The position numbers and the translations under genes are program-made. DNA of 64,000 bases, taken from positions 6,129 to 70,128 of the forward strand of contig OMXO01000004.1 in the NCBI GenBank assembly GCA_900315035.1, given 5' to 3'. Each line of letters opens with the position of its first letter. Positions within the stretch are counted from its first letter, which is position 1. The notes under the pieces are model-generated. The model was not told where the DNA came from and ran no database searches. It worked only from the letters and a program-made list of their open reading frames with translations. Of this stretch, positions 1-64,000 are shown in pieces. Source of the stretch: an uncultured Prevotella sp. (GTDB taxonomy: Bacteria > Bacteroidota > Bacteroidia > Bacteroidales > Bacteroidaceae).

Positions 1-614
1 GCGGCCTTTACTACCTGGTCGATCGTCATCGTGTATGGCTGGTTACAGGGCAGGAAAGCGATGTCGATATCCTTCAGGTCGGCCATCTCGGGAATATCCT
101 CCGTATCACCAGCGATATAGATACGCAGACCGTCGAGGGTCAGGATGTAGCCGTTGTCGCGACCTTTGGGGTGGAACTGCTCGCGTCCAGTTGTGGTGTT
201 ATAGGCAGGCACAGCCTCGATGGTGATATCTTCGGCATATTGCACCTTGTCGCCATTCTTCATCACGAGTCCGTTCTTGAAATGTCCGAAGACTGCCTGA
301 TTGACGTAGATCGAGGTCGCTGGCGTGCGCAGCGCATGGATGGCTTCACGGTCGAAGTGGTCTTTGTGCTCGTGGGTGATAAGGATGATGTTGGCCTTAG
401 GGAAGGTGGCATAATCGGTCTCTGGTTTCAGCCACATACCAACGGGATCGACCTGAATCTCTACACCGTTATAGTTGATTTGCATACTGGCGTGCTTAAT
501 GCACGTGATCTTCACTTTCTTGCCACTCTTCGTGGTAAACTCATCTGTCTTCTGAGCGGCAAAGCACCCAACAGTCAGCAGACTGGCGAGTGCCATCACA
601 AGTAATTTTCTCAT
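1..614 (-). CDS. MBL-fold metal-dependent hydrolase with lipoprotein-type signal peptide (5' part only; 3' end is off-window)
   Basis: Absent from the ORF track because it runs off the window. My own reverse-complement translation from the ATG at 614-612 gives MRKLLVMALASLLTVGCFAAQKTDEFTTKSGKKVKITCIKHASMQ... It contains an HxHxDH zinc motif (ILITHEHKDHFD, about nt 345-385). The + strand ORFs 35-226 and 171-605 are antisense shadows. Confidence 0.75.
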   Translation of the reverse strand, partial: MRKLLVMALASLLTVGCFAAQKTDEFTTKSGKKVKITCIKHASMQINYNGVEIQVDPVGMWLKPETDYATFPKANIILITHEHKDHFDREAIHALRTPATSIYVNQAVFGHFKNGLVMKNGDKVQYAEDITIEAVPAYNTTTGREQFHPKGRDNGYILTLDGLRIYIAGDTEDIPEMADLKDIDIAFLPCNQPYTMTIDQVVKA

Positions 615-624
615 ATTGGTAGGT

Positions 625-2376
625 TTATTCAATGGGTAATCTCACAATAAATCGGGCACCTTTCTGATAGGTGGTATCGAGTTTGACGCTGCCACCAAGT
701 TTATCAGCCAACGTGCGGCAGAGCGGCAGGCCCAGACCAATGCCTTCCTTGAACGTGTCGAGTTTGACGAAGCGCTCGAAGATATGCTCTGCCTCTGCAG
801 CAGGGATACCACAACCCGTATCCTCGACAGCGAGGGTTAACATTTGCTCATCGTCTATGTCAGCCTTGATGACGATCTGGCCGTTAGTGGTATTCTTGAT
901 GGCATTGTCGAGCAGGGCATTGAGAATGCTCTTCAACAGACTCTCGTTGGTCAGAATCTTGAAATCGTCGGATAGGGTGGTCTGGAAATCCAGACGCGTA
1001 TCTTTATTGACGTTGCCCTGATTCTCCTGCAACAGGTCGCGCATCAGGTCGTTTATTTCCACATGATCGTTCTTGTTGACACTCTCCTGTGCTTCGTTCA
1101 TGGCTAAGGCGAGCATCTCGTCGATGAGTGATGTAATCTGACGGGTGTTCTTCTGCATCATGGCTGCTATATCCTTGCGCTCCTCAATACTATTGACAAG
1201 TTCGGGTTCGGCAATGACTTGTGCAAAGCCGCTGATAATGTTGAGTGGGGTGCGCACCTCGTGGCTGATGTTCTGGATGAAGGCAGTCTTGATCTTGTCG
1301 GACTCCAGCGCATGATTGTAGGCGCGTTTCAGTTGCTTCATGTGGCGACGACGCGACATGACGGTGTAGAACAGCAGGGCAACGAGAAGAGCGAGCAGAA
1401 TGGTGACGACTGTCAGCAGTATCATCTTGTTCTTGCTGGCTTTGCGCTCTACGTCGTAGAGTCTCAGTTCGTCGCGAATACGCATCATGCTGTTGGTGAG
1501 CACCACATTGTCGATGGAGTCGCTGGCAGCCGCCTCTTGTTTCTGGGCCTCGTAAGCCTCTTTCCATTTGCCGGCATTGGCATAGATTAGTGCGATAGCC
1601 TCTCCACCCTCATCGCCCAGTTCTTCACGGGCTTTCTTGACAGCCTCGTCGATACGGCCCTGATAGGCTAGGTTAAAGACATCCATACTGCGTCCGTGAA
1701 CAGACGTGAGCCCTTTGGCCACCCCTTCCTGGTAAGCCTTGTATCCCTGCGCGAATTTCTCCATATCGCCTCGGTAGTAATAACTCAGCGACTGACGCGT
1801 CTCGATGTCGAACACGCGCTCTGGCGCATGTTTTAGAGCAATGCCCTTGGCAATCTCCAGCAGACTGTCGGCTTCCTCTGGACTATCGTCGAGTTCCACA
1901 TTGACAATGTTCATATAGATCGGAGGCATATTAGCGTAATAACCTTCCTTCTCCATCATCTGAATCACCTCGAACCAGTTTTTCTTGGCTTCCTCTTTGT
2001 TGCCGCAGTAACGGTTAATATGGCCCAGCATGTTCACCGCCATATACATCTCCTTATCTACTTTCTTCTCGCGCAACTCCTTTGAGAGATCGCTGGCGCG
2101 CTTGTAAGCCTCGACGATTTTCTGACGGTTCATCAGAAAGACAATCTCATTACACCGCTGGGTGTAGTAACTGTGCAAGTCGCCTTTCTCTAAAAGGTAA
2201 TCCTCAAAATTCTGAAGTGCAGGGAAGAATGCGGCGCTGTCGTTATTGTTGAAGGCATTATGCATCGCTTCTCGCAAGTTAAGATAGGTCTTATCTTGCG
2301 AATAGTCTTCTGCCCGAACTGGGAAAACAGTCAACAGCATAGCGACCGTCAAAAGGAGTCTCCTATATGCTTTCAT
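625..2376 (-). CDS. Sensor histidine kinase with a TPR-like periplasmic domain (no adjacent response regulator)
   Basis: 583-aa ORF with a signal peptide and a helical repeat region. One TM segment (ILLTVVTILLALLVALLFYTV). H-box FIQNISHEVRTPLN, N-box LLDNAIKNT, G-boxes EDTGCGIP and GIGLGLPL. Confidence 0.85.
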   Translation of the reverse strand: MKAYRRLLLTVAMLLTVFPVRAEDYSQDKTYLNLREAMHNAFNNNDSAAFFPALQNFEDYLLEKGDLHSYYTQRCNEIVFLMNRQKIVEAYKRASDLSKELREKKVDKEMYMAVNMLGHINRYCGNKEEAKKNWFEVIQMMEKEGYYANMPPIYMNIVNVELDDSPEEADSLLEIAKGIALKHAPERVFDIETRQSLSYYYRGDMEKFAQGYKAYQEGVAKGLTSVHGRSMDVFNLAYQGRIDEAVKKAREELGDEGGEAIALIYANAGKWKEAYEAQKQEAAASDSIDNVVLTNSMMRIRDELRLYDVERKASKNKMILLTVVTILLALLVALLFYTVMSRRRHMKQLKRAYNHALESDKIKTAFIQNISHEVRTPLNIISGFAQVIAEPELVNSIEERKDIAAMMQKNTRQITSLIDEMLALAMNEAQESVNKNDHVEINDLMRDLLQENQGNVNKDTRLDFQTTLSDDFKILTNESLLKSILNALLDNAIKNTTNGQIVIKADIDDEQMLTLAVEDTGCGIPAAEAEHIFERFVKLDTFKEGIGLGLPLCRTLADKLGGSVKLDTTYQKGARFIVRLPIE

Positions 2377-2402
2377 CTTAGGTTCCGATGGTTATTTCTC
2401 GG

Positions 2403-2410
2403 CAAAAATA
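2403..2410 (-). promoter_or_regulatory. Bacteroidota sigma-A -7 box (TAnnTTTG)
   Basis: Minus-strand TAttTTTG, 26 nt upstream of the histidine kinase ATG. Confidence 0.4.
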
Positions 2411-2486
2411 CAAAATAAATATAGAAAATAAAAATTTTTTCCCATTTATTTTGTGATTTGACAATTAAATTGTAATTTCGCACATC

Positions 2487-3176
2487 ATGGAGATACAACC
2501 GATAGCATATTTCCACTCGCCTTTGAAGTCTAAATTCGGGATTCCAAGACAGAGTGGACTCGCCAGTGAACTGACGGGGCGGATTGTTTTTGAACCACCT
2601 TACAGGCACGAAGATGCCGTGCGCGGGATGGAGGATTTTGAGTATCTGTGGCTCATCTGGGAGTTCTCGGAGGCCAAGGGCGGCAGTGCCGACGGCAAGA
2701 GTCTTACCGTGCGTCCGCCACGCTTAGGCGGGAACCGTCGCATGGGGGTATTCGCTACGCGATCGCCTTTCCGTCCGAATCGTCTCGGACTCTCGTGCGT
2801 GCGTCTGAGCCGTATCATTAAAGACCCCCATCTGGGACCAGTTATCGAGGTGCTTGGGGCCGACCTGATGGACGGTACTCCCATCTACGATGTGAAGCCG
2901 TATGTCGTGTATGCTGATGCTCATCCTGAGGCTAAGAGCGGATTTGTGGATCAGACGACATGGGAACCGCTTGAGGTGGAACTGCCAGAGCCGTTAGCCC
3001 AACTGTTGCCTGACGAAGCACTTCCTGCCTTGAAGGCGGTACTGGCACAAGATCCACGACCACGATACCAGAACGATCCTGAGCGCATCTACGGGATGCC
3101 GTTCATGGACTATGACGTGCGTTTCTGCGTCAAGGGAAAAACACTAACCGTAGTTGATATCATCGCGGTTCCTTAG
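2487..3176 (+). CDS. trmO: tRNA (N6-threonylcarbamoyladenosine(37)-N6)-methyltransferase TrmO (TsaA/YaeB family)
   Basis: 229 aa. TsaA-like motifs PIAYFHSPLKSKFGIPRQSG, RSPFRPNRLG and DGTPIYDVKPYV. Confidence 0.75.
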   Translation: MEIQPIAYFHSPLKSKFGIPRQSGLASELTGRIVFEPPYRHEDAVRGMEDFEYLWLIWEFSEAKGGSADGKSLTVRPPRLGGNRRMGVFATRSPFRPNRLGLSCVRLSRIIKDPHLGPVIEVLGADLMDGTPIYDVKPYVVYADAHPEAKSGFVDQTTWEPLEVELPEPLAQLLPDEALPALKAVLAQDPRPRYQNDPERIYGMPFMDYDVRFCVKGKTLTVVDIIAVP

Positions 3177-4522
3177 TCTTCTTCGTCGAGTCTGTCGCGC
3201 CAGAGGTATTTGCGCGTTTCGTGAACGATGATGCCACTCAGGAATAGTAGTGATATCAGGTTGGGTATCGTCATCAGGGCGTTCATGCAGTCGGCCAGAT
3301 TCCATACCATTGCCAGATTCATGATACTACCAAAGAACAGGGCAATGATGAAAAGTACGCGATAGCCTTTTACCCACGATTTCCCCTTCAGGTATTCCAC
3401 CGCCCGTTCGCCGTAGTAACACCAGCCGAGAATCGTAGAGAAAGCGAAGGTGAGCAGACCGAAAGTCAGCAAGGGGCGCCCTACGACGGGAATCTTGGCG
3501 AAAGCATCCTTCGTCAGTGTGGCACCATCCGAGAAATCGATATCAGGATAAGCCAGCACGCTGCTCACAATCACCAGTCCTGTAAGCGCACAGATGACGA
3601 CAGTATCCCAAAAGGTGCCACTTGAAGATACAAGAGCCTGACGAACAGGGTTACGGGTCTGTGCCGCTGCAGCCACAATGGGGGCAGAGCCCATACCGCT
3701 CTCATTTGAGAAGAGTCCTCGGGCGATGCCGAAACGGGCTGCCATCATCACAGTGGAACCCACGAATCCGCCGCCTGCTGCCTCTGGGGAGAAGGCGGCA
3801 TGACAGATGAGTTGCAGCGCAGGCCAGATGTATGCTGCGTTGACAATGAGGATATAGATACAGCCAACGACATAGAAGACTGCCATCAAAGGTACCAGCA
3901 TGCTACACACACGAGATATCGTCTTGACGCCACCAAGCACGACAGCACACGTGAGCAGGCAGACGAAAGCGCCAGTGATATAGGGTGAGATGCCATACGA
4001 CTCATAGGCTACGGTAGCAATGGCGTTAGCCTGAACCGTATTACCGATGCCGAATGCTGCGAGCGCCGTGAAGAGTGCGAAGAGGATGGCGAGCCATTTC
4101 CAGCCGAGACCACGTTCCAAAGCATACATCGGGCCTCCGAGCATCTTGCCGTCGGCAGTCTGCACGCGGTACTTGATAGCCAGCAGACCTTCTGCATATT
4201 TCGTGGAGATACCAAACACACCAGTGAGCCAACACCAGAGGACGGCACCAGGACCGCCGAGGGCAATGGCTGTGGCTACACCGATAATATTGCCTGTGCC
4301 GATAGTGGCTGCCAATGCTGTCGCTAAGGAGCCGAATTGTGATACGTCGCCTGTGGCATCGGGATCCTTCTGTACTGACAGTCGGATGGCTTTCAGGATA
4401 TGCCTTTGAGGAAACCTCAGACGGATGGTCAGAAACAGGTGGGTTCCTAATAGCAGGATGATCATCGGCCATCCCCACAGGAAACCACTTACCTCAGTTA
4501 GAATCTCGTTGAATGTATTCAT
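3173..4522 (-). CDS. Alanine/glycine:cation symporter (AGCS family)
   Basis: 449-aa polytopic membrane protein. AGCS-like segments GTGNIIGVATAIALGGPGAVLWCW and SNESGMGSAPI. Its stop overlaps the trmO stop (convergent). Confidence 0.85.
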   Translation of the reverse strand: MNTFNEILTEVSGFLWGWPMIILLLGTHLFLTIRLRFPQRHILKAIRLSVQKDPDATGDVSQFGSLATALAATIGTGNIIGVATAIALGGPGAVLWCWLTGVFGISTKYAEGLLAIKYRVQTADGKMLGGPMYALERGLGWKWLAILFALFTALAAFGIGNTVQANAIATVAYESYGISPYITGAFVCLLTCAVVLGGVKTISRVCSMLVPLMAVFYVVGCIYILIVNAAYIWPALQLICHAAFSPEAAGGGFVGSTVMMAARFGIARGLFSNESGMGSAPIVAAAAQTRNPVRQALVSSSGTFWDTVVICALTGLVIVSSVLAYPDIDFSDGATLTKDAFAKIPVVGRPLLTFGLLTFAFSTILGWCYYGERAVEYLKGKSWVKGYRVLFIIALFFGSIMNLAMVWNLADCMNALMTIPNLISLLFLSGIIVHETRKYLWRDRLDEED

Positions 4523-4535
4523 TTATGTTCTTGGT

Positions 4536-5117
4536 TCAATGTTCAAAAATGATGTTTACGTGAGCGAACCCCATAGCTTGCATCATACGCTCAAACTGCT
4601 CGCGTCCATTGGCTTCTGCAGCCTGAAGGTTTTCTTTCGTCAGGCAGTGGCGCATCATCTGGCGGTGGGCTTTACGATACATGGCCTCACGATCGGAGGT
4701 GCTCCACTTGCCACTTTCATAAAACGACTTCGTACGGGCCTCGTCGATAAAATCTTTATCGAGCAGTCCTATCTTGGGTAAAGTTACTGTTACGGAATCG
4801 CCTGTTGTCTTGATCCATCCCGGACGCGCCTGATGCATGTTCACGCCTAGTCTGAGAGTACCGTAGTAGATGCGGGCCAACTCATCGTTGGAGAATATGC
4901 CCTTGCGCAAGGTGTCAACCAGTTCCTCGGCACTGATAGAGAGAAATTCCCATTCACCGATGGCCTTGATGCTCGTAATCTGTGTAGGCGTGACGTCGAT
5001 TTCGTTATCTGTTCCGAAATCCAGATGATCGCCTTTTGTGGCAGATCTGATCCAGAGAAATACCAGCAAGAGTAATACGGCGATGACTGCTCCTATACCT
5101 ATTTTTAATTTATTCAT
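4536..5117 (-). CDS. Membrane-anchored protein, DUF4230-like (name from memory, unverified)
   Basis: 193 aa with an N-terminal TM anchor (IGIGAVIAVLLLLVFLWI). Same architecture as the upstream paralog. 13 nt upstream of the AGCS symporter start, so likely co-transcribed. Confidence 0.6.
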   Translation of the reverse strand: MNKLKIGIGAVIAVLLLLVFLWIRSATKGDHLDFGTDNEIDVTPTQITSIKAIGEWEFLSISAEELVDTLRKGIFSNDELARIYYGTLRLGVNMHQARPGWIKTTGDSVTVTLPKIGLLDKDFIDEARTKSFYESGKWSTSDREAMYRKAHRQMMRHCLTKENLQAAEANGREQFERMMQAMGFAHVNIIFEH

Positions 5118-5119
5118 GC

Positions 5120-5812
5120 TTAATCCTCCGTTTTCAGTAATTTCATCAGGTCTGCAGTATCGTAATGCTTACGGAAGGCAATGGTGATATCTGCTTCCTG
5201 ATAGCCCATCTCCTTCAGCATCGGAACCAGCACCTTAGCAGCATTGGCTTGTGCCGTCTCTATCATGCCGAGTTCTGGAATGCTGGCGATAATGGCTTCG
5301 CGCCCTTGCTGTTGATAAGAGGCAAGTTCTGCATCAGTGAAGTGGGATCGCGTCAGCCCGATATACTCCTTGACGTTTTTCTGGTCAATCTTAGAACTGG
5401 TCATCGTCACCTTAGGGTCGGGAAGGATGATGGTTATCTTCTCGCCATGGCGCTCGATATTGCTTTCCGAAAATTCGCTGAAGTCGATGTAAGCCTTCAG
5501 TTTCGCATCCATCGGAATGGCAATCTTGCGATCGCCCAATGGCATCTTGATGTTGAAGGAATGTTTTAGAAGAGATCCTTTCAGGCGCACCACATCATCG
5601 TGGGTCAGGATCTTATGCACACGATACTCAGCGGTATAGAGTCTGGCACAGCGCTGTACCTGCGTGATCAGCATAGGTATGGTGTCGAGACCCTGAGCCG
5701 TTGTCGGGGTACTCGCATCTTCGTGCTCCACCTGGCTGTTGCACATCAGAAGACTGATGGCCAGAAGGATGAAAAGGGCGATGCCAATGATGAATAACTT
5801 GAAATTCTTCAT
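5120..5812 (-). CDS. Membrane-anchored protein, DUF4230-like paralog
   Basis: 230 aa with an N-terminal TM anchor (LFIIGIALFILLAISLLM). Collinear similarity to 4536-5117 (GEKITIILPDPKV vs GDSVTVTLPKIGL; C-terminal ...EMGY vs ...AMGF). Confidence 0.6.
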   Translation of the reverse strand: MKNFKLFIIGIALFILLAISLLMCNSQVEHEDASTPTTAQGLDTIPMLITQVQRCARLYTAEYRVHKILTHDDVVRLKGSLLKHSFNIKMPLGDRKIAIPMDAKLKAYIDFSEFSESNIERHGEKITIILPDPKVTMTSSKIDQKNVKEYIGLTRSHFTDAELASYQQQGREAIIASIPELGMIETAQANAAKVLVPMLKEMGYQEADITIAFRKHYDTADLMKLLKTED

Positions 5813-5854
5813 TCGTGTAAAAAACTAACTTCCCGTTTGCTGATAATTTGTCGG

Positions 5855-5862
5855 CAAAGATA
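5855..5862 (-). promoter_or_regulatory. -7 box TAnnTTTG
   Basis: Minus-strand TAtcTTTG, 42 nt upstream of the ATG at 5812 (DUF4230 pair plus AGCS operon). Confidence 0.45.
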
Positions 5863-5910
5863 GTAAAAAAAAGCCAATTCGCTGAAAGTTCATAAGAATT
5901 TTTGTCTATT

Positions 5911-5942
5911 GGTTAAACTTTTATGCCTTAATTCCGTCAAAT
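5911..5942 (+). promoter_or_regulatory. ECF/RpoE-type promoter candidate (GGTTAAACTT-N16-spaced-CGTCAAAT)
   Basis: The sequence is GGTTAAACTTTTATGCCTTAATTCCGTCAAAT, lying 62 nt upstream of the LTXXQ protein ATG. It is almost identical in layout to 47081-47112. AAACTT-N16-TCAAA resembles the E. coli sigma-E consensus GGAACTT-N16-TCAAA. Confidence 0.5.
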
Positions 5943-6003
5943 AGACAGTTGCAACTGAGATAAAGTAACATGAAGTCTAACATTTTTAAATAACAGGAAA
6001 GAT

Positions 6004-6489
6004 ATGAAAAAGATGGTAATAGCAATGATTGCTGCCGTGATGATGAGCTCGGCCGCTTTCGCACAGGATAATCAGGAAAAGAAGTGTTGTGAATGTAAGC
6101 GCCCTGACAAGACAGAGATGATCAAGCATCGTACGGATCGTGTTGTCGAGAAGTACAAGCTCGATGATAAGCAGGCCGCTCAACTGTTGGAACTCAACAC
6201 CAAGTATGCTGATAAGATAGGTGGACCTCGTGGTCGTCATGGTCATCATGGTCGTCATCATGGTATGAAACCAGGTGAGAAGCCGGATGCCAATACGGGT
6301 GCTACACCTCAGCGAGAGAAGAACCGCGAGGAGTTTGAGAAGATGCGTAAGGAGCGCGAGGCCAACCGCAAGGCTTATGACGCAGAGTTGCAGAAAATCA
6401 TGAATGCCGATCAGTATAAAGCGTATCAGGATGACATGAAAAAGCACGGTGGGCGCGGTCCCCGTCATCACCATAAGGACAAGAAATAG
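6004..6489 (+). CDS. Periplasmic LTXXQ-motif (Spy/CpxP-like, DUF4890-like) protein, His/Lys/Arg-rich
   Basis: 161 aa with signal peptide MKKMVIAMIAAVMMSSAAFAQ. LTXXQ-like motifs (LDDKQAAQL, MNADQYKAY). His-rich stretches GRHGHHGRHHG and PRHHHKDKK. Followed by an intrinsic terminator. Confidence 0.7.
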   Translation: MKKMVIAMIAAVMMSSAAFAQDNQEKKCCECKRPDKTEMIKHRTDRVVEKYKLDDKQAAQLLELNTKYADKIGGPRGRHGHHGRHHGMKPGEKPDANTGATPQREKNREEFEKMRKEREANRKAYDAELQKIMNADQYKAYQDDMKKHGGRGPRHHHKDKK

Positions 6490-6526
6490 TTAATAAATAG
6501 TTAGTATAGATAATGGAAAGTTGCTG

Positions 6527-6556
6527 GCCCGTTTCTTTGGAGACGGGCTTTTTTTT
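6527..6556 (+). terminator. Intrinsic terminator of the LTXXQ protein gene
   Basis: GCCCGTTTC-TTTG-GAGACGGGC forms a 9-bp stem with one G-U pair, followed by T8. Confidence 0.7.
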
Positions 6557-6588
6557 GAGTTTTTTTCTTCTAAATAGAAATAAATGCT

Positions 6589-6596
6589 TACCTTTG
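6589..6596 (+). promoter_or_regulatory. -7 box TAnnTTTG
   Basis: TAccTTTG, 21 nt upstream of the ATG at 6618. Confidence 0.45.
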
Positions 6597-6617
6597 CACT
6601 CAAATCGAATAAGACAA

Positions 6618-7187
6618 ATGAAAAGAATTCAGTTTTTGGCCGTCATCATGATGGCATTACTTGTCGCAAGTTGTGGTAAGAAAAAACAGACAGAAGATAT
6701 CATCGTGAAACCTGTGGAGACGCCTGCGCCACAAGGTCCGGTATCCATGCAACCTTATAATCAGGTCACTGATGTGAAGTGGTTGGATAGGGATTATCAA
6801 GTGGCTATTAATAGGGTGGCTAATGATACTCTTCCGATGGTGACGGATGAGAACGGGCAGAAATTTGTCGATAACACGATCACGGTGCGTGTGCTTCGTT
6901 CCGACGGTAGTGTGTTCTTCAGTCGTTCTTTCACCAAGACCAGTTTTAATGAACAACTCGATGATGATTATCGCCATACGGGTATTCTCGAGGGAATAGT
7001 TTTCGATAAGGTTGACGGTAATCATCTCGTATTGGCAGGTAGTGTGAGTCATCCTCAGACTGATGAGTATATCCCGATTGTGATGACTATCAGCAATTTC
7101 GGTGATGTCTCTATCCGTCGCGACGATCAGATGGACACAACGGGAAACCTCCCCGCAGAGGAAGCAAGCAATGAGGATGGTGTCTAA
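6618..7187 (+). CDS. Lipoprotein of unknown function (DUF4738-like, unverified)
   Basis: The track ORF starts at 6513, but nt 6527-6556 is the terminator of the upstream gene and a -7 box sits at 6589-6596. The ATG at 6618 gives MKRIQFLAVIMMALLVASCGKKK (lipobox). Confidence 0.65.
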   Translation: MKRIQFLAVIMMALLVASCGKKKQTEDIIVKPVETPAPQGPVSMQPYNQVTDVKWLDRDYQVAINRVANDTLPMVTDENGQKFVDNTITVRVLRSDGSVFFSRSFTKTSFNEQLDDDYRHTGILEGIVFDKVDGNHLVLAGSVSHPQTDEYIPIVMTISNFGDVSIRRDDQMDTTGNLPAEEASNEDGV

Positions 7188-7220
7188 AAAGTAAGTTCAC
7201 CAGAAAAATGTTGGAAATAA

Positions 7221-7250
7221 AAAAGAGAGTCTCAGTAGGGACTCTCTTTT
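7221..7250. terminator. Bidirectional hairpin between convergent genes
   Basis: AAAAGAGAGTC-8 nt loop-GACTCTCTTTT. The A/T runs give a U-tail in both orientations. Confidence 0.6.
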
Positions 7251-7254
7251 GCTG

Positions 7255-8664
7255 TTATTGCATTTTGTAAACGACTTGCATGAGTTGCTTGCCCAGTTCG
7301 TCGGCCTTTTCCATTGTCTGCGCCTCACTATAAACGCGGATAATCGGTTCGGTATTCGACTTCCTCAGATGAACCCAGCGATCGGGGAAGTCAATCTTCA
7401 CACCGTCGATATCATTGACTTGTGCACTATTGTCTTGAGCGAACATCTCTTTCACCTTGACGAGGATGGCATCGACATCTGTCTCTGGTGTGAGATCGAT
7501 GCGGTTCTTGGCAATCTGATAGCTGGGGAAAGTGGCGCGAAGCTCACTGGCAGTGCATCCTTTCTGTGCGAGAGATGACAGGAACAGGGCGATACCTACG
7601 AGGGCGTCACGACCATAGTGGCTCTCTGGGTAGATTACTCCACCATTACCTTCGCCGCCAATCACGGCATTAACTTCCTTCATCTTCGTGGTGACATTGA
7701 CTTCGCCAACGGCTGCTGCAGTGTACTGTCCACCATGATTCTGAGTTACATCGCGGAGGGCACGGGTACTACTGAGGTTGGAAACAGTGTTTCCTGGTGT
7801 GTGGCTCAAGACGTAGTCGGCCACGCTGACGAGGGTGTATTCCTCACCAAACATCACACCGTCCTCGCAGATGAAAGCAAGACGATCAACGTCTGGATCT
7901 ACTACGATACCGAGGTCGAAACCGCCTTTCTTCATCTTATCCATAATGCCTTGGAGGTTCTTCTCCAGAGGCTCTGGGTTGTGAGCAAAGTCGCCTGTGC
8001 ACTCACCATTGAGGATCTCGAATTCAACACCAAGCTGCTTGAAGAACTCGGGAAGGATGATACCGCCAACAGAATTGATGGTATCAGCACATACACGGAA
8101 CTTACGTTTCCTGATAGCCTCAAGATCCACAAGCTTCAGCTGAAGCACAGAGTCGATATGGCGCTGATTATAACTTTCGTCAATGGTACAGGTTCCGAGT
8201 TTGTCAACTTCTGCATACTGGAAATCTTCTTTCTCTGCCATGCGGAGCACCTCGTTACCGTCTGCTGCAGTTAGGAACTCTCCCTCGCTGTTGAGAAGTT
8301 TCAGAGCGTTCCACTGGCGTGGATTATGTGAAGCTGTAATGATGATGCCGCCATCGGCACCAGCCATGCGTACTGCCAGTTCTGTTGTGGGGGTTGTTGC
8401 AAAACCGATATCAATGACGTCGTAGCCCATACCCATGAGGGTACCTACCACCACATTGCGGACCATTGGTCCTGAGATACGGCCGTCACGACCAACAACA
8501 ATCAGTGGCTTCTTGTCACTGATATCGCCTTTCTGATGTTTCTGGTTCCCAATGAACTTGGCATACGCCGTTGTGAATTTCACAATGTCAAGGGGATTCA
8601 GCGTGTCGCCGGTAGGTCCACCAATAGTTCCGCGGATACCGGAGATTGATTTAATGAGTGTCAT
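7255..8664 (-). CDS. glmM: Phosphoglucosamine mutase (alpha-D-phosphohexomutase family)
   Basis: 469 aa. N-terminus MTLIKSISGIRGTIGG, phosphoserine loop TASHNP, metal loop VVDPDVDR. Confidence 0.85.
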   Translation of the reverse strand: MTLIKSISGIRGTIGGPTGDTLNPLDIVKFTTAYAKFIGNQKHQKGDISDKKPLIVVGRDGRISGPMVRNVVVGTLMGMGYDVIDIGFATTPTTELAVRMAGADGGIIITASHNPRQWNALKLLNSEGEFLTAADGNEVLRMAEKEDFQYAEVDKLGTCTIDESYNQRHIDSVLQLKLVDLEAIRKRKFRVCADTINSVGGIILPEFFKQLGVEFEILNGECTGDFAHNPEPLEKNLQGIMDKMKKGGFDLGIVVDPDVDRLAFICEDGVMFGEEYTLVSVADYVLSHTPGNTVSNLSSTRALRDVTQNHGGQYTAAAVGEVNVTTKMKEVNAVIGGEGNGGVIYPESHYGRDALVGIALFLSSLAQKGCTASELRATFPSYQIAKNRIDLTPETDVDAILVKVKEMFAQDNSAQVNDIDGVKIDFPDRWVHLRKSNTEPIIRVYSEAQTMEKADELGKQLMQVVYKMQ

Positions 8665-8683
8665 GTGAAAAATATAAAAATCG

Positions 8684-9307
8684 TTATGCTTCCTTTTCGT
8701 AGGTGATTTCGTAATAATAGGGCTTTACGTTACTGGATGCATTGGCGTGCCCCTGAGTGTGAGGAACGATGAGACGTACTTTTGCGCACTCCTCTGTCAT
8801 TGACTGCGGACGTCCTATCTTAATATAGGTAAGCGGTACGAGCCAACCAGCGGGAACAGATGCTGAATAGACACTATACATGACGCCGCCAAGGAATGAG
8901 GCTGTGTAAACGCTACTTGAACGCGATACGTACATGACATCAGGCCAACTGGCAAAGGTTGGCGTGTTATTACGGAATGTGATGCTATCCGCGATGATAT
9001 CAAACTCAGAGAAACGACATACGATGTTTGCCTTCTCTTTGTCTTTCAGTTCAGAGCCTACACCTGGACGCACAATCTGCATATAGACACCGTTCTTGTC
9101 GAACTTGACAAATTCGTTTTTGCTGACATCCGTTTTCATGCCCTGTGCCTTGAACTGGTCTTCAGAGATGACCGTAATATTATGGCTGGAGATATACTGG
9201 GAGATGGCGTTACGTTCCTTCTCCTTCTTATCGCCGTATGTCTCGTAATTGTTACAGCTGGCCAAGACGGCAGCAACGGCAATCATGATGAATAATATTT
9301 TCTTCAT
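8684..9307 (-). CDS. Lipoprotein of unknown function (DUF4827-like, unverified)
   Basis: The ATG at 9307 gives MKKILFIMIAVAAVLASCNN (lipobox). The longer track ORF (to 9334) would overlap the -7 box at 9332-9339. 19 nt upstream of glmM. Confidence 0.65.
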   Translation of the reverse strand: MKKILFIMIAVAAVLASCNNYETYGDKKEKERNAISQYISSHNITVISEDQFKAQGMKTDVSKNEFVKFDKNGVYMQIVRPGVGSELKDKEKANIVCRFSEFDIIADSITFRNNTPTFASWPDVMYVSRSSSVYTASFLGGVMYSVYSASVPAGWLVPLTYIKIGRPQSMTEECAKVRLIVPHTQGHANASSNVKPYYYEITYEKEA

Positions 9308-9331
9308 TGTCTGTAATTTCTTTGGACGGTG

Positions 9332-9339
9332 CAAAATTA
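9332..9339 (-). promoter_or_regulatory. -7 box TAnnTTTG
   Basis: Minus-strand TAatTTTG, 24 nt upstream of the ATG at 9307 (lipoprotein-glmM operon). Confidence 0.45.
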
Positions 9340-9371
9340 CGAAATATTTTGGAAATAGCGTCCAAATTTGC

Positions 9372-10406
9372 CTACTTTAACTTGTTTTCGTAAGCGATGA
9401 TGGCTTTTCTGACAATCTCAATAGCTTCTTCCATCGAACAATTGAGTCGTCCGCCCGACGCATTGAGATGTCCGCCACCATTAAAGAACTCCTCAGCCAT
9501 CTGGTTACAAGGGAAATCATCTACAGAACGAAGGCTTACCCAGATGATGTTTCCTTTCTCTGTATCTTCACGCAGTGAGATGGACAGTTTGAGTCCCTTG
9601 ATCTGCTGGGGAATGTTGACAAGTCCTTCTGCATCGCCCTTGATGAAATGAAAACGTTGCAGTTCTTCACGCGTAAGCGTATAGTAGGCTGCATGATAGT
9701 CTGCCATATAGACCAGCTTCTCATACAGTACAAAGCCCATCAGCCGGATGCGGTTTTCAGAGTAATTATGATAGACGTTACGGTAGATTTTGTCTTTGTC
9801 GATATGCTTGGTCAACAGTTCGCCAATGATGAAATATATCTCTGAACGGGTACTGTTGTAGAGAAATCCACCAGTGTCAGTCATCATACCACAATAGATG
9901 GGGATTGCGAACTGCTTGTTGAGTTGCTGAAAACCTCCGAGTTGCCATACGATACGGAAAACCAGTTCGCAGGTGCTGCTGAGTTCAGGGAAGGAGATGG
10001 TCAAAGCAGCAGGTACTGAAGGATCCAGATGATGGTCGATGAGTACCTTTGGTGCGCGAGCGCTGACGAGAGCCTGTTCCATCTCATCAACGCGTGAGGT
10101 CGCATTGTAGTCGAGGCAGAACACCAGGTCGGCAATCTTGAAGAGCAAGTCGCACTTCTCTGGGTGTTTGTCATAACGAACGATCTTCTCCGTATTGGGC
10201 AACCACTGCAGGAAGTCGGGATACTGGTCAGGGACAATGATGGTCGGCTCCTTGCCTAATGAGTGCAGATAGTCGGCCCAGCCCAGTGACGAGCCGATAG
10301 CATCACCATCAGGACTCTTGTGACAGGTTATGATAATGTTTTGTGCATCTGAAATCAGGTGGCTTAGTTGGGCCACCTGATCGCTTGTCAAGATATCAAT
10401 GTTCAT
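9372..10406 (-). CDS. nrnA: DHH/DHHA1 phosphoesterase (NrnA-type oligoribonuclease/pAp phosphatase)
   Basis: 344 aa. Motifs HKSPDGDAIGS, LIDHHLD and DHHA1 GGGHLNASGG. The start abuts the stop of the upstream gene (10406/10407). Confidence 0.8.
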   Translation of the reverse strand: MNIDILTSDQVAQLSHLISDAQNIIITCHKSPDGDAIGSSLGWADYLHSLGKEPTIIVPDQYPDFLQWLPNTEKIVRYDKHPEKCDLLFKIADLVFCLDYNATSRVDEMEQALVSARAPKVLIDHHLDPSVPAALTISFPELSSTCELVFRIVWQLGGFQQLNKQFAIPIYCGMMTDTGGFLYNSTRSEIYFIIGELLTKHIDKDKIYRNVYHNYSENRIRLMGFVLYEKLVYMADYHAAYYTLTREELQRFHFIKGDAEGLVNIPQQIKGLKLSISLREDTEKGNIIWVSLRSVDDFPCNQMAEEFFNGGGHLNASGGRLNCSMEEAIEIVRKAIIAYENKLK

Positions 10407-11348
10407 TTAAAATAGTTTATTGGGATATACTCCTTCATCCACGAGCTGCTTAATGCGGGCAACGGTAGCTTCGCGGTCTGCAGCGTATGTTACGCCAAAC
10501 CACTTAGAGGTCGTGTCGAGCACCTCAACGGTAGCCGTTCCTTCGTTGATGAGCTTGTTCACCATCAAGGGGATGAAGAACTCAGCCTTCAGGTTCTCCA
10601 TGTTCTTCGGGTCAGAGAGGAACTCCTTGAAATAAGCCTCAGAGTACTCGAAGTAATCAGGGGTGAAGCCCCACATGTTCATCGATACAGGGGTGTTGTC
10701 TGCCACCTCAACCCACTTGCCGTCTTCATCTTTATAGCGGATAGGCTCTGATGCAGCGCCTGCATTGGAACCGTCGGCAGCACAACGGACAATCTCTGTG
10801 CGCTCTACGACAGTTGTCAGATGTCCTTTATCGTTCTTTGAACAGATACCACGAGCCACTGTGCCGTTCTCAGAGAGGGTGTTGCCTACACGGAAGCCCA
10901 CCATTGCATACTGGTTCTTGGCACCCTCGGGGAGGTTGGCCAGATACTTGCCGATCACCATGAAGGCATCACGGTTGTAGAAATCATCGCAGTTGATGAC
11001 GCAGAACGGCTCCTTAATCACGTCCTTGCCCATGAGCACTGCATGGTTTGTGCCCCAAGGCTTCTGACGACCCTCTGGAACACTGAATCCCTCGGGCAGA
11101 GCGTCGAGTGCCTGGAAACAGAGTTCGCACTTCACCTTACCTTCATATTTCGAGAGAATCTGTGTACGGAACTGCTCCTCAAAGTCCTTGCGGATAACCC
11201 ATACGATTTTGCCGAATCCGGCCTCGATGGCATCATAGATACTGTAGTCCATGATGGTCTCACCATTGGGACCCAGACCATCGAGCTGTTTAAGACCGCC
11301 ATAACGGCTGCCCATACCTGCTGCAAGCAGGAAAAGAGTTGGTTTCAT
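10407..11348 (-). CDS. Sugar-phosphate nucleotidyltransferase family protein
   Basis: 313 aa. N-terminal nucleotide-binding loop LLAAGMGSRYGGLKQ. A -7 box lies 35 nt upstream. Confidence 0.7.
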   Translation of the reverse strand: MKPTLFLLAAGMGSRYGGLKQLDGLGPNGETIMDYSIYDAIEAGFGKIVWVIRKDFEEQFRTQILSKYEGKVKCELCFQALDALPEGFSVPEGRQKPWGTNHAVLMGKDVIKEPFCVINCDDFYNRDAFMVIGKYLANLPEGAKNQYAMVGFRVGNTLSENGTVARGICSKNDKGHLTTVVERTEIVRCAADGSNAGAASEPIRYKDEDGKWVEVADNTPVSMNMWGFTPDYFEYSEAYFKEFLSDPKNMENLKAEFFIPLMVNKLINEGTATVEVLDTTSKWFGVTYAADREATVARIKQLVDEGVYPNKLF

Positions 11349-11383
11349 AAGCTAATTATATTAGAGTTTTGATAAAACTGCCG

Positions 11384-11391
11384 CAAAGGTA
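11384..11391 (-). promoter_or_regulatory. -7 box TAnnTTTG
   Basis: Minus-strand TAccTTTG, 35 nt upstream of the ATG at 11348. Confidence 0.45.
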
Positions 11392-11434
11392 CTAAAAAGA
11401 TTTCTATTAAGTGACGGATTAACGCGCCTTAACA

Positions 11435-13882
11435 TTAGAATGGGTAACCGATGGCGAAATGAAGCGCCTGCGCATCTTTGAAGCTATTGATGTTGAAATA
11501 TCCTGATTTCCCTGTGTCGTAAGGCGTGTGGAGGGCAATACCCCAGTCGAGACGAATCACCAAGAATCCAAGGTCGTAACGCAATCCGATACCTGTACCG
11601 AGCGCAATGTCTTCGAAGAATCGGGAGGTCTTGAACTTCATGGGCTCAATCCATTTCATGATTCTGTTATAATTCTCGGTAGCGGTTTTTTCGTCCATTC
11701 CCTCATCTATATAGTCTTGGATATCACCTATCTCCAAGTTGCGGAGACGCCATACGTTGCCAGCATCAAGGAAGATGGCTCCTTTCAGACGGCCGAAGAG
11801 AGGGGCGCGGTACTCAAGGTTTGCTACGAGTCTCAGATCGCCGTTTCGCAAGAGATAGGCTGCTTGCTTGGCTTTTTCCACTTCGCCATATTGGTTGAGC
11901 GAGAAAGCACCTGGACCGATGTCTCTCATGCTGAACGCACGGATACTGTTGGCTCCTCCTACATAGAACTCTTCACTGAAGGGTGCCTCAAAACTGTTGC
12001 CGTAGCTGAATACCACACCAGCATTGATGTGGCCCACCAGACTTGACTCTGTACCGATTGACCATGTCTTCGTAAAATCAGTCTCCAGCTTGAAAAACTG
12101 GGAATACGGGTTCTTGAAGAGTTCTTTTCCTTTCTCATTGAACGATCGTCCGAAAGCTGCATCTATAAGCGAAACAATATTGCCCGATTCCGAAATGGTC
12201 GTTTCCCAGCGGATGGGGTTGCGCAGTCTGATGGGACTCGTATAAATATAGGTGTAGCGCATCTTGGGAATGAAATAGTCGCCCATCGTACGCTGCAGAT
12301 AGATGTTCTCGTTTTGGATGGAGTCAAACTTGGCCGTGCTGCTGTTCATGAACTGATATTTCAGTGTCAGGGGTGAAAACTCATGACGGCTTGTCTCTGA
12401 GGTCTGCCAACGATAGGTCCATTCTCCCGATACAATGTGCATCTTATAGTATTCCGGCCTACGGATGATGTCGGCCGAGATCTTCGCATAAGTGGTAGGT
12501 GTGGAATAGAATCGACGGCGCAGAGGGCGTCCGTTCTTGTCGCGACGTATGCGGTTGGTGTTGTAGAAGGGTATCAGCAGTCGGGGAAACTCGATGGCAG
12601 CATCAGCACCATACTGATAGTTACTGGCATCAGAACCTCCAGAACTGGCAAACTCGTAAGCACCGTGCAGGTTGATATCGAGTTTTTCTCCAGCGCGGAA
12701 AGCGTTGCGCTTGGTGAAACCGATTTTGGCCAGCGGACCGTATCGTCCATTGGTGCGTCCTATCCAATTGCCTTCGATGTAGAAGTCATAGGGTTTATCG
12801 AAGACGCAGTTAAGACTCAGGTCGAGGGTGTCGGTTCCCTCACGGGGCGTAAACTGGAAATCGGTTCTGCTGAAAACACCATTGCTGTTGATGCGGCTGG
12901 TTGACTCCTGGAATTTCTCATAACTAAACTCCTGACGCGGACGCAACTGCAGGTCTCTGAGTACCACATTCGGACGGATGGGCGAACTCTTGCCGTTATA
13001 GTGGATAGTCAGATGCCGGCGCTTGATGGAGTCTTTGAGTTGTTCGCGTGCGGTCTTGCGGAACTGGACGTCGATATGTCCGATATACCATTTCTTGCAC
13101 ACATCGCCAGGCAGACCGTTGGCGAGCTGGAATCGGAGTTGCGCTTTGTTCTCAATAGCGAAGGTGTCGGCCAGATAAGAGGCATAGTTGGTATTGTAAT
13201 AATAGTAGCCGTTGTTGCGGAACAGATTGTTGATGCGTGTCCGTTCTCCGTCGAGTGAGGCGATGCTGAAAGGCTTTCCCGGTTTGATAAGTTGTTCCTG
13301 TCTGGTAGAGTCGATGAGTGTCTGCATGTCCTTGGGGAAATTCACATACGCCACCGTGTCGAGGGTATAGAGTGAGTCAAACTGTATGGTATAGCCAATC
13401 TTACATTTCTTGGGGTTCTTCTGAGGTACTTTCTCATAAGTGACATTACCCCGAAAGTAACCATTGTTCTGCAACACAGAGCGAGCCACAGAGGCGCGAA
13501 GGGCCGGGTTTACCTTACTCATCAGAACGGGTGGCTTACCAAACGATTTCACCATCCATTTGGCGAATCCCGACTCTTTTCCTGCATATTTGTTATACAC
13601 CCACAGATGCCACGACCAGGGAACGGTATAATAACTGCTGCCGAAGAGTGAACCGTTAGGCTGGGTAGCAAGCGCTGCTTCCAACTCTGCCTTGGTGGCA
13701 GCCAGATGGTCCTTATAGGTCTTGTCCTCGTATTTCGGATCATCGGCATAGGCTATCTTCGTGAGTCCCGTGAAGAGCTGATCGTCTTCTGGAATCCCCT
13801 TTGTCATCGAACAGGATGAGAGAAGGTAGATGGCAGAAGCCAATAGCATCAGGTGTATGAGCCGTTTATCTTCTTTCTTCAT
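11435..13882 (-). CDS. tamA: Omp85-family outer-membrane protein (TamA/BamA-like translocation and assembly module subunit)
   Basis: 815 aa. Lipoprotein-type signal (LLSSC), a long N-terminal region, and a C-terminal barrel ending ...HFAIGYPF (terminal aromatic). The start overlaps the tamB stop by 17 nt. Confidence 0.75.
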   Translation of the reverse strand: MKKEDKRLIHLMLLASAIYLLSSCSMTKGIPEDDQLFTGLTKIAYADDPKYEDKTYKDHLAATKAELEAALATQPNGSLFGSSYYTVPWSWHLWVYNKYAGKESGFAKWMVKSFGKPPVLMSKVNPALRASVARSVLQNNGYFRGNVTYEKVPQKNPKKCKIGYTIQFDSLYTLDTVAYVNFPKDMQTLIDSTRQEQLIKPGKPFSIASLDGERTRINNLFRNNGYYYYNTNYASYLADTFAIENKAQLRFQLANGLPGDVCKKWYIGHIDVQFRKTAREQLKDSIKRRHLTIHYNGKSSPIRPNVVLRDLQLRPRQEFSYEKFQESTSRINSNGVFSRTDFQFTPREGTDTLDLSLNCVFDKPYDFYIEGNWIGRTNGRYGPLAKIGFTKRNAFRAGEKLDINLHGAYEFASSGGSDASNYQYGADAAIEFPRLLIPFYNTNRIRRDKNGRPLRRRFYSTPTTYAKISADIIRRPEYYKMHIVSGEWTYRWQTSETSRHEFSPLTLKYQFMNSSTAKFDSIQNENIYLQRTMGDYFIPKMRYTYIYTSPIRLRNPIRWETTISESGNIVSLIDAAFGRSFNEKGKELFKNPYSQFFKLETDFTKTWSIGTESSLVGHINAGVVFSYGNSFEAPFSEEFYVGGANSIRAFSMRDIGPGAFSLNQYGEVEKAKQAAYLLRNGDLRLVANLEYRAPLFGRLKGAIFLDAGNVWRLRNLEIGDIQDYIDEGMDEKTATENYNRIMKWIEPMKFKTSRFFEDIALGTGIGLRYDLGFLVIRLDWGIALHTPYDTGKSGYFNINSFKDAQALHFAIGYPF

Positions 13883-16800
13883 TTTCCTTTTTAATGATTA
13901 AACTGTCAGTCCTTACGCTGTCGCGCCGCGTGGCCGGCATATTGGATTGCATAGGACGCAAAACGGGTTGTGGCTCCTTCCGCCAGAAACGGAAGATGTC
14001 CCAGAAGTTACTCAACTTACGTCGCCAGATAAAACCGCCGCCATATTCGCTGGTATAGCCGTCGAGCCAGTCGTAAGCGTTCTGGGTATAGAACAATTTT
14101 ACGTATTGGGTAGCATCCTGGTTCAGACGATACTCCATCGTCACGTTGTCGAAGAACGATTGCTTCTGTCCTTGCAGGTTGTTTTCACCTGTAGATACCT
14201 TTCCGCCGATCTGAACCTTCAGACGGTTGTTGAGGAAACGCTTGGCAAACTTGAAGGAATAGTCGGTATGACTGCTACCTGTGGCGTCCATACTGTTATC
14301 CACACCTACACTGAGGTCGAGCGTCTTCAGGGCTGAACCTGCAATGCTGTTAATCTCACTCTGCAGGAACGAACTCAAAGCGGAGTTCATCGAGAACGTG
14401 CCTGTGCCTCCACTGGCGAGATACATGCCTGTGGTAAGCATACCTACTGCCAACTTTCCGCGTTCCTCTACCGACATCGTTGTGAGTTCAGCGCTGATCT
14501 CATTGTCCTCGGGCGATTCGATGATAAACTCGAGTCCCATGTCGTTGAGGGTCTTGGTGATGACGACACCGCAGTTGAAGAGCACTGAGCGCCCAATACC
14601 GCTCTCGTTGCTGACCGTCGCCTTTACTTGTTCTGTCGCTGTGATGTTCAGTTTGGGGTTCATCGGGTCGCCTGTAAACTCCACATAACTGCCGTCCTTG
14701 ATGGTGAAGGTCTTCAGCGGTATTACTGGCAGCGAATATTTCATTTCTCCGTTTGAGAGCGTGTAGCGTCCTGTCAGATTGATGCCTTCTGAGGTGTATC
14801 TCATTCTAAGGTCGCCTCCGCCCAAGAGGTCAATGTAGTTGGTCTGATCTACATTGAGGTCGCAGACGATGTGTGCACCTTGGGATACACTGATATTGAG
14901 ATCTACATCCAGACCGTTGGGGGCAGGACGGGTGATGACTGTCTGCGTGGAGTCGTTGAAGTCGGTAAACTTCACCAGTTCGTTCAGCCGGTTATCTGTC
15001 GATAGCGGGGAGTCGAGCAGGATATAGGTCATGTCGGTGTTGCCGAGCACGTCGAGCCTGCCTCGCATCCTCATCTCTTCTAATGGGCCTTGCAGACGGG
15101 CGAAGAAATTGACGAAGGCTTTGCCGAAGGCTACCGACTTGGGCTCCTGCTTGGAATTGATGAGCAGCAGATTACGGGCTCTCATCCGCATATCGATCTT
15201 GACACGATCAGTGTCGCTGAAATCGATGTCGCCCATGAGGTTCAAGGGCTCATCATTATACGCATAGAGTCCGAAGTTCTCCAACAACAGATGGCTGCCT
15301 ACAATGCGCACAGGGTCGTTGTCGAAACGCATCTTGACACCGTAAGGCGTACTCACCAGATAAGCGGAATCCACATAGATCTCACCATTGACCTCGGGGT
15401 GACGGGTGGTGCCTTGAATGGTCAGTGTACCATCACCGTAGCCCTCAAGTCCCACTATCTGGTCGGGCACAAATCCGTTGACGATGGCAAGTGGCATACG
15501 TGTCATCGTGAAAGTGGCATCGATACGACCTTCCTTTCCGTTCTGGTAGGAGCCGCTTAGCAGTCCGAACTCCTCGTCGTCGAGCAACAGTCTTGCCTCG
15601 ATGGCATGCGTATCGTCTTCTTTCATCATATAGACAAACTCACTGCTGATATTGCCGATGGGCGAGTGCTCGTAAGTCATATTTCGTACGGCCATATCTG
15701 AAGCGACAGAGAATTTGCCTTCCTGATCCTGTAGGATATGGTAGTCGCCGTTGAGTTTACCAGTGATACGGGGCAGATAGGGAATGACTGAGGTTATCTC
15801 GCCAAGATCGACTTGATTGAGCGAGAGGGTGAGATCCTGACGCATCGTCGAGTCTTGATGCTCGGTATAGATCTTCATACCGGCCTTGTCGTCGGCAATG
15901 AGGTCGACCTTTGCTTGGATCTTCTGGTTGCGGGCGAGGAAAATGTAGTTGTCTTTGTTCAGATTGAACTCCTTGTATCCCAGTGTAGGACGGTCGGGCA
16001 GGAGCCTGAGGCGCAAGCCGTCTTTCTCCATCTCCGCTGTGGCACCTATGCGGACGCCCATGCGCCCCTTATCGTCGTAATAGCGCAGTCCTGCCAGTGC
16101 CCCATGCTCATGGATATGGCCGTCGATGAGGGCATTGAAGACGAACTGCGGATTCCTTTTGTTGTTACATATCTGTCCTTGATATGACAAACGGTTTTCC
16201 CTCTGTATCAGACTTAGTCGGATGGTGTCGATCCTGATACTGTCGTAGTTGAGCGAGAAGATATGTCCCTTACCGTTGATGCCTGTTTCTGGCGACGTGG
16301 TGAGGTCGAGCGTCATTTCCTTGAAGTCGGTACCCGTAGCTCTCAGGAAGTTGGCCACAGGGTTGTCGCGCTTGCTCTCTAAGTGGAGGCTCATGACAGG
16401 TAGCAGGGCCTTGATAGCGGGCTGGTCGATGATATTGTCGTGGAACTGTCCCATGACGGAATCGGTGAGCACGGTGGCTTGGCTGAGCAATTTCTGATAG
16501 CCGCCTCTGGCATCGAGTTTCAGGATGAAGTCGCCACTCTGGATCCTCGCGTAGGTCGTGTCGGGGTTGGTCTTCAGTAGGATGCCTACATCCCCAGGGT
16601 TGTAGGTCTTACGGGCATCCTTCACATAGACATCGTTCAGCCGTCCACTGACGTAATGTATATTCTTCATGTCGGAGAAGACCTTGAGACTGCCGTTGGT
16701 GCCGATGGTTAGGGGTTTCCCTACAAGGCGCATCTGATAGAGGTCGGCCTTCGTGAAGTCACCGCTGACGGTGCCCTCGATCTTGCTGGTGTTGAGCAAC

Positions 16801-18575
16801 AGGTCGGCTCCAATGCAACCTTCGAGTATCTGGTTGTGACCTACGATATCGAATGCACCGTGACCGTTGGCAAGCATGACGGTGGCTATCATGTTGTCCA
16901 GATTCCAACTGCCATATTGCAGTTTGTCGATGCTGGCTTCGGCATTGAGACGACTCTTGGGCGAGAAGAAGTCAGTGCCATAGCCCGAAGCCGTGATGTC
17001 GGCGGTCAGGGCATGGATGGAGTCTTTCGGCAGGAAGTGGTGCAGGTTCAGGTTCCTGATGTCGATATCGGCATCGTACGACATCAGACTTGGCTCCAGC
17101 GATCCCTTGGCGTTGAGAGGCATCTTGACGTTGCCAACCATCTTGATGCTACCACCACCCTCGGTGAGTGTCATATTGGTGCCGTAGTTGGTTCCGTTGG
17201 CTGTCAGTTTGCCGTTGAGCGTGATGCCATCGGGGATGCGGTATATGTTACTCATCTTAGGATCGATGAGGGCGGTTATGAAATTCAGTTGTTTGGTCTG
17301 GGCTTCTACCTGTATGTCGGCTTTAAGTCGGCTGAAGTCTCTTATGTTGTCAAGTGTTCCCTTGATATTGGCGTGCAGAGAGGTGGCAAGGTCGATGTTG
17401 AGGCTCGTCAGAACCAGATGGTTCATGTTCCCGTCTGCCGATCCTCTGATGATGAGCGGCTTGTTGGGGAAATGCTCTGTGAATTTCTGTGGCAGTTTAC
17501 CCGCCACCTTGAAGATGTCCTGTTTGCCCACTTGAGCGAACAGCCGCATCTTGAAGATGCCTGGCCTCTGCTCGTCGAAAGCGTTAAAGTCCAAGTCTGC
17601 ATCGAGCATGATGTTAGAGTCGGGCGTTTTCAGCGTCATCAGCGGCATGCGGATGTGGTTGTAGGTGGAATCGAGGTTGATGCCGCCCGTCAGTTCGGTA
17701 ATCTTCAGTCCGCTCTTGTCTGCCAGCGCTGTCTGCCGGATAAAGAACGACGTGCCTGATGGGGTATAACTGATGGAGTCGATGCCCAACCGGATGCCGC
17801 TGAGAGCGATGTGGTTGGCGTCGAGGCCATCCGTCTCGGGCTTCTGGCGGTTGTCATAGGCCAGTCGTCCGTCGTTCCAGTCAAGGCTTGCTATCTTATA
17901 TACAGATTTGCCTAAGTCGATGTGGGCCTCTCGGGCTACGGCATGTCCCAACCACGCATTCACGTTCAGTGTGTCGCCTGGCAGGTGTAGAGTCAGTCCC
18001 GTGCGGTAGATGCTGAGACTGTCGGCATTGATGCGCCATTTGGTCTTCGAGGTCGTCGTATCGGCAGCGGCAGTGTCGCATAAGGCGATGTCGAGCCGTG
18101 CGTCAGCCAGTCGTGCACCATTGACTTCTACCGTCTCCTTGTCGAGGTCGATGCCTTTCGAGAAGAGCCGCAACTCGTCGAGTTCACCCTTGATGCGCAG
18201 GTCGCTGATAAAGCCGTTGGTGTTGATCTTGGCCTGATGGAGCGACAGTTCGTCGATGACGACGTGTTTCCTGAATAGTGGTATCAGTCTGACGTCGGCC
18301 ACGAGTTTCTGCACGTCGGCAATGGTGTCGTTAAGGTGGGGAATCGAGTCGTTGGGCTTGATGGCCTTGAACCCTTCGATGCCGAGGTCGAGCGGGAACT
18401 CCAGACTCACGTGCTCTACCGTGATGTCCATCCCCGTCTTCTCTGAGGCGATGGCCGTCACCTTCTGTACCGCCCAGTTCTGAACGGGCGGCAGGTAGAG
18501 TATGGCGGTGAGTATGATGAATAGCAGAATGGGTGTCAGCACCGCTATCCCCATCCACTTCAGTGCTTTCTTCAT
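13866..18575 (-). CDS. tamB: Translocation/assembly module protein TamB (AsmA-like)
   Basis: 1569 aa. N-terminal signal anchor (MGIAVLTPILLFIILTAILYL), a very long beta-rich body, and a conserved C-terminal region. Positioned directly upstream of the Omp85 partner. Confidence 0.8.
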   Translation of the reverse strand: MKKALKWMGIAVLTPILLFIILTAILYLPPVQNWAVQKVTAIASEKTGMDITVEHVSLEFPLDLGIEGFKAIKPNDSIPHLNDTIADVQKLVADVRLIPLFRKHVVIDELSLHQAKINTNGFISDLRIKGELDELRLFSKGIDLDKETVEVNGARLADARLDIALCDTAAADTTTSKTKWRINADSLSIYRTGLTLHLPGDTLNVNAWLGHAVAREAHIDLGKSVYKIASLDWNDGRLAYDNRQKPETDGLDANHIALSGIRLGIDSISYTPSGTSFFIRQTALADKSGLKITELTGGINLDSTYNHIRMPLMTLKTPDSNIMLDADLDFNAFDEQRPGIFKMRLFAQVGKQDIFKVAGKLPQKFTEHFPNKPLIIRGSADGNMNHLVLTSLNIDLATSLHANIKGTLDNIRDFSRLKADIQVEAQTKQLNFITALIDPKMSNIYRIPDGITLNGKLTANGTNYGTNMTLTEGGGSIKMVGNVKMPLNAKGSLEPSLMSYDADIDIRNLNLHHFLPKDSIHALTADITASGYGTDFFSPKSRLNAEASIDKLQYGSWNLDNMIATVMLANGHGAFDIVGHNQILEGCIGADLLLNTSKIEGTVSGDFTKADLYQMRLVGKPLTIGTNGSLKVFSDMKNIHYVSGRLNDVYVKDARKTYNPGDVGILLKTNPDTTYARIQSGDFILKLDARGGYQKLLSQATVLTDSVMGQFHDNIIDQPAIKALLPVMSLHLESKRDNPVANFLRATGTDFKEMTLDLTTSPETGINGKGHIFSLNYDSIRIDTIRLSLIQRENRLSYQGQICNNKRNPQFVFNALIDGHIHEHGALAGLRYYDDKGRMGVRIGATAEMEKDGLRLRLLPDRPTLGYKEFNLNKDNYIFLARNQKIQAKVDLIADDKAGMKIYTEHQDSTMRQDLTLSLNQVDLGEITSVIPYLPRITGKLNGDYHILQDQEGKFSVASDMAVRNMTYEHSPIGNISSEFVYMMKEDDTHAIEARLLLDDEEFGLLSGSYQNGKEGRIDATFTMTRMPLAIVNGFVPDQIVGLEGYGDGTLTIQGTTRHPEVNGEIYVDSAYLVSTPYGVKMRFDNDPVRIVGSHLLLENFGLYAYNDEPLNLMGDIDFSDTDRVKIDMRMRARNLLLINSKQEPKSVAFGKAFVNFFARLQGPLEEMRMRGRLDVLGNTDMTYILLDSPLSTDNRLNELVKFTDFNDSTQTVITRPAPNGLDVDLNISVSQGAHIVCDLNVDQTNYIDLLGGGDLRMRYTSEGINLTGRYTLSNGEMKYSLPVIPLKTFTIKDGSYVEFTGDPMNPKLNITATEQVKATVSNESGIGRSVLFNCGVVITKTLNDMGLEFIIESPEDNEISAELTTMSVEERGKLAVGMLTTGMYLASGGTGTFSMNSALSSFLQSEINSIAGSALKTLDLSVGVDNSMDATGSSHTDYSFKFAKRFLNNRLKVQIGGKVSTGENNLQGQKQSFFDNVTMEYRLNQDATQYVKLFYTQNAYDWLDGYTSEYGGGFIWRRKLSNFWDIFRFWRKEPQPVLRPMQSNMPATRRDSVRTDSLIIKKENEERR

Positions 18576-20269
18576 GTTCTGGTGTCCAGTATGTATATGT
18601 CGGCTTTAAAGTTCTGTTCGTCCTCGTAGTCGAGCCAGCCTGTTATCATGCTGTCTGTCGTGTGGTCGCTGCTTGCAGCCTGCTGTATCTGCTGTATCTG
18701 TGCCTCGTCTTCCTCTGCGAGGATAAAGAACGAGGTCTCCCCATGATAGTGGTTCCTGATGGCTATCTCACCCGTTACGATGTTGGGTAGCGTATAGACA
18801 AACAGCGACGGACTGGGGAAATAGTTGTCGTCGTCCTTGATCGATTCCAGATACTGGGTGTCGGTCTGCAGCGACGATGAGTGGTTGAACAGGATGACGG
18901 CTCTGTGCCCGTTATCCGTGAATCGCTCCTTGTCCTCCAGCTTGAGCAATAGCTCTGAGGCGATGAAGCCCAGTCGGCTCAACATGTCCATCTTGAAGAA
19001 TTTGGGATAGTCGCCCACTTCTTTTCTGTAGATATCTGTCAGAAGGGTTTTGCCTGTGGCTTCACTGGGGTAGGGGGTGCCGTCGGTCATCACGCCTGTG
19101 GGAGTGATTATGACCTCGTGGGTCTTTTCCCATTTCTTCGGAGTCTGTATCGATGGCATCTTGGGCTCCCGTGTGGCGATGATGGCGGCATTCGAGCCTC
19201 CGAAGCCTGATATCAGTTTGATGAAACTGTGCTTGTCTGTTGGCTGGTTCTCTGCTGTCACCTGTATCTTGCCCGACACACCCAGTTCCTCGAAACCGCG
19301 CGTGCCGATAATGGTGTGATCGTCGGTAGCGCACATTGTCAGGATGGTCTCCAGCACACCTGCTGCTCCCAGCGTGTGACCGTAGTAGCCCTTGTAACTG
19401 TTCACTTCGACGCCCGTCAGTCCTGCCCGCTCGATGGCCACCGACTCCATCTGGTCCATAAACATCGTTGCCGTACCGTGGGCATTCACCACAGCCAGTT
19501 CTTCGGTCTTTGTCTCCTCCAAGAGTGGTGTCAGACAGCGCCAGGCGCCTTCGCCCTTGTTCGATGGGGTACTGATGTGGTGGGCATCGTTTCTGATGGT
19601 GCCGTCACCGATGGTCCAACCGTCGCCCCGAGCTTGTGACGACAGGATGATGGTGGCCGCTGCTTCTCCCAGATTCATGCCTAATCGCTCGATGTCGAAT
19701 GGCTTGCAGGGATTGGCATCCATCGACTTAAACGACTGAAACCCAGAGATGACGAAGCGGTTCAGCACGTCGGCTCCTGTCACGATGGCGTAGTCATAGA
19801 CTTTCTGTGCCAACAGTCTTTCTGCCAGAATGATGGCCGCCAGTCCTGAGATGCAGGCATTACAAACCACGATGGGCTTCGTGTTGATGCCCAGAACCTT
19901 GCAGATGCGACGGGCACTCTCACCGGGATGCAGCATCTCTGTCGATGTCCCTGCCTGCCCCAGCAGTTCGATGTTGGCTTTCGTCGTACTGAGGATGAAG
20001 ACCACACGAGGGTTGCCGGCGTCAAGATCGGTATCCTCGAGCGCCTGTTTCACTGATGTGGCCACCAGCGATTCGAAACGTGTCAGTTGCGCTGTTTGGA
20101 GCGCCTCGTTCTGGGCGTCGCTGAAGATGGAGGCTGTGAAAGGTTCGGGAATACCCCATCGCCTGTCGTAGTGGGTCAGCGAACTGCGCCCCAGCTTCAC
20201 GGCTTGGTAGTTCTCCTCGGTGGTTAGTCCTATGGGTGATGTTATATTGTCTGCTATCTTATATGCCAT
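18572..20269 (-). CDS. Beta-ketoacyl synthase (KAS I/II-type Cys-His-His) fused to a C-terminal KS-like half domain
   Basis: 565 aa. Active-site contexts VVCNACISGLAAI (Cys), VNAHGTATMFMD (His) and YKGYYGHTLGAAG (Lys/His). About 190 extra C-terminal residues contain SPSLFVYTLPNIVTGEIAI. The TGA stop overlaps the tamB ATG (ATGA at 18572-18575). Confidence 0.8.
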   Translation of the reverse strand: MAYKIADNITSPIGLTTEENYQAVKLGRSSLTHYDRRWGIPEPFTASIFSDAQNEALQTAQLTRFESLVATSVKQALEDTDLDAGNPRVVFILSTTKANIELLGQAGTSTEMLHPGESARRICKVLGINTKPIVVCNACISGLAAIILAERLLAQKVYDYAIVTGADVLNRFVISGFQSFKSMDANPCKPFDIERLGMNLGEAAATIILSSQARGDGWTIGDGTIRNDAHHISTPSNKGEGAWRCLTPLLEETKTEELAVVNAHGTATMFMDQMESVAIERAGLTGVEVNSYKGYYGHTLGAAGVLETILTMCATDDHTIIGTRGFEELGVSGKIQVTAENQPTDKHSFIKLISGFGGSNAAIIATREPKMPSIQTPKKWEKTHEVIITPTGVMTDGTPYPSEATGKTLLTDIYRKEVGDYPKFFKMDMLSRLGFIASELLLKLEDKERFTDNGHRAVILFNHSSSLQTDTQYLESIKDDDNYFPSPSLFVYTLPNIVTGEIAIRNHYHGETSFFILAEEDEAQIQQIQQAASSDHTTDSMITGWLDYEDEQNFKADIYILDTRT

Positions 20270-20297
20270 TCGTGATGAAATCTTTCGATATCGCCTG

Positions 20298-20305
20298 CAA
20301 AATTA
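20298..20305 (-). promoter_or_regulatory. -7 box TAnnTTTG for the KS-tamB-tamA operon
   Basis: Minus-strand TAatTTTG, 28 nt upstream of the ketosynthase ATG at 20269. Confidence 0.45.
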
Positions 20306-20343
20306 CACTATTTCCGACGAATGTCAAAGGATTTTTAGATAAT

Positions 20344-21270
20344 TTATGGTTGTTTTTTGACAATATAAGGTACGCATTGGCGGATTTCTATGGGGATGGT
20401 CTCTACTTTGAGCCCGTCTTTCCCCTTGGCGATTTTCAGTCTGACGATACAGGCTTCGCTGTTTATCGGCTTCTTGGGGTCGAAGATGAAGTTGCCGATG
20501 CTGTAGTAGATACTGTGGCCCATAAACTCCTCGACGGTCTGTAGCGTGTGGGTGTGATGACACACGAGCACGTCGGCACCCGCCCTGATCAGCATGTGGG
20601 CCTCATGGCGCTGACTGGGCACTGGCTTCAGCGTATGTTCGCCTCCCCAGTGCAGCGATACGATGATCACGGCTGTGGGGTCTGCCTTCCTCAGTCTCTG
20701 CACGCGTCGTAGCAGTGAGTCCATGGGCTCCTGACTGACGCAGGGCTTGTCGGGCAGGTAGGCATAGTTTTCGAGGGCCAGTCTCAGCGAGGCCAGCAGC
20801 CATACTTTTCTCGGGTGCTTTGCCAACAGCACGGGTTCGGCGGCTTCTTTCATGTTCCTACCCGCCCCGATGGGCACCATCCCTGCCTTCACGATGTTCT
20901 GCTTGGTGTCGAGCAGTCCCTTGCGCCCCTGGTCTATCGTATGGTTGTTGGCCAGGTTCAGATGGGTTATCCCGTGGCGCTTCAGTGCCTGCAACCATTC
21001 GGGTTCGGCCCTGAAGATGTAGAATTTCTGTACGGGAGCGTTGATCTTTGAGGCAGGACACTCGAGATTGCCCACCACGACCTGTGCAGAACGGAACACG
21101 GCATCGACCTCTGTAGAAAACAGATGATCGACACCGCGTTTCTCTATCACTCGGCGCACCCCGCGGTCGAGCAGGATGTCGCCTGTCATGACGATGCTGA
21201 GCGTATCAGCGGCCTGCGCCGATACACCCAGCATGATACTAACAGCCAGAACTGTAGAATACCTCCTCAT
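20344..21270 (-). CDS. CapA/PGA_cap-family metallophosphoesterase, secreted
   Basis: 308 aa with signal peptide MRRYSTVLAVSIMLGVSAQA. Motifs MTGDILLDRG, GNLE, NLANNH, SLHWGGEH and CHHTH. Confidence 0.75.
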   Translation of the reverse strand: MRRYSTVLAVSIMLGVSAQAADTLSIVMTGDILLDRGVRRVIEKRGVDHLFSTEVDAVFRSAQVVVGNLECPASKINAPVQKFYIFRAEPEWLQALKRHGITHLNLANNHTIDQGRKGLLDTKQNIVKAGMVPIGAGRNMKEAAEPVLLAKHPRKVWLLASLRLALENYAYLPDKPCVSQEPMDSLLRRVQRLRKADPTAVIIVSLHWGGEHTLKPVPSQRHEAHMLIRAGADVLVCHHTHTLQTVEEFMGHSIYYSIGNFIFDPKKPINSEACIVRLKIAKGKDGLKVETIPIEIRQCVPYIVKKQP

Positions 21271-23680
21271 TGGCTTCGGGCATGTTGCCCAATGGCACGA
21301 TGATACGCTTCATCCACTCGGGCACTCCCTTACGCGGATTCTTCTTCAGCTGCTCCTGCCATTCCTCGTCGGTCAGACGCTGTTCGTCGATGCTCTGCAG
21401 GAACTCACGATAGCTCAGCACCGCACCGCGCGTCAGGTAGAGGTAACCCTCTATCTCGACCACCACGTAGATCTCGTCGGCATCGCCCACGGCTTCGAAG
21501 AGTATCGATTTGTTGGGGTTGTTGTCGGCATTGGCCGTATAGACGTCGGCCACGAGGGCCACCTTCTTGTCGGCACTCTGTATGTCGTTCCATTCATAGA
21601 TGTCAACGCCAGGGCTTCTCAGCAGGTCGAGACTGATGTTCTCAAACGTCGCACCGATATATTCGATATGACCATATTCTAAGTCGTCGAGCGCCTTGCC
21701 GGCCAACTCTTTCTCGCTGGCGTTCAAGAGGAACTCTGCCTCTTCGCGCAGTCGCTCGGTGGCTTGCTCCACCTTCTCTGTCAGCATGTTCTGCGACTTC
21801 AGCAGCTTCGAGGTGTTGTCGAGCAGTTCGATGGCTTTCTTCCAGAACTTCACATTAGGCTCTACATAACCCTTCAGTACGGGCTCTGGGGGACCGCCGC
21901 CTCCACACTCGGCACCCATGGGCTGCTTGGCGTAGAGTATGGCGTCGTGCTTCAGTTCTGCCCATGAGGCGAGGGCTGCATTTAGGTTCTTCTTGTCCCA
22001 CTCGGGGGTCAGCATGAAGTAAGGCAACTTGGCATTGTCATCCTTGTCGTTAAGCACCTTCAGCGTGTTCATCCATTGGGTACAGGTCGTCTCGTTCCAG
22101 TCGATCTCGCCCATGCGCTTCTTCATGGCCTTCAGACTGTCGCCCATCGCCTTCCAGTCGGTCTTCTCTTCCGACAGGATCTGTTCGGCAGCAGTTACGC
22201 CCATCGCAGCGAAGAAGTCGAGTCCCTTAGGTGTGGCACGTTTCGTGGGCTTGCCGTCATAGTCCACCATCTTCAGCAGCACTTCTCCGTCGGGCTGGTA
22301 GCGCTGTGGCATCACGTTGATCTTGTTGTGACTGGTCTTCTCGAACTTGGGGCGTATGCGTGTCTGTGCATTGCCGATCTTCGTGAGCGTACTGGCGATC
22401 TTGGCGACGGCCTGCTCGTTGTGTATGAGGTCTTGCATCTGCAGTCCGGTCTTCTCTACCTCGGCCATCACCTGCATCAGACTGAGATCGTCTGATTTGC
22501 CCATGAGGTAGGTGATCAGTTCGTTCAGCGTCTGGTAGTTCTTCTGCGATTCCTTGTCGAGTTTCAGGGCGCAGGCCTGCTGGATGGCAGCCAGCACCTC
22601 TTCCTTGTTGTCCATGCCGAAGGGTACGGTCTGCAGCCACATCATGCCTCTGAAGTAGCGTTTCAGCGCCTCTGAGCGGGTGTAGTGGCCACGCGGACGG
22701 AACAGGCTGTAGGCGAATGCTATCTCGTGGAAATCGGCCATGAAGTCACTGGGAGCGTTGACTGATGCCATCACCTTGTTCACTTCGTCGATGGCTACGT
22801 CGCCAGGCTCTGGCTCGGAGATATACTTGTCTGTAAACAGTTTGTAGGCAATGTTATAAAAGGTGGCGTTGTGGTGTGCTAACTTCTCGACGGTCTCGTC
22901 TTCACCTGCCCACCGCTCCATATTGTAGAGCATCTCGTGCATGTCGCGACAGAACTTTACCATCAGGGGCAACAGCTTGTTCTCCTCGACTTCGCGCAGC
23001 ATGCAGTCGATATAGAGGTGGAATATCTGCAGATAGAGGTCGGTTGTCACGAAACTGGGGAAGTCGGCATAGTCGTTGGCTTCATACACGTTGAAGAGTT
23101 GGTTGTAGTTTGCCGGCACGATACCGAAACCGTCTTTGGCCAGTTGCAGTGACAGTTTCTCGTCAAACTCCTTGATCTGCCGAGGGTTCGCCAGGTTGCC
23201 CACGTTGACGCGCAGTCCTTCCTCCACCTCGAAGTTCAGTTTCTTCAGTTCCTCTTCGCGGGCCTGAAGGCGCTTGATGAAGGCCAGCTCTTTCTCCGAG
23301 TAGCCCAGCACATTGGCCTCGTTGATGGCACGGTCGTAGTAGTCGTACCAGTCTTCACCCTCTTTCATGGGTATCTTCTCCATGTGGGCAGGCGACAGGT
23401 CTTCGAAGGCCCACATCAGCGAGTCGTACCAGGTGGTCGTCTCATACATAGCTCTCACGTAGGCATCCTTCATGGGAAATCCTCTGGTGGCGGCAGGCGC
23501 ATAGCTCAGCGTCCTGACGTCGCCCATCGGCAGTCCGGTGATGTCCATGTCGTAGTCGATGCTGTCTATCAGTTTCTCCAGGTCGATCTGCGACTGGGGC
23601 ACGCTGACGACAGCCTGTTTCTGCGTGCAAGCCGTCATGAGGCCTACAGCGCACACGGTCATTAATAGTAATTTTTTCAT
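21239..23680 (-). CDS. Large secreted protein of unknown function (DUF3160-like, unverified)
   Basis: 813 aa with lipoprotein-type signal MKKLLLMTVCAVGLMTACTQ. No catalytic motif recognised. The start overlaps the upstream stop (ATGA at 23677-23680). The 3' end overlaps the CapA start by 32 nt. Confidence 0.6.
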   Translation of the reverse strand: MKKLLLMTVCAVGLMTACTQKQAVVSVPQSQIDLEKLIDSIDYDMDITGLPMGDVRTLSYAPAATRGFPMKDAYVRAMYETTTWYDSLMWAFEDLSPAHMEKIPMKEGEDWYDYYDRAINEANVLGYSEKELAFIKRLQAREEELKKLNFEVEEGLRVNVGNLANPRQIKEFDEKLSLQLAKDGFGIVPANYNQLFNVYEANDYADFPSFVTTDLYLQIFHLYIDCMLREVEENKLLPLMVKFCRDMHEMLYNMERWAGEDETVEKLAHHNATFYNIAYKLFTDKYISEPEPGDVAIDEVNKVMASVNAPSDFMADFHEIAFAYSLFRPRGHYTRSEALKRYFRGMMWLQTVPFGMDNKEEVLAAIQQACALKLDKESQKNYQTLNELITYLMGKSDDLSLMQVMAEVEKTGLQMQDLIHNEQAVAKIASTLTKIGNAQTRIRPKFEKTSHNKINVMPQRYQPDGEVLLKMVDYDGKPTKRATPKGLDFFAAMGVTAAEQILSEEKTDWKAMGDSLKAMKKRMGEIDWNETTCTQWMNTLKVLNDKDDNAKLPYFMLTPEWDKKNLNAALASWAELKHDAILYAKQPMGAECGGGGPPEPVLKGYVEPNVKFWKKAIELLDNTSKLLKSQNMLTEKVEQATERLREEAEFLLNASEKELAGKALDDLEYGHIEYIGATFENISLDLLRSPGVDIYEWNDIQSADKKVALVADVYTANADNNPNKSILFEAVGDADEIYVVVEIEGYLYLTRGAVLSYREFLQSIDEQRLTDEEWQEQLKKNPRKGVPEWMKRIIVPLGNMPEANEEVFYSSGC

Positions 23681-24225
23681 TGGCTAAAGGTTTTAATTGC
23701 TGTTTGCTTATCTGTTCCTTTTTGGATGAAGCGCTCGTGCGCCATGCCGAATCCGCTCCAGGTGTAGTCGCTCACTGCGTAACGCCCGTCGCTGCCTTGC
23801 TCCAAGGCGCGCAGCTTGCCGTCGATGAATCTGAAGTCCACAAGTTTACCACCCAGTTTCGATCCCAGCCAGAGGGCGCGGGGCTTGCCGTTTACTAGCT
23901 TGAAAATAAACAGTCTGCGCCCTTTCTCTGGGTAGAAACGTGTCGCCTTGACGACACCTACCATCGCATCTGTCGAGCCATCGCCGTCCACGTCGCCCGT
24001 CTGGAATTGGTAAACGGGGTAGGGTAGTCGCCAGTCGTTCAGCCAGTACAGGCTGTCGTGGGCGCGCCTCAGCGTAAACCCGTCGGCTTCGGCTATGATG
24101 GGGGCTTTCTTCGCCAGGTGCTTGCCGCTGGCATGTCGCTCTACAGGCTGTCGCGTCTGAGCCGTCATACTGCCTGCTATCAGCAGTGCTGCCACCATGA
24201 TGTATGTCAGTGCCCTTCGTTCCAT
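23677..24225 (-). CDS. Secreted protein with an FG-GAP/VCBS-like motif
   Basis: The ATG at 24225 gives the signal-like N-terminus MERRALTYIMVAALLIAGSMTAQ. Motif QTGDVDGDGSTDAMVGV. The 72 extra codons of the track ORF (to 24441) run through the promoter region. The start is uncertain; the next Met is 9 codons downstream. Confidence 0.55.
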   Translation of the reverse strand: MERRALTYIMVAALLIAGSMTAQTRQPVERHASGKHLAKKAPIIAEADGFTLRRAHDSLYWLNDWRLPYPVYQFQTGDVDGDGSTDAMVGVVKATRFYPEKGRRLFIFKLVNGKPRALWLGSKLGGKLVDFRFIDGKLRALEQGSDGRYAVSDYTWSGFGMAHERFIQKGTDKQTAIKTFSQ

Positions 24226-24232
24226 TCGGTTG

Positions 24233-24240
24233 CAAATATA
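24233..24240 (-). promoter_or_regulatory. -7 box TAnnTTTG
   Basis: Minus-strand TAtaTTTG, only 7 nt from the ATG at 24225. This implies either a leaderless mRNA or use of a downstream Met. Confidence 0.35.
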
Positions 24241-24384
24241 AGCAATTTCTCTGAAACGTGCACGCTTTTTTGTCGAAAAACCGAAAAAATGTTGATTTTG
24301 CCCATTCTGTTGATATGAATCAAAAATACGCTGTGTGCGAACACAATTATTACTAAAACGTTTGCGTCGTTCCAAAAATCGCCG

Positions 24385-24392
24385 TACCTTTG
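24385..24392 (+). promoter_or_regulatory. -7 box TAnnTTTG for the small-ORF unit
   Basis: TAccTTTG, 72 nt upstream of the 34-codon ORF. Confidence 0.4.
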
Positions 24393-24464
24393 CAGTGTGA
24401 TTAAGAGAAATCACTGATACAAACACGAATTGTTTAACCATTTAACGAATAGGAGATTAAAAGT

Positions 24465-24569
24465 ATGATTACTTCAATGATTACACTGATGGAAATGGGC
24501 GCTTTGCTTTTGGCAGGAACAGTATTCAGTGCATGGATGGCAAAGCACAACAACCTGGAGGTTCGCTAA
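24465..24569 (+). CDS. Candidate small hydrophobic protein (34 aa)
   Basis: Below the ORF-track length cutoff. My own translation is MITSMITLMEMGALLLAGTVFSAWMAKHNNLEVR*. It is preceded by AGGAG (24451-24455) and a -7 box (24385-24392), and followed immediately by a hairpin plus T7 terminator. Confidence 0.35.
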   Translation: MITSMITLMEMGALLLAGTVFSAWMAKHNNLEVR

Positions 24570-24584
24570 CCTTCAGGTTTTTTT
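24554..24584 (+). terminator. Intrinsic terminator of the small-ORF unit
   Basis: CCTGGAGG-TTCGCTAA-CCTTCAGG forms an 8-bp stem with one G-U pair, followed by T7. The stop codon lies in the loop. Confidence 0.6.
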
Positions 24585-24733
24585 ATGCTTGAGGGTCTTT
24601 GCTTCTTACAGGTGTCTTCTGGTGCACCGAGCGGCCGCTTGGTTTGTCCAAGAATTTCGTATATTGCTGAATCGACCCGTCTTTTTCATTTCCTTTGGTT
24701 ACAAGTGCTTATTAGTTAGGTGATTTTTGTTAC

Positions 24734-24751
24734 CCAGTTAGGCCGCAAATT
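24734..24751. repeat. Conserved 18-mer CCAGTTAGGCCGCAAATT (copy 1)
   Basis: Identical to 59237-59254. In both copies it lies 22-23 nt left of the leftward -7 box and is followed by the shared TCGAC(A/G)GTGCAAAG. Confidence 0.9.
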
Positions 24752-24773
24752 CCGTATTTTTTCGTCGACAGTG

Positions 24774-24781
24774 CAAAGGTA
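24774..24781 (-). promoter_or_regulatory. Leftward -7 box at the left edge of palindromic element A (no CDS downstream)
   Basis: Minus-strand TAccTTTG within CGTACCTTTGCAC, the mirror image of the rightward box at 25085-25092. Confidence 0.35.
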
Positions 24782-24817
24782 CGAAATTTTCAGAGTACCT
24801 CCAAATTATTTCACCAT

Positions 24818-24838
24818 AAAAGCACGTTAAAAAGCACG
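24818..24838. repeat. Direct pair AAAAGCACG-TT-AAAAAGCACG (element A), mirrored at 25028-25049
   Basis: Direct repeat with a ~11-12 nt period. The mirror copies on the right arm are CGTGTCTTTT and CGTGCTTTTT. Element B has the analogous AAAACCGCACTT/AAAATCGCACTT at about 59317-59340. Confidence 0.7.
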
Positions 24839-24860
24839 CAACCACGCAAAATGCCAAAAC

Positions 24861-25013
24861 GCTACAGCGCTACAGTGCTACAGTTAGAAAACTAGCAATC
24901 AAAAAGCAAAAAAATAATTCTATATATATTTATATATATATATAAATATATATAGGCATATTTATTGAGGTGCGGTGACCATTATTTCAACTGTAGCACT
25001 GTAGCGCTGTAGC
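24861..25013. repeat. Element A core: perfect 25-bp inverted repeat of tandem octamers flanking a 103-nt interior
   Basis: The left arm 24861-24885 is GCTACAGC GCTACAGT GCTACAGT T. The right arm 24989-25013 is its exact reverse complement AACTGTAGCACTGTAGCGCTGTAGC. Confidence 0.95.
24920..24955. repeat. Element A centre: perfect 36-bp palindrome, A/T-only apart from the terminal C/G
   Basis: The sequence is CTATATATATTTATATATATATATAAATATATATAG. All 18 base pairs were checked position by position. Confidence 0.95.
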
Positions 25014-25084
25014 ACTTTTTTGTCTTCCGTGTCTTTTCCCGTGCTTTTTTTGCTTTATTATTTTTCAGTACGGTCTTTTTTGCG

Positions 25085-25092
25085 TATCTTTG
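25085..25092 (+). promoter_or_regulatory. -7 box TAnnTTTG for the carboxylesterase (right edge of element A)
   Basis: TAtcTTTG, 36 nt upstream of the ATG at 25129. Confidence 0.45.
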
Positions 25093-25128
25093 CACTCGGT
25101 TACAAAACAAATAAAAATTGCTGAATAT

Positions 25129-26703
25129 ATGAGAAATAGGCTTGCAATCGTATTGACTCTGGGTGCCTTGATGATGGCGCATAGCGTGCTGGGACAGCCG
25201 CTGCTGAGAACCCATGTGGAAACAGGTGAATTGGAGGGAATACCCGACGGAGAACTTGTCGTGTTTAAGGCCATACCCTATGCTGCACCGCCAGTGGGCG
25301 AGTTGCGTTGGCGCGAGCCGCAGCCGGCCAAGCCCTGGACTGGTGTACTGAAGGCAGAGAATTTCGGCCCCTGGCCACCACAGCCTACACGCCCGGGCCG
25401 TACGGCCGACATGATGAGTGAAGACTGCCTGTATCTGGGGATAGCAACGCCTGCGAAGAGCGTCAGCGACCGACTGCCTGTGATGGTGTGGATCCATGGT
25501 GGAGGGTTTCAGACAGAGCACTATGGCGGCGACCTTTGGCGACTGTTGGCGCAACGTGGCGTGGTGATTGTCAGCGTGGAGTATCGCACAGGCGCGCTTG
25601 GGTTTATGGCGCATCCGGAATTGGCCAAGGAGAATAAAGACGGTCATTCGGGTAACTACGGTCTGCTCGACCAGATATATGCCCTGCAATGGGTGCAGAG
25701 AAATATCGGTCAATTCGGTGGTGATGCGAACAACGTGACGATCTTTGGAGAGTCGGCTGGTGCCATCAGTTGCAGTATGCTCTGTGCCTCACCGTTGGCC
25801 AAAGGACTCTTCCACCGCTGTATCAGTCAGAGTGGCGGTTCGTTTGCCCCCTGGCACGACGCACCTCGTGCACTGGGCATGGACGCCTCGCAAAAGGGCG
25901 CAGAGCAGCAGGGACTGGCCTTTCAGAAGCATCTGAAGAAAAAGAACCTGAAACAGTTGCGCCAGATGGACGCCATGGCGCTTTGTGGCAGCGATGTGGG
26001 CTTTGGCGGATTCTGGCCATGCGTGGATGGTTACGTGATTACCGACGACCAGTATCGGCTGTATGAGCGTGGCGAGTATAACGATGTGCCTGTGATCGTG
26101 ATGACCAACAGCGACGAGGGAGCACTTTTCAGTCCGGCAAACATCAAGGCTGAAGACTATCGGAAGACTGCTCAGGCCATCTTCGGCGATTGGGCTGACG
26201 AGGCTCTGAAGGTCTATCCCGGCAACACCGACGAGGAGGCCTGGCACGGCTTTGGCGACGCTTTTCGCGATCTGGGCTTTGCATGGCCTTCGTATGTCTG
26301 GGTGAATCTGCAGGCGAAGACGGGTAAGAGCGGTGCCTATGCAGCCTATCTGGCTCAGCCCTCGACACGCAGTTTCTCGCAGAACCCGCTTCGTCGGGGT
26401 GTGGCTCATGCCGACGATATCCTCTATCTGAACGGTGAGTTCCTGACACAGCCCGACAAGTATCCTGCCGAGTCGGCCGTAGCAGAGATCATCCAGCAAT
26501 ACTGGATAAATTTCGCCAAGACGGGTAATCCTAACGGCAAAGGACTTCCTTACTGGCCTACGTTCGATGATACGAAGCCCACGACGATGCAGTTCTCAAA
26601 CGGTGCATCGCTCATCATGAGACCGAATCGTGAACAGGTGGACTTTATCGACCGATTCATCAAGGCCAAGCGCGATGAAGCAGAAAAGAAGAGGGCTCGC
26701 TGA
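25129..26703 (+). CDS. Type-B carboxylesterase/lipase family protein, secreted
   Basis: The ATG at 25129 gives the signal peptide MRNRLAIVLTLGALMMAHSVLGQP. Oxyanion-hole motif WIHGGGF and nucleophile elbow GESAGA. Confidence 0.85.
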   Translation: MRNRLAIVLTLGALMMAHSVLGQPLLRTHVETGELEGIPDGELVVFKAIPYAAPPVGELRWREPQPAKPWTGVLKAENFGPWPPQPTRPGRTADMMSEDCLYLGIATPAKSVSDRLPVMVWIHGGGFQTEHYGGDLWRLLAQRGVVIVSVEYRTGALGFMAHPELAKENKDGHSGNYGLLDQIYALQWVQRNIGQFGGDANNVTIFGESAGAISCSMLCASPLAKGLFHRCISQSGGSFAPWHDAPRALGMDASQKGAEQQGLAFQKHLKKKNLKQLRQMDAMALCGSDVGFGGFWPCVDGYVITDDQYRLYERGEYNDVPVIVMTNSDEGALFSPANIKAEDYRKTAQAIFGDWADEALKVYPGNTDEEAWHGFGDAFRDLGFAWPSYVWVNLQAKTGKSGAYAAYLAQPSTRSFSQNPLRRGVAHADDILYLNGEFLTQPDKYPAESAVAEIIQQYWINFAKTGNPNGKGLPYWPTFDDTKPTTMQFSNGASLIMRPNREQVDFIDRFIKAKRDEAEKKRAR

Positions 26704-26718
26704 AAAAGCGAGCCCTCT
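26690..26718. terminator. Hairpin between convergent esterase and aldehyde dehydrogenase genes
   Basis: Perfect 11-bp stem AGAGGGCTCGC / GCGAGCCCTCT with a 7-nt loop containing the esterase stop codon. Confidence 0.55.
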
Positions 26719-26726
26719 GGCTGTTA

Positions 26727-28169
26727 TTACATATCCTCGTAAGTGTCGAGGTAAGTGACGTGGGTGACAAGGTATTCCTCGACACCATGCTTACCGTCGG
26801 CACCACCGATACCGCTCTTCTTCACACCAGCATGGAAGCCTTGTATAGCCTCGAAGTGCTCACGGTTGATATAGGTCTCACCGAACTCGAGTTCACGGCA
26901 TGCCTTCGTGGCGATGTTCAGATCTTTGGTGAAGATGGATGATGCCAGGCCGTATTCGCAGTCGTTAGCCCAGGCGATGACCTGATCGATGGTGTCGAAC
27001 TCAACGAGCGGGATCACAGGACCGAAGGTCTCTTCGTGGATGATGTCCATCTGCTGCGTACAGTTGTCGAGCACGGTGGCAGCATAGAAGTAACCCTTGT
27101 CGCCTACACGATGGCCACCGCAGAGCAGTTTGGCTCCCTGCTTGATGGCGCGCTCCACCTTCTCGGTGACGCTATCGAGGGCGCGGGCCTCGACCAGCGG
27201 ACCCATATCGACGCTGTCGTCCTTGCAGGGATCGCCCACCTTGACGGCCGCCATCTTCTTGACGAGGATCTCGGTGAAAGCAGCCTTTACCTCCTTCTGG
27301 ACATAGACGCGCTCTGCATTGTTGCATATCTGGCCATTGTTGCCGATACGGCTATCGACAATCCACTGGGCAGCGCGCTCGAGATCGGCATCCTTGCAGA
27401 CGATGGCAGGCGCCTTACCGCCCAGTTCGAGGCTGACCTTCGTGATATTCTTAGAGGCAGCGGCCATGATACTCTCACCGGCACTCACACTACCTGTGAC
27501 AGAGACGATGTCGATCTTCGGAGAACCAGCCATCTCATTGCCAATGACGGAGCCCTTACCTGTGACGATGTTGATGACGCCTGCAGGCAGACCTGTCTCG
27601 GCGACGACCTTGGCAAACTCGGTACAGTTCTCGGGGGTAAGTTGTGAGGGCTTGATGACGATGGTACAGCCTGCGATGAGGGCAGCACCAGCCTTACGGG
27701 CGATGAGGAAGAAGGGGAAGTTCCAGGGGAGAATGCCTGCTACGACGCCGATGGGCTTCTTTGTGAGCAGGATGGTCTCGTTAGGACGGTCGCTGGGGAT
27801 AATCTCTCCCTCGATATGACGGGCGAAGGTGGCCATATACTCGAAATAGGCGATGGTGGCGCCTACCTCGATCGAAGCCCAGTTGCGGGTCTTACCCTGC
27901 TCGCGCATGATAATCTCGGTAAACTCTTTCTCGCGTTTGCGGATGCCTTCTGCCATCTTCAGCAGATAGCCGGCACGCTCGATGGCGGGCGTCTTGGCCC
28001 ACGCCTTCTGGGCAGCGCGCGCTGCGTCGAGGGCACGGTTAACATCGTCGATGGTGCCTTCGGGCTGACGGGAAATGACTTCTTCGGTAGAGGGGTTTAA
28101 CACTTCAATCCACTGGCCGTTTGAGCTCTCGCAGAACTGGCCGTTAATGTACATCTGTAAATCTTTCAT
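26727..28169 (-). CDS. NAD(P)-dependent aldehyde dehydrogenase
   Basis: The ATG at 28169 gives MKDLQMYINGQF. Motifs ELGGKAP, GQICNNAERV (catalytic Cys) and EETFGPV. Confidence 0.85.
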   Translation of the reverse strand: MKDLQMYINGQFCESSNGQWIEVLNPSTEEVISRQPEGTIDDVNRALDAARAAQKAWAKTPAIERAGYLLKMAEGIRKREKEFTEIIMREQGKTRNWASIEVGATIAYFEYMATFARHIEGEIIPSDRPNETILLTKKPIGVVAGILPWNFPFFLIARKAGAALIAGCTIVIKPSQLTPENCTEFAKVVAETGLPAGVINIVTGKGSVIGNEMAGSPKIDIVSVTGSVSAGESIMAAASKNITKVSLELGGKAPAIVCKDADLERAAQWIVDSRIGNNGQICNNAERVYVQKEVKAAFTEILVKKMAAVKVGDPCKDDSVDMGPLVEARALDSVTEKVERAIKQGAKLLCGGHRVGDKGYFYAATVLDNCTQQMDIIHEETFGPVIPLVEFDTIDQVIAWANDCEYGLASSIFTKDLNIATKACRELEFGETYINREHFEAIQGFHAGVKKSGIGGADGKHGVEEYLVTHVTYLDTYEDM

Positions 28170-28211
28170 AAAAAATGGTTTGTTTAGAGTAGATAAGTTC
28201 GTTTTCGGCAA

Positions 28212-28219
28212 CAAATTTA
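28212..28219 (-). promoter_or_regulatory. -7 box TAnnTTTG
   Basis: Minus-strand TAaaTTTG, 42 nt upstream of the aldehyde dehydrogenase ATG at 28169. Confidence 0.4.
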
Positions 28220-28292
28220 GGCAAATTCTAACAAGAAAGTCGCGAAATCGTGATAAAAAATATTAAATAAGGATTTTTTCGCAATTTTTCAG

Positions 28293-28300
28293 TAACTTTG
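28293..28300 (+). promoter_or_regulatory. -7 box TAnnTTTG
   Basis: TAacTTTG, 55 nt upstream of the pepO ATG. Confidence 0.4.
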
Positions 28301-28355
28301 CACGTCTAAACATAGAATAAAAAACGTATCCCAAATATTAACTAATTTAAAGAAG

Positions 28356-30389
28356 ATGAAGACAACACTTGTTTTAGCGATGAGTCTGCTGATGGCCGGA
28401 ACGGCTACAGCCCAGACTCTGAAGACAGGTATCGACCCTGCCAATCTCGACACATCGGTCAGTCCGGGTGAGAATTTCTTCCTGTATGCAGCTGGCGGTT
28501 GGATGAAGAACCATCCGCTCGACGACGAGCACTCCTCCAATGGTGCATTCGTCGATCTCTCGGAACAGAACACCAAGCGTATTCAGGACCTGATCCTGCA
28601 GTTTGCAAACACGCCACAGGAGAAAGGTTCGCTGGGGCAGAAGATCGGCTCACTCTATAACCTCCGTATGGACAGCGTCAGGCTGAACCGCGAAGGCTGG
28701 GCACCGTTGAAGCCGACACTGGAGCGCATCGCTGCCATCAAGGACCGTAAGGAGTATCAGCTGGTAACGGCTCAGATCGACCGTAGGGGTGAGGAAACGA
28801 TGATGTATGGTATCGGCGTGGGTGCAGATATGCGTAACGCATCGATGAACATCGTATCAGTAGGGCAGGGCGGACTCGGACTGGGTACGCGCGACTACTA
28901 CCTGAACGACGACGAGCAGACCAAGCGCGTGCGCGAGGCGTATAAGACGTATATGAAGAACCTGTTCCAGATGGTGGGCAACGACTCGGTGAAGGCCCGT
29001 CAGAAGATGGAGGCCGTGATGGCTATCGAGACGCGTATCGCCAAAGCCAGCTACGGTCGTGTGGAACTGCGTGATATCGACAAGAACTATCATAAGATGT
29101 CGTATAACCAGCTGGTGACCGATTTCCCAGGCATCGACTGGGGTAACGTGTTCCTGGCTTCAGGCTTCCCCGCCTTCGACTGTGTGGATGTAGGTCAGCC
29201 AGAGCCTATCCACGAGGTGGAGAAGATCCTGGCAGAGGCTTCGCTCGATGACCTGAAGTCGTATGCCGAGATCAAGGTGATCAGCGGTGCAGCCAGTCAG
29301 CTGAGCGACGATTTCCGTGCTGAGGACTTCAAACTGAGCAGCACCATCAGTGGTCAGACACAGGACCGTCCCCGCTGGAAGCGTGCCGTAGGTACCGTGA
29401 GCGGTGTGCTGGGTGAGGCCATCGGCAAGCTTTATGTGGAGAAATACTTCCCCGAGTCGAGCAAGAAGCGTATGCTCGACCTCGTGCACAATCTGCAGAC
29501 GGCACTGGCTCAGCGTATCGACGAGGCTACCTGGATGAGTGCAGAGACCAAGCTGAAGGCCAAGGACAAACTCGACAACTTTATCGTCAAGATCGGCTAT
29601 CCCGACAAGTGGCGCGACTATAGCGGCCTTCAGGTGGACGACAGCCTTTCACTTTACGAGAACATGGCGAATATCTCAGAGTTCTTCCTGCTCGACATGC
29701 TGAATCGCAAGGTGAACAAGCCTGTGGATAAGACCGAGTGGCACATGACACCGCAGACCATCAATGCTTACTATAACCCCACGACAAACGAGATCTGCTT
29801 CCCTGCAGCCATCCTGCAGCCGCCGTTCTTCGATCCTGAGGCCGACGATGCTGTGAACTACGGTGGTATCGGTGGTGTGATCGGTCATGAGATGAGTCAC
29901 GGATTCGACGATCAGGGTGCGCAGTTTGACAAGACCGGTAACCAGCACAACTGGTGGACTCCTGCCGACAAGCAGAACTTCGACAAGCGCACAAAGGTGC
30001 TGGCCGACTACTTCAGTACCATAGATGCTATCCCCGGATCGCCCGACAAGAAGATCAACGGTCAGCAGACACTGGGTGAGAACATCGGCGACAATGGCGG
30101 TCTGAACATCGCTTTCCGCGCCTTCCAGAATGCCATGAAGCAGAACCCGCTGCAGAAGGCAGACGGCTTTACTCCAGAGCAGCGCTTCTTCCTGAGTTGG
30201 GCTCGTGTATGGGCAGGCAACGCTCGTCCTGAGTATCTGGCATACCTCGTGACGGTGGATGTCCACTCTCCGAATCATGCCCGCGTGAATGCAGCTCTGC
30301 CGCATATCAACGCCTGGTACGACGCCTTCGGCATCAAGAAGGGCGACAAGCTCTTCATCCCGAAGAAACAGCGAGCACAGATCTGGTAA
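28356..30389 (+). CDS. pepO: M13-family zinc metallopeptidase (PepO / endothelin-converting-enzyme-like)
   Basis: 677 aa with a signal peptide. HExxH motif GHEMSHGFD plus the downstream GENIGDNGG motif. Confidence 0.9.
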   Translation: MKTTLVLAMSLLMAGTATAQTLKTGIDPANLDTSVSPGENFFLYAAGGWMKNHPLDDEHSSNGAFVDLSEQNTKRIQDLILQFANTPQEKGSLGQKIGSLYNLRMDSVRLNREGWAPLKPTLERIAAIKDRKEYQLVTAQIDRRGEETMMYGIGVGADMRNASMNIVSVGQGGLGLGTRDYYLNDDEQTKRVREAYKTYMKNLFQMVGNDSVKARQKMEAVMAIETRIAKASYGRVELRDIDKNYHKMSYNQLVTDFPGIDWGNVFLASGFPAFDCVDVGQPEPIHEVEKILAEASLDDLKSYAEIKVISGAASQLSDDFRAEDFKLSSTISGQTQDRPRWKRAVGTVSGVLGEAIGKLYVEKYFPESSKKRMLDLVHNLQTALAQRIDEATWMSAETKLKAKDKLDNFIVKIGYPDKWRDYSGLQVDDSLSLYENMANISEFFLLDMLNRKVNKPVDKTEWHMTPQTINAYYNPTTNEICFPAAILQPPFFDPEADDAVNYGGIGGVIGHEMSHGFDDQGAQFDKTGNQHNWWTPADKQNFDKRTKVLADYFSTIDAIPGSPDKKINGQQTLGENIGDNGGLNIAFRAFQNAMKQNPLQKADGFTPEQRFFLSWARVWAGNARPEYLAYLVTVDVHSPNHARVNAALPHINAWYDAFGIKKGDKLFIPKKQRAQIW

Positions 30390-30402
30390 AAGGAAACGAA
30401 TA

Positions 30403-30428
30403 AAGGGGTTGCCAATCGGCAACCCCTT
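30403..30428. terminator. Hairpin between convergent pepO and lipoprotein genes
   Basis: Perfect 11-bp stem AAGGGGTTGCC / GGCAACCCCTT with loop AATC. Confidence 0.6.
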
Positions 30429-30450
30429 ATCTTTGTTCGTCTGACTGAGA

Positions 30451-31059
30451 TTAGATACCCAGACCTTCTTTCGTCTTACTGGCAGCAGCATCGATAGCGT
30501 CGCCCGCCTTGTCCTTGGCCTTCTCCTTCAGTTCGTTAGCCTTATCCTTAGCCTTGTCTTTCAGATCGTTGGCCTTGTCTTTCAGCGATTTCTTGGCCTC
30601 CTCGGTGGCCTCCTCAGTCTTCTCCTGAGTAGCGTCGGCTGCATTGCTGATGCCCTCGCCGAGTGACGACAGACTGCTGACAATCGTCTCGGCAGGTGTC
30701 TCTGTCAGTGCAGTGATAGCGGAGTTGACAGTCTCGTTGTCGCCAACGAATGCCTTGATCTTGTCGATGTTGTCTTTCAGGAACGACTGTACCTTGACGA
30801 CATACTCCTTGGCGGCCTCAGGGTCGCTGGTGATAAACGAAGCAATCTTTTCCTTGACGGTAGCGAGCACTTCCTGCAACTTGTTGGCATCCTTGGCCTC
30901 GATTTGCTCTGTGAGTGCATCGATGGTGGCGGCAGCCTCTTGTTCTGCGTTAATGTTTGCTTCCTGCTCAATAGCATCGGTGTTAGCCTTCTGCTTGTTT
31001 CCACATGATGTGAATCCGATGGCGATCATGGCCATCACTGCAAATAAAATCTTTTTCAT
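30451..31059 (-). CDS. Helical lipoprotein with a Lys/Asp/Ala-rich repeat tail
   Basis: 202 aa. Lipobox IGFTSCGN. C-terminal KDKANDLKDKAKDKANELKEKAKDKAGD repeats. Confidence 0.6.
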   Translation of the reverse strand: MKKILFAVMAMIAIGFTSCGNKQKANTDAIEQEANINAEQEAAATIDALTEQIEAKDANKLQEVLATVKEKIASFITSDPEAAKEYVVKVQSFLKDNIDKIKAFVGDNETVNSAITALTETPAETIVSSLSSLGEGISNAADATQEKTEEATEEAKKSLKDKANDLKDKAKDKANELKEKAKDKAGDAIDAAASKTKEGLGI

Positions 31060-31105
31060 AATGAATATTGTTGTTAAAGTTTGAAATTCTCTTGATTTTT
31101 GGCAA

Positions 31106-31113
31106 CAAAAGTA
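31106..31113 (-). promoter_or_regulatory. -7 box TAnnTTTG
   Basis: Minus-strand TActTTTG, 46 nt upstream of the ATG at 31059. Confidence 0.4.
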
Positions 31114-31166
31114 AGGTATTTTTGAATAAGTTAGTTAAATTGTGGCTAGTTTTAAACTTTTTTTAG

Positions 31167-31174
31167 TAATTTTG
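31167..31174 (+). promoter_or_regulatory. -7 box TAnnTTTG
   Basis: TAatTTTG, 33 nt upstream of the SulP ATG. Confidence 0.45.
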
Positions 31175-31207
31175 CACGCGATTTCAAGATAACATAAGGA
31201 TTTTTTT

Positions 31208-32908
31208 ATGACACCATCATTATCATTCAAGCCGAAGCTCCTCTCTACCATGAGGAACTACGACCGTCGGCAGTTTACCACCGATCTTCTGGCTGGTATC
31301 ATTGTCGGTATTGTGGCCCTCCCTTTGGCCATTGCTTTCGGTATCGCGTCGGGTGTGACGCCTGAAAAGGGTATTATCACTGCCATTGTGGCTGGTCTGA
31401 TTGTCTCAGTCTTCGGAGGTTCGAAGGTGCAGATAGGCGGTCCTACGGGCGCATTCATTATTATAATATACGGCATTATCCAACAGTATGGTTTCGAAGG
31501 TCTGACCATCGCCACGCTGATGGCTGGTGTGTTCCTGATTATGTTTGGTGTGCTCCATCTGGGCACGATCATCAAGTATATCCCTTATCCTATCGTAGTA
31601 GGTTTTACAAGCGGTATCGCTCTTACAATCTTTACTACGCAGATTAAAGATCTCTTCGGACTGACGATGGCCAGTGTGCCTTCCGACTTCATCGAGAAAT
31701 GGATCGCTTATTTCAAGTCGATGCCTACTATCGATGCCTGGAGTGCTGCCGTAGGTGTCGGGTCGGTGGCAGTCATCGCCCTTTGGCCGAAGGTAGCTCG
31801 TTTCAACCATGTGCTGAAAAAACTGCCAGGCAGTCTGATTGCCATCATCGTGATGACGATAGCCGGACTGTTGCTGAAACAATATATGGGTGTGACGACG
31901 ATAGAGACCATCGGTGACCGCTTCTCTATTTCCAATCAGTTGCCGGGTGCCCAGGTGCCTGAACTGTCGTGGGAGGTGATCAAAGGGCTCGTCTCGCCTG
32001 CTATCACCATCGCCATTCTCGGTGCCATCGAGTCATTGCTCTCTGCAACGGTAGCCGACGGTGTGATTGGCGACCATCACGACTCAAACACAGAGCTGAT
32101 AGCGCAGGGTATGGCCAATCTGGCATCGCCCATCTTTGGCGGTATTCCCGCTACAGGCGCTATTGCCCGTACGATGACGAATATCAACAATGGTGGACGC
32201 ACCCCTGTGGCTGGTATCGTGCATGCCGCAGTGTTGCTGCTCATCTTCTTGTTCCTCATGCCGTTGGCACAGTATATTCCGATGGCCTGTCTGGCTGGTG
32301 TGCTCGTGATTGTCAGCTATAACATGAGTGGCTGGCGCTCATTCATGAGCATCCTGAAGAACCCCAAGAGCGATGTGATCGTATTGTGGGTCACCTTCCT
32401 GCTGACTGTGATCTTCGACCTGACCATCGCTATCGAGGTGGGGCTGATCTGTGCCTGTCTGCTCTTTATGCGCCGTATGGCAGAGACCACCGATGTCAAG
32501 GTTATCAGCGAAGAGATTAATCCTGAGGAAGAAGACAGTGACTTCCAGATGGGTAACCTGGAGCACCTGACGATTCCCGAAGGTGTGGAGGTGTATGAGA
32601 TCAACGGTCCTTACTTCTTTGGAGCCGGTAACCGTTTTGAGGAGATTATGGGAGCCCTGCATCATCAGCGCCCGAAGGTCAGGATTATCCGTATGCGTAA
32701 GGTGCCCTTCGTGGATTCAACAGGTATCCATAACCTGACGAACCTTTGTCTGATGAGTCAGCAGGAGGGCATCCAAGTGGTGCTCTCGGGCGTGAACCCT
32801 TCGGTGCAGACCGTGCTTCACAAGGCAGGCTTCGACAAGATGCTGGGTGTGGAGAATATCTGCTCACACATCAACATCGCCTTGGAGCGCGCCAAAGAAC
32901 TGCTATAG
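31208..32908 (+). CDS. SulP-family inorganic anion transporter with a C-terminal STAS domain
   Basis: 566 aa. Polytopic core (GDHHDSNTELIAQGMANL, GGIPATGAIARTM) plus a C-terminal STAS-like region (VRIIRMRKVPFVDSTGIHNL). Confidence 0.85.
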   Translation: MTPSLSFKPKLLSTMRNYDRRQFTTDLLAGIIVGIVALPLAIAFGIASGVTPEKGIITAIVAGLIVSVFGGSKVQIGGPTGAFIIIIYGIIQQYGFEGLTIATLMAGVFLIMFGVLHLGTIIKYIPYPIVVGFTSGIALTIFTTQIKDLFGLTMASVPSDFIEKWIAYFKSMPTIDAWSAAVGVGSVAVIALWPKVARFNHVLKKLPGSLIAIIVMTIAGLLLKQYMGVTTIETIGDRFSISNQLPGAQVPELSWEVIKGLVSPAITIAILGAIESLLSATVADGVIGDHHDSNTELIAQGMANLASPIFGGIPATGAIARTMTNINNGGRTPVAGIVHAAVLLLIFLFLMPLAQYIPMACLAGVLVIVSYNMSGWRSFMSILKNPKSDVIVLWVTFLLTVIFDLTIAIEVGLICACLLFMRRMAETTDVKVISEEINPEEEDSDFQMGNLEHLTIPEGVEVYEINGPYFFGAGNRFEEIMGALHHQRPKVRIIRMRKVPFVDSTGIHNLTNLCLMSQQEGIQVVLSGVNPSVQTVLHKAGFDKMLGVENICSHINIALERAKELL

Positions 32909-33634
32909 TTCGGGAATAATCTGATGATACCAGTGATCACTGAACTCCTGCATGCTGGGGAAAATGAGGTTAGCACCTGCTAACAACAGTTCCTCATCGG
33001 GCAGGGGTCCCGTGTTTACAGCCACCGTAAAGATGTGGGCAGCGTGGCCTGAACGTATGCCTAACGGGGCATTCTCGATAACAATGGCCTCGTAAGGCTT
33101 AAGGTTGCCAGCCTTCTGAAGCCCCATGAGATAGGGATCTGGCGCGGGCTTTCCATGCTTCACGTCGTAGGCCGTCGTGATGCGGCTCTTATCGACATAG
33201 TTTCCAAAGTCTTTCAGAATACGCTGAATCAGGGGGCGCTGACCGCTGCCTGTGACGATACCTATCTTTAGGCCGTCGGACTGGATCTTCGCCATGAGCG
33301 AGAGAATGCCGGGCATGATAGGCGCTTCGGGCAGGGAGTGGAACACCTCTGTCTTGACATCATACATACGCTGGGCTTCGGCCTCGTCGATGTCACGATT
33401 CTGCTGGCGACGCACCATCTCACGGATGGTATCGACACCTCGAGCACCCTCGGTGGCATAAGCATCGTCGGCAGTCATCTGCAGACCGCATCGCGCCATA
33501 CTCTCCTGCCAGGCAATCGCATGATTAGGCATAGAGTCGTAGAGCACACCGTCCATGTCGAAAAGTACGGCTTTGGGGCAAAATGCCTCAAAGCCGTGAT
33601 CTTCTAAGTATTTCTTGATAGCAATATTATACAT
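32903..33634 (-). CDS. HAD-superfamily hydrolase (beta-phosphoglucomutase-like subfamily)
   Basis: 243 aa with motif I FDMDGVLYDS. The start abuts the pgi stop (33634/33635). Confidence 0.75.
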   Translation of the reverse strand: MYNIAIKKYLEDHGFEAFCPKAVLFDMDGVLYDSMPNHAIAWQESMARCGLQMTADDAYATEGARGVDTIREMVRRQQNRDIDEAEAQRMYDVKTEVFHSLPEAPIMPGILSLMAKIQSDGLKIGIVTGSGQRPLIQRILKDFGNYVDKSRITTAYDVKHGKPAPDPYLMGLQKAGNLKPYEAIVIENAPLGIRSGHAAHIFTVAVNTGPLPDEELLLAGANLIFPSMQEFSDHWYHQIIPEL

Positions 33635-34990
33635 TTACGCTTCCTTTGCAAGACGATCCTTGATGGCCTTAGAGTCAGCCTCGTATCCAGGCTTGTCGAG
33701 CAGTGCAAACATATTCTTCTTGTAGGCCTCTACACCAGGCTGGTTGAAGGGGTTCACACCGAGCAGGTTGCCGCTGATGCCGCAGGCAATCTCGAAGAAA
33801 TAGATGAGCTGACCGAGATAACGCTCGTTCAGGCGAGGCATCGTGATACGGATGTTGGGTACACCACCATCGACGTGAGCCAGACGGGTTCCGAGCTCTG
33901 CCATCTTGTTGACCTCATCAACGCGCTTGCCTGCGAGGAAGTTCAGACCGTCAAGGTTCTCCTCATCGTTGGGGAAGAGCAGTTTCTTCTCGGGCTCCTC
34001 AACGCTGATTACCGTCTCGAAGATGGTGCGCTCACCGTCCTGAATCCACTGTCCCATAGAGTGCAGATCGGTGGTGAAATCCACTGATGCAGGGAAGATA
34101 CCCTTCTTGTCCTTACCCTCAGACTCGCCATAGAGCTGCTTCCACCACTCGCTCATGAAATGAAGCTTTGGCTGGAAGTTTACCATGATCTCAATCTTCT
34201 TGCCATTCTGATACAGACCGTTACGCAGGGCAGCGTACTGGGCAGCGGGGTTCTCTGCGAAAGGAACGTCTTTGCCGCAGGCCTTCTCCATCTCCTGAGC
34301 ACCGCCAACAAGTGCCTTGATGTCGAAACCGGCGCAGGCGATAGGCAGCAGACCTACTGGCGTGAGCACAGAGAAACGGCCGCCTACATTGTCAGGAATG
34401 ATGAATGAGGTGTAACCTTCCTTATCGGCACAGGTGCGGGCTGCACCACGCTTAGCATCGGTAACAGCTACGATCACCTTCTTGGCCTCTTCCTTGCCGC
34501 GCTGGGCTTCGCACTGCTTCTTCAGCAGACGGAAGGTGAGGGCGGTCTCTGTTGTGGTACCGCTCTTAGAGATATTGATGACACCGAACTTCTTTCCCTT
34601 CAGATACTCGGTGAGTTCGAAGAGATAGTCCTCGCCGATGTTATTGCCAGCAAAGAGGATGGTGGGATTCTTCTTATCCTGCACAAGCCATGCAAAGCTG
34701 TTGCTCAGGGCCTCGATCACGGCACGGGCGCCGAGATAAGAACCGCCGATACCTGCTACGACGATGGCTTCGCAGTTTTCGCGGAGCACGTTGGCACAAG
34801 CCTGCAACTCGTCGAGGAATGCAGGAGTGATGCTGCTGGGCAGATGGAGCCAGCCGAGGAAATCGTTACCGGGACAAGTACCGTCCTCAAGTGCCTGTTG
34901 TGCGGTTTTTACTTTTGATTCGAAGGCCTCTACTGCACCGGCTTCCAGGAAGCAGGCTGCCTTCGTGATGTCTAATTTGATGTTGCTCAT
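33635..34990 (-). CDS. pgi: Glucose-6-phosphate isomerase
   Basis: 451 aa. Motifs [11 protein letters not shown] and [11 protein letters not shown]. Confidence 0.9.
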
Positions 34991-35014
34991 AATTGTTGTT
35001 TTGTTATTTTGTTT

Positions 35015-36010
35015 TTATCTGAATGAATCTGTTAATAGTTTAATTTCAATCTGTGGTGAGATTCGCTCATACAGAATGTTATAAACAGCATCGAGGATGG
35101 GCATGTTTACATGACAGTGACGATTGATCTCCTTCATACACTTCGTGCCGAAATAGCCCTCAGCAATCATCTCCATCTCTATCTGTGCCGACTTGACGCT
35201 GTAGCCTTTGCCAATCATCGTTCCGAACGTGCGGTTACGCGAGAAATTCGAATATCCCGTCACGAGCAGGTCGCCCAGATAGACGGAGTCGTAGATATTG
35301 CGTTCCTGCGGATAGACAGCTGTAAGGAAACGGTTCATCTCCTGAACGGCATTTGCCATCAGCACAGCCTGGAAATTGTCGCCATATTTCAGTCCGCTGC
35401 AGATACCTGCTGCGATGGCATAGACATTCTTCAGTACCGAAGAATATTCGATGCCGACAACATCGGCAGACGTCTTGGTCTTGATGAAGTCGCTGGAGAG
35501 CACGTCGCAGAAGGCCTGTGCCTTGTCGCGATCAGCACAACCTACGGTGAGATAAGAGAGACGCTCAAGCGCCACCTCCTCTGCGTGTGAGGGACCGCCG
35601 ATACAGGCCAGATTCTCATAAGGTACGTCGTAAACCTGATGGAAATACTCCGAGCAGACAAGATTCTCGTCGGGCACGATACCTTTGATAGCCGTGAGGA
35701 TAAACTTATCGCGGATGCGCGTCTTAAGTTTCTTCAGATGGCTCTTCAGGTAAGGTGAGGGTGTTACGAAAACGAGCGTGTTGTATTGTTGGACAATACG
35801 ATTCAGATCGCTGTCGAAATAAATCTCGTCGGTATTGAAATGTACACTGGTAAGATAGGCTGGGTTGTGACCCAGGCGCTTGAAGTCGTCGATACGGTCG
35901 TCGCGCCGCATATACCAACCGATATGGTGGGTATGACTCACCACAATCTTGGCAATTGCCGTAGCCCAGCTACCACCGCCGATAATCGCTATCTTACCAC
36001 AGTCGTACAT
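35015..36010 (-). CDS. gpsA: NAD(P)H-dependent glycerol-3-phosphate dehydrogenase
   Basis: 331 aa. Rossmann loop IIGGGSWATAIA. Family-typical central and C-terminal regions. Confidence 0.85.
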   Translation of the reverse strand: MYDCGKIAIIGGGSWATAIAKIVVSHTHHIGWYMRRDDRIDDFKRLGHNPAYLTSVHFNTDEIYFDSDLNRIVQQYNTLVFVTPSPYLKSHLKKLKTRIRDKFILTAIKGIVPDENLVCSEYFHQVYDVPYENLACIGGPSHAEEVALERLSYLTVGCADRDKAQAFCDVLSSDFIKTKTSADVVGIEYSSVLKNVYAIAAGICSGLKYGDNFQAVLMANAVQEMNRFLTAVYPQERNIYDSVYLGDLLVTGYSNFSRNRTFGTMIGKGYSVKSAQIEMEMIAEGYFGTKCMKEINRHCHVNMPILDAVYNILYERISPQIEIKLLTDSFR

Positions 36011-36037
36011 GGTTCATTGAACATTGGACAATGACCG

Positions 36038-37765
36038 TTAGGCTTGCGCCTTTTCGATCCATGTTGCTATTTCGTCAACACTTGGTTTCTGCATCTCGAG
36101 TTTGTACTTCTTGACGATGTCGCCAATCTTCTGCTGCAGCCCCTGAGGTTTCTCGTCCTTGATGTTTGAAATCAGGTTGAAGCCTGCCTTGCGGAGCACG
36201 GGTACCCACTCTTCGGCAACACCGATCTCAGCCCATTCGGCTGGTGAGCTCTGAGGAATCTTCTTCTCTGGCTTCATCTGTGGGAAGAACAGTACTTCCT
36301 GGATGAACGTCTTGCCTGTCATGAGCATCACCAGACGGTCGATACCGATGCCGATACCCGAAGTGGGAGGCATACCGTACTGCAGAGCGCGCAGGAAGTC
36401 CTGATCGATGATCATAGCCTCGTCGTCGCCCTTATCTGCCAGACGCATCTGCTCTACGAAGCGCTCCTCCTGATCGATAGGATCGTTGAGCTCAGAGTAG
36501 GCATTAGCCAGTTCCTTACCATTCACCATCAGCTCGAAGCGCTCTGTAAGACCAGGTTTGGAGCGGTGCATCTTGGTAAGCGGACTCATCTCAACGGGAT
36601 AGTCGGTAATGAAGGTCGGCTGGATAAAGGTGCCCTCGCAGAACTCACCGAAGAGCTCATCAATGAGTTTTCCCTTACCCATCGTCTCATCGACATCCAT
36701 TCCTTTAGAGAGACAGAAAGCACGGATCTCTTCCTCGCTCTTGCCATTACAGTCGAAGCCTGTCTTCTCTTCGATAGCCTCGAGGATAGGCAGACGACGA
36801 TAAGGCGCCTTGAACGATACGATATTACCATCGATCTCGCGCTCAGGCTTGCCGTTGACAGCGATACAGATGGTCTCCAGAAGCTTCTCTGTGAACGACA
36901 TCATCCAGTTGTAGTCCTTATATTGCACATAGAGCTCCATGCAAGTGAACTCTGGGTTGTGGTTGCGGTCCATACCCTCGTTACGGAAGTTCTTGCCTAT
37001 CTCATAGACACCCTCGAAACCGCCTACGATGAGGCGCTTCAGGTAGAGTTCGGTAGCGATACGCATGTACATATCCTGATCCAAAGCATTGAAATGGGTG
37101 ATGAACGGACGAGCAGAAGCACCGCCGGCAATCATCTGCAAGGTAGGAGTCTCTACCTCTGTATAACCGGCCTCGTCGAGCACCTTTCTTAAAGTGCGGA
37201 TAACAGTAGCACGCTGCAGGAAGGTGTCCTTGACACCCTCGTTTACTACCAGGTCAACGTAGCGCTGACGGTAGCGAAGTTCGGGATCGTCGAACTTATC
37301 ATAGGCCACACCATCCTTATATTTCACAATAGGCAATGGCTTCAGACTCTTAGAGAGCAGTTTCAGTTCAGAGGCATGTACGGAAATCTCACCAGTCTGG
37401 GTGCGGAACACCTTACCCTTCACACCGATGAAGTCGCCAATGTCGAGTAAACGCTTGAACACATTATTATATAAGTCCTTATTCTCACCAGGACAGATAT
37501 CATCGCGCGTGATGTACACCTGAATACGACCTTTAGAGTCTTGAAGTTCAGCAAACGAAGCTTTACCCATGACACGACGGCTCATCATACGACCGGCGAT
37601 TGTCACTTCTCTTTCCTCGTCGTCTTTGAAATTTTCCTTAATCTCTGTACTGAATGCATTAGTAGGGAACTCGGCTGCAGGATAGGGATCGATACCCATC
37701 GAGCGCAGTTCCTGAAGGCTCTGGCGCCTTCCGATTTCCTGTTCACTAAGTTCTAAAACGTTCAT
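36038..37765 (-). CDS. lysS: Lysine--tRNA ligase (class II)
   Basis: The ATG at 37765 gives MNVLELSEQEIGRRQSL. The 32 upstream codons of the track ORF cover the -7 box at 37798-37805. Motif 2 region FRNEG and motif 3 GIGIGIDRLVMLMT. Confidence 0.9.
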   Translation of the reverse strand: MNVLELSEQEIGRRQSLQELRSMGIDPYPAAEFPTNAFSTEIKENFKDDEEREVTIAGRMMSRRVMGKASFAELQDSKGRIQVYITRDDICPGENKDLYNNVFKRLLDIGDFIGVKGKVFRTQTGEISVHASELKLLSKSLKPLPIVKYKDGVAYDKFDDPELRYRQRYVDLVVNEGVKDTFLQRATVIRTLRKVLDEAGYTEVETPTLQMIAGGASARPFITHFNALDQDMYMRIATELYLKRLIVGGFEGVYEIGKNFRNEGMDRNHNPEFTCMELYVQYKDYNWMMSFTEKLLETICIAVNGKPEREIDGNIVSFKAPYRRLPILEAIEEKTGFDCNGKSEEEIRAFCLSKGMDVDETMGKGKLIDELFGEFCEGTFIQPTFITDYPVEMSPLTKMHRSKPGLTERFELMVNGKELANAYSELNDPIDQEERFVEQMRLADKGDDEAMIIDQDFLRALQYGMPPTSGIGIGIDRLVMLMTGKTFIQEVLFFPQMKPEKKIPQSSPAEWAEIGVAEEWVPVLRKAGFNLISNIKDEKPQGLQQKIGDIVKKYKLEMQKPSVDEIATWIEKAQA

Positions 37766-37797
37766 CTTTTTCTCAAATATATTTGCATTTATGGCTG

Positions 37798-37805
37798 CAA
37801 AGTTA
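37798..37805 (-). promoter_or_regulatory. -7 box TAnnTTTG for the lysS-gpsA-pgi-HAD operon
   Basis: Minus-strand TAacTTTG, 32 nt upstream of the ATG at 37765. Confidence 0.45.
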
Positions 37806-37888
37806 CGAATTTCTATTGAAAAAAGCAAGGATAGGGTAAATATTTGCAAAAAAAAGTGCAAAGATTTGGTTGGTAATGAAAAAAAACA

Positions 37889-37896
37889 TATATTTG
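37889..37896 (+). promoter_or_regulatory. -7 box TAnnTTTG with a -33 TTTG 20 nt upstream (ROK/men operon)
   Basis: TAtaTTTG. The -33 region ATTTGGTTGGTAA (37864-37876) is identical to 63902-63914. Confidence 0.45.
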
Positions 37897-37961
37897 CAAC
37901 ACATAACTAAATACCTGTCGTGTCATACAACGGTCAAGAAAAATGTTATAGGAACGAAAAT

Positions 37962-38957
37962 ATGGATACTGTTGAGAGTGTAGACAAGATCAAAACCCGT
38001 GTAATTGGAATTGATATCCGGGTGAAGAAAACCACCTTCGCAGTGGTAGATATAAGAGGTGAGATCGTGGCACAGGATCATTTCTCTACATTGGATTTTC
38101 CCGATGTCCATGATTTCGTTGCTGCTCTCAGTGAGCGTATAGTTGCCTTGGTAGAAGAAAACGGAGGCTATGAGACAATCCGATCTGTGGGCATCAGTGC
38201 TCCCAGTGCCAATTTGATGACGGGTTGTATTGAGAATGCGGCAAATCTCCCTTGGAAGGGTAGTGTCCCGCTGGCAGCGATGCTTCGCGATCGTTTGGGC
38301 TTGGCTGTGGCTCTTGCCAACGATGCTCATATCACTGCCCTAGCCGAGAAATCATACGGTTCGGCTCACGGTATGAAAGACTTCATCGTCATTTCCATCA
38401 GTCACGGAGGCCTGGGCAGTTGTTTCTTCTCTAACGGTCAGCCACATATGGGCTATTACGGCTTTGCCGGAGAGGTGGGGCATACCTGCGTGCAGGTAAA
38501 CGGCCGTCAGTGCGGTTGCGGTCATAAAGGCTGTCTGGAGACCTATTGTTCTGAAGCAGGGTTGGTAACCACCGTCAAAGAGGTGATTGCTGACATCAAG
38601 GAACCTACGCTGCTCAGCGACCTGAAGGAGTTTTCCATCGGTTCCCTCATTGACTGTTGTGAGAAAGGCGACAAGGGCGCCGTCGAGGTGTTCCATCGTA
38701 TTGGTGATGTGTTGGGACTCGGACTGGCTAACTATGCTTCCGTGCTCGATCCTGAGGCCATCATCCTCACGGGCGACATGACAGCGGCTGGCAAATGGCT
38801 GTTGAAGCCGATGCGCGTTTCCTTCGACGAGCACGTGTTCCATAACATCAGGAATAAGACGCGTATCCTCGTATCCATCCTCAAGGAGGGTGAGCGCGAC
38901 GTGCTGGGTGCGAGCGCACTCGCCTGGGACGTCAAAGAATATTCTCTGTTTAAATAG
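37962..38957 (+). CDS. ROK-family sugar kinase/regulator paralog 1
   Basis: The ATG at 37962 gives MDTVESVDKIKTRVIGIDI. ATP-binding GIDI motif. ROK zinc motif GRQCGCGHKGCLETY. Confidence 0.8.
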   Translation: MDTVESVDKIKTRVIGIDIRVKKTTFAVVDIRGEIVAQDHFSTLDFPDVHDFVAALSERIVALVEENGGYETIRSVGISAPSANLMTGCIENAANLPWKGSVPLAAMLRDRLGLAVALANDAHITALAEKSYGSAHGMKDFIVISISHGGLGSCFFSNGQPHMGYYGFAGEVGHTCVQVNGRQCGCGHKGCLETYCSEAGLVTTVKEVIADIKEPTLLSDLKEFSIGSLIDCCEKGDKGAVEVFHRIGDVLGLGLANYASVLDPEAIILTGDMTAAGKWLLKPMRVSFDEHVFHNIRNKTRILVSILKEGERDVLGASALAWDVKEYSLFK

Positions 38958-38991
38958 ACCCCCAACAATATAACTAAAGACATTTTATTAA

Positions 38992-39972
38992 ATGGAAGAG
39001 ATCAAAATCAAATCAAGAGTCGTCGGTGTTGATATCAGTAATGAGCGTACCACTTATGCCATTATCGATATTCGTGGTAATATCATTGCTGAGGATTCGT
39101 TCCCTACGGAAGAGTTTGCTGACATCAACGACTTCGTCAAGGCCTTGAGCGAGAAAATCGTGATGCTCGTAGAGAGTAATGGAGGTTATGAGACTATTCG
39201 TTCTATCGGAGTCAGTGCGCCGAGTGCAAGTTCGGTGTCTGGTTGTATTGAGAATGCGGCAAACTTGCCTTGGAAGGGTGTCATCCCTCTGGCTGTGATG
39301 CTACGTGAGCAGATTGGTCTGGCTGTGGGCCTTTCTAATGATGCCCATATCTCTGCGCTTGGTGAACAAGCCTATGGAAGTGCCCACGGCATGCGCAACT
39401 TTATCATCCTCAGTCTGGGTGTGGGGCTCGGCAGTTGCTTCTTCGCAGAAGGCATCGAGCATCAGGGACAGTTCGGCTATGCCGGAGAGTTCGGTCATAC
39501 CTGTGTTGACGATAATGGCCGTCAGTGTGGCTGTGGTCACAGAGGTTGTCTTGAGGCCTATGTCGGTGCAAAAGGTATTGTTCAGACGGCGCGTGAACTC
39601 ATGCAGGGCTCGGATAAGCCCTCATTGATGCGCAGTCTTGATAAACTGTCACCACGTACGATTGCCGAGTGCTGCGACCAGGGCGACGAACTTGCTATAG
39701 AGGTTTATCGCCGTACAGGTTATATTCTGGGTCTGGCAATGGCCAACTATGCCTCTATCGTCGATCCTGAGGCTATCATCCTGACGGGTGGCATCTCTCA
39801 TGCTGGAAAGTGGCTCGTCGATCCGATGTACGAATCCTTTGAATCTCACGTCTTCGGGAATCTTCGTGGAAAAGTGAAGATTCTTACTTCTAAGTTAAAT
39901 GATCGTGAGCGTGACGTGCTGGGTGCTAGTGCCCTCGCCTGGAGCGTTCCTGAGTATTCTTTGTTTAAATAG
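38992..39972 (+). CDS. ROK-family sugar kinase/regulator paralog 2
   Basis: 326 aa. Motifs VVGVDIS and GRQCGCGHRGCLEAY. By eye about 60 percent identical to paralog 1 over the full length. Confidence 0.8.
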   Translation: MEEIKIKSRVVGVDISNERTTYAIIDIRGNIIAEDSFPTEEFADINDFVKALSEKIVMLVESNGGYETIRSIGVSAPSASSVSGCIENAANLPWKGVIPLAVMLREQIGLAVGLSNDAHISALGEQAYGSAHGMRNFIILSLGVGLGSCFFAEGIEHQGQFGYAGEFGHTCVDDNGRQCGCGHRGCLEAYVGAKGIVQTARELMQGSDKPSLMRSLDKLSPRTIAECCDQGDELAIEVYRRTGYILGLAMANYASIVDPEAIILTGGISHAGKWLVDPMYESFESHVFGNLRGKVKILTSKLNDRERDVLGASALAWSVPEYSLFK

Positions 39973-39973
39973 A

Positions 39974-40387
39974 ATGAATGTAGATAATATAAACGAGATT
40001 ATCAACGCTAAACCTAACCTGAGTACCGCCCTCGGCATGGAGTTTATCTCCACGCCTGAGGACGATACCTGTATGGCTCGCATGAAGGTTGACGAACGTA
40101 ATCGTCAGCCTTTCGGCTTTTTAAGTGGTGGTGCCTCTTTGGCTCTTGCAGAGAATGTCGCTGGTGTAGGCTCTTCATCGCTCTGCCCAGGATGTGCTTG
40201 TGTGGGTATCGAGGTGAGTGGCAGTCATGTGAAGGCTGTGGCCGAAGGCGACACCGTAACGGCTTATGCGCGACTACTCCATCAGGGAACCACTCTCCAC
40301 GTGTGGAATGTCGATATCCGTGATACATCCGGTGATCTTATCTCCAACGTGAGGGTCACAAACTATGTCATTAAAAGCAGGAAGTGA
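39974..40387 (+). CDS. Hotdog-fold (PaaI/YdiI-like) thioesterase, probable 1,4-dihydroxy-2-naphthoyl-CoA hydrolase
   Basis: The ATG at 39974 gives MNVDNINEIINAK, 1 nt after the ROK2 stop. About 137 aa. Assigned by its position at the head of the men operon. Confidence 0.65.
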   Translation: MNVDNINEIINAKPNLSTALGMEFISTPEDDTCMARMKVDERNRQPFGFLSGGASLALAENVAGVGSSSLCPGCACVGIEVSGSHVKAVAEGDTVTAYARLLHQGTTLHVWNVDIRDTSGDLISNVRVTNYVIKSRK

Positions 40388-41439
40388 TGTCGGGATTTGC
40401 AGTCTATCGTTTGCCATATGCCGACTATGCCACTATCGTTGAGCAGACATCGGGTGAGCCTTCCGAGTTGTTGTCGTGCAAAGAACTGAACGAACGTCGC
40501 GGTTTCGTCGTAGCCCCCTTTGAGGTGAGAGCCGATCAGCCTATCCTACTCATACATCCAGATAGGGTAGAACAGTTACCCATCAAGTCGATTCCATATA
40601 GGGCGCAGGAGTCAGAGAACTTTAATCGCGATGCTGTCCCGAACTCCACTTATGCGATTGATTTTGCTAATTATCACGCACAACTTTCTCTTGGTGCATT
40701 CCGGAAAATAGTTCTTGCACGCTGTGCCGAGGAGACCGTAGAAGAGGCGGTAGATCCTATGGTATATTTCCATACAGCCTGCAACCTGTATCCCCGCATG
40801 TTTATCGCCCTCGTCTATACCGAGAGAAGTGGATTCTGGCTTACGGCCACTCCAGAAATATTGCTTGAAGGTGGCAATCATCATTGGCGCACCATCGCCT
40901 TGGCTGGCACCATGCGGCTCGAAGGTGAGAATCTCAAAGGCGAGGGCGAGTCTGTCAGTTGGAGTACAAAGAATATTCAGGAGCAGCGTTACGTTGCTAC
41001 TTATATTGCTGAGTGCCTCGAACAGTTTACCCGTGACTTCCACGAAGAAGGCCCCTATACCGTGCGGGCTGCCAATCTCGTACATCTGCGTAGCGACTTT
41101 AATTTCACCCTTCCTTCAGATAATCATATCGGAGACCTGTTGCAGCAACTTCATCCTACGCCTGCTGTCTGTGGTCTGCCCAAGCGTGAAGCCTTTCAGT
41201 TTATTGTGCGTAATGAGCATACGCCCCGTCGATATTACAGCGGGTTCATGGGCATGCTCGATTCGGAAGGCGATACTCACCTTTACGTTTCCTTGCGCTG
41301 TATGAACATCACGGATTACCGCTATCACCTCTATGCTGGAGGCGGTCTGCTAAAGGATAGTGTCCTCGAACAGGAATGGCAGGAGACAGAGGCGAAACTT
41401 GAAACAATGAGAAGATGTATAGCAGTAAAGAAAACGTAA
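40387..41439 (+). CDS. menF: Isochorismate synthase
   Basis: About 350 aa. Chorismate-binding motifs LHPTPAVCGLP and LYAGGGL. The ATG overlaps the upstream TGA (TGATG); an in-frame GTG lies at 40384. Confidence 0.8.
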   Translation: MSGFAVYRLPYADYATIVEQTSGEPSELLSCKELNERRGFVVAPFEVRADQPILLIHPDRVEQLPIKSIPYRAQESENFNRDAVPNSTYAIDFANYHAQLSLGAFRKIVLARCAEETVEEAVDPMVYFHTACNLYPRMFIALVYTERSGFWLTATPEILLEGGNHHWRTIALAGTMRLEGENLKGEGESVSWSTKNIQEQRYVATYIAECLEQFTRDFHEEGPYTVRAANLVHLRSDFNFTLPSDNHIGDLLQQLHPTPAVCGLPKREAFQFIVRNEHTPRRYYSGFMGMLDSEGDTHLYVSLRCMNITDYRYHLYAGGGLLKDSVLEQEWQETEAKLETMRRCIAVKKT

Positions 41440-42953
41440 ACATACTCACCTCGTTGCTTGTGGCTCACGGTATCACTCATGCCGTTGTGTGTCCAGGCAG
41501 CCGTAATGCACCCATCGTGCATAATCTTGATGCGTGTCCTTCCATCCAGTGCTATCCCATTACCGACGAGCGCTCTGCTGGCTTCTATGCCCTCGGTATG
41601 GTGCAGGCTCTGAAACGGCCTGTTGCTGTCTGTGTTACTAGTGGAACGGCGCTTTTGAACCTTGCTCCCGCAGTAGCTGAGGCTTTTTATCAGCATGTGC
41701 CGCTTGTTGTGATCTCTGCTGATCGTCCAGCCGCGTGGATCGACCAACTTGATGGTCAGACACTGCCGCAGCCAGATGCTCTCGGGCGATTTGTGGCGAA
41801 GGCTGTCTCGTTGCCTGAACCTTGCGATGACGATACTCGCTGGTATTGTAACCGTCTTGTCAACGAGGCACTTGTTGTCCGTTGTGCCCCCGTCCATATT
41901 AATGTTCCCATTACGGAACCACTCTTCGACTTCAGCGTCGTAGAGTTGCCCACAGAACGAAAGATAGAGTGTCATTCTGCCGATATGTCGCCTGCAACTC
42001 TGAGCCACATCACGCGTATGTTCCTTCAGGCCAAACGCCCGATGCTTATTAGTGGCCAGCCTATGAATCCGCTCTACGACGAAGCCGTCGCTCTTGTAGG
42101 CGATGACGAGACTTACGTTCCCGACTTCGTGCTTTATACCGGCGGCTCTATCGTGAGCAAACGTCTTAAGCGTTTCCTGCGGAAGGCTAAGGAGACGTGG
42201 GTGGTGAATGAGTCGGGCGAGGTGACCGATACCTTTATGAATCTTACGCAGGTGTTTCAGGGCGACGCAGAGGCTGTAGCCGATCATATTCGCTTCATGC
42301 TGGTGATGGAACCTCATCCCTTCGTGCAGAAGTGGGATGAACTGCTGGCAGACATCCGAAGTCGCGTAACGGTTTATGAACCAGCCTACTCGTCGATGGC
42401 TGCTGTGAAGTATTTCGAACGTTATGTGGGTGATGCCGAAGTGCATTATGCCAATAGTACAGCCATCCGTCTTGCCAATAGTTTCGCTCAGCATCCTGTG
42501 TGGTGTAATCGTGGGGTCAACGGCATCGAGGGCTCTCTTTCTACGGCAGCAGGTTTTTCCTGTATCTCCGACAAACAGGTATTCTGCGTTATCGGCGACC
42601 TCAGTTTCTTCTACGATCAGAACGCATTGTGGAATCAGAATCTTTCTGGCCGTTTCCGTATTCTCCTGCTTAACAATGGATGTGGCGGTATTTTCAACAT
42701 GCTTCCAGGACTTGATCAGAGTCCTGCTCGCGATAGTTTTGTTGCTGCCTCTCATCATACCCGTGCAGAGGGTATCTGTCAGCAAAACGATATCGTTTAT
42801 CTGTCTGCCTCTGATATGCCTGAAATGCGTGCAGGAATCGATACCTTATTAAATATAGAGAGTGATCGCCCTGTGCTTCTCGAGGTGTTTACCTCTCCTC
42901 TCGATGACGAAAGTGTGCTTCGTGACTATTTTACAGCTATTAAATATAAATAA
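41415..42953 (+). CDS. menD: 2-succinyl-5-enolpyruvyl-6-hydroxy-3-cyclohexene-1-carboxylate (SEPHCHC) synthase
   Basis: 512 aa. ThDP-enzyme motifs VCPGSRNAP and IGDLSFFYDQNAL...NNGCGGIF. Confidence 0.85.
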   Translation: MYSSKENVNILTSLLVAHGITHAVVCPGSRNAPIVHNLDACPSIQCYPITDERSAGFYALGMVQALKRPVAVCVTSGTALLNLAPAVAEAFYQHVPLVVISADRPAAWIDQLDGQTLPQPDALGRFVAKAVSLPEPCDDDTRWYCNRLVNEALVVRCAPVHINVPITEPLFDFSVVELPTERKIECHSADMSPATLSHITRMFLQAKRPMLISGQPMNPLYDEAVALVGDDETYVPDFVLYTGGSIVSKRLKRFLRKAKETWVVNESGEVTDTFMNLTQVFQGDAEAVADHIRFMLVMEPHPFVQKWDELLADIRSRVTVYEPAYSSMAAVKYFERYVGDAEVHYANSTAIRLANSFAQHPVWCNRGVNGIEGSLSTAAGFSCISDKQVFCVIGDLSFFYDQNALWNQNLSGRFRILLLNNGCGGIFNMLPGLDQSPARDSFVAASHHTRAEGICQQNDIVYLSASDMPEMRAGIDTLLNIESDRPVLLEVFTSPLDDESVLRDYFTAIKYK

Positions 42954-42962
42954 TGATAGATT

Positions 42963-43817
42963 ATGTCAAGAGATTGGAAACAAATACGCGAATTTAAGGA
43001 GATTCTGTTTGAGTCTTATAATGGTATTGCCAAAATTACCATTAACCGTCCGCAATACCGTAATGCTTTTACCCCCAAGACTACATGGGAACTCTCGCAG
43101 GCCTTTTCGATGTGTCGCGAGATGCAAGACATTTCTGTAGTACTGTTGACGGGCGCGATGTCTGAGGTACCTGAGGGCAAGACTCTCGCCGATGTGAAAC
43201 ATGCGTTCTGCAGTGGTGGTGATATGCATGTGAAGGGGCGTGGCGGCTATGTCGATGAAGAAGGTGTGCCCCGTCTCAGTGTGCTCGATGTGCAGATGCA
43301 GATCCGTCGTCTGCCCAAGCCCGTTATTGCGATGGTGAATGGCTATGCTATCGGTGGTGGTCATGTACTCCACCTTGTCTGTGACCTCACTATAGCCTCC
43401 GAGAATGCCATCTTCGGACAGACGGGACCAAAGGTGGGCTCGTTCGATGCAGGCTTCGGCTCTTCGTATCTGGCTCGTATCGTAGGTCAGAAGAAAGCCC
43501 GCGAGATCTGGTTCCTCTGCCGACAATATACGGCCAAGGAGGCTGAGGAGATGGGGATGGTCAATAAGGTGGTGCCTATAGAGCGCCTCGAAGACGAGTG
43601 TGTCGAGTGGGCAGAAATCATGATGGAACGTTCTCTTCTTGCCTTGCGTATGATCAAGGCTGGACTCAATGCAGAACTCGATGGTCAGGCTGGTATTCAG
43701 GAACTCGCCGGCGACTGCACCATGCTCTACTATTTTCTCGATGAGGCTCAGGAGGGTGGAAAAGCCTTCCTCGAGAAACGCAAGCCCGACTTCAAGAAAT
43801 ATCCCAAACTGCCATGA
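42963..43817 (+). CDS. menB: 1,4-dihydroxy-2-naphthoyl-CoA synthase
   Basis: 284 aa. Crotonase fold with the MenB-typical [21 protein letters not shown]. Confidence 0.9.
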
Positions 43818-44833
43818 CCTATCAGATAGAGAAGCGTCTGCTTCATTTCAAACAGCCTGCAGGAACGTCGCGTGGAGTTTACACTACCAGGAAGATTTGG
43901 TTGGTTCACTTGTCTGATGGCGAAAAGTCTGGAATAGGAGAGTGTGCACCATTGCCTGATTTGAGTTGCGATGTGCTCAGCGATGAGATTTACGAGCAGA
44001 AACTCAACGACTTCTGTTGGGACCTCTGCCAGACGGGCAAGATTGATGTTGAGGCGGTCCGCGACTATCCCTCGATGCTCTTTGGCCTCGAGACAGCCTT
44101 ACTGAACCTTCGCAATGGTAATCTGCTTTTCGATACTCCTTTTTCACGAGGCGAAGAAGGTATCCCCATCAATGGTCTTGTCTGGATGGGGCGTTACGAC
44201 GAGATGCTTCAACGACTTGAAGAAAAGCTTGAGAAAGGCTTCCGTTGCGTCAAACTTAAGATAGGTGCCATCGACTTCGAGCAGGAACTCGATCTCGTTC
44301 GCCGCATTCGTTCTCGCTTCTCATTTCATGAAGTGGAGTTGCGCCTCGACGCTAATGGTGCTTTCCTTTACGAAGAGGCTCTCTATAAACTCGAACTTCT
44401 CTCGCAATATGCTATTCACTCAATAGAACAGCCTATCCGGCAGGGACAATGGGCCTATATGGCAGAACTTTGTCGGGAGTCGCCTCTGCCTATTGCGCTT
44501 GATGAAGAACTTATCGGTGTCAACGATCCTGAGATGAAAAGTCATATGCTCCATATCATCAAACCTCGCTATATCATCCTTAAGCCTTCGCTCCACGGTG
44601 GAATGACGGGTTGTAGGGGATGGATACAGACTGCTAAGGAACAGGGCATTGGCTCGTGGATTACTTCTGCCCTTGAGAGTAACATCGGCCTTAACGCCAT
44701 CGCACAGTTCGCCTCTGATGTCTATGGTTCTCAAATCTCTATGCCCCAGGGACTTGGCACAGGCCAACTCTTTACCGACAATATCCCCATGCCCCTTGAG
44801 ATTCGGGGCGATCAACTTTATATCGGGGCCTGA
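43814..44833 (+). CDS. menC: o-Succinylbenzoate synthase (enolase superfamily)
   Basis: 339 aa. Motifs [19 protein letters not shown] and ALDEEL. The start overlaps the menB stop. Confidence 0.8.
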
Positions 44834-44850
44834 CCCCAGCATCAAATTTT

Positions 44851-45837
44851 ATGATGTCTTTAGACGAATTTTTAGCAGAATGGCATAACGATTCTGAGTT
44901 TGTACATGTGCAGACCAGTGGTTCTACGGGTACTCCTAAGCCCATGATGATCGAGAAGCGGCGTATGCTCGCCTCTGCCCGCATCACTTGCGATTTTCTC
45001 GGTCTCCGTCCTGACGATAGTGCCTTGCTCTGTATGTCGCTCGATTATATCGCGGGTAAGATGATGGTGGTGCGCTCTCTTGAACGACAACTCCGACTCG
45101 TCACCGTTGCTCCCAGTGGTCATCCTCTCTCAAATCTCTCACCTCATAGCTCTTATTTCTCACCTCTTGTCTTTGCGGCAATGGTGCCTTTGCAGGTCTA
45201 TAATTCCCTCCAGGTGCCAGAAGAGTGTGAGCGTCTTCGTGAGATCCGTCATCTGATTATTGGCGGTGGTGCTATCGATGAGGCGATGGCTGCCCAACTA
45301 AAGACTTTTCCCCATGCCGTGTGGAGCACTTATGGTATGACCGAGACACTCTCTCACATAGCTCTTCGTCGCCTCAGTGGTCCCGAAGCCTCCGATTGGT
45401 ATACGCCCTTCCCTTCTGTCAACCTCAGTCTTTCTGTCGATGGCTGTCTGATCATCGAAGCTCCAGAGGTGTGCGAAGAGCGTCTTGTTACCAACGATAT
45501 TGCTGTCTTGTCGCCCGAAGGCCGTTTCCGTATCCTCGGACGTAAAGACAATATGATCTGTTCTGGAGGCATCAAAATTCAGGCTGAGGAGCTAGAACGC
45601 CAACTTCGTCCGCATCTGAGTGCTCCTTTCATGATCACCAAGCGTTCTGATGAGAAGTTTGGCGAGGTTGTCGTACTGCTTACTGAGGGCGACATCTCAG
45701 ATGCCCGAAACGTCTGTGAGCACATCCTCCCCAAATTCCATCATCCCCGAATCTATCTGCATGTTGCCCAGATTCCTCTGACGGCAACGGGCAAGCCTGC
45801 CCGCAAAACAGCCGAGACTATTGCAAAACTTTCGTAA
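44851..45837 (+). CDS. menE: o-Succinylbenzoate--CoA ligase (short AMP-binding enzyme)
   Basis: 328 aa. AMP-binding motifs TSGSTGTPK and YGMTET. Last gene of the men operon. Confidence 0.75.
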   Translation: MMSLDEFLAEWHNDSEFVHVQTSGSTGTPKPMMIEKRRMLASARITCDFLGLRPDDSALLCMSLDYIAGKMMVVRSLERQLRLVTVAPSGHPLSNLSPHSSYFSPLVFAAMVPLQVYNSLQVPEECERLREIRHLIIGGGAIDEAMAAQLKTFPHAVWSTYGMTETLSHIALRRLSGPEASDWYTPFPSVNLSLSVDGCLIIEAPEVCEERLVTNDIAVLSPEGRFRILGRKDNMICSGGIKIQAEELERQLRPHLSAPFMITKRSDEKFGEVVVLLTEGDISDARNVCEHILPKFHHPRIYLHVAQIPLTATGKPARKTAETIAKLS

Positions 45838-45875
45838 AAAAAGAGATAGGACTACCCTCCCGGGCAATCCTATCT
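45837..45875 (-). terminator. Hairpin plus T-run (minus orientation) downstream of aroB
   Basis: 8-bp stem AGATAGGA / TCCTATCT (45844-45851 / 45868-45875) with a 16-nt loop. On the minus strand it is followed by T7. Confidence 0.4.
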
Positions 45876-45932
45876 GCGATTAGTTAGTAATATGATCAGG
45901 TCTATTAAGTTGATTGGTTACTCTTATCATGA

Positions 45933-46982
45933 TCAGCCTTCCCGATAGAAATCGAGGGCTTCGTAGATGTCGTCTTTGCACGCTGTCTGGTTGATGCGGA
46001 TATCACCGATACCACCCAGCAGGGTGAAATTGATATCGTTGCCCACATTCTTCTTGTCGTGCGTCATCAGTTCGAGCAGGGTGGGATAGTCATCACAGGT
46101 GAAGGTCAACTTTCCATAGTGCTCCTGAATGAAACGTACTGTCTGTCGCATCTTGTCTGTGGGAAATCCCGTCTTGACGCAACTCAGGTAAAGTTCACAG
46201 ATCAGTCCATATGCTACAGCATAGCCGTGCAGTATCGGTTTATGAGCCAGTGCGAATGATTCGAAAGCATGTCCGATGGTATGCCCCAGATTCAAGGCCT
46301 TGCGGATACCTTTCTCTGTTGGATCCTCTGTCACGATGCGCTCTTTCACAGCCACGCTGTTGGCCACCATCAGGCTGAGTTGCTGCAGATTAGGGTGTTC
46401 CAAGTCGAAATTCATGAGCTCTGCCCACATTTGCTCTGTGGAGATGAGCCCGTGCTTCAGCATCTCTGCATAGCCCGAACGGATATTTTCTGCGTCGAGG
46501 GTCTTTAGGAACTGGGTGTCGAGAATGACTGTATTCGCATTGTTAAACACACCGATCTCATTTTTCAGACCTCTGAAGTTGATGCCTGTCTTTCCGCCAA
46601 CACTGGCATCTACCATCGATAGCAGGGTAGTGGGCACATTAATATAGTTGATACCGCGCTTGAAGGTCGAGGCTGCAAAGCCTCCCAGGTCTGTCACCAT
46701 ACCACCGCCTATATTTATTAATAAGGTGTGGCGCGTGGCACCGCCTGTACCCAGTTCTTCCCAGACGTGAGTCAGCGATTCGAGCGTCTTGTGGACATCT
46801 GTCGCACCAATGGTGATACGCTTAGCACCCTGTAGTGCGGCAAACCCTTCAACAACTGGCAGACAGCAACGCACCGTCGTTTCATCGGCTAAGATAAACA
46901 CGCGATCATGCGCACAAAGACTTATCGCTTCAGTCAGTGACTGCTCGAGATTTTCTGCAATGACAATCTTTTGTCGGTTCAT
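45933..46982 (-). CDS. aroB: 3-dehydroquinate synthase
   Basis: The ATG at 46982 gives MNRQKIVIAENLEQ. Motif IGGGMVTDLGGFAAS and His-rich metal-site region LNLGHTIGHAFE. Confidence 0.85.
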   Translation of the reverse strand: MNRQKIVIAENLEQSLTEAISLCAHDRVFILADETTVRCCLPVVEGFAALQGAKRITIGATDVHKTLESLTHVWEELGTGGATRHTLLINIGGGMVTDLGGFAASTFKRGINYINVPTTLLSMVDASVGGKTGINFRGLKNEIGVFNNANTVILDTQFLKTLDAENIRSGYAEMLKHGLISTEQMWAELMNFDLEHPNLQQLSLMVANSVAVKERIVTEDPTEKGIRKALNLGHTIGHAFESFALAHKPILHGYAVAYGLICELYLSCVKTGFPTDKMRQTVRFIQEHYGKLTFTCDDYPTLLELMTHDKKNVGNDINFTLLGGIGDIRINQTACKDDIYEALDFYREG

Positions 46983-47024
46983 GAATACTATGGTTACTGG
47001 TCTTGTCAGTTGATTTTTGCGGTG

Positions 47025-47032
47025 CAAAGATA
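47025..47032 (-). promoter_or_regulatory. -7 box TAnnTTTG
   Basis: Minus-strand TAtcTTTG, 42 nt upstream of the aroB ATG at 46982. Confidence 0.45.
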
Positions 47033-47080
47033 CGATTTTTATTTGAATGGCGAAAAGAAAATGGAAAAAATTTGAACTTC

Positions 47081-47112
47081 GGTTAAACTTTTCTTTCCTT
47101 TCTGCGTCAAAT
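47081..47112 (+). promoter_or_regulatory. ECF/RpoE-type promoter candidate (second copy of the motif)
   Basis: The sequence is GGTTAAACTTTTCTTTCCTTTCTGCGTCAAAT, lying 15 nt upstream of the outer-membrane barrel gene ATG. It shares GGTTAAACTTTT, CCTT and CGTCAAAT at identical spacing with 5911-5942. Confidence 0.5.
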
Positions 47113-47126
47113 GAGCAATTAATCGC

Positions 47127-50090
47127 ATGAGTAGATCAATGAAAAAAGTAATTCTCATGACTGTCGCATTGTTAATGACAGTCACGATGTTCGCCCAGAG
47201 AACAGTATCGGGCAAGGTTGTTGAACAGGATACGCAAGAGGCTGTCATTCAAGCGACGGCTGCCATCCTCAGTGGTGAGAAAGTGGTAGCAAACGCGGTG
47301 ACGAATTCAAATGGTAGTTTCTCCTTCAAGGCGCCTCGCGATGGCAACTATACCCTTAAGATTACGTATGTAGGTTTCAAGACCTATAGTAAGAAAATCT
47401 CCATTAAGGACGGTAAGGATTATCATGCAGGCACCATTACGCTTGAGCCCGATGCTATCATGCTGAAGGGCGCCACAGTAACGGCTCATGCCTCGAAGGT
47501 AACCCTTAAGGCTGACACCTTTATGTATAACGCGAGCGCGTTCCGTACACCCGAAGGCTCGGTTGTAGAGGAACTCGTCAAGCGTCTGCCAGGTGCCGAG
47601 GTGAGCGACGACGGAACCATCAAGATTAATGGTAAAGAGGTCAAGAAAATCCTCGTCGATGGCAAGGAATTTATGACGGGCGACACGAAGACTGCCCTCC
47701 AGAACTTGCCTACGAACATCATCGAGCGCATCAAGGCTTATGACCAGCAGAGCGACCTTTCTCGTGTCAGCGGTATTCAGGACGGTGAGGAAGAAACGGT
47801 GCTCGACTTTGGTATCAAGCGTGGTATGAACAAAGGTATTATGGCCAATGTCGATCTCGCCGCAGGAACGAAGCATCGCTATTCTGGTCGAGGAATGGGA
47901 GCAGTGATGCAGAACAATACCCGCGTGATGCTTTTTGCCCGTGCTAACAATGTCAACGATATGGGCTTTCCAGGTGGCGGTGGTGGAGGCCGATGGGGTC
48001 AGCAGCGACAAGGATTGAACGCAGCCAAGATGCTTGGTGTTAACTTCAACTATGAGAATAAAGATAAACTGAAGTTTGATGGTAGCATACGCTGGAACCA
48101 TTCCGATGGAGACCAACTCTCTCGTCGCTCCAGTCAGCAAATCTATGATGCTACCACCACTGTGTTTAGCAACAGCCGTACTCAGAACTATACGCGCTCC
48201 AACAACTGGAACGGACAAATGCGTATCGAGTGGCAGCCCGACTCGATGACCAACATCCTGTTCCGTCCCACCTTCCGCTATAATTCAAACGACGGTCTCG
48301 ACCTCAGCGAAGAGGCCACTTTCGACAAAGATCCCTACCAGTCGGCCGTCAATCCGCTTGATGAACTCTATAACCTCATCAATCTTGGCATCGTTAAGAA
48401 CTCACGTGAGCAGAACAACGTCAGTTATAGCGACTCAAAAAATCTGGGTGGAATGCTCCAGTTCAACCGTAAACTCAGTTCTACAGGTCGTAACCTGACC
48501 CTTCAACTCAACGGTAACTGGAGCGAGGGAGAAAGTCGCTCGATCAACGATAGTTACGTGCGCTTCTTCCAGTTGGCAAAGGACTCCTCTTACAACACGC
48601 GCCGCTATAGTTTCACTCCGACAAAGAACTGGAACTATCGTGCCCGCATCACCTATAGCGAGCCCATCTTCCGTCAGGTATATCTGCAGTTTATCTACCA
48701 GTTCCGCTATGATTACACCAAGAACGACCGCAGTACTTACGACTTCAGCAATGTGCCTGCTATCCAAAATCTTGTCATCGGTAATCTCTGGGAGCCCGAA
48801 TATCGCTCTTGGGATGCCTATTTGCAGCCTTACCAGCCTATCGACCCCTATCGCGATAGCAACCTGAGTCGTTTCTCTGAATACAAAAACTATACACATA
48901 ATATCGAACTGATGTTGCGCGTTGTGCGCAAGACGTTTAATTTCAACGTCGGTGTGCGCCTTGTTCCTCAGAAGTCACACTTCCTGCAGGACTATCAGGG
49001 GCATCATGCCGATACCACACGTACGGTTACCAATATCACACCTACTCTCGACTTCCGCTGGAAGCGCTCCGAGGTCAGCCAGCTGCGCGTGCAGTATAAT
49101 GCCAACACCAGCCAGCCTTCGATGAACGACCTGCTCGATATCACCGACAATAGCGACCCACTGAACATCCGTAAGGGTAACCCTGGTCTGAAGCCCTCGT
49201 TCACTCAGAACCTGCGTATCTTCTACAACAACTATACCCAGCGCTATCAGCGCTCTATCGCCACATGGGCAGGCTTGAACACCACGAGCAATGCTATCAG
49301 CAACAAGGTAACGCTCGACAAGACTACTGGTGCCCGCATCACGAGACCTGAGAATATCAACGGCAACTGGAGCGGCTATGCAGGTATGGTCTTCAACACC
49401 GCCCTCGATTCGGCTGCCTTCTTCAATGTGAACAGTTTTACCAATGTGGGCTACAACCATTACGTGGGTTATGCTAGTGTCGATATCAGCAAAGAGTCGC
49501 AAAAGAGTGTTACTAATTCGCTCAACCTTAGCGAGCGACTGGCAGCCAGTTATCGTAACGAGTGGCTCGAGGTGGAACTCAACGGTTCCGTAGGTTATAC
49601 CCGCTCACGTAACGATCTGCAGGAGAATAATAACCTCGACACATGGCAGTTCTCCTATGGTGGCATGATTGGCGTTACTGCACCTTGGGGTACTGCTCTC
49701 ACTACTAATATGAACATGCAGAGTCGTCGCGGCTACAACGATGCTTCGCTGAATACCAACGAACTTATCTGGAATGCTCAGTTGTCGCAGAGTTTCCTCA
49801 AGGGTAAACCCCTTACCATTTCGCTGCAACTCTACGATATCCTTCATCAGCAGTCCACGCTTAGCAGCGTTATCTCGGCTATGGGTCGTACCGATACGGA
49901 GTATAACTCCATCACGAGTTATGCTATGCTTCATGTCATCTATCGCCTGAATCTCTTCGGAAGCTCCAAGAGTATCTTCGGCAACGGTGGTCCTGGAGGT
50001 CCTGGAGGACCTGGTGGTCGTCAGGGCGGTCGTCAGGGCGGTGGTCGCCCAGGTGGCTTCGGGGGTGGCGGAGGAGGTCGTCGCTGGTAA
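47127..50090 (+). CDS. Outer-membrane beta-barrel family protein with a CarboxypepD_reg-like N-terminus and a Gly-rich C-terminal tail
   Basis: 987 aa with a signal peptide. N-terminal RTVSGKVVEQDTQEAV...GNYTLKITYVGFK, a plug-like region (GTIKINGKEVKKILVDGKEF), and a long beta-rich body. The tail is GGPGGPGGPGGRQGGRQGGGRPGGFGGGGGGRRW. An alternative start lies at 47139. Confidence 0.75.
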   Translation: MSRSMKKVILMTVALLMTVTMFAQRTVSGKVVEQDTQEAVIQATAAILSGEKVVANAVTNSNGSFSFKAPRDGNYTLKITYVGFKTYSKKISIKDGKDYHAGTITLEPDAIMLKGATVTAHASKVTLKADTFMYNASAFRTPEGSVVEELVKRLPGAEVSDDGTIKINGKEVKKILVDGKEFMTGDTKTALQNLPTNIIERIKAYDQQSDLSRVSGIQDGEEETVLDFGIKRGMNKGIMANVDLAAGTKHRYSGRGMGAVMQNNTRVMLFARANNVNDMGFPGGGGGGRWGQQRQGLNAAKMLGVNFNYENKDKLKFDGSIRWNHSDGDQLSRRSSQQIYDATTTVFSNSRTQNYTRSNNWNGQMRIEWQPDSMTNILFRPTFRYNSNDGLDLSEEATFDKDPYQSAVNPLDELYNLINLGIVKNSREQNNVSYSDSKNLGGMLQFNRKLSSTGRNLTLQLNGNWSEGESRSINDSYVRFFQLAKDSSYNTRRYSFTPTKNWNYRARITYSEPIFRQVYLQFIYQFRYDYTKNDRSTYDFSNVPAIQNLVIGNLWEPEYRSWDAYLQPYQPIDPYRDSNLSRFSEYKNYTHNIELMLRVVRKTFNFNVGVRLVPQKSHFLQDYQGHHADTTRTVTNITPTLDFRWKRSEVSQLRVQYNANTSQPSMNDLLDITDNSDPLNIRKGNPGLKPSFTQNLRIFYNNYTQRYQRSIATWAGLNTTSNAISNKVTLDKTTGARITRPENINGNWSGYAGMVFNTALDSAAFFNVNSFTNVGYNHYVGYASVDISKESQKSVTNSLNLSERLAASYRNEWLEVELNGSVGYTRSRNDLQENNNLDTWQFSYGGMIGVTAPWGTALTTNMNMQSRRGYNDASLNTNELIWNAQLSQSFLKGKPLTISLQLYDILHQQSTLSSVISAMGRTDTEYNSITSYAMLHVIYRLNLFGSSKSIFGNGGPGGPGGPGGRQGGRQGGGRPGGFGGGGGGRRW

Positions 50091-50126
50091 ACACAAAAAC
50101 TCAACATATAGATCTCAAATGGGAGA

Positions 50127-50158
50127 GGGAACTTGCTCATCAGCAGGTCCCCTTTTTT
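50127..50158 (+). terminator. Intrinsic terminator of the outer-membrane barrel gene
   Basis: GGGAACTTGCT-CATC-AGCAGGTCCCC pairs at 10 of 11 positions including one G-U, followed by T6. Confidence 0.6.
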
Positions 50159-50220
50159 GATGGTTTTTATGAAGATATGTTAAAATGTGTACAAATTGTT
50201 AATAATTAGGGAAAATTGCT

Positions 50221-50228
50221 TATCTTTG
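50221..50228 (+). promoter_or_regulatory. -7 box TAnnTTTG upstream of the SLC13 remnant (and possibly the STAS operon)
   Basis: TAtcTTTG, 27 nt upstream of nt 50256. No other box was seen before 50821. Confidence 0.4.
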
Positions 50229-50255
50229 AACTCAAATTTCTAATCTGATTGGATA

Positions 50256-50795
50256 TTGGGATTGCTCTGTGACATATTCATATTGTGGGGTCTCGGAATA
50301 GACGCTTGGATTACCATCATCACCGTGGTGGCAGTTGTCGCTGTGATGCTGATGACGAAGGTAAGAGCCGATGCCGTGATGCTCATCGCTATCGGGGTGC
50401 TTTTTGCCACGGGCGTACTCGATGCCAAAGAGATGTGCTCGGGCTTTAGCGCAGGCACAGTCGTGGTGACCGGTGTTCTGGCTGCTGCTCGTCGTGGAAA
50501 GCGCATTGAGGCTCCCCTCGTGAGGTACCGCTTCAAGCGGGCGATACATTACTTTTCGAGAGCCCGCGCAAGACGAATATCTTTACCGGAAACCTTGCGT
50601 CGATGTTGCAATTCTCTGATTGCTGCCAACGCCTCGTACGCCACACCTATTGCAGCATCGCCCAACATGTTGGTCTATGGTCCTGGCGGGTATCGCTTCA
50701 CCGACTATATGCGCATTGGTATTCCTCTGACCATTATCATCACCATTACTGGTGTCACGGCTGTGGTCTTGGCATATCCGCTTGTAAAACTATAA
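50256..50795 (+). pseudogene. Remnant of an SLC13/DASS-type permease with the internal ~70 percent of the gene missing
   Basis: A 179-aa ORF joins an N-terminal permease-like segment to the extreme C-terminal family motif. The N-terminal segment is AWITIITVVAVVAVMLMTKVRADAVMLIAIGVLFATGVLDAKEMCSGFSAGTVVV. The C-terminal motif is NASYATPIAASPNMLVYGPGGYRFTDYMRIGIPL. The linker between them is Arg-rich and does not look membrane-like. As I recall, family members are about 600 aa. Confidence 0.5.
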
Positions 50796-50820
50796 TGTCA
50801 ATTGAATAATAAGATAAAGA

Positions 50821-51132
50821 ATGATAAAGGATTATGAAATAATAAGGGATGGTCCGGTACTGACCATTGTACTGGGCGAAGAATTGGCAACAGGCAATGC
50901 GCCGGCATTGATGGAAGAGGTGGCTGGATATAAAGAACAAGGGTTTGAGAAAGTGGTGTTCGACGCCACAAGACTGAGACACCTTTCGAGTAGTGGAGTG
51001 CGCGTTATCATTTTCTGCAAGCAGAGGTTGGGCAAGAGCCCCGAACTCGTGTTTGTGAACTGCGATAATGGTGTGCTTGACGTATTAGACATTGTCGGTC
51101 TCCGACCATTCATCACTTTTGTGGAACGGTAA
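50821..51132 (+). CDS. STAS-domain protein (anti-sigma-factor antagonist, SpoIIAA/RsbV-like)
   Basis: 103 aa. STAS-like layout with the phospho-loop context FDATRLRHLSSSGVRVIIF. Confidence 0.75.
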   Translation: MIKDYEIIRDGPVLTIVLGEELATGNAPALMEEVAGYKEQGFEKVVFDATRLRHLSSSGVRVIIFCKQRLGKSPELVFVNCDNGVLDVLDIVGLRPFITFVER

Positions 51133-51172
51133 GAGTGACTGATCAAGATAACTTGACTAAAATTGGAAAAAG

Positions 51173-52339
51173 ATGGCTGTAATTAAGATATTGAGCGTCG
51201 ATGATGAGGCGCCTATGGAGTTGCTGATGAAGCAGTATTTCAGGCACAAGATACGTAATGGCGAGTATGAATTTTACTTTGCACGTAACGGTGTGGAGGC
51301 ACTTGATCTCCTGAACAGCACACCCGGCATTGAAATCATACTCTTAGACATCAATATGCCAGAGATGGATGGTCTGACGTTGTTGGCCAAGGTGAACGAG
51401 ATGCACAATCCCTTGTTGCGCGTCATCATGGTGAGTGCTTATGGCGATTTGTCCAACATCCGGCAAGCCATGAACAATGGTGCCTTCGACTTTGTCATGA
51501 AGCCTATTGACATGAACGATCTCAGCGTGACTATCGAGAAGGCCATTGAACAAATCAACTATGTCTATGAGTCGCAGAGGGAACACGCACAATTGGAGTC
51601 GCTGAAGCAAGACTTGACGACAGCCAACAGTATTCAGCAGTATTTTCTGCCACAACAGTTCCCGCCTTTCCCCGAAGTCAGTGATCATCTGAATGTGTTT
51701 GCTTCGATGGAGGCAGCAAAGAATATCGGTGGCGATTTCTATGATTTTTTCCGGGTGGATGATGACCACATCGCTTTCGTCATCGGTGATGTCTGCGGAA
51801 AAGGTATTCCCGCAGCGCTGTTTATGGCATTCTGTTGTAGTACCATACGGTCAAAAGGTGTGCTCTTCAAGAGTGCTCGCGAAAGTATAACGGAATCGAA
51901 CCGTCTGTTGGCATCATACTCGGTAGATTGCATGTTCGTAACCGTGTTCTACGCCATTTACAACACGAAGACCGGACAGGTCGATTGTTGTAATGCCGGC
52001 CATAACCCGCCTCTTTTGCTACGGCGTGACGGTAGTGTGGAAGAGCTGCTCCGATTAGAGAATCCAATGCTGGGCATATTCGAGGAGGCAACGTTCAAGG
52101 AGCACTCCTTGCAAATGGAGCCAGGCGACACATTGGTGATGTTTACCGACGGTGTGACCGAGGCCTGGAATGCCCAAAAAGAGGAACTGGGCGTAGAACG
52201 GTTAAAGGCCATCGTTAGCAGTCAGACGGGCAAGGACAGTCGACAAGTGGTAGAAGCGGTGAAGGCAGCCATCAGCGACTTTGTTGGCGAAGAGGAACAG
52301 AGCGACGATATCACGATGCTGGTCATCAATAGAAAATAG
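51173..52339 (+). CDS. Response-regulator receiver fused to a PP2C (SpoIIE/RsbU-type) phosphatase
   Basis: 388 aa. REC residues VDDE, LLDINMPEMDG and VMKP. PP2C motifs GGDFYDFF, IGDVCGKGIPAALFM, FTDGVTEA and SDDITMLVI. Confidence 0.85.
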   Translation: MAVIKILSVDDEAPMELLMKQYFRHKIRNGEYEFYFARNGVEALDLLNSTPGIEIILLDINMPEMDGLTLLAKVNEMHNPLLRVIMVSAYGDLSNIRQAMNNGAFDFVMKPIDMNDLSVTIEKAIEQINYVYESQREHAQLESLKQDLTTANSIQQYFLPQQFPPFPEVSDHLNVFASMEAAKNIGGDFYDFFRVDDDHIAFVIGDVCGKGIPAALFMAFCCSTIRSKGVLFKSARESITESNRLLASYSVDCMFVTVFYAIYNTKTGQVDCCNAGHNPPLLLRRDGSVEELLRLENPMLGIFEEATFKEHSLQMEPGDTLVMFTDGVTEAWNAQKEELGVERLKAIVSSQTGKDSRQVVEAVKAAISDFVGEEEQSDDITMLVINRK

Positions 52340-52376
52340 ATTAAAGGTGAAGTTACACAAGACGATCGTAGGAGGT

Positions 52377-53885
52377 ATGAGCGTGCTGTTGCTGTTGTTG
52401 GCGGGGGCAGTGGTCTTTATACGCCAGAGCGATGAGGCGCGCATTGGTGAACTGGAGTCGCAGATCGATGAACTGCGGCGGCAGGAGAAACAGTCGGATG
52501 TCGATCGTCGTGTGAGCCAACAGATGGAGGAGATAGCCTACGGTCAGCAGATTTTGGCCGAGGAGCGAAGCGATGAAGCCGTCCGCCAGTCGAAGATAGC
52601 CCAGGAGATGACTCTCCGGTCGGAGGCCGAGCGACAGAAAGCCATCGTGGCACAGGGAATTGCGGAAACGTCTGCCCAAGAGGCGAAGAATGCTTACCAC
52701 ATAGCCGAGCGTCGGCGTGTAGAGGCCGAGCATGCCAAATTAGTGGCCGACACCCTGAATTATATATCTCTTGGGCGAACATTAGGTTCGCAGGCGTATG
52801 CCATCTATCAGGCTGGCGATACAGAGATGGGCAACATGCTGGCCTATGCTGCTTATCGTTTCACCATCGATTACGGTGGCAATCTCTTTATACCCGCTGT
52901 GTTCCAGGCTCTCACGCAGTCGGCTGGCGGTCATCGCAGTTTTGGTGTCCACAATGGTAGCGTTTCCTGCATAAAGATCTCTCCTTACGACAATCATATC
53001 TTGACTGCGAGCACCTATGGCGAGATATTCGTTCACAACATGAATGGTACCCAGTTGCAGACCAAACGACTGATGAGCGACAAGAACTACTGCTTCCGCG
53101 ACGGCTATGCATCCAAGAATGGTAAAGACTATGTCATCAGTCATTCGGGACATCTGCTGGTTGCCGATGGTCATCAGATACGTGTCATCTATTTAGAGAA
53201 TATCGACCGTCCCTTCAGTCTGCAAGACATCCACGATGGTCGTCAACTCTTGATCGTCGGCGAGCATAGTGTCGGTCTGTTCGATTTGGCCACCGAGAAA
53301 GTCATCAGCACGCGTCGCCTCGATTTCCGTGTCGTCAGTGTTGGTAGGCGCGACAATAAACCTCTGCTTTTCGACAATCGCAGTCGCATGCATCTTGTCA
53401 GCAGTCTTGACGATGTGACTCGTGAGAAGGTCCCCGTTTCTGGCCAGGTCACGGCTTTTGTCAGGAACAACAGCAATCGGCTCTCAGCCTACGGAATGGC
53501 CGACGGTACCATTTGGCTGGTCGAGGGGAACGGCAAGGCAAATAAGTTGGTCGGACATCTCTCACAAGTGACGAGACTGGAGTTTGATGGATACCGGCTC
53601 TACTCTTCGAGTTATGACGGGAAACTGTTGTTCTGGATGGTCAATGATCCTCAGATAAAGCCCATCACTCTGTTCCAGGCCAGTAGTTGGCTCAACGATT
53701 TCACCTTCACGAAAGACAAGAGTTACATCTGGACGGGCGAATACAACGGCACAGTCTCCGAGTATCTTATTTCGCTGTCTAGGATTGCCCAACGCCTCCG
53801 CCAGAACGTGAAACGCAATTTCACACCAGAAGAGTGGAACTACTATGTGGGGGAGGGAATACCGTATCTGAAAATTAAAATGTAA
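52377..53885 (+). CDS. Membrane-anchored coiled-coil protein with a WD40-like beta-propeller
   Basis: The ATG at 52377 is preceded by AGGAGG; alternative in-frame starts are GTG 52347 and TTG 52281. TM segment SVLLLLLAGAVVFI, then about 110 aa of coiled coil (ELESQIDELRRQEKQ...). Propeller repeats follow, e.g. GHLSQVTRLEFDGYRLYSSSYDGKLLFW. Confidence 0.65.
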   Translation: MSVLLLLLAGAVVFIRQSDEARIGELESQIDELRRQEKQSDVDRRVSQQMEEIAYGQQILAEERSDEAVRQSKIAQEMTLRSEAERQKAIVAQGIAETSAQEAKNAYHIAERRRVEAEHAKLVADTLNYISLGRTLGSQAYAIYQAGDTEMGNMLAYAAYRFTIDYGGNLFIPAVFQALTQSAGGHRSFGVHNGSVSCIKISPYDNHILTASTYGEIFVHNMNGTQLQTKRLMSDKNYCFRDGYASKNGKDYVISHSGHLLVADGHQIRVIYLENIDRPFSLQDIHDGRQLLIVGEHSVGLFDLATEKVISTRRLDFRVVSVGRRDNKPLLFDNRSRMHLVSSLDDVTREKVPVSGQVTAFVRNNSNRLSAYGMADGTIWLVEGNGKANKLVGHLSQVTRLEFDGYRLYSSSYDGKLLFWMVNDPQIKPITLFQASSWLNDFTFTKDKSYIWTGEYNGTVSEYLISLSRIAQRLRQNVKRNFTPEEWNYYVGEGIPYLKIKM

Positions 53886-53903
53886 TAATAGTAAGCAGGT
53901 AAA

Positions 53904-56615
53904 ATGGAGAAGCAGAACTATCTTCAACGGATCATAGGGATGGTAAAATGGTTTTTACCTTCTTTCCCTCTTGCCCTTTTACCTTTTTTCCTTTTTACCT
54001 TTTTACCTTTACCAGCGTTGGCCCAGGGCCTTCCGCTTATCCGTAATTACACAGCAGCAGAATATGGTGGGCATAACAATTGCTACGATATAGAGATTGG
54101 CGTTGACGGTACTGTGTTTGTGGCTAACTTCGAAGGACTACTCTATTACGACCGTGCAAGGTGGCGCATTATCCATACACCCGATATCAGTCGGATCACG
54201 GTGGTCTATCGTGACAGCAAGAACACGATTTGGGTTGGCGGCTATAACCACTTGTTCCGTTTGCAGGAACGGGCCAATGGCGACTTGTTCTTGCAACAGG
54301 TGGGGCGCGACGGTCAGTTCAAGGGCGAGGTGATGGAGATCTTCGAGGATGGTGGTTCGTTGCTGTTCGTGGCCAGCGACAATAATGTCTATGAAGTCAA
54401 CGGCAGTACCATATCCTTCAAAGAGCAGACGAGTGCAAAATTCAGCCCTGGTGTCGCTTCCAGCATCGTGTCGTTGGGAGCCGTGAAAGAGGGAAGTGCA
54501 GAAGTCATTCTTGATGACATTACTCAAACGGAGAATCTGGACGGCGGGCTTCAGGTCAAGGTCAAGAAGAATTCAGGACTGATCATTGCCGATGCTCAAG
54601 GTCATGAACTCTATACCATTACAGAGGATAACGGCCTGTGTTCCAATCAAGTGGCCTATGTGGCCTACGATGGTCATGGATTGCTCTGGGGCGCAACGTT
54701 GCATGGTGTCTTCTCTATTGAGATCCCTTCACTTTTCAGCTATTTCATGGACAAGGATGGTCTCGATGGCGAGGTACATGCCATCACGGCTTTCGACGGC
54801 AAGATGTATGTGGGCACCACGAACGGCCTTTACAGCATCGCTATTCCCGAGCCAAGCATGCCTGTCCGTAGCCTTTCGTATCAATGCAAGCGTATAGCCG
54901 AAATCAAGAATATATGTTGGACTCTGGCTCCAAGTCGTGACGAACTGTTCGCTGCCACGTCCAGCGGCATCTACAAGATTGCACGAGGCGGCAAGGTAAG
55001 CAGGCTGACTTCTAATTCCACTACCGCCTTGCTAGTTGATGGCGACAAGGTCTATGCCGGAGAACCCGATGGTGTCTATGTCTATCTGCCAGACTTCCTG
55101 AAGCGTACCAAGGTCAACGATATCCCGTTGGCTACCGATATCCGGAAAAATGCTCAAGGCGGTCTCTGGAGCAAGAATGTTCACGGACAGACTGTCGGCG
55201 ATGATCCGGGCATGATACGTGAACCCCTTGCCGATCTGCCTGCTCACCTGAAGAATCCGCTCAGCGACATCGAGGTGACGGCCCAGTATCGTTATGGCAG
55301 TCAGACGTGGATAGGCGGTGATGAGATTCTTGTTGTCGTCGATACCGGTCAGAAAGACCTTGCCCGACTTTCCGATTGTCGTACCGTCCATTTCCGTTCC
55401 ATCATCATGGGCAACGACAGTGTGCTATGGGGTGGCTATGGGGAAATGCCCCAAGAACTATCCAAGTTAGCCGACGATGAGCGCCATCTGCATTTCTTCT
55501 ATGCACTCGACTATACTCCGCTGACGGGTAAGACGCTTTATCGCTATCGCCTGAACAACGACAAATGGAGTGCATGGAGCGAGAAGCAGAGCGTGGAATT
55601 TCTGAATCTGCCCTATGGGTCGTTTACCCTTAGCGTACAGGCCAGACTGGCTAACGGCGAACTGTCGGAGATCGCATCCGTCGATTTTTCCATTGCCTAC
55701 CCATTGTTCATGCGCTGGTATATGGTGGTCATCTACTTCATTCTCTTGGCCTGCCTGGTCTATCTGCTGTTCCGTTATCGTGCCGATCTCCGTCAAGCGC
55801 AACAGGAACTGATACGTCAGGAGAAAATGGCGTCGGTGGGTAAACTGACCGAGGGACTCATTGACCGACTCCTGAACCCGATGAACTATATCATCAACTT
55901 CTCGAAGATGTCAAACGACCTGCTGAAAGACTTCAAGGAGGCTATCGGGCACAAGACAGAGGCGAAGACCGATGGTCAGGTCGTTATCAGCGACAACGAC
56001 TATGAAGACATGCTCGACATCGCTGATATGCTGACCGAGAACCTGCGTAACGTTGACGATTATGGCCAGAACGCCACCCGCATGCTCAAGGCGATGGAGG
56101 AGATGCTGAAAGACCGCCAAGGCGGCTATACCGATATGGATCTCCTGCCTGTGCTTCATCAGAACGAGGAGATGTTCGCCAAATATTATGTCAACGAGAA
56201 AGAAAAGCATCATATCCGTGCAACATTTACTTTGCCCGACAGTGCGATGCCGTTGAACGGAAATCCCGCTTTGCTCAGCAAGGTCTTTATGAATATCCTG
56301 GGCAATGCGGTCTATGCCGTAGTCAGGAAGGCAGAGAGAGCGAAAGGGTTCGTCCCCGAGATATCCCTTGCCGCCACTGTTGTCGATGGACAGTACGTCG
56401 TGGCGGTTCGCGACAACGGCATCGGTATTGACGAGAAACAACTCGACAAGATCTTCAATCCTTTCTTCACCACCAAAACCACCAGCGAGGCTGCAGGCAT
56501 AGGACTCTACCTGAGTCGCGAAATCATACAGAACCACGGCGGCGACATCAGCGTGGAGAGTCGCAAGGACGATTACACAGAGTTTACCATTAGCCTTCCA
56601 AAGGTCAAAAAGTAA
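53904..56615 (+). CDS. HTCS-like periplasmic sensor (Reg_prop repeats + Y_Y_Y) fused to a histidine-kinase-like ATPase core lacking the phospho-acceptor His
   Basis: 903 aa with a signal/TM N-terminus. Propeller repeats include NTIWVGGYNHLFRL, GLLWGATLHGVFSI, KMYVGTTNGLYSI and ELFAATSSGIYKI. Y_Y_Y region is LHFFYALDYTPLTGKTLYRYRLNNDKWSAW, followed by a TM segment (MVVIYFILLACLVYLLF). The H-box-equivalent reads EKMASVGKLTEGLIDRLLNP. N-box NILGNAVYAV, G1 DNGIGI, F FNPFFTTK, G2 GIGLYLS. Confidence 0.8.
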   Translation: MEKQNYLQRIIGMVKWFLPSFPLALLPFFLFTFLPLPALAQGLPLIRNYTAAEYGGHNNCYDIEIGVDGTVFVANFEGLLYYDRARWRIIHTPDISRITVVYRDSKNTIWVGGYNHLFRLQERANGDLFLQQVGRDGQFKGEVMEIFEDGGSLLFVASDNNVYEVNGSTISFKEQTSAKFSPGVASSIVSLGAVKEGSAEVILDDITQTENLDGGLQVKVKKNSGLIIADAQGHELYTITEDNGLCSNQVAYVAYDGHGLLWGATLHGVFSIEIPSLFSYFMDKDGLDGEVHAITAFDGKMYVGTTNGLYSIAIPEPSMPVRSLSYQCKRIAEIKNICWTLAPSRDELFAATSSGIYKIARGGKVSRLTSNSTTALLVDGDKVYAGEPDGVYVYLPDFLKRTKVNDIPLATDIRKNAQGGLWSKNVHGQTVGDDPGMIREPLADLPAHLKNPLSDIEVTAQYRYGSQTWIGGDEILVVVDTGQKDLARLSDCRTVHFRSIIMGNDSVLWGGYGEMPQELSKLADDERHLHFFYALDYTPLTGKTLYRYRLNNDKWSAWSEKQSVEFLNLPYGSFTLSVQARLANGELSEIASVDFSIAYPLFMRWYMVVIYFILLACLVYLLFRYRADLRQAQQELIRQEKMASVGKLTEGLIDRLLNPMNYIINFSKMSNDLLKDFKEAIGHKTEAKTDGQVVISDNDYEDMLDIADMLTENLRNVDDYGQNATRMLKAMEEMLKDRQGGYTDMDLLPVLHQNEEMFAKYYVNEKEKHHIRATFTLPDSAMPLNGNPALLSKVFMNILGNAVYAVVRKAERAKGFVPEISLAATVVDGQYVVAVRDNGIGIDEKQLDKIFNPFFTTKTTSEAAGIGLYLSREIIQNHGGDISVESRKDDYTEFTISLPKVKK

Positions 56616-56620
56616 AAAGT

Positions 56621-59110
56621 ATGGAGCAGAAGAAATATCTATTTATCATCAGTTTCCTTGTTTGTCTTCTTGCTTTGATGCCTTTATCCGCAGGAGCGCA
56701 GACTGATACGGAGATGCGCGATATCTACACGCAGGCAGAGAGCGATTACCAGATAGGCCGAATCGAACAGGCTCGCGATGCCCTGTTGCAACATCTCACC
56801 GACTTCCATGGGAACCAGCGCCAGAGTGCGCTCCGCCTCATTGCCCTTTGCTATCTGGCACGTTTCGATATGGAGAAGACGGAGCACTATGCCTCGCTGA
56901 TATTGCAGGATAACCCTTACTACAGCCCGTCGTCGCTTGATCCCGCGATCTTTGCCGATATCGTGAACAGCATCAAGTCTGGTATGACCGCTACCATTAC
57001 CACCGCTTCCAGTCAGACAGAGAGTCTGTTAGAGGTGCCTGTTCCCTCAGCGCTCATTACCGCCGAAATGATCAGGAACAGCGGAGCCCGAAATCTGCAG
57101 GAAGTGCTTGCTACCTATGTGCCTGGCATGAACATTGTCGATTGTAACGACGATATCAACATCGCCATGCGCGGCATCTACAGTTATACGCAGGAAAAGA
57201 TTCTCATCATGCTCAATGGGCATCGTCTGAACAGTTATGCTACCAACACCGCTGCGCCCGATTTCAGCATCTCCTTGGAGAATGTGAAACAGATAGAAGT
57301 GCTGCGTGGTCCCGCCTCCTCACTTTATGGCGATGTGGCTCTTACCGGTGTGGTGAATATCATCACCAAACAAGGAGCCGATGTGGACGGCATCAAGGCG
57401 AAAGTTGCGGCAGGTAATCACGGGCAGATCAAGGCCGACGCCATCCTCGGCAAGCGTTATTTCGACATCGACCTGCTCGTCTGGGGAAGTGCCTATCGCA
57501 ACAGTGGCGATCGGCCTATCGGCAATCATCCCTCCTATGACTTAGGCCTGCAACTGGGTTATAAAGGTCTGCAACTCATGTACGACACCCATTTCTCACA
57601 GGTTGCCGCCCCGTTTACCATGGGTTGTCCTGCCATGCCATACAACCGTGAGCGCTATATTACCCAAAATGCTTACGGTCCCAGTTTTGCTACCAGTTCA
57701 CGACATCTCGACCTGAGTTACAACCATCAGATGGGCAACTTGAATCTGAAGTATGCCGCCACCTACGACAAGTCGGATATGACGCGCTATCAGGTGCTTA
57801 GCGACGAGCCGTCACACATATTGTCTTGGACGCTCCCGTTGCCTCTTTACATGATACAAGTGTATGACTCTTTGGGAGGACTCTCCCGATATGTCAACGG
57901 CCAGGATCAGCACTTCGGCTTCCAGCTGAAGGGCAACTATGCCTATACACTGAGTGCCCGACAAAAGGGCCATATCAGTTTCGGAGCCGAGTATGGTCAC
58001 TTCAAACTCGATGACATGCGCTATCAGATGGGCTATAATTTCGTAGAGACATTCGCCGGGGATGTGAAGACGCGCGGAATCGGAAAGGGTAGAGAGAACA
58101 GTGCCAATGTCTATCTGCAACTGAAGCATCAGTGGGATTTCTCTCTCTTCTCCTATCCCTCTTCACTGCTTCTGAATGCCGGTATGCGTTTCGACTACAA
58201 GAACCACTATGACGATACTCAGGTGCGTGAACTGTCGCCTCGAGTGGCCCTCATCCTGTTGCGCCCCAAGTGGAACGTCAGGCTGAGTTATTCCAAGTCG
58301 TTTGTCGATGTACCATATCTCTATCGCAAATCCAATGCCCTCGCTGCATTGATTCGTGAGCGCAAAAACGATGAAAGCCTCTCGCCTGAGCGCGCTCACT
58401 CCTTCCAACTCTCATTTGCAGGACTAAACTGGGTGAAAGGGCTGAATTTCGAAGTCAACGGTTTCTACAATCATGCCTCAGACCTCATTATGACCGATAT
58501 TCTCACCTACAAGAACACGAGCCAGAACAGAACCGGCGGACTGGAGTTGATGGCTGGTTACAGACGGCCGAGGCTCACCACTCACTGGAACCTGACCTGG
58601 ACGCACACTTTCAAGTCGACTATCGTACCCATAGAACTCTACGAGAAACTGATGCCCTATTATTCTTATAACATCGATGACAACAATAATACCCCGGTCA
58701 TCATGTCGAATCTGGTAGTCGGTTGGCAGGCTGCGTCTCGGTTGCGACTTCATGCCCATGTGCTCTTCGAGAGCAGTCAGACATCGTATAACATCGATCT
58801 TGAGCAATTTGCCAAGACTCGCACCCAATACTTCTTATACGATCTTTACTACCCCATTCATGACATGGAGAAGCTGGCCGCTATCTACTGGGCTAGCGCT
58901 GTAGATGCTGCGCAGAAGACTGTTAGCCGTCATGAGATGTCTGCCCGCTGCATCCTGAACGTCGGTGGCGAATATACGTTCGGGCCCGTCACCATCGGGC
59001 TGGACATCCACAATCTTCTGGGTACTCGCTATAACCGTAGTGGCATGAACACGATCCTGATTCCCCAGCAAGGACGTTGGCTCATGGGCAGCATTGCCGT
59101 CAGTTTATAG
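56621..59110 (+). CDS. TonB-dependent-receptor-like outer-membrane protein with an N-terminal TPR-like extension
   Basis: 829 aa with a signal peptide. About 100 aa of helical TPR-like region (YQIGRIEQARDALLQHL...ALRLIALCYLARFDMEKTEHYASLIL). Plug-like region (VPVPSALITAEMIRNSGARNLQEVLATYVPGM...EVLRGPASSLYGDVALTGVVNIITKQG), then a long beta-barrel. Confidence 0.7.
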   Translation: MEQKKYLFIISFLVCLLALMPLSAGAQTDTEMRDIYTQAESDYQIGRIEQARDALLQHLTDFHGNQRQSALRLIALCYLARFDMEKTEHYASLILQDNPYYSPSSLDPAIFADIVNSIKSGMTATITTASSQTESLLEVPVPSALITAEMIRNSGARNLQEVLATYVPGMNIVDCNDDINIAMRGIYSYTQEKILIMLNGHRLNSYATNTAAPDFSISLENVKQIEVLRGPASSLYGDVALTGVVNIITKQGADVDGIKAKVAAGNHGQIKADAILGKRYFDIDLLVWGSAYRNSGDRPIGNHPSYDLGLQLGYKGLQLMYDTHFSQVAAPFTMGCPAMPYNRERYITQNAYGPSFATSSRHLDLSYNHQMGNLNLKYAATYDKSDMTRYQVLSDEPSHILSWTLPLPLYMIQVYDSLGGLSRYVNGQDQHFGFQLKGNYAYTLSARQKGHISFGAEYGHFKLDDMRYQMGYNFVETFAGDVKTRGIGKGRENSANVYLQLKHQWDFSLFSYPSSLLLNAGMRFDYKNHYDDTQVRELSPRVALILLRPKWNVRLSYSKSFVDVPYLYRKSNALAALIRERKNDESLSPERAHSFQLSFAGLNWVKGLNFEVNGFYNHASDLIMTDILTYKNTSQNRTGGLELMAGYRRPRLTTHWNLTWTHTFKSTIVPIELYEKLMPYYSYNIDDNNNTPVIMSNLVVGWQAASRLRLHAHVLFESSQTSYNIDLEQFAKTRTQYFLYDLYYPIHDMEKLAAIYWASAVDAAQKTVSRHEMSARCILNVGGEYTFGPVTIGLDIHNLLGTRYNRSGMNTILIPQQGRWLMGSIAVSL

Positions 59111-59236
59111 GGCGAAGATTTGTATCAATAAGTCAAAGATCAATAGATTGTCAGGTAAATTCTTTGTCTGCGATTCGGCTCTGTTTTTGGCTCTGGTTAG
59201 AAAAAATTGCCTCGTGCACTAGGAAAATTTTCCGCT

Positions 59237-59254
59237 CCAGTTAGGCCGCAAATT
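59237..59254. repeat. Conserved 18-mer CCAGTTAGGCCGCAAATT (copy 2)
   Basis: Identical to 24734-24751, in the same orientation and the same position relative to the rest of the element. Confidence 0.9.
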
Positions 59255-59275
59255 TCTGCCTCATTTTCGACGGTG

Positions 59276-59283
59276 CAAAGATA
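59276..59283 (-). promoter_or_regulatory. Leftward -7 box at the left edge of palindromic element B (no CDS downstream)
   Basis: Minus-strand TAtcTTTG within TTATCTTTGCACCGTCGA. Same context as element A (TTTGCAC-GTCGA). Confidence 0.35.
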
Positions 59284-59384
59284 AGCATAAATCAAAGACC
59301 CTGCAAACTTTTTTCAAAAAACCGCACTTAAAATCGCACTTTTTGTACCCTTATTATCTATGATAATATTTCGGGTCTTGTCTT

Positions 59385-59540
59385 AGTCATTTAGTCATTT
59401 AGTCATTTAGTCATTTTCGATACACACCTCCTCAAATAAGAAACAATATATAATATAAAATATATTTTATATTATATATTGAGCATAGTAGAGCTTGTGT
59501 CTAAACGATTTTGACTAAATGACTAAATGACTAAATGACT
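59385..59540. repeat. Element B core: perfect 29-bp inverted repeat of tandem octamers flanking a 98-nt interior
   Basis: The left arm lies within (TAGTCATT)x4 at 59384-59415. The arm 59385-59413 pairs exactly with 59512-59540 (TGACTAAATGACTAAATGACTAAATGACT). Confidence 0.95.
59444..59481. repeat. Element B centre: perfect 38-bp palindrome, A/T-only apart from the terminal C/G
   Basis: The sequence is CAATATATAATATAAAATATATTTTATATTATATATTG. All 19 base pairs were checked position by position. Confidence 0.95.
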
Positions 59541-59572
59541 GAGAAATGCTTGGATTTATCGAATCTTTTGAC

Positions 59573-59580
59573 TATTTTTG
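59573..59580 (+). promoter_or_regulatory. -7 box TAnnTTTG (right edge of element B)
   Basis: TAttTTTG, 30 nt upstream of the ATG at 59611. Confidence 0.4.
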
Positions 59581-59610
59581 CCCTCAGAAATGATGAAAAT
59601 AATGAGGATA

Positions 59611-60102
59611 ATGATGAAGAAAAATCAGTTTTTGATGGTGATTTCCGTCCTTCTGGCGTTGTTTTTTGCAGGATGTGCCACGAGTGAAGAGCGTGCGGCT
59701 CAGAAAGCAGAGCGGGCAAAAAAAGTGACTGCAGCACTGAATAATCGGCATTTCAAGATAGGTATTGCCCACATGCATCCCATGAAAGGACCGTCGAAAG
59801 CGGTGTCGTATGGTTACTCTGTAGAAGTGAGAAACGACTCGCTGATTTCGTATCTGCCGTATTTCGGAAGGGCCTACAACGTGCCTTATGGCGGTGGAAA
59901 GGGCCTGAATTTCTCTGCGCCTATCGAGAGTTATAGGGAAGGAGTGGGGAAAAACGGCCAGCGCCATATCGAGATCGGGCTGACGAACGATGAGGATACT
60001 TATTTATATGTTTTAGACGTGTTTGACAATGGCAGTTCTTCGGTCAGTGTGTCGGCACGCCAGCGAGAACAGATATCTTATACTGGCGATATGGAGTTTT
60101 AG
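59611..60102 (+). CDS. Lipoprotein of unknown function (DUF4251-like, unverified)
   Basis: The ATG at 59611 or 59614 gives MMKKNQFLMVISVLLALFFAGCAT (lipobox). Earlier in-frame ATGs from 59590 lie within 10 nt of the -7 box. Confidence 0.65.
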   Translation: MMKKNQFLMVISVLLALFFAGCATSEERAAQKAERAKKVTAALNNRHFKIGIAHMHPMKGPSKAVSYGYSVEVRNDSLISYLPYFGRAYNVPYGGGKGLNFSAPIESYREGVGKNGQRHIEIGLTNDEDTYLYVLDVFDNGSSSVSVSARQREQISYTGDMEF

Positions 60103-60109
60103 CAACGAT

Positions 60110-60135
60110 AAAGGGCTCGCTGTTGCGGGCCCTTT
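60110..60135. terminator. Hairpin between convergent genes
   Basis: AAAGGGCTCGC-TGTT-GCGGGCCCTTT forms an 11-bp stem with one U-G pair. Confidence 0.55.
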
Positions 60136-60145
60136 GTCGTATCGC

Positions 60146-60583
60146 TTATTTGCGGTCGTCGATGTTATCGCCTTCAGTCGGCGCCATCTCTTCCTTGAAG
60201 TCGGTGATACCGGCCTCTACGAGGATGTTATACCATGAGATGAGCTTCTTGATGTGGCTGTTCTGCACGCGATCCTGATCCCATTCGGGCAGCACTTTGG
60301 TGAAGTAGGCGCGGAGCTCTTCGCTGCTGGCTTTCTTCTCGTTGATGCTGGCTTTCTTGCCACCCTCGAGTTGCTTGAGGTTCTCAAGTACATCCATCAG
60401 GGGCACGTCGTCGGTCTCTGTGTACATAGCGACATCGGCGAGAGATGTGATACGGTCGGTGGCAAAGGCGGGCATGCGGCGATGAGTGCCGTCGAGGGCC
60501 TCGACGATGAGGTTGTTGTTACCTCTGGTCACGAGTTTGTAAAGGCCGGGCTTTCCGGCAATTGCTAAAACGGTCTGTTGCAT
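60146..60583 (-). CDS. Conserved hypothetical protein (DUF5606-like, unverified)
   Basis: 145 aa with N-terminus MQQTVLAIAGKPGLYKLVTRGNNNLIVEAL. Overlaps the coaE 3' end by 19 nt. Confidence 0.6.
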   Translation of the reverse strand: MQQTVLAIAGKPGLYKLVTRGNNNLIVEALDGTHRRMPAFATDRITSLADVAMYTETDDVPLMDVLENLKQLEGGKKASINEKKASSEELRAYFTKVLPEWDQDRVQNSHIKKLISWYNILVEAGITDFKEEMAPTEGDNIDDRK

Positions 60584-61131
60584 TGTTCTATGATTTTATT
60601 TAATTGTTGTTCTATATCTGTTTCGCCGTCGTTGACAATCTCAAAATCCGCTCTTCCGACGACCTCTTCCTGAGGCAATTGGCGTCCCATCCACTCGAGC
60701 ACTTTTTCGCGGGATATATGGTCGCGGGCCATGACCCGGCTGATGCGCACCTCGAGCGGTGCAGTAACGACGATGACGCGGTCCATCAGGCGATAGATGC
60801 CCGATTCGTACATGATGGCGCTCTCAAGCCATTCGACACCACTCTCCTCGAAATCGCGGAAGACGGCGGGGTGTACGATGCGGTCGATGGCCTGTGCGTT
60901 CTCCTCGGAGGCAAGCAGGAACTGAGCCACTGCGCTCTTGTTCAGATTGCCGTCGGCCGTGTAGGCTTGCGGTCCTATCAGGGCGGTAAGGCCCTCTCGG
61001 ATATCTGTCGAGGTGCGAATCAGGCGCTTGGCTGCGCTGTCGCAGTCGTAAACCTCGATGCCCTGGCGCCGTAAATGGGCGCAGACATAACTCTTGCCGC
61101 TTCCGATGCCGCCTGCGATACCGATCTTCAT
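60565..61131 (-). CDS. coaE: Dephospho-CoA kinase
   Basis: 188 aa with P-loop IGIAGGIGSGKS. Confidence 0.85.
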   Translation of the reverse strand: MKIGIAGGIGSGKSYVCAHLRRQGIEVYDCDSAAKRLIRTSTDIREGLTALIGPQAYTADGNLNKSAVAQFLLASEENAQAIDRIVHPAVFRDFEESGVEWLESAIMYESGIYRLMDRVIVVTAPLEVRISRVMARDHISREKVLEWMGRQLPQEEVVGRADFEIVNDGETDIEQQLNKIIEQCNRPF

Positions 61132-61132
61132 A

Positions 61133-62113
61133 TTACTCTGACTCTATGAGGTAATCTACGAAATTGATCTCGAGTTTGGCGTGCGAGATGCCGTGAGGTA
61201 CGACTTTCAGTTGCACGCGGCATTTCTCGGTAGGATTCTGCTTGATCTCGTTGTAATCGACCACCACCGTGAAGTCTTTTGGCGTGAGGTTACGATAGGT
61301 GTTGATGCCTGTGACGAACCCCACTGCCACCTTAGAAGGGAATGTGCGGATCACCTTGCCTTCGGGCAGGTTGATGCCCTGAATAGGAATTCCCTCGATG
61401 CGCTCCTCAGTCAGCACGTCGGTCAGGAATCGTATCTTGATGTGGTCGGGCATGATCTTCACGCCTTTCATCTTGGCCAGATGACAACTCACGTTGAGCG
61501 TATCCCGGAAGTTGGCATAGTTGAGCGGCTCGGTATATACCATGTTGATGCTGTCGAGCTTCTCGTCGGAGGCATAGATGGTAACACTGTCGGGTCTGTA
61601 TTCCACGCGGGAGATGAAATAGAGTTCCTCGGGGATGACTCGGCCACTCCACCTGACTGGTACTCGTTTCTTGGCACCGTAGTTATAGGTGAACTCGAGT
61701 CTCTCGGGCTTGACGCTGATAATCTTCGAACTGCTGAGCAACCGCTGATAAATCAGTTTCTGCATCTCCTGTTGCGAGACAAGCCCCGTGCCGTTGTTAC
61801 GCATGTAGTTCCTGAAGTTGACGCTGATGCGCTTCAGTTTATCACCATAATAGTACGACAACAGGAAGATACCCTTGTCGCGGATGGTGATCTTCACCGT
61901 ATCGACATCGTTAGAGGTGAGAACGGCGTTCTTGGGGATATCAGTTACAGCGAAGGGTACGGCAAACTCCTTCTCGTAAACGTCGTTGAGTGTCAGCGAC
62001 AACCAGAAAGTGCCTGACAACGCGAGAAAGAAGAGAAACACCAGAAACTCCCTGTTAGCAGTGCTGAACAGGATGATTCTGATGTATCGCCATACCTTTC
62101 TGAGCTGGTTCAT
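61133..62113 (-). CDS. YbbR-like domain-containing membrane-anchored protein
   Basis: 326 aa. N-terminal TM segment (FLVFLFFLALSGTFWLSL) followed by repeated beta-rich modules. Sits between yajC and coaE, as I recall for Bacteroidales. Confidence 0.65.
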   Translation of the reverse strand: MNQLRKVWRYIRIILFSTANREFLVFLFFLALSGTFWLSLTLNDVYEKEFAVPFAVTDIPKNAVLTSNDVDTVKITIRDKGIFLLSYYYGDKLKRISVNFRNYMRNNGTGLVSQQEMQKLIYQRLLSSSKIISVKPERLEFTYNYGAKKRVPVRWSGRVIPEELYFISRVEYRPDSVTIYASDEKLDSINMVYTEPLNYANFRDTLNVSCHLAKMKGVKIMPDHIKIRFLTDVLTEERIEGIPIQGINLPEGKVIRTFPSKVAVGFVTGINTYRNLTPKDFTVVVDYNEIKQNPTEKCRVQLKVVPHGISHAKLEINFVDYLIESE

Positions 62114-62427
62114 TTTGTCGTGGGTACGCTGGTGGGATCCTTGAAGACGTAACTCTTATCCACGGTGATGATAACGTCGCGTGCAATCTTCACATCGACG
62201 GTGTTCTTGGCGAGGTCGATGCTCTTGACGGTACCGTAAATACCACCGCCGGTAATGACCTGCTGACCTTCGCTCAGTTCGTTCTGGAACTTCTGGATCT
62301 CTTTCTGTTTCTTCTGCTGTGGCTTGATCATGAAGAACCACATGATGGCGAAGATGGCGACCATCATGATGATCATGCTCATGCCACCTCCTTGTGCTGC
62401 CTGGGCAGCGAGTACAAAATTAGTCAT
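62110..62427 (-). CDS. yajC: Preprotein translocase subunit YajC
   Basis: 105 aa. Single TM segment (MIIMMVAIFAIMWFFMI) plus the conserved GQQVITGGGIYGTV segment. Confidence 0.8.
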   Translation of the reverse strand: MTNFVLAAQAAQGGGMSMIIMMVAIFAIMWFFMIKPQQKKQKEIQKFQNELSEGQQVITGGGIYGTVKSIDLAKNTVDVKIARDVIITVDKSYVFKDPTSVPTTK

Positions 62428-62446
62428 ATTAATATTTGATTATTGT

Positions 62447-63772
62447 TTATTGCTCGTCGTTGTTGCTTGGCTTCTCGTCGATGGGCTTTTCGCCATAGGG
62501 CTTTTCGCCATAAGGCATCCGCCTTCTGGGCTGTCTGGGCGCTCTCGGTTCACTGAACTCTCTGCGCTCTCTGGGCTCTCTGAACTCTCTGCGATCCCTT
62601 GGCTCACCGAAATCTCTGCGCTCTCTGGGCTCTCTGAATTCTCTGCGCTCCCTTGGCTCACCGAACTCTCTGCGCTCTCTCGGTTCTCTGAACTCTCTGC
62701 GCTCTCTTGGTTCTCCGAATTCTCTGCGCTCTCTCGGTTCTCTGAATTCTCTGCGCTCTCTCGGCTCCCTGAACTCTCTTGGTTCTCTCGGCTCTTTCTG
62801 CTCCCGTGGCTCTTTTGGCTCTCTTGGTTCCTTGGGCTCTTTAGGCTCCATGAATTTCAGGAGTTTCCCAGATTTGATAAGGTTGCGGCAGATAGTGTCG
62901 AGCATGCCGTTGATATAACTGCCGCTCTTGCGGGTAGAGTAGATTTTAGCCAGTTCTACATACTCGTTGATGCTGACGCTCACAGGGATGTTCGGGAAGG
63001 TCATGATCTCGGCGATGGCCAGTTGCATGAGGATGATATCCATGAAGGCCAGACGGGAGAAGTCCCAGTTGCGTGAGGTCTCGCTCATGTAGCGCTGATA
63101 ATGGTCGGAATTGAGGATGGCAGCGCGGAACAACTTACGTGCAAACTCCTGTTCCTCCTCGCTCGCCCATTCGGGCAGGAGCTCTTCCTTGCTACCGTTC
63201 TGCTCCTTGAAACGCTTGATGGTCTTCATGACGAAGGTATCGACAATATCCTTATCGTCGTTCCAGTAGAGGCTCTGTTCCTCGAGCATGCTGTCGATGT
63301 CGTCATTGTTCATGATGAAGGCCTTATAGAGATGACGCCAGAGGTCGCGGTCGGCCTCGTAACTGTCGTTCTTATCGTTCATGTATGTCTGATAGATCTC
63401 GCTGCTCTCGATTCTGTCGAGTAATTGTCCGACAATCACGTCGTTGTCGGCCCAGTTGAACTTCTGACTGCTCATGAAGTCCTGGAGCATCTTGTTTTCG
63501 CCCAGTTGTAGGGCGAAACGGTTGAGTACAAACTTCTGTGAAGGTTGGGGCGTGCCTTCGCGGAGAGCGCGCGACTGTAAGACCTCCATACGGCGGCTAG
63601 CCTCTTTAGTGATGGCTATAATGAGCGCCAGCAGATAGTTGTAGAGGTCATAAGACTTTGACAGACTGAAGAAAAGTTCCTTTTCAGCCGAGTCGATGTT
63701 CTTGTTACCGTTTTGATAGTAAGCGTAGGTTAACTGAACAATCTTGATTCTGATAATTTCCCTATTGATCAT
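62447..63772 (-). CDS. nusB: Transcription antitermination factor NusB with a ~135-aa repetitive Arg/Glu/Pro-rich C-terminal extension
   Basis: 441 aa. N-terminus MINREIIRIKIVQLTYAYYQNGNKNIDSAEKELFFSL resembles Bacteroidales NusB as I recall it. The C-terminal tail is made of REF(R/G)EPRER nonapeptide repeats. Confidence 0.75.
   Translation of the reverse strand: MINREIIRIKIVQLTYAYYQNGNKNIDSAEKELFFSLSKSYDLYNYLLALIIAITKEASRRMEVLQSRALREGTPQPSQKFVLNRFALQLGENKMLQDFMSSQKFNWADNDVIVGQLLDRIESSEIYQTYMNDKNDSYEADRDLWRHLYKAFIMNNDDIDSMLEEQSLYWNDDKDIVDTFVMKTIKRFKEQNGSKEELLPEWASEEEQEFARKLFRAAILNSDHYQRYMSETSRNWDFSRLAFMDIILMQLAIAEIMTFPNIPVSVSINEYVELAKIYSTRKSGSYINGMLDTICRNLIKSGKLLKFMEPKEPKEPREPKEPREQKEPREPREFREPRERREFREPRERREFGEPRERREFREPRERREFGEPRERREFREPRERRDFGEPRDRREFREPRERREFSEPRAPRQPRRRMPYGEKPYGEKPIDEKPSNNDEQ
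62528..62850. repeat. 27-bp tandem repeat (8 good units at 62555-62770 plus degenerate flanks), grading into a 9-bp periodicity, inside nusB
   Basis: Units start at 62555, 62582, 62609, 62636, 62663, 62690, 62717 and 62744, with consensus GAAYTCTCTGCGCTCTCTBGGYTCTCT. On the minus strand they encode REF(R/G)EPRER. The region 62790-62850 encodes the (E/K)P(K/R)E triplet-like repeat. Confidence 0.9.
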
Positions 63773-63834
63773 CTCACTTGATGTTTATGTGGTTTTACTT
63801 ATATATATTCTGTTATAAACTTAATTTGTAAGTG

Positions 63835-63842
63835 CAAAGGTA
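63835..63842 (-). promoter_or_regulatory. -7 box TAnnTTTG for the nusB operon
   Basis: Minus-strand TAccTTTG, 62 nt upstream of the ATG at 63772. Confidence 0.4.
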
Positions 63843-63926
63843 GGCATTTTTCTGCGATGCTGCAAGAAAAACGGCGAAATATTGAGTTTTTTTTAGTAAA
63901 TATTTGGTTGGTAACGGAAAAAGTAC

Positions 63927-63934
63927 TACCTTTG
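63927..63934 (+). promoter_or_regulatory. -7 box TAnnTTTG with a -33 TTTG 20 nt upstream (gene off-window)
   Basis: TAccTTTG, preceded by ATTTGGTTGGTAA at 63902-63914. Confidence 0.4.
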
Positions 63935-64000
63935 CACCGCTTTTCTCAAAGGCACTACGATTTTTCGTGTGATGGCGAATTAAGCAAAAAGAAATTTTTA

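Follow-up and report, generated by a model that had tools for sequence, protein, structure and literature searches.

We found that a symmetrical stretch of intergenic DNA in an uncultured Prevotella sp. (referred to as element A) is a real, orphaned copy of a family of palindromic DNA cassettes in rumen Prevotella, which was not described in the publications found in a literature search and is apparently new. The whole stretch of DNA that was analysed, 64,000 nucleotides in length, is referred to as the window. Element A represents the upstream module of a multi-copy operon that encodes an HU-HIG (HU_rel) protein and a "smalltalk"-like peptide. In the window, the HU gene has been lost and a relic of its leader, both promoters and the core have been retained, with the right-hand promoter now serving an esterase gene.

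The centre of element A is a perfect 36-bp palindrome (24920-24955, no strand assigned) that consists of A and T only, save for a capping C and G. It is flanked by a left spacer of 34 nt (24886-24919) and a right spacer of 33 nt (24956-24988), which have no complementarity to each other, and then by two arms that form a perfect 25-bp inverted repeat. The left arm is an array of three tandem octamers, GCTACAG(C/T), on the forward strand (24861-24885; units GCTACAGC-GCTACAGT-GCTACAGT), and the right arm on the reverse strand (24989-25013) is its exact reverse complement, with the C/T variant among the octamers mirrored in the opposite arm. Farther out are a direct pair, AAAAGCACG and AAAAAGCACG, at 12-bp spacing inside phased A-tracts (24818-24838, forward strand), which is kept in many type-1 loci, and its mirrored counterpart, CGTGTCTTTT and CGTGCTTTTT, inside phased T-tracts (25028-25049, reverse strand).

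Two promoters, predicted from the established consensus of Bacteroides promoters, lie outside these pairs and point away from the core. The leftward promoter spans 24771-24808 on the reverse strand and consists of a -7 box at 24771-24783 (GTGCAAAGGTACG, reverse complement TAccTTTG) and a -33 TTTG at about 24798-24806 (reverse complement of CCTCCAAAT). Its -7 box is mirrored by the rightward -7 box at 25083-25095 on the forward strand (CGTATCTTTGCAC, TAtcTTTG), which together with the 5'UTR (25083-25128) drives the carboxylesterase gene (PF00135; 25129-26703, forward strand); this gene is covered by low-depth RNA contigs from about position 25131. The symmetry of the outer flanks runs through the promoter and about 35 nt of transcript, and in the mirror alignment the first ~35 nt of the rightward 5'UTR correspond to the start of the HU leader. 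Mirror symmetry of the promoters was also seen by eye in another locus, L004.

The preliminary description of this DNA had listed these features, and all of them are present at the positions it gave, far beyond chance. The octamer-pair pattern has four matches where 0.22 are expected, and none of 100 shuffles reached four. The single-stranded DNA fold of 24815-25055 is -58.1 kcal/mol vs. -23.8 +/- 3.5 in shuffles (z = -9.9), and the two folding z-scores obtained for cassette structure are -9.9 (element A) and -12.9; the suggested potential to form a cruciform or hairpin is therefore borne out by predicted folding. The flank-mirror score is 28.5 vs. 8.0 +/- 2.6, with a maximum of 22.5 in 500 shuffles. 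An assembly artefact of a hairpin-prone region is excluded, because the sequence of element A is identical in independent ENA metagenome assemblies (L180, L181, L214, and L217) and the depth over it equals that of its flanks at ~100x (Logan unitigs, run X1). Nor is the structure unique to its locus, as had been considered, since a copy of the same layout is present at 59237-59580 in the window and further copies are present in relatives. A tRNA scan found none.

The second copy (element B, 59237-59580) is likewise an orphan and uses a different octamer. It consists of an 18-mer (59237-59254), a leftward -7 box (59273-59285), arrays of four TAGTCATT units (59381-59416 and 59512-59544) around a 38-bp perfect A/T-rich palindrome capped by C and G (59444-59481), and a rightward -7 box (59573-59580) before a DUF4251 gene. 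Strain comparison of element B returned one identical copy and no other. An empty-site comparison with the esterase orthologues of 80 other Prevotella genomes found neither the element nor synteny with the window and was uninformative; the same comparison for the TonB-receptor gene beside element B found no downstream synteny.

A family-conserved 18-mer (CCAGTTAGGCCGCAAATT; 24734-24751, within the relic leader of element A) recovered 19 loci, 17 of them in MAGs of rumen Prevotella or related Bacteroidales and two being chance matches. The gene to the left of the promoter in these loci is HU-HIG/TIGR01201, and the leftward promoter sequence is near-invariant upstream of HU-HIG genes. Among the HU-HIG (HU_rel) loci of rumen Prevotella MAGs, about 40 of 55 have the array-palindrome-array layout upstream. 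The family layout comprises the leftward promoter with a leader of ~165 nt, inverted arrays of 7-9-bp tandem units, and the A/T palindrome, whose centre lies at a median of 160 bp upstream of the HU-HIG -7 box; a rightward promoter also follows in the cassette loci that were read by eye. In its complete form, the module is a quasi-palindrome of ~400 bp with two outward Bacteroidetes-type promoters. Its core begins with phased A-tracts and GCACG boxes, followed by an array of 2-4 units, a first spacer, a perfect A/T-only palindrome no longer than 38 bp, a second spacer, and the inverted array. The 18-mer search and the HU-HIG loci support a promoter-carrying repeated module that also occurs in relatives, and the earlier remarks that it holds more structure than a plain divergent promoter and that its arms are arrays of short units are likewise supported.

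Element A has the HU-type promoter, the leader with the 18-mer that goes with type 1, and CA-phased inverted arrays around an A/T-only palindrome, and lacks an intact HU-HIG gene (PF18291/TIGR01201) after the leader. By leader alignment, the relic 5' leader of the lost gene occupies 24600-24765 on the reverse strand and aligns with the ~165-nt leaders of intact HU-HIG genes in L002, L007, L009, L011, L016, and L017, while tblastn found no HU ORF or HU-HIG relative left in the window. What had been read as a leftward promoter firing into non-coding DNA is actually the promoter and degenerate relic leader of this lost gene. The decisive context, namely the HU-HIG family, the hypervariability and the allele swapping, is invisible from the sequence alone.

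The cassettes appear to stay with HU-type promoter DNA. In 761 kb of Prevotella DNA unselected for HU, we found three cassettes only, each beside HU-promoter-type DNA, with a clear promoter/leader relic in two and a GCAC-like box only in L144. The five copies found without an HU search (elements A and B, L133, L144, and L163) are all orphan or relic copies with no intact HU-HIG gene; the HU-type promoter/leader relic is clear in four of them, and the tie of L144 to the HU promoter is a AAAAGACACGC-like motif alone. BLASTN against plasmid and phage collections gave no match, and array-pattern searches of IMG/VR gave either zero matches or four unrelated simple repeats. HU-HIG itself was found in IMG/VR at six loci near contig ends, and none of the three inspected has a cassette. 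Contig ends are also frequent among the HU loci returned from metagenomes (30 of 80 lie within about 720 nt of one), and assembly may break at the cassettes.

The repeat units are hypervariable in sequence and follow a common rule, NNNN-CA-[G/C/T]-T. The CA is in one phase in 28 of the 31 distinct units (mean 13.3 and maximum 23 for shuffled units), 32 of 43 arms have a period of 8 (range 7-9), and the arrays are of one polarity, with CA pointing inward. Arms may differ in copy number or variant order while unit identity stays the same. Dozens of species and 31 unit types share this architecture, and perfect palindromes never exceed 38 bp in many independent cassette families. Orphan copies keep perfect symmetry after loss of the HU gene.

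We considered co-variation of the HU-HIG sequence with the unit sequence and rejected it, because the HU domain is near-invariant; for example, L050 and L051 encode HU-HIG proteins with no difference over 135 aa, and their units are different. With a nearly invariant HU domain and wholly different units, HU-HIG, if it is the binder, cannot read the variable unit positions. A search of solved-structure sequences with the HU-HIG protein gave only marginal HU matches, and the classic HU arm motif with its intercalating proline is not evident in it by eye. No cassette accompanies a more distant HU-HIG gene of 58% identity. RNAalifold on 21 leaders recovered only the invariant 3' hairpin, the register of the alignment being too loose for pair counts in the 5' helices. 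Repeat-arm hairpins of a similar kind occur in the HU-smalltalk spacer; a match of the upstream units to the tandem repeats of this spacer was rejected as inconsistent by eye. The one analysis of HU-HIG located in the literature reported no conserved gene linkage and guessed a role in genetic conflict (PMC5499826).

The core varies among strains. At locus A, same-species metagenomes with near-identical flanks contain at least three unrelated cores and one core-less allele. Arm copy number also differs between strains (2, 3, or 4), as does the central (TA) copy number of the element A palindrome, which is 34 bp long in L219 and L227 and still perfect. Such a difference of the entire repeat core from strain to strain suggests that the regulatory or recombination site evolves fast. 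These four structural alleles, together with junctions at array ends, support a role as a recombination or replacement hotspot, in line with the recombination hotspot among the functions proposed earlier. The core-less allele and the cassette-free distant HU-HIG gene imply that the core is dispensable for promoter activity as such.

Our leading interpretation, a tentative one inferred from the anatomy, is that the core may well serve a bidirectional promoter module as an upstream architectural or operator element that works at the level of DNA, and that it is at the same time a recombination hotspot. The preliminary description had listed candidate functions without choosing one and in this cannot be called wrong. 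The core would act at the DNA rather than the RNA level, and the A/T palindrome would readily extrude as a cruciform, or act as a melting centre, in a negatively supercoiled zone between the divergent promoters. For the outer arms, full extrusion is costly on account of the non-complementary spacers of 33-34 nt, which leave the central palindrome as the sole obvious cruciform. The symmetric arrays would let a DNA-bending or structure-specific protein load cooperatively; the most economical candidate is the HU-HIG protein, whose binding would lead to autoregulation and to co-regulation of the neighbour gene. HU proteins prefer cruciform and kinked DNA, and among dinucleotide steps CA/TG is the most flexible. 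A binder would read no more than the CA(N)T part of the unit and the geometry, and the remaining positions would drift, being homogenised by slippage and arm-to-arm templating. The hairpin-prone structure would break and recombine, which would explain both the strain-to-strain core differences and the end of homology at the outer side of the distal array.

Alternatively, the binder could be a protein that reads short contiguous repeats, as ribbon-type (RHH) repressors do. Contiguous 7-8-bp repeats are bound by MetJ, omega and ParG. The cassette arrays resemble the RHH arrays (the omega heptads WATCACW of inc18 plasmids, the ParG tetramer boxes with 8-bp period at TP228 parH/OF, and the 8-bp metboxes of MetJ) in having contiguous polar units of 7-8 bp that occur in at least two copies, in both direct and inverted sets, and lie immediately before promoters. 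The TTTTCACT/TATTCACT type of unit even comes close to the WATCACW of omega, and, as among RHH systems, the array sequence changes with the architecture kept. Unlike in RHH systems, no RHH or other cognate gene was found in cis of the cassettes, the operon downstream encoding HU-HIG and the smalltalk-like peptide only; there are many different units in one chromosome; the partner HU-family DNA-binding domain does not co-vary; and a long A/T palindrome divides the arrays into symmetric halves, about 100-180 bp across.

Two described systems combine a palindrome with a DNA-binding protein in a comparable way. In Vibrio parahaemolyticus, a cruciform in the exsBA intergenic region is attenuated by HlyU, and the proposal there is that this promoter-region palindrome, when extruded, gates transcription and is acted on by a DNA-binding protein; it differs from the cassettes in being a single locus of conserved sequence with a known wHTH regulator, no tandem-unit arrays and no hypervariability (PMC10325908). 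In Porphyromonas gingivalis, a 77-bp inverted repeat at the capsule locus is functionally linked to the HU protein PG0121, but this case involves a classical HU and a transcribed stem-loop at one locus without repeat arrays (PMC3969353).

Instead of a regulatory element, the cassette could be a mobile or recombinational one, foldback/MITE-like or att-like, with array ends cut by a trans-acting enzyme, although we consider this doubtful. Its promoters would then spread, and adjacent genes, often those of defence, would be captured and exchanged. Such a mechanism would account for a core that is present, absent or wholly replaced at one locus. Copies with the same core are homologous only to 0-10 nt outside the distal array. 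L002 and L015 share a core within one MAG and have different right flanks, although every copy is attached to HU-promoter-type DNA. A 1.7-kb gene replacement between L049 and L097 ends exactly at the array; in some strains (L183 and L184) the right array meets an IS end at its outer side, and another insertion adjoins the right arm in some strains. Intact modules adjoin defence genes, with RM, TA, Abi, WYL or IS across the cassette in 14-15 of 20 loci. The single array polarity, with CA inward, and the 25-bp perfect arms, which could be the terminal inverted repeats of a MITE, are also in keeping with mobility. However, the cassette-less allele (L213 and L220) provides no clean empty site, target-site or other flanking duplications are not evident by eye at the inspected junctions, and no transposase or recombinase is consistently linked. 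At locus A, the swapped segment is bounded by GCACGCA| in the 24818-24838 pair on the left and by |CTTTTTTTGC in 25028-25049 on the right, that is, 20-35 nt outside the arrays, as expected of ordinary homologous recombination in conserved flanks. Moreover, 31 units would demand many enzyme specificities, and no cassettes were found away from HU-promoter-type DNA; a free-standing MITE is thus unlikely.

Inversion of the core was considered and rejected as well: all 21 aligned type-2 cores face the same way with respect to the HU gene, and comparison of flipped with same-orientation spacer similarity gave no convincing flipped pairs, both of which also argue against mobility. Like Bacteroidales invertons, the cassettes are associated with promoter-region inverted repeats (15-35 bp long and 75-200 bp apart in invertons) and with strain variation. 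Unlike invertons, which have the promoter inside the repeats and occur in both orientations, the cassettes have their -7 boxes outside the arms, an enclosed segment of one orientation in all related copies examined, and no linked invertase. Human PATRRs are similar in their A/T-rich, near-perfect palindrome centre, their size and sequence polymorphism, their cruciform, and their recurrent breakpoints. They differ in being eukaryotic and hundreds of bp long, with no promoter role and no unit arrays, and in having their breakpoints at the centre of the palindrome, not at the outer ends of arrays. [quoted passage not shown] The cassettes, unlike REPs, lie between promoters, have tandem sub-repeats that differ from copy to copy (31 different units), and are tied to one gene family (for background on REPs in the E. 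coli BIME/REP comparison, see PMC4550694).

It is improbable that the cassette has no function of its own and is a self-perpetuating quasi-palindrome or microsatellite, maintained by slippage and hairpin-templated correction, tolerated upstream of HU-HIG promoters and copied along with the promoter module. The variation in arm copies and central TA number is of the slippage type, comparable repeat-arm hairpins occur in the HU-smalltalk spacer, the cassette-less allele is viable, and the distant HU-HIG gene lacks a cassette, all of which this explanation would accommodate. It does not readily explain why the architecture, the CA phase, the 7-9 period and the perfect palindromes of at most 38 bp are held over dozens of species, or why perfect symmetry persists in the orphan copies. 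Bacteria normally select against long perfect palindromes, which also speaks against mere tolerance.

A replication origin or a centromere-like partition site, with iteron-like arrays around an A/T-rich unwinding element, is very unlikely: there is a formal resemblance to origins with iterons and A/T-rich DNA, including the octamer iterons of the phage P4 ori, and to the omega and ParG centromere-operators with their short contiguous repeats before a promoter, but two copies lie within 35 kb here and several per genome, cumulative GC skew climbs straight through element A without a turn, the plasmid and phage collections gave no match, the units are 7-9 bp vs. the usual 17-22 bp of iterons, and the only conserved partners seen among cassette neighbours are HU-HIG and the smalltalk-like peptide. 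We give equally little credence to a transcribed structured RNA, for example an sRNA with a long hairpin or a signal for processing or attenuation; the predicted hairpins are very stable, and type-2 cores have a small spacer hairpin with changes that by eye appear compensatory, but both recognizable promoters are directed away from the core, Rfam gave zero matches at the gathering score for the window and nine related loci, and true-RNA contigs (of low depth only) cover flanking genes and neither core A nor core B.

More speculatively, and rather unlikely in our view, the cassettes could be fast-switching DNA "address" elements of a new class that give each of the near-identical HU-HIG/smalltalk operons and its divergent defence gene a differing hypervariable repeat code, or their array ends could be the crossover points of a dedicated system for defence-gene capture and exchange. 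In the former case, the code would be read by a factor of the host or of an invader. In either case, the replacement of cores at the level of strains would represent adaptive diversification under biological conflict rather than neutral turnover.

HU-HIG is among the largest unexplained lineage-specific expansions in Bacteroidetes. The family now gains a conserved non-coding partner, consisting of a structured leader together with an upstream cassette that is palindromic and repeat-coded, and a genomic context of restriction-modification, toxin-antitoxin and Abi gene neighbours. For bacterial promoter DNA, it is unusual that an entire core differs within one species on near-identical flanks, and this replacement bears on the reshuffling of defence islands and promoters. 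Orphan copies, in turn, provide promoters for ordinary metabolic genes, such as the esterase gene in the window.

The centre of the symmetric structure, element A, is a perfect 36-bp palindrome at 24920-24955 that consists of A/T only except for its capping C and G, and is flanked by non-complementary spacers of 34 and 33 nt. Outside these lies a perfect 25-bp inverted repeat (24861-24885 / 24989-25013) with arms of the form GCTACAGC-GCTACAGT-GCTACAGT, in which the C/T variant is mirrored, followed by a AAAAGCACG pair with its mirror-image pair on the opposite side, and by mirrored -7 boxes. All of these parts were located where the preliminary description had placed them, by sequence reading and a repeat finder applied to 24400-25500. 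The symmetry extends further than that description saw, as the outer flanks are mutually mirrored through the promoter and ~35 nt of transcribed sequence (mirror score 28.5; 500 shuffles gave 8.0 +/- 2.6 and reached 22.5 at most). Given this score, the excess of the octamer-pair pattern (4 occurrences vs. 0.22 expected), and the ssDNA folding of 24815-25055 (-58.1 kcal/mol vs. -23.8 +/- 3.5 for shuffles; z = -9.9), a chance origin of the symmetry is excluded. An assembly artefact of a hairpin-prone region, raised earlier as a concern, is likewise ruled out, since the sequence recurs unchanged in several independent metagenome assemblies and its depth in the unitigs of one read set (run X1) is ~100x, equal to that of the flanks.

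Nor is the element unique to one locus. Scanning the entire window for inverted repeats revealed a core with the same layout in other letters at 59381-59544, with four TAGTCATT octamers per arm around a perfect 38-bp A/T palindrome (folding z = -12.9). The complete second copy, element B (59237-59580), is an orphan flanked on the left by a relic HU leader and on the right by a DUF4251 gene's promoter; the only other strain contig recovered, L185, carries it unchanged. Elements A and B have the leftward promoter and the exact 18-mer CCAGTTAGGCCGCAAATT in common. The genome search earlier proposed for this 18-mer, run on one genome per species, returned 19 loci, of which 17 belong to rumen Prevotella or related Bacteroidales MAGs, several per genome, and two are chance matches in other phyla. 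In most of these loci the parts come in the same order. A conserved left module of ~110 nt with the leftward promoter stands first, then two copies of AAAAGCACGC and short units in a tandem array; beyond an A/T-only palindrome the array recurs inverted, and a rightward promoter then precedes an unrelated gene. Elsewhere in the window (63832-63937), mirrored -7 boxes GTGCAAAGGTAGG... / ...CTACCTTTGCAC stand 64 nt apart with no palindrome between them; this looks like an ordinary divergent promoter pair, a cassette-free comparison.

In the canonical left side, as seen by flank alignment and translation, the leftward promoter leads through a ~165-nt leader into a gene for a 179-199-aa protein starting MALKVKAVER, which is an HU-HIG protein (PF18291 in Pfam, E = 1.6e-13); its match to HU_rel (TIGR01201, NCBIfam) falls under the model's cutoff. 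A gene for a "smalltalk"-like 35-aa peptide, sub-threshold for NF033879, lies 3' of it. The HU gene has been lost beside both A and B: no HU ORF is detectable in the window, and the genes around the two elements are ordinary ones (DUF3160, carboxylesterase, aldehyde dehydrogenase, M13 peptidase, TonB-dependent receptor, and DUF4251). To the left of A only a decayed leader (24600-24765) is left, adjoining the terminator of a conserved 34-aa ORF, and the leftward promoter, previously described as firing into non-coding DNA, is therefore a relic. The 34-aa hydrophobic ORF (MITSMITLMEMGALLLAGTVFSAWMAKHNNLEVR, 24465-24569, forward strand), with a strong terminator hairpin directly after it, is called as a gene with identical product in more than 100 contig-index blocks, and had no match in Pfam or NCBIfam.

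The HU-HIG 5' leader itself (~165 nt before the ATG in loci L020-L099) is long and conserved, with relics at 24600-24765 and 59110-59270. By eye, its helices show compensatory changes (TAGATGC/GCATCTA vs. TAGTTGC/GCAACTA; AGCC/GGC vs. CTAT/ATAG), and an invariant 3' hairpin, GGTTTTAAGG...CCTTAAAA, lies just 5' of the ATG; RNAalifold confirmed this 3' hairpin alone. The leader, which matched no Rfam family, is a candidate new cis-regulatory RNA. In the same loci, the short spacer from the HU-HIG stop to the smalltalk-like ORF contains variable tandem repeats (e.g., GAGTGAA x4, GGTGAAA x4, and GAAGAATT x4), with hairpins of tandem-repeat arms in many loci (CACAGATCT.../...AGATCTGTG; GTTTCAG x3 / TGAAAC x3) that repeat the theme of the upstream cassette within the transcript.

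An HU-HIG protein search of the one-genome-per-species collection yielded more than 436 related loci. Of 55 loci whose upstream sequence sufficed, about 40 show a pair of inverted arms (15-36 nt, internal period 7-9) located 230-330 nt upstream of the ATG, 75-180 nt apart, and enclosing a perfect A/T-only palindrome. In many unrelated sub-families this palindrome measures exactly 38 bp, a length it never exceeds, and its centre lies a median of 160 bp upstream of the -7 box. When a stricter detector was applied to 761 kb of Prevotella DNA not selected for HU (esterase and TonB loci), only three cassettes were found, none with an HU gene beside it; two of them (L133 and L163) adjoin a clear HU-type promoter or leader relic, and the third (L144) has a AAAAGACACGC-like motif only. 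The core is therefore tied to the HU-type promoter, and orphan copies are common. Since a more distant HU-HIG gene, at 58% identity, is preceded by a short leader and lacks the cassette, the cassette appears to be a trait of the rumen Prevotella HU-HIG clade rather than of HU-HIG genes generally. A contig end lies within ~720 nt in 30 of the 80 HU-HIG loci listed, consistent with assemblies breaking at the repeat. The cassettes of L133 (757-972) and L144 (813-932), from two different Prevotella species, have unrelated units (ACGCAGTT / GTGTCATGA) upstream of what is apparently, by eye, the same ortholog, possibly a GH97-family glycoside hydrolase, so that the cassette type is not conserved between species at this locus.

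Cores also differ within the window's own species. Among the many contigs from different rumen samples that encode exactly the window's esterase and 34-aa ORF, the flanks of locus A are ~98-100% identical and the locus has at least four structural alleles. Allele 1 (window, L180, L181, L214, L217, and L219) has GCTACAGY arms, with a 34-bp, still perfect palindrome in L219 and in L227 from another collection (central TA slippage); allele 2 (L182, L215, L216, L221, and L222) has TAGTCAT heptamers with an unrelated 38-bp palindrome and spacers; allele 3 (L218) has ATACAG(T/A) units and a third palindrome; and allele 4 (L213 and L220) lacks the core, its promoters being ~80-95 nt apart. The replaced segment begins directly after GCACGCA on the left and ends directly before CTTTTTTTGC on the right, and L216 has an insertion immediately right of the cassette. 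In L183 and L184 (1-250), an IS end (transposase N-terminus with ORF start MRILNPRIPKEKKAEIISAYLTGDNSYE, and a terminal hairpin-like repeat) replaces the sequence left of ...TTTTGTCTTCC, with the insertion point at the outer edge of the right array; both contigs end within it. In L227 (1-150), other DNA, with six dispersed (C/A)TGTCAAC motifs ~20 nt apart, stands in place of the allele-1 core's left flank; cassettes of the L031/L088 type have this motif as their tandem unit.

Where the same core occurs at different sites, homology is lost 0-10 nt outside the distal array (L002/L005/L015, L049/L097, L062/L074, L051/L060, L081/L096, and L094/L096). L049 and L097 are orthologous, with 94-99% identity on both sides of a 1.7-kb replacement (an AAA_14-DUF4143 gene vs. 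an unrelated 206-aa ORF), one boundary of which coincides exactly with the array's outer end. The first divergent gene across the cassette is of defence or mobile-element type in 14-15 of the 20 intact loci examined (raw count), namely MNT nucleotidyltransferases and WYL-WCX regulators (two loci each), HSDR_N, an MmeI-like restriction enzyme, Dam and Dcm methylases, AbiEi, AAA_21, AAA_14-DUF4143, XRE, S24 peptidase, M15 peptidase, and an IS110 transposase. These junctions and neighbours would suit a mobile or att-like recombination element, but that reading is less likely, as no target-site duplications were evident by eye at the junctions inspected, no enzyme is consistently linked, and no copies were found away from the HU promoter; judged by their defining tests, the cassette is unlikely to be a MITE or an inverton.

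The arrays follow a rule of their own. Among 43 clearly periodic arms (period 8 in 32, 7 in eight, and 9 in three) there are 31 distinct consensus units, and 28 of these have CA in one phase, NNNN-CA-[G/C/T]-T (letter-shuffled mean 13.3, maximum 23). The arrays are polar, since by eye the HU-proximal top strand shows CA without TG in ~17 units, and no unit shows the opposite pattern. Both arms of a cassette always share the unit, and the register is not always perfect: G/C variants are ordered differently between the arms of L081 and L094, and one allele of locus A has two, three or four units on the left vs. four on the right. Pairing is thus conserved less strictly than unit identity, period and CA core, which argues for something that reads the DNA rather than for a hairpin alone. 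That the element is a functionless, self-perpetuating quasi-palindrome is improbable. In the type 2 sub-family an extra inner inverted repeat (CTTTTGACAT...ATGTCAAAAG) is conserved, the distal spacer is rich in pyrimidines, and changes in a small spacer hairpin look compensatory. In 21 loci these features all keep one orientation with respect to the HU gene, and a comparison for flipped cores gave no convincing case. The HU domain is near-invariant across loci with wholly different units: over 135 residues L050 and L051 do not differ, with TTATAAC vs. TTATTCAC as their units, L075, L065, L081, and L092 have the same N-terminal hairpin and four different units, and variation is confined to the C-terminal tails (low-complexity or Ig-like). 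The determinant of specificity is therefore not the HU protein.

The anatomy and family, the tie to the HU-HIG promoter, the unit rule, the core differences between strains, and the junctions at array ends are all observed directly. Both recognisable promoters point away from the core, which we infer to be an upstream architectural or operator element common to the two. Divergent transcription would leave the DNA between them negatively supercoiled, and a perfect A/T palindrome there would be the kind of sequence that melts or extrudes most readily. The arrays, with their polarity, 8-bp units and flexible CA step, resemble sites at which a bending or structure-specific protein would load cooperatively. 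Cruciform and kinked DNA is preferred by HU-family proteins, and an autoregulatory HU-HIG loop would account for the conservation of geometry and CA(N)T alone, with the remaining positions drifting and being homogenised by slippage and arm-to-arm templating. The binder may alternatively be a protein of short contiguous repeats, such as MetJ, omega, and ParG bind. A hairpin-prone structure would also be a fragile, recombinogenic site, which could account for the core differences and for the duplications and gene replacements ending at the array. We are confident of what element A is; how it works in this account is possible but doubtful, and the composite of the two is tentative, at somewhat under even weight.

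Contigs from true RNA libraries, which are low in depth, cover the esterase and the gene to the left of B but neither core, slightly favouring action at the DNA level. A structured RNA, for which an Rfam search matched no family, is very improbable, as is a replication origin or centromere; the cassette does not pass the tests that define iteron origins. In its working it is most like a combination of RHH operator/centromere arrays and a cruciform-gated promoter. BIME/RIP elements and human PATRRs share single features with it, and it does not pass the defining tests of REP/BIME. Full-text searches found no description of the family, and the element matched nothing in plasmid and phage collections.

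Given that the neighbours of intact loci are so often of defence or mobile type, the HU-HIG/smalltalk modules appear to lie at the border of variable defence-gene slots. This position fits the role in "biological conflict" that had been guessed for HU-HIG on other grounds (PMC5499826).

Follow-up and report, generated by a model that had tools for sequence, protein, structure and literature searches.

Five genes in a probable reduced copy of a conserved Bacteroidota signalling cluster that sets a His-less sensor beside partner-switching proteins

Our analysis indicates that five neighbouring genes in the window, by which we mean the whole 64-kb stretch of Prevotella DNA analysed here, probably represent a slimmed-down version of an envelope-signalling cluster that is conserved in many Bacteroidota but uncharacterised; this assessment covers the mechanism proposed below as well. 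The genes encode, in order, a 103-aa single-domain STAS protein with a phosphorylatable Ser in the motif HLSSSG (50821 to 51132), a 388-aa response-regulator receiver fused to a PP2C (SpoIIE-family) Ser/Thr phosphatase (REC-PP2C; 51173 to 52339), a WD40 beta-propeller protein with an N-terminal membrane anchor and a coiled coil of about 150 aa (52347 to 53885), a 903-aa His-less, "DR-type" sensor kinase-like protein (53904 to 56615), and an 829-aa, TonB-dependent-receptor-like outer-membrane protein with Plug and barrel, a signal peptide, and a TPR-like N-terminal extension (56621 to 59110). The WD40 gene starts at the GTG at 52347, which equals residue 1 of its orthologues; the ORF listing had given an overlapping TTG at 52281. 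The first-pass annotation had described five co-directional genes at 5- to 40-nt spacing, and all five are indeed present on the + strand, separated by 40, 7, 18, and 5 nt, with each of the domain assignments upheld, STAS and SpoIIE by profile-HMM comparison with Pfam. Since over 50 species-level genomes share the order REC-PP2C, WD40 protein, sensor, and outer-membrane protein, this four-gene array is not due to chance. Both the expected conservation of the gene neighbourhood across Bacteroidota and the idea of an envelope-linked unit built with partner-switching components (STAS and PP2C) are thereby borne out by the loci of relatives.

L086, the most complete relative, comprises eight genes, which encode a STAS protein, an RsbW-type Ser kinase, a REC-PP2C protein, a membrane-anchored WD40 protein, a DR sensor, a 272-aa true His kinase without a sensor, a TPR-extended outer-membrane protein, and an SLC13/TrkA_C permease. 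We surveyed 81 related loci with a DR-type protein, seeking STAS and RsbW genes within 10 kb. REC-PP2C accompanies the DR protein in 67 of these loci and an adjacent small His kinase in 63, with the outer-membrane and WD40 proteins present in 62 and 61, respectively; STAS was found in 20/81 and RsbW in 16/81, and 16 of the 20 STAS loci have their own neighbouring RsbW-type kinase. Linkage of these gene families extends to Dyadobacter and, for some of them, to Parabacteroides. In L083, a canonical large His sensor lies with the WD40 and outer-membrane proteins, and in L080/L082 with STAS, REC-PP2C, and RsbW; these arrangements presumably represent the ancestral wiring. The literature gave no characterised counterpart of the cluster, in agreement with the first-pass annotation.

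Compared with these relatives, the switch in the window is truncated: its STAS protein has no adjacent cognate kinase, and its REC domain has no adjacent cognate His kinase. The STAS protein (Pfam STAS, 5e-11) is 66% identical to that of L001, and the Ser of its SSSG motif aligns with Ser58 of SpoIIAA. At the 40-nt junction that follows (51133 to 51172), the orthologous loci L001, L005, L086, and L087, which share 67 to 70% identity with the window, carry a gene for a 133- to 152-aa RsbW-type Ser kinase (HATPase_c_2) exactly between STAS and REC-PP2C. As had been noted from the sequence, no RsbW-like gene was found anywhere in the 64-kb window by tblastn or HMM search, and the gene is also missing at the locus in the same-species strains L004 and L089. 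Its presence in the orthologous loci points to a lineage-specific gene loss, not to a feature of the system's design. That a canonical RsbW-like kinase and a sigma factor might be the true partners of this STAS protein had been considered earlier; comparative genomics points to the kinase, and no sigma factor came with it. The first-pass annotation had seen none in the window, and indeed no sigma-70 or HTH domain was found in the 45 of 49 predicted ORFs of the window that were scanned.

The 5-nt junction between the genes for the DR sensor and the outer-membrane protein (56616 to 56620) is the site, in most related loci, of a gene for a soluble sensor-less His kinase of 272 to 290 aa (AGIAHEIQNPLNFVINF), which has no TM segment and begins directly at the DHp. 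This gene is absent at the locus from the window, L001 to L005, L007, L018, and L087. Judged by comparison of loci, both kinase genes, for RsbW and for the small His kinase, appear to have been lost in the window's species, and the window strain appears to have broken a permease gene as well. The latter persists as a pseudogene (SLC13/CitMHS plus TrkA_C; 50256 to 50795, + strand), found by tblastn with the 601-aa permease of L001, of which only residues 1 to 83, 348 to 396, and 543 to 601 match; Pfam matches to Na_sulph_symp and CitMHS are weak. In relatives the permease stands at the head or the end of the cluster, and within the species it is intact in L089 (605 codons) and fragmented in the window and L004. 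The unit thus begins with the permease pseudogene, and the count of five is an artefact of decay: the "five-gene operon" of the earlier description is right as to the genes present but not as to where the unit opens. Upstream, TATCTTTG (50221 to 50228, + strand) fits the Bacteroidetes -7 promoter motif TAnnTTTG, for which it is the sole + strand match across 50221 to 59573, the window holding 40 matches versus 23 expected. With a terminator-like hairpin lying upstream of it (50131 to 50148), TATCTTTG is a putative promoter of the whole unit.

The REC-PP2C, WD40, DR sensor, and outer-membrane proteins are intact, with measurable purifying selection on the DR sensor and the outer-membrane protein (dN/dS of 0.15 and 0.26, respectively, versus L004). 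In the REC-PP2C protein (Pfam SpoIIE, 1e-51; Response_reg, 8e-23), the REC residues D10, D11, D59, S88, and K110 and the metal-binding Asp of PP2C are invariant among 70 orthologues, and the catalytic residues are invariant also in the clade without the small His kinase. The protein resembles Pseudomonas RssB over its full length, but at 114 bits against a family cutoff of 700, an assignment as RssB equivalog was rejected. The WD40 protein matches several WD40 beta-propeller families (1e-10 to 1e-5; PF00400 at 31.5 bits, cutoff 27); its orthologues keep the membrane anchor with preceding K/R residues, and the Dyadobacter counterpart has an nSTAND1 NTPase in place of the anchor. The outer-membrane protein (Plug, 2e-18) has a TPR-like extension of about 95 aa that is conserved among 53 orthologues.

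The DR-type protein (HATPase_c, 7e-22; Y_Y_Y, 2.6e-7; Reg_prop, weak) combines an HTCS-like periplasmic propeller/Y_Y_Y region with one TM helix (residues 605 to 624), a DHp, and an intact ATP-binding domain. Its H-box is GLIDRLLNP, against G.AHE..NP in ZraS and FixL, so that in alignment with these kinases Asp654-Arg655 (codons at 55863 to 55868, + strand) replace the phospho-acceptor His and the next Glu; the N, G1, F, and G2 boxes are intact. The Asp-Arg pair is invariant in our alignment A1 and was found in 120/120 close homologues and in 72 of the 50%-identity clusters, and the DR-type kinase cores are monophyletic (107/107 in one clade). The AF2 model (pLDDT 82) resembles the periplasmic domains of the HTCS proteins BT4663, BT3049, and BT4673 (Foldseek E of about 1e-23) and also matches the kinase cores of ZraS and HK853, and phmmer relates the periplasmic part to an HTCS sensor at 7e-7. 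The protein had been described as an HTCS-type sensor without acceptor His, fused REC, or HTH, and the Asp-Arg H-box and a Pfam annotation without REC or HTH agree with this. Strict conservation of Asp-Arg together with an intact ATP site suggests a positive catalytic role over a simple loss of function. The helix between the TM segment and the DHp holds the site of a 57-nt (19-aa) indel (55781-55782), of which the window has the short allele; L001 shows the same borders, and identity to L004 drops from 99.2% to 96.7% from the indel site onward.

The DR sensor and small His kinase complement each other, the former lacking the His and the latter a sensor. Both paralogues retain the N, G1, F, and G2 boxes, and their helix-1 surfaces past the H/D position are nearly identical (I.NP.N[YF][IV].NFS), so both could dock on the same REC domain. 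Since the DR protein tracks the small His kinase and REC-PP2C, its most likely point of action, as read from gene adjacency and sequence, is the two-component step, where its target would be either the REC domain or the small His kinase. The first-pass annotation had instead cast the 903-aa protein as a stand-in for RsbW. This is unlikely, given that orthologous loci place a canonical RsbW between STAS and REC-PP2C, that the small His kinase (63/81) and REC-PP2C (67/81) are found with the DR protein far more often than STAS (20/81), and that L002, L013, L031, and L058 have the WD40, sensor, and outer-membrane proteins but no STAS and no PP2C. In 14 loci whose downstream flank is covered, the small His kinase is missing, and five of these (L002, L003, L013, L031, and L058) lack REC-PP2C too; in such loci DR function would be independent of adjacent partners, or the partners are unlinked.

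We therefore favour, as a probable if far from certain account, a reduced cluster that follows the mechanism of its family. In this scenario, the HTCS-like propeller of the DR-type protein would sense a periplasmic cue, possibly a solute imported by the outer-membrane protein. Not being phosphorylatable on His, the DR-type protein would target either the REC domain or the sensor-less His kinase that is its paralogue, by forming a DHp heterocomplex, by trans-phosphorylation, or by phosphatase-like docking. This step would set the phosphorylation state of REC, which we propose determines PP2C activity. PP2C would remove the phosphate from phospho-STAS, counteracting RsbW, and free STAS or RsbW may then act on a target other than a neighbouring sigma factor.

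Alternatively, in a broadened form of the first-pass model, the DR protein could be a sensor-controlled Ser/Thr kinase descended from a His kinase, acting on STAS or another substrate and reversed by REC-PP2C; in the window it would be the sole STAS kinase. The intact, conserved ATP-binding boxes and the replacement of the acceptor His by a strictly conserved Asp-Arg fit such a role, as does the intact STAS without RsbW in the window and L089. In 47 loci, moreover, REC-PP2C occurs but neither STAS nor an RsbW-type kinase lies within 10 kb; the PP2C substrate there must be produced by a different kinase, which leaves room for the DR protein. His-less His-kinase-like proteins of eukaryotes (some ethylene receptors, phytochromes, PDK/BCKDK) are Ser/Thr kinases. 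Nevertheless, we consider this improbable, because STAS nearly always has its own RsbW-type kinase beside it (16/20 STAS loci), because DR co-occurrence with the His kinase and REC-PP2C exceeds that with STAS and extends to loci without both STAS and PP2C, and because the L004 STAS gene is decaying (a 42-nt, 14-codon in-frame deletion), as expected with the kinase gone. To our knowledge, no bacterial DHp-containing kinase phosphorylates a STAS protein.

The DR protein might also be a non-catalytic, DivL-like pseudokinase that binds REC in either phosphorylation state and switches PP2C allosterically as the periplasmic signal dictates, or a phosphatase-only sensor of REC~P, with the phosphoryl group coming from acetyl phosphate, the small His kinase, or some other kinase. 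This would suit the clade that keeps REC-PP2C beside the DR sensor without the small His kinase (window, L001, L004, L005, L007, L008, L018, and L087), the shared helix-1 surface, and the retained Asn +4 of the HisKA phosphatase motif. Caulobacter DivL sets the precedent of a repurposed His-less kinase reading a response regulator (PMC4211667). A pure scaffold, however, would not need fully conserved ATP-binding boxes, Glu +1 of the motif is changed to Arg, and DR sensor loci without REC-PP2C occur, which makes this reading doubtful. Far less probable still is a non-functional relic heading for loss, with frames open since decay is recent. The permease and both kinases, RsbW and the small His kinase, are lost or broken, and the L004 STAS deletion and the sensor linker indel would fit, but the genes from REC-PP2C to the outer-membrane protein are full length in the window and L004, the STAS and REC-PP2C genes are full length in L089 (whose sequence ends within the WD40 gene), and every catalytic residue is intact. 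The dN/dS values also argue against a relic, substitutions in the first three genes being too few to judge; so do the sharing of the short linker allele with another species that has a fuller locus and the WD40, sensor, and outer-membrane trio that stands alone in other species.

The mechanism we favour can be placed among known systems. The DR sensor shares the periplasmic Reg_prop propeller/Y_Y_Y fold of the HTCS proteins BT4663, BT3049, and BT4673 and, as in polysaccharide utilisation loci, adjoins an outer-membrane Plug/barrel gene, but it has no acceptor His, fused REC, or AraC HTH, and the output of the cluster would be a Ser/Thr phosphatase module, not transcription. A Plug/barrel with a conserved periplasmic N-terminal extension beside an inner-membrane sensor recalls FecA-type TonB-dependent transducers, and the outer-membrane protein may have a signalling role; its extension, however, is TPR-like, not STN, and the cluster has no FecR/ECF sigma pair. 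RetS/GacS of Pseudomonas is a case of a kinase-like protein working through a second His kinase. In the FasB/FasC heterodimer of group A Streptococcus, the DHp His comes from one protein and the kinase domain from its partner (PMC12675982). These pairs and DivL likewise have a kinase-like protein whose own His is unused and which works via a His kinase or response regulator; the DR partner differs in being a monophyletic family with a fixed Asp-Arg and an HTCS-type periplasmic sensor, and the downstream regulator would be a PP2C phosphatase, not a transcription factor.

Pseudomonas HptB/HsbR/HsbA and RssB/RssC and Vibrio fischeri SypE/SypA place STAS under a REC-containing PP2C, with outputs other than a cognate sigma factor (PMC6482189, PMC10120452, PMC8256260); these systems are cytoplasmic and lack any HTCS-like sensor, WD40 protein, or outer-membrane partner. 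In Mycobacterium smegmatis, the His kinase RsfS acts on RsfR (REC-PP2C) and this on RsfB (STAS) (PMC10950880), and in Bacillus cereus the sensor His kinase RsbK governs the REC-PP2C protein RsbY (PMC4574943, PMC9912610). Phospho-STAS is dephosphorylated by REC-PP2C and re-phosphorylated by an RsbW-type kinase in both RsbK/RsbY/RsbV/RsbW and RsfS/RsfR/RsfB. The full-form cluster (L086, L076, and L062) holds all their parts. It differs in that no annotated relative has a linked sigma factor, that its sensor, having lost the acceptor His, is accompanied by a separate His kinase that has no sensor, and that it adds the WD40 protein, the outer-membrane Plug/barrel protein, and often a permease, the window lacking both kinases besides. 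In our reading, the cluster joins known arrangements in a variant form, namely a partner switch fed by a two-component system and a His-less/His-kinase pair.

Profile searches upheld every domain that the first-pass annotation had named in the five-gene cluster at positions 50821-59110, and its layout stood as well: five open reading frames on the forward strand (g1 to g5) separated by 40, 7, 18 and 5 nt, with g3 starting at the GTG at 52347, which is aligned with residue 1 of its orthologues. The product of g1 is a single-domain STAS protein (Pfam STAS, 5e-11), in which the serine of HLSSSG that aligns with Ser58 of SpoIIAA is kept in all STAS proteins of the cluster. The g2 protein joins a receiver (REC) to a SpoIIE/PP2C domain (Pfam SpoIIE, 1e-51); its acidic pocket, acceptor Asp59, Ser88 and Lys110 are intact and, like the metal-binding residues D188, D191, D206, D326, D378 and D379 of the PP2C domain, invariant across 70 orthologues.

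By profile searches, the g3 protein consists of a membrane anchor, a coiled coil and then WD40 propeller repeats, the WD40 assignment being based on Pfam and on strong WD40 matches in the Dyadobacter homologue. Because the anchor is conserved across orthologues and is preceded by Lys/Arg residues, the propeller may be periplasmic, although the fusion of the Dyadobacter counterpart to a cytoplasmic-type NTPase leaves room for a cytoplasmic side. The g5 protein has a Plug domain (Pfam Plug, 2.4e-18) and a weak full-length likeness to TonB-dependent receptors. No Pfam barrel model passes for its barrel, and the NCBIfam TonB-hemin model spans residues 125-665 at 90 bits against a cutoff of 317; g5 orthologues give weak OMP_b-brl_3 matches, and the Dyadobacter counterpart matches TonB_dep_Rec_b-barrel at 2e-27. 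No Pfam match to the STN signaling domain was obtained in g5, whose N terminus instead carries a TPR-like extension of ~95 aa that is conserved in 53 orthologues. Between the window and L004, a locus of the same species, purifying selection acts on both g4 and g5 (dN/dS, 0.15 and 0.26, respectively), while the 3 to 6 substitutions per gene in g1 to g3 make their ratios uninformative.

The H-box of the 903-aa g4 protein, GLIDRLLNP, aligns residue by residue to the G.AHE..NP of ZraS and FixL, with Asp-Arg replacing His-Glu. The acceptor histidine of a classical HisKA domain is thus absent from g4, and the Asp-Arg pair is invariant across the family of such proteins, here called DR type. The N, G1, F and G2 boxes are intact (Pfam HATPase_c, 7e-22), and in the family alignment N801, D837, G839, G841, F854, G865 and G867 are each at least 90% conserved. 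In the periplasmic part, Pfam finds Y_Y_Y (2.6e-7) and, weakly, Reg_prop, and phmmer matches 4a2l and 3v9f. The AF2 model (mean pLDDT, 82) predicts this part to be beta-rich, with BT4663, BT3049 and BT4673, sensor domains of Bacteroides hybrid two-component systems (HTCS), as the best PDB matches (E about 1e-23); its kinase core matches ZraS and HK853, and sequence searches concur. Pfam detected neither a Response_reg nor an HTH_18/AraC domain in g4, the polypeptide ending with the ATP-binding domain, and g2, two genes upstream, encodes an intact REC domain. A 57-nt indel (19 aa, LKKLEKDKIKLERVVEERT) was also seen in the TM-DHp helix of g4 (window 55781/55782; L004 6816-6872). Its short allele has the same borders in the window and in L001, from another species, and since window-L004 identity falls from 99.2% to 96.7% exactly at this point, allele recombination at the linker is suggested.

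Read against larger arrays on contigs encoding g4 homologues at 67% to 70% identity, the window locus appears to be a cut-down copy of a larger cluster, with three parts missing or broken. In the metagenomic loci L001, L005 and L087, the order is an SLC13/CitMHS+TrkA_C permease (601 aa), STAS, a HATPase_c_2 kinase (133 to 136 aa), REC-PP2C, WD40, the sensor and Plug. L086 represents a group of 903-aa homologues that is abundant, with more than 40 contigs, and its order is STAS, HATPase_c_2 kinase, REC-PP2C, WD40, sensor, a 272-aa HisKA+HATPase_c protein, Plug and permease. All four thus have a kinase of the RsbW/SpoIIAB type adjoining STAS. At the corresponding position the window has only the 40-nt gap, at that of the small His kinase only the 5-nt gap, and a search of the full 64 kb by tblastn and HMM found no RsbW-type or HATPase_c_2 gene. 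The permease survives as a pseudogene at window 50256-50795, in three fragments that equal residues 1-83, 348-396 and 543-601 of the 601-aa SLC13/CitMHS+TrkA_C protein. The genes for REC-PP2C, WD40, sensor and Plug have stayed intact. The RsbW-less switch of the window is therefore a product of gene loss, and the switch is truncated there, with a STAS protein that has no neighboring kinase and a REC domain that has no neighboring His kinase. In L086, the most complete form of the cluster, genes for an HD_4 hydrolase and a small RelA_SpoT synthetase follow the permease (17893-19562), a possible (p)ppGpp link.

Two further loci of the window's species, L004 and L089 (97% to 99% DNA identity), were found among contigs encoding g4 homologues and by one metagenome DNA-pattern scan. 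L004 has the window layout plus a 42-nt in-frame STAS deletion (L004 1998-1999; window 50923-50964), which removes 14 residues (AGYKEQGFEKVVFD) immediately before the phospho-Ser loop. L089 has an intact permease frame (605 codons) and an intact STAS gene, with the RsbW gene still absent. The sampled strains all lack RsbW and the small kinase, whereas decay of the permease, whole in L089 but disrupted in L004, is recent and polymorphic within the species.

The DR-type proteins extend well beyond these loci. Among the top 150 matches to representatives of 50%-identity clusters, 116 were full-length relatives, 72 with G[LI][IV]DR[IV][LI]NP and 44 with the canonical GIAHEI[KQ]NP; the Asp-Arg form is still found at ~30% identity and in proteins of 1250 to 2084 aa. 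When one genome per species was scanned, at least 593 relatives, of DR or His type, were confirmed, of which the best 80 loci were analyzed; the window's own species was not among the matches listed, and the best match was 65% identical. Annotation with HMMs built from L001 proteins yielded 81 loci with a DR-type protein, including the window and the metagenomic loci L001-L005, L086 and L087. Directly 3' of the DR gene, 63/81 encode a small soluble His kinase (about 272 to 290 aa, AGIAHEIQNPLNFVINF), for which AGIAHEIQNPLNF is the marking motif. REC-PP2C is present in 67/81 loci, WD40 in 61/81 and Plug in 62/81; STAS occurs in 20/81 and an RsbW-type kinase within 10 kb in 16/81. Conservation of the gene neighborhood was borne out by this survey, as the order REC-PP2C, WD40, DR sensor and Plug recurs, and the commonest layout (30 loci, plus close variants) is REC-PP2C, WD40, DR sensor, small His kinase and Plug.

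Other arrangements are found across the phylum. In Parabacteroides, Tannerellaceae and Alistipes, the locus consists of STAS, RsbW, a short DR protein whose membrane part is a two-helix hairpin, the small His kinase and REC-PP2C, and both WD40 and Plug are missing. In some Parabacteroides/Tannerellaceae loci, two short DR genes stand in tandem 5' of the small His kinase (L070 9632-11950; L075 1809-4121). The order in Dyadobacter is STAS, RsbW, an nSTAND1-NTPase+WD40 protein, a TonB-dependent receptor, GNAT, MFS+HEAT, DR sensor, small His kinase and REC-PP2C; at L076 614-3841 and 6343-9921, the nSTAND1 NTPase replaces the WD40 anchor, and GNAT and MFS+HEAT lie between the receptor and the DR sensor. 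In five loci (L002, L003, L013, L031 and L058), the cluster comprises just WD40, the DR sensor and Plug, and the permease may or may not accompany them. Large His sensors of the canonical kind are found with WD40 and Plug in L083 and with STAS, REC-PP2C and RsbW in L080 and L082, arrangements that look like ancestral wiring. Neighbor joining of 223 kinase cores placed all 107 DR cores in a single clade free of other cores, and the small His kinases branch among the large His sensors, with 60/65 of them grouped together. Both DR and small His kinase paralogues keep all ATP-binding boxes, and their helix-1 surfaces after the H/D position are nearly identical.

Since the DR protein is a sensor without the histidine, its adjacent paralogue has the histidine without a sensor, and the receiver-controlled PP2C travels most faithfully with both, the simplest and most likely reading would be that the DR protein acts at the two-component step. 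It may do so by forming a DHp heterocomplex with the small kinase, which it would gate or trans-phosphorylate; FasB/FasC offer a precedent for this mode (PMC12675982). Alternatively, it may dock on the REC domain, either as a signal-controlled phosphatase or as an allosteric partner in the manner of DivL (PMC4211667). Downstream, the His kinase would set the activity of REC-PP2C toward phospho-STAS, following the logic of RsbK/RsbY and RsfS/RsfR/RsfB.

The 903-aa protein had earlier been proposed to stand in for RsbW as the kinase of the STAS protein. As a system design this proposal found no support: relatives have a canonical RsbW-type kinase exactly at the window's gap, and the presence of the DR protein follows that of the His kinase and REC-PP2C much more closely than that of STAS. 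A biochemical activity of this kind in g4 is unlikely, though three findings leave room for it: its ATP site and Asp-Arg pair show strict conservation, a PP2C with no RsbW-type kinase within 10 kb occurs in 47 loci, and the window's species has an intact STAS without RsbW in both the window and L089. A broader scenario, which we regard as quite improbable, is that the DR proteins are a large monophyletic Bacteroidota family with new chemistry, either as sensor-gated Ser/Thr kinases reversed by REC-PP2C or through a catalytic Asp-Arg pair, in a trans-envelope posttranslational machine with WD40 and the TPR-extended outer membrane protein; an example target of this machine would be the linked SLC13/TrkA_C permease, not transcription. 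Second partner-switch modules adjoin the cluster in some Prevotellaceae (L005 176-2799; L053 4617-7113), one being a dCache-SpoIIE-HATPase_c_2 fusion accompanied by a STAS gene of its own, so paralogous kinases that might cross-phosphorylate exist in these bacteria.

With respect to output, the absence of a sigma factor or DNA-binding protein held up, in that Pfam scans of 45 of the 49 window ORFs detected neither a sigma-70 nor an HTH domain; none was seen in the 10-kb surroundings of the locus in six relatives annotated with Pfam, although a target may be unlinked. A Bacteroidetes -7 motif lies at 50221, 5' of the permease remnant, and the next forward-strand match is at 59573; from this spacing, g1 to g5 may form one transcription unit that still starts with the dead permease. 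Across the whole window, the motif (TAnnTTTG) occurs 40 times versus 23 expected, a count reached by 0/100 shuffles, while scans for sigma-70-type promoters and terminators gave counts equal to those of shuffles. Transporters recur near the cluster, the SLC13/TrkA_C permease in Prevotella and MFS+HEAT in Dyadobacter, and the sensor fold is that of periplasmic ligand sensors of nutrient uptake loci; it is thus at most a reasonable guess that the cluster controls a solute uptake route. The permease is linked in Prevotella loci only (L001-L003, L005, L086, L087 and L089, with remnants in the window and L004). As a target of STAS it is weakly supported, being present also in loci without STAS (L002 and L003).

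Several other features of the window were recorded. An ordinary HisKA+HATPase_c sensor kinase with its histidine (628-2391, reverse strand, at the left end) and a SulP sulfate permease ending in a STAS domain (31208-32908, forward strand) are both unlinked to the cluster. On the reverse strand at 11435-18575, an Omp85/POTRA protein lies beside a 1569-aa TamB-like protein as a TAM-like pair, in a stretch of higher G+C content (0.54 to 0.55) that also has ketoacyl-synthase-like and DUF3160 genes. Two ROK-family genes stand in tandem at 37920-39972, and a menaquinone-type row occupies 40384-45837, 5' of the cluster (chorismate-binding enzyme, TPP enzyme, enoyl-CoA hydratase family, MenC-like and AMP-binding enzyme).

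The cluster occurs in Prevotella from gut and rumen, in Parabacteroides and in Cytophagales of soil, and the searchable literature offered no description of it and no counterpart of its gene combination. It joins HTCS-type sensing beside a Plug/barrel protein, a two-component step and a STAS/RsbW/PP2C switch in one unit, without a sigma factor or DNA-binding domain, and lets one ask what partner switches do in Bacteroidota, a phylum for which we know of no SigB/SigF-type target. The underlying family is widespread, uncharacterized and mechanistically odd. With its deep conservation, retained ATP site and a sensor-less true His kinase as usual partner, the DR clade is a clean natural system for His-less signaling. 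The window itself is a natural partial knockout, without RsbW or the small kinase and with a permease broken in some strains, so strain comparison could help to assign functions.

Compared with known systems, the window shares the phosphorylatable serine of STAS and the intact aspartates of PP2C with partner switches such as SpoIIAA/AB/E and RsbV/W/U, but the small GHKL Ser kinase is absent from its 64 kb. In Mycobacterium smegmatis RsfS/RsfR/RsfB, a His kinase sets the activity of REC-PP2C toward phospho-STAS (PMC10950880), and Bacillus cereus RsbK/RsbY follows the same logic (PMC4574943, PMC9912610); the window has only the REC-PP2C and STAS of this set, without His kinase and RsbW, whereas the full set is present in L086, L062-L068, L072 and L076. 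In FasB/FasC, one partner gives the histidine and the other the kinase domain (PMC12675982); a like pair of paralogues with and without the histidine adjoins in the 63 loci noted, and the window has the 5-nt gap. Bacteroides HTCS and g4 share the Reg_prop propeller and Y_Y_Y periplasmic sensor, but HTCS proteins have a HisKA domain with its histidine, REC and an AraC-type HTH fused, all of which g4 lacks. TonB-dependent transducers have STN, whereas g5 has the TPR-like extension. The nSTAND1 NTPase-WD40 fusion of Dyadobacter raised a defense-system reading, which we set aside as PADLOC gave 0 matches on the five proteins and the relatives' RsbW and small kinase; an eLife paper on nSTAND1-type NTPase systems describes no comparable connection to STAS, PP2C or TonB. 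Precedents exist for the parts and the logic, namely for partner switching, for a two-component input to a PP2C and for His-less proteins that partner His kinases. The novelty lies in a clade that combines a fixed Asp-Arg pair with an HTCS sensor, and in its linkage to WD40 and a TPR-extended outer membrane protein.

Follow-up and report, generated by a model that had tools for sequence, protein, structure and literature searches.

Bacteria rely on histidine kinases as their main sensory proteins; of the conserved members that lack the phospho-acceptor His only a few, such as DivL, are understood. The 64-kb stretch of uncultured Prevotella sp. DNA analysed here (the window) raises the question of what such a protein does. 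It encodes a 903-aa sensor kinase homologue that has Asp-Arg (codons GAC, 55863-55865, and CGA, 55866-55868) where the His-Glu of the H-box is expected (Table 1).

Table 1. Features of the Asp-Arg gene and of the surrounding operon; positions refer to the window.
Feature	Position	Strand	Basis
CitMHS/TrkA_C transporter gene remnant, 179 aa vs about 600 aa in relatives	50256..50795	+	Pfam and comparison
STAS protein, anti-sigma-antagonist type, 103 aa	50821..51132	+	Pfam STAS, E=5e-11
40-bp spacer where relatives have a 133-152-aa RsbW-type (HATPase_c_2) gene	51133..51172	.	Locus comparison
REC-PP2C (RsbU-like) response regulator	51173..52339	+	Pfam Response_reg and SpoIIE
Membrane-anchored WD40 beta-propeller protein	52377..53885	+	Pfam, ORF list, locus comparison
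His-less (Asp-Arg type) sensor kinase homologue, 903 aa	53904..56615	+	ORF, Pfam, orthologues
Y_Y_Y domain (aa 542-597), end of periplasmic sensor region	55527..55694	+	Pfam PF07495, E=2.6e-7
Second transmembrane segment (aa 603-623), MRWYMVVIYFILLACLVYLLF	55710..55772	+	Inferred from hydrophobicity of translation
DHp-like helical hairpin (aa 626-739)	55779..56120	+	AlphaFold2 model, Foldseek
H-box equivalent, EKMASVGKLTEGLIDRLLNPMNYI	55821..55892	+	Translation in frame of ORF 53904..56615
Asp654-Arg655 (GAC CGA) at phospho-acceptor His/catalytic Glu positions	55863..55868	+	Alignments
Asn658, H+4 position	55875..55877	+	Alignment; invariant in Asp-Arg and His-Glu families alike
CA/ATP-binding domain (HATPase_c, aa 787-900)	56262..56603	+	Pfam HATPase_c, E=7e-22
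5-bp junction of Asp-Arg gene and Plug gene; mini-kinase position in 21 related loci	56616..56620	.	Locus comparison
TonB-dependent-receptor-like protein, Plug domain and N-terminal extension	56621..59110	+	Pfam, locus comparison

A class-I kinase core without a phospho-acceptor His

From its N-terminus, the protein consists of a hydrophobic segment, a periplasmic Reg_prop/Y_Y_Y region, a second transmembrane segment, a DHp-like hairpin and a CA domain, and its Pfam matches are Reg_prop, Y_Y_Y, HATPase_c and HATPase_c_5. AlphaFold2 modelled the 280-aa core as a helical hairpin (helix 1, aa 626-682; helix 2, aa 697-739; residues 3-59 and 74-116 of the core) plus a CA domain with a pLDDT above 90. 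The best Foldseek matches of this model were ZraS (E=3e-16) and HK853, and the DivL structure 4q20 was also among the matches. The predicted core is thus a DHp hairpin followed by a GHKL CA domain, as in class-I (HisKA-type) kinases. A 7-aa insertion in the hairpin loop, absent from the other sampled family members, marks this representative of the Prevotella clade. The length of the 903-aa protein, the DHp-like hairpin and the HATPase_c/HATPase_c_5 matches exclude an RsbW/SpoIIAB-type single-domain kinase (~140 aa, HATPase_c_2, no DHp), and Pfam found no HATPase_c_2 match in the protein.

The N (NILGNAVYAV, aa 797), G1 (DNGIGI, 837), F (FNPFFTTK, 851) and G2 (GIGLYLS, 865) boxes are all present, with N801, D837-x-G-x-G, FNPFFTTK and G865-x-G867 intact. 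The original prediction had read both these boxes and an Asp at the canonical His position from the DNA; translation and the HATPase_c match confirmed the former, translation and four independent checks of the H-box register the latter. In phmmer searches of PDB sequences, ...GLIDRLLNP... was aligned with ...GVAHEIRNP... of ZraS and ...ALAHELNQP... of FixL. BLASTP against a canonical mini-kinase of Prevotella sp. E2-28 aligned D with H and R with E, and hhalign placed the D column of an Asp-Arg profile over the H column of a His-Glu profile with 100% probability. The AlphaFold2/Foldseek comparison provided the fourth check. Pfam HisKA does match the partner mini-kinases described below, whereas in the Asp-Arg protein it gave no match even at E<=0.1.

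The nearest His, H683 (AIGHKTE), was correctly predicted to lie outside the acceptor position, but it is 29 rather than about 25 residues downstream of Asp654. As only 3 of 121 orthologues have a His there, H683 is ruled out as a substitute acceptor, and no conserved His was found elsewhere in the DHp of the clade in the alignment of the 121 orthologues. Because the phospho-acceptor His is replaced, the protein should be unable to autophosphorylate on the canonical His, as had been predicted, or to donate phosphate from that site. The acidic H+1 residue is missing as well, invariant Arg655 being found instead. In HisKA kinases the H+1 acid is required only for kinase activity, and the Thr/Asn at H+4 only for phosphatase activity (PMC3510030).

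Asp-Arg is the hallmark of a Bacteroidota-wide family

To judge from its conservation, the substitution is far beyond chance. Asp654, Arg655 and Asn658 were invariant in 121/121 orthologues (orthologue set: 120 at 65-97% identity) and in all 96 distant representatives, clustered at <=50% identity, and the ATP boxes were conserved throughout the clade in both alignments. The H-box signature of the family is LTxG(L/I)(I/V)DR(I/L)xNP(L/M)NY(I/V). With the H-box columns masked, the Asp-Arg clade was monophyletic, the nearest neighbour belonging to the same class in 136/136 cases, and a canonical 'AHE' kinase family was its sister. Members occur in Prevotellaceae, Parabacteroides/Tannerellaceae, Dyadobacter, Hymenobacter and Spirosoma, so that the family spans several orders of Bacteroidota. 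The Asp-Arg pair is therefore no private mutation of this strain; the phylogeny indicates that His-Glu was replaced once and permanently in a monophyletic class-I subfamily. Purifying selection acts on the gene, with a dN/dS of 0.15 against the 99%-identical relative L002 and of 0.18 against L001.

The sister family, which includes the mini-kinase and occurs in Bacteroidota and other phyla ('AHE...NPLNF' HisKA-type kinases), is 30-40% identical to the Asp-Arg proteins over DHp and CA. Both share the H-box framework EK(M/L)AS(L/V)G.LT.G....NP(L/M)N..NNF, the helix-2 motif and the ATP boxes. In the Asp-Arg family, however, His-Glu has become Asp-Arg, Ala-Gly-Ile-Ala has become (Lys/Gln/Glu)-Gly-(Leu/Ile)-(Ile/Val), the Phe after NPLN is a Tyr, and the ATP-lid glycines (GxGTGLGL) are partly lost; the HisKA match of the sister family is also lacking.

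With a conserved kinase fold and no phosphorylatable His, the family probably consists of pseudo-histidine kinases. This agrees with the pseudokinase or scaffold option of the original prediction, which fits the comparative data. DivL of Caulobacter likewise combines a complete DHp and CA fold with the absence of a phosphorylatable His and shows conservation instead of decay; its partner is a true histidine kinase, and its own kinase core offers a response regulator a surface for docking or sensing (PMC4211667). DivL, however, retains the Glu and has a Tyr in place of the His, comes from alphaproteobacteria, contains PAS domains and is encoded apart from its kinase. The Asp-Arg protein is from Bacteroidota, has a Reg_prop/Y_Y_Y sensor instead of a PAS-type one, and in 21 related loci shares its operon with a sensor-less mini-kinase and, as the probable output, a REC-PP2C regulator. 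Past the common kinase fold there is no specific sequence relationship between the two, and membership of the DivL family proper was rejected on the Asp, the sensor type and the phylum. The periplasmic Reg_prop/Y_Y_Y beta-propeller sensor, transmembrane helix and kinase core are also those of the Bacteroides hybrid two-component systems (HisKA, HATPase_c, REC, AraC helix-turn-helix). This assignment was likewise rejected: Pfam shows only the sensor and HATPase_c, the acceptor His, the C-terminal receiver and the AraC-type DNA-binding domain are missing, and the CA domain is the end of the protein. A large family of Asp-Arg histidine-kinase look-alikes has apparently not been described so far.

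Mini-kinase and partner-switching genes at related loci

In 21 related loci (L008-L014, L016-L026, L086, L087 and L089), a sensor-less canonical kinase of ~275 aa (DHp and CA) is encoded directly 3' of the Asp-Arg gene, at a distance of 0-50 nt or overlapping it. Every mini-kinase carries His-Glu, and those examined revealed neither a membrane nor a sensor domain. The Asp-Arg protein is the sole membrane/periplasmic sensor component of this usual operon. The mini-kinase next to the Asp-Arg gene lends strong support to the original prediction that the neighbouring REC domain would need another kinase. At mini-kinase loci the cluster nearly always contains a REC-SpoIIE (REC-PP2C) gene and often STAS and RsbW-type kinase genes too; in Parabacteroides (L087) the order is STAS-RsbW-AspArg-miniHK-REC/PP2C. 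L001, L003, L089 and L090 have STAS-HATPase_c_2-REC/SpoIIE. In L087 and these four loci the partner-switching module is complete. An RsbW gene was also found in L016 and L007, with STAS unconfirmed there. The Asp-Arg gene stands without an adjacent mini-kinase in L001, L003, L090, L004/L005 and the window. The link to REC-PP2C is not universal: no such gene lies near the Asp-Arg gene in L004/L005, and L028 and L088, both of the HAMP type, are orphans.

STAS, HATPase_c_2 kinase and REC-PP2C genes in the operons of the family recall the RsbU/RsbV/RsbW and HsbR/HsbA modules. In the HptB-HsbR-HsbA system of Pseudomonas, a PP2C directed at a STAS protein is likewise under two-component control (PMC6482189). 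There the input is a hybrid kinase with Hpt, whereas here it would be the pair of His-less sensor and mini-kinase, and the window is without an RsbW-type kinase.

In the window the module (STAS, PP2C and RsbW-type kinase) is incomplete: no ORF anywhere in the 64 kb encodes an RsbW-type protein. The canonical mini-kinase gene is absent too, and the CitMHS remnant keeps only aa 1-68, 348-360 and 543-601 of the protein of a relative. Locus comparison indicates that the mini-kinase and RsbW genes were deleted in this rumen Prevotella lineage. The STAS protein retains a Ser-rich HLSSSG phosphorylation motif, as read from its sequence, and in L002 a 42-bp deletion within STAS suggests that the STAS arm is decaying in the lineage of the window. 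The REC-PP2C, WD40, Asp-Arg sensor and TonB-type receptor genes are maintained. Aligned with CheY and relatives, the REC receiver retains all catalytic residues (DD, phospho-acceptor D, S and K), and the dN/dS of its gene is 0.13. In Prevotellaceae the Asp-Arg gene is always immediately preceded by the WD40 gene, and the TonB-dependent-receptor-like gene is a conserved downstream partner. The mechanical ORF start of the WD40 gene is 52281; its likely start is near 52377.

Possible roles of the Asp-Arg protein

These data suggest that the protein is probably a kinase-dead sensing partner and not a broken gene, most likely acting as a nucleotide-dependent REC~P phosphatase, a docking partner or a regulator of the mini-kinase. 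We tentatively favour the reading in which it is the kinase-dead sensor of a split two-component system that would remove or block REC~P and feed a STAS/RsbW partner switch. It would be the sensing half, and the REC phosphate would come from the mini-kinase or another donor. The conserved H-box helix would let it dock the same REC domain, where, depending on a periplasmic signal and on bound nucleotide, it would remove or block the phosphate; the Asp654-x-x-x-Asn658 pair may have the geometry of the DxxxQ/ExxN phosphatases. The phosphate level of REC would then set PP2C activity and, through it, the STAS/RsbW switch.

Several observations count for such phosphatase or docking activity. The Asp-Arg gene is under purifying selection in lineages without the mini-kinase; since the sensor is maintained in the lineage of the window, it should have an activity that is independent of an adjacent mini-kinase. 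The complete REC catalytic residues, the predicted full DHp and CA fold and the operon structure point the same way, as do the invariance of Asp654, Arg655 and Asn658, the single origin of the clade, and the seemingly membrane-anchored short Asp-Arg forms beside mini-kinases in which no such anchor was seen. Nucleotide on the CA domain stimulates phosphatase activity (PMC7005713), which would explain why the ATP boxes are retained. On the other hand, the His itself participates in the phosphatase chemistry of HK853 (PMC7005713), and a His-less phosphatase would need the Asp in its role. The canonical sister family conserves Asn658 and the H-box helix to the same degree, so that their retention is compatible with, but not specific to, phosphatase or docking activity. 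The loci without REC-PP2C also count against this reading, and the invariant ATP boxes could equally mean phosphotransfer to some other substrate.

The same operon structure lends itself to a reading that we consider possible but rather unlikely, namely that the pseudokinase directly regulates the mini-kinase in a heteromer, possibly a DHp heterodimer, in the manner of DivL-CckA or RetS-GacS. It would either toggle autophosphorylation of the mini-kinase or use its own CA domain to phosphorylate the partner His in trans, and the latter would account for its intact ATP site. The close spacing of the two genes in the 21 loci, the very similar DHp helices and the missing input domain of the mini-kinase, with the sensor on the Asp-Arg protein, all fit this proposal. 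Kinase-kinase control has precedents in DivL (PMC4211667) and in GacS/RetS and other multikinase networks, where a sensor-kinase homologue with a dispensable phosphorylation site modulates either another kinase or the regulator of that kinase (PMC5992135). RetS, however, keeps its His, has receiver domains and is encoded outside one operon with its partner, and the Asp-Arg heteromer is hypothetical. Against direct regulation of the mini-kinase also stand the purifying selection on Asp-Arg genes that lack an adjacent mini-kinase, the orphan HAMP forms, and the fact that the closest relatives of the Asp-Arg clade are not mini-kinases.

The invariant ATP boxes leave room for two further kinds of phosphotransfer. 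The second option of the original prediction was a Ser/Thr-directed GHKL kinase, fitting the adjacent STAS protein, and the target hydroxyl (Ser/Thr or Tyr) might also lie in REC-PP2C, the WD40 protein or the mini-kinase, on the model of RsbW/SpoIIAB or of PDK/BCKDK in mitochondria. Ser phosphorylation by proteins that are related to histidine kinases but lack the His has precedents in PDK/BCKDK and in some ethylene receptors of plants, and the window has a STAS protein with a Ser motif but no RsbW gene. Nevertheless, this role is poorly supported and we consider it improbable. Where the module is complete, the STAS gene of relatives adjoins its own, dedicated HATPase_c_2 kinase gene, and the whole depth of the family separates the Asp-Arg change from the later loss of RsbW. 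Near many Asp-Arg loci no STAS was seen (seed search, E<=1e-3), L002 has the STAS deletion, and a Ser/Thr kinase would leave the strict Asp-Arg-x-x-Asn invariance on the DHp helix unexplained. The invariance of Asp and Arg, exactly at the acceptor and H+1 positions, would fit an aspartyl-phosphate kinase: the CA domain would phosphorylate Asp654, and the acyl phosphate, stabilised by Arg655, would be passed to the REC aspartate in a His-free 'Asp-to-Asp' phosphotransfer. Acyl phosphates have sufficient transfer potential, and such a donor would account for a catalytically complete REC in lineages, like that of the window, that have lost the adjacent mini-kinase. If true, a whole Bacteroidota family would use histidine-free two-component phosphotransfer. 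However, GHKL kinases offer no precedent, Asp, with a side chain shorter than that of His, would need a changed geometry to reach the gamma-phosphate, the general base Glu is missing, and the canonical mini-kinase of the 21 loci makes a second phosphodonor unnecessary; we regard this possibility as very improbable. Hardly credible is the reading as a relic without function, in which gene and operon are both in decay. The lost RsbW and mini-kinase genes, the CitMHS remnant and the STAS deletion of L002 would fit it, but it is largely refuted by the conservation data: the 903-aa ORF is intact, dN/dS is low, and Asp-Arg and the ATP boxes are invariant over several orders.

Whichever role applies, the comparison defines a sharply delimited, large family, with members in abundant Prevotella and Parabacteroides of gut and rumen, in which Asp-Arg is always present, the ATP site always kept, and the gene usually accompanied by genes for a sensor-less mini-kinase and an RsbU-like REC-PP2C. 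Should the split sensor/kinase reading be true, one paralogue can do the sensing while another donates the phosphate, and the family would show how two-component and partner-switching systems are wired in Bacteroidota. It is also a clean natural system in which to separate the kinase from the phosphatase chemistry of the DHp helix. Genome-based 'histidine kinase' counts in Bacteroidota include proteins that are unable to act as such.

Two further observations concern the family as a whole. Short Asp-Arg forms have hydrophobic N-terminal stretches and, by eye, seem membrane-anchored. In public annotation, family members are labelled 'histidine kinase', 'GHKL domain-containing protein' or 'ATP-binding protein'.

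Asp-Arg at the acceptor position of a complete kinase core

The gene under study encodes a 903-aa histidine-kinase homologue that, according to the original prediction, carries Asp where the phospho-acceptor His is expected. Four independent comparisons agreed on this register, placing Asp654 in the column of the phospho-acceptor His and Arg655 in that of the Glu next to it: phmmer alignments with ZraS (9jfj) and FixL chimeras, BLASTP against a canonical mini-kinase from Prevotella sp. E2-28, hhalign of the Asp-Arg profile against the His-Glu profile (100% probability), and an AlphaFold2 model consisting of a helical hairpin and a CA domain (mean pLDDT 78.8, CA >90). Foldseek placed ZraS and HK853 among the best matches of this model, together with further kinase cores such as DivL. 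All four nucleotide-binding boxes given in the original prediction (N, G1, F, G2) were found in the translation. Pfam searches of the protein returned HATPase_c at residues 787-900 (E=7e-22), Y_Y_Y at 542-597 and a weak Reg_prop match, with no match to HisKA even at E<=0.1, and no NCBIfam model reached its cut-off. Compared with a HisKA histidine kinase, the protein was shown to have the full kinase-core fold, the ATP-binding boxes and an intact nucleotide site, and to lack the autophosphorylation His, the H+1 acid and a HisKA profile match.

A shifted register or an alternative acceptor His was ruled out: the nearest His, H683, lies 29 residues downstream of Asp654 and is His in 3/121 orthologues, and no other His of the DHp domain is conserved. 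A helix-2 His common to the Asp-Arg and His-Glu families is replaced by Tyr720 throughout this Prevotella clade.

Features of the window relevant to the Asp-Arg gene
Feature	Position	Strand	Remarks
Canonical sensor histidine kinase	625-2391	-	the window's only kinase-like ORF besides the Asp-Arg gene; Pfam HisKA E=2.5e-14, HATPase_c E=3.7e-23
CitMHS/TrkA_C transporter remnant	50256-50795	+	179 aa, in frame; ~600 aa intact in relatives
STAS	50821-51132	+	REC-PP2C begins 40 bp later
RsbW-less spacer	51133-51172		between STAS and REC-PP2C, in the window
REC-PP2C (RsbU-like response regulator)	51173-52339	+	downstream of STAS
WD40 beta-propeller protein	52281-53885		membrane-anchored
Asp-Arg gene	53904..56615	+	ORF, 903 aa
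H-box equivalent	55821-55892	+	from codon 640; reads EKMASVGKLTEGLIDRLLNPMNYI
Asp654	55863-55865	+	codon GAC
Arg655	55866-55868	+	codon CGA
Plug protein	56621-59110		TonB-dependent-receptor-like; N-terminal extension of ~130 aa

The substitution defines a family

The motif G-L-I-D-R was kept in all of the best 120 database homologues (65-97% identity, Prevotella), and D654, R655, N658, Y662, N801, D837, G839, G841, G865 and G867 were invariant in 121/121 sequences (the query and the 120 aligned). A full HMMER scan of the kinase core against 1.84 billion cluster representatives gave 1,863 matches at E<1e-30; among the best 136 spanning the whole core, 96 carried Asp-Arg and 40 His-Glu, and no other pair occurred at these positions. 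The absence of the His, first noted in a single sequence, therefore holds among the orthologues, where Asp is conserved throughout, and the presence of Asp-Arg in 121/121 orthologues and 96/96 distant representatives rules out a strain-specific mutation.

The two groups differ by the switches H to D, E to R and, after NPLN, F to Y; the residues preceding the His and some of the ATP-lid glycines differ as well. The remaining H-box, the helix-2 motif and all nucleotide-binding boxes are common to both. With the H-box columns masked, the 96 Asp-Arg sequences still stood apart from the 40 His-Glu sequences in a neighbour-joining tree, and the nearest neighbour of each of the 136 sequences was always of its own class. 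Because tree and nearest neighbours keep the classes apart in this way, the substitution is one old event fixed in a family, and not decay.

Across GTDB, sampled at one genome per species, a scan found Asp-Arg members in Prevotella/Prevotellaceae, other Bacteroidales, Tannerellaceae, Dyadobacter, Hymenobacter and Spirosoma, while the remoter matches, from many phyla, were all His-Glu. Database names extend the Asp-Arg range to Parabacteroides and Nibrella. Public databases name these proteins only generically ('GHKL domain-containing protein', 'ATP-binding protein', 'HAMP domain-containing sensor histidine kinase'). Full-text searches of an incomplete library, whose silence is absence of evidence only, gave no account of a His-less Asp-Arg family under topics including Bacteroidota partner switching and pseudo-histidine kinases; they did yield DivL, the plant ethylene receptors and other partner-switch systems.

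A canonical mini-kinase adjoins the gene in relatives

The genomic context was the most informative result. In 21 related loci (L008-L014, L016-L026, L086, L087, L089) a mini-kinase of ~275 aa lies directly 3' of the Asp-Arg gene, the junction being an overlap or a gap of up to ~50 nt. This protein consists of DHp and CA only and has His-Glu, and its match to Pfam HisKA ranges from weak to clear. In nearly all of the 21 loci the same cluster holds a REC-SpoIIE (RsbU-like) regulator. The expectation that the receiver needs another kinase was borne out by the canonical candidate adjoining the Asp-Arg gene in the 21 loci. The operon make-up in these relatives identifies the Asp-Arg protein as the component bearing the membrane/periplasmic sensor, which the adjoining canonical kinase lacks.

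The compact operon of Parabacteroides sp. 52 (L087) reads STAS - HATPase_c_2 (RsbW type) - Asp-Arg - mini-kinase - REC-PP2C, its Asp-Arg protein having 376 aa and two predicted membrane segments. In Prevotellaceae the order is REC-PP2C - membrane WD40 protein - Asp-Arg sensor - mini-kinase - Plug/TonB-type receptor. The full set is present in L089, the locus of an abundant 903-aa orthologue (67% identity): STAS - RsbW - REC-PP2C - WD40 - Asp-Arg - mini-kinase - Plug - CitMHS. L089 combines Tyr720 with a mini-kinase, which rules out the helix-2 changes K716N and H720Y as a mark of mini-kinase loss. Besides the window, the mini-kinase is missing from L001, L003, L090, L004/L005, L006 and L007, and the HAMP-type Asp-Arg members L028 and L088 are orphans. 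Descent of the Asp-Arg gene and the mini-kinase as tandem duplicates or sister clades was unsupported, as the mini-kinases fall inside the His-Glu family in a rough neighbour-joining tree.

Asp-Arg forms also exist without a sensor: Hymenobacter rubidus has an additional one of 307 aa (L024 8855-9778), its gene separating the large Asp-Arg sensor from the canonical mini-kinase. In every Prevotellaceae locus the Asp-Arg gene has the WD40 and Plug genes on either side, a hint of a sensing complex that spans the envelope. Non-ribosomal peptide synthetase genes (Condensation, AMP-binding, PP-binding) adjoin the operon in several Prevotella relatives (L003 1-4620, L086 16075-21588, L001 4197-4502) and are absent from the window.

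The operon of the window is reduced

The operon of the window is a reduced derivative of that of its relatives. Since the Plug gene starts (56621) so close to the end of the Asp-Arg gene (56615), there is no mini-kinase at this junction, and phmmer searches of all ORFs >=50 aa found neither a mini-kinase elsewhere nor an RsbW-type protein in the 64-kb window, matching only the Asp-Arg gene itself and the unrelated canonical kinase. An RsbW-type gene is present between STAS and REC-PP2C in L001 (6791-7192), L003, L089 and L090, and is missing cleanly from both the window and L002, a metagenomic relative with ~99% DNA identity and the same operon layout. The transporter remnant retains only residues 1-68, 348-360 and 543-601 (the first 68 aa, 13 aa from the middle and the last 59 aa). 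In L002 the STAS gene has a further 42-bp in-frame deletion at ~1995-2000 (window 50923-50964), which takes out 14 residues immediately ahead of the Ser motif.

Between the window and L002, dN/dS was 0.15 for the Asp-Arg gene, 0.13 for REC-PP2C, 0.14 for WD40 and 0.31 for Plug; for the Asp-Arg gene against L001 it was 0.18. The REC domain retains its acidic pair, acceptor Asp, Ser/Thr and Lys in the window and all relatives examined. Near-verbatim copies of the window sequence occur in bovine gut metagenomes.

Possible roles of the Asp-Arg protein

Judged from sequence, context and predicted structure, our leading if tentative reading is that the Asp-Arg protein may supply the sensing, but not the kinase, activity of a split two-component system, acting on the REC phosphate. 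The mini-kinase or another donor would phosphorylate REC-PP2C; the Asp-Arg sensor would dock the receiver via its conserved H-box helix and remove or block the phosphate, depending on signal and nucleotide; and the phosphate level would set PP2C activity on the STAS/RsbW switch. In dedicated receiver phosphatases an acidic residue and an amide are separated by one helical turn (DxxxQ in CheZ/NarX, ExxN in CheX), which is the spacing of Asp654-x-x-x-Asn658. Asn658 is the retained H+4 Asn, which HisKA kinases need only for phosphatase activity, as they need the H+1 acid only for kinase activity (PMC3510030), and CA-bound nucleotide boosts the phosphatase reaction of EnvZ and HK853 (PMC7005713). 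Against this reading, the His of HK853 contributes to phosphatase chemistry (PMC7005713), the canonical sister family likewise conserves Asn658 and the H-box, and L004/L005 have no REC-PP2C nearby.

If the protein instead regulated the mini-kinase in the manner of DivL or RetS, the tight gene pairing would be explained equally well; this role is possible but less likely, and sits less easily with the lineages lacking a mini-kinase. Loci without an adjoining mini-kinase still keep the Asp-Arg gene under purifying selection, and this persistence favours an activity on the receiver or another substrate over a role confined to the mini-kinase. The Ser/Thr-directed kinase for STAS of the original prediction has lost ground and is unlikely: STAS normally has its own RsbW adjoining, many Asp-Arg loci have no STAS, and the STAS arm is apparently decaying in the window's lineage. 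With an aspartyl-phosphate kinase, the completeness of the receiver and the absolute invariance of the Asp-Arg pair would be explained, but such an enzyme is without precedent and most improbable. A dead relic, at odds with the conservation data, is scarcely credible.

As a pseudo-histidine kinase the protein may work in a DivL-like manner. It is nevertheless not a member of the DivL family, since the residue at the His position, the domains, the phylum and the partner arrangement all differ; nor is it an RsbW-type kinase or a Bacteroides hybrid two-component protein. What sets this pseudokinase family apart is an Asp-Arg pair that replaces His-Glu without exception, the pairing with a mini-kinase that has no sensor, and a probable link to a partner switch.

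Other genes in the window

A five-gene run at 40384-45837(+) resembles menaquinone biosynthesis enzymes, its translations, read by eye, being of the isochorismate synthase, MenD, MenB, MenC and MenE types. An outer-membrane beta-barrel protein (CarboxypepD_reg + OMP_b-brl_3) at 47127-50090(+) ends in the Gly/Arg-rich tail GGPGGPGGPGGRQGGRQGGGRPGGFGGGGGGRRW. At 62447-63772(-), a NusB-family protein extends at its C terminus into a long tail built of charged tandem repeats (PREPKEP / REFREPRER units), and the opposite strand gives rise to a spurious repeat-rich ORF.
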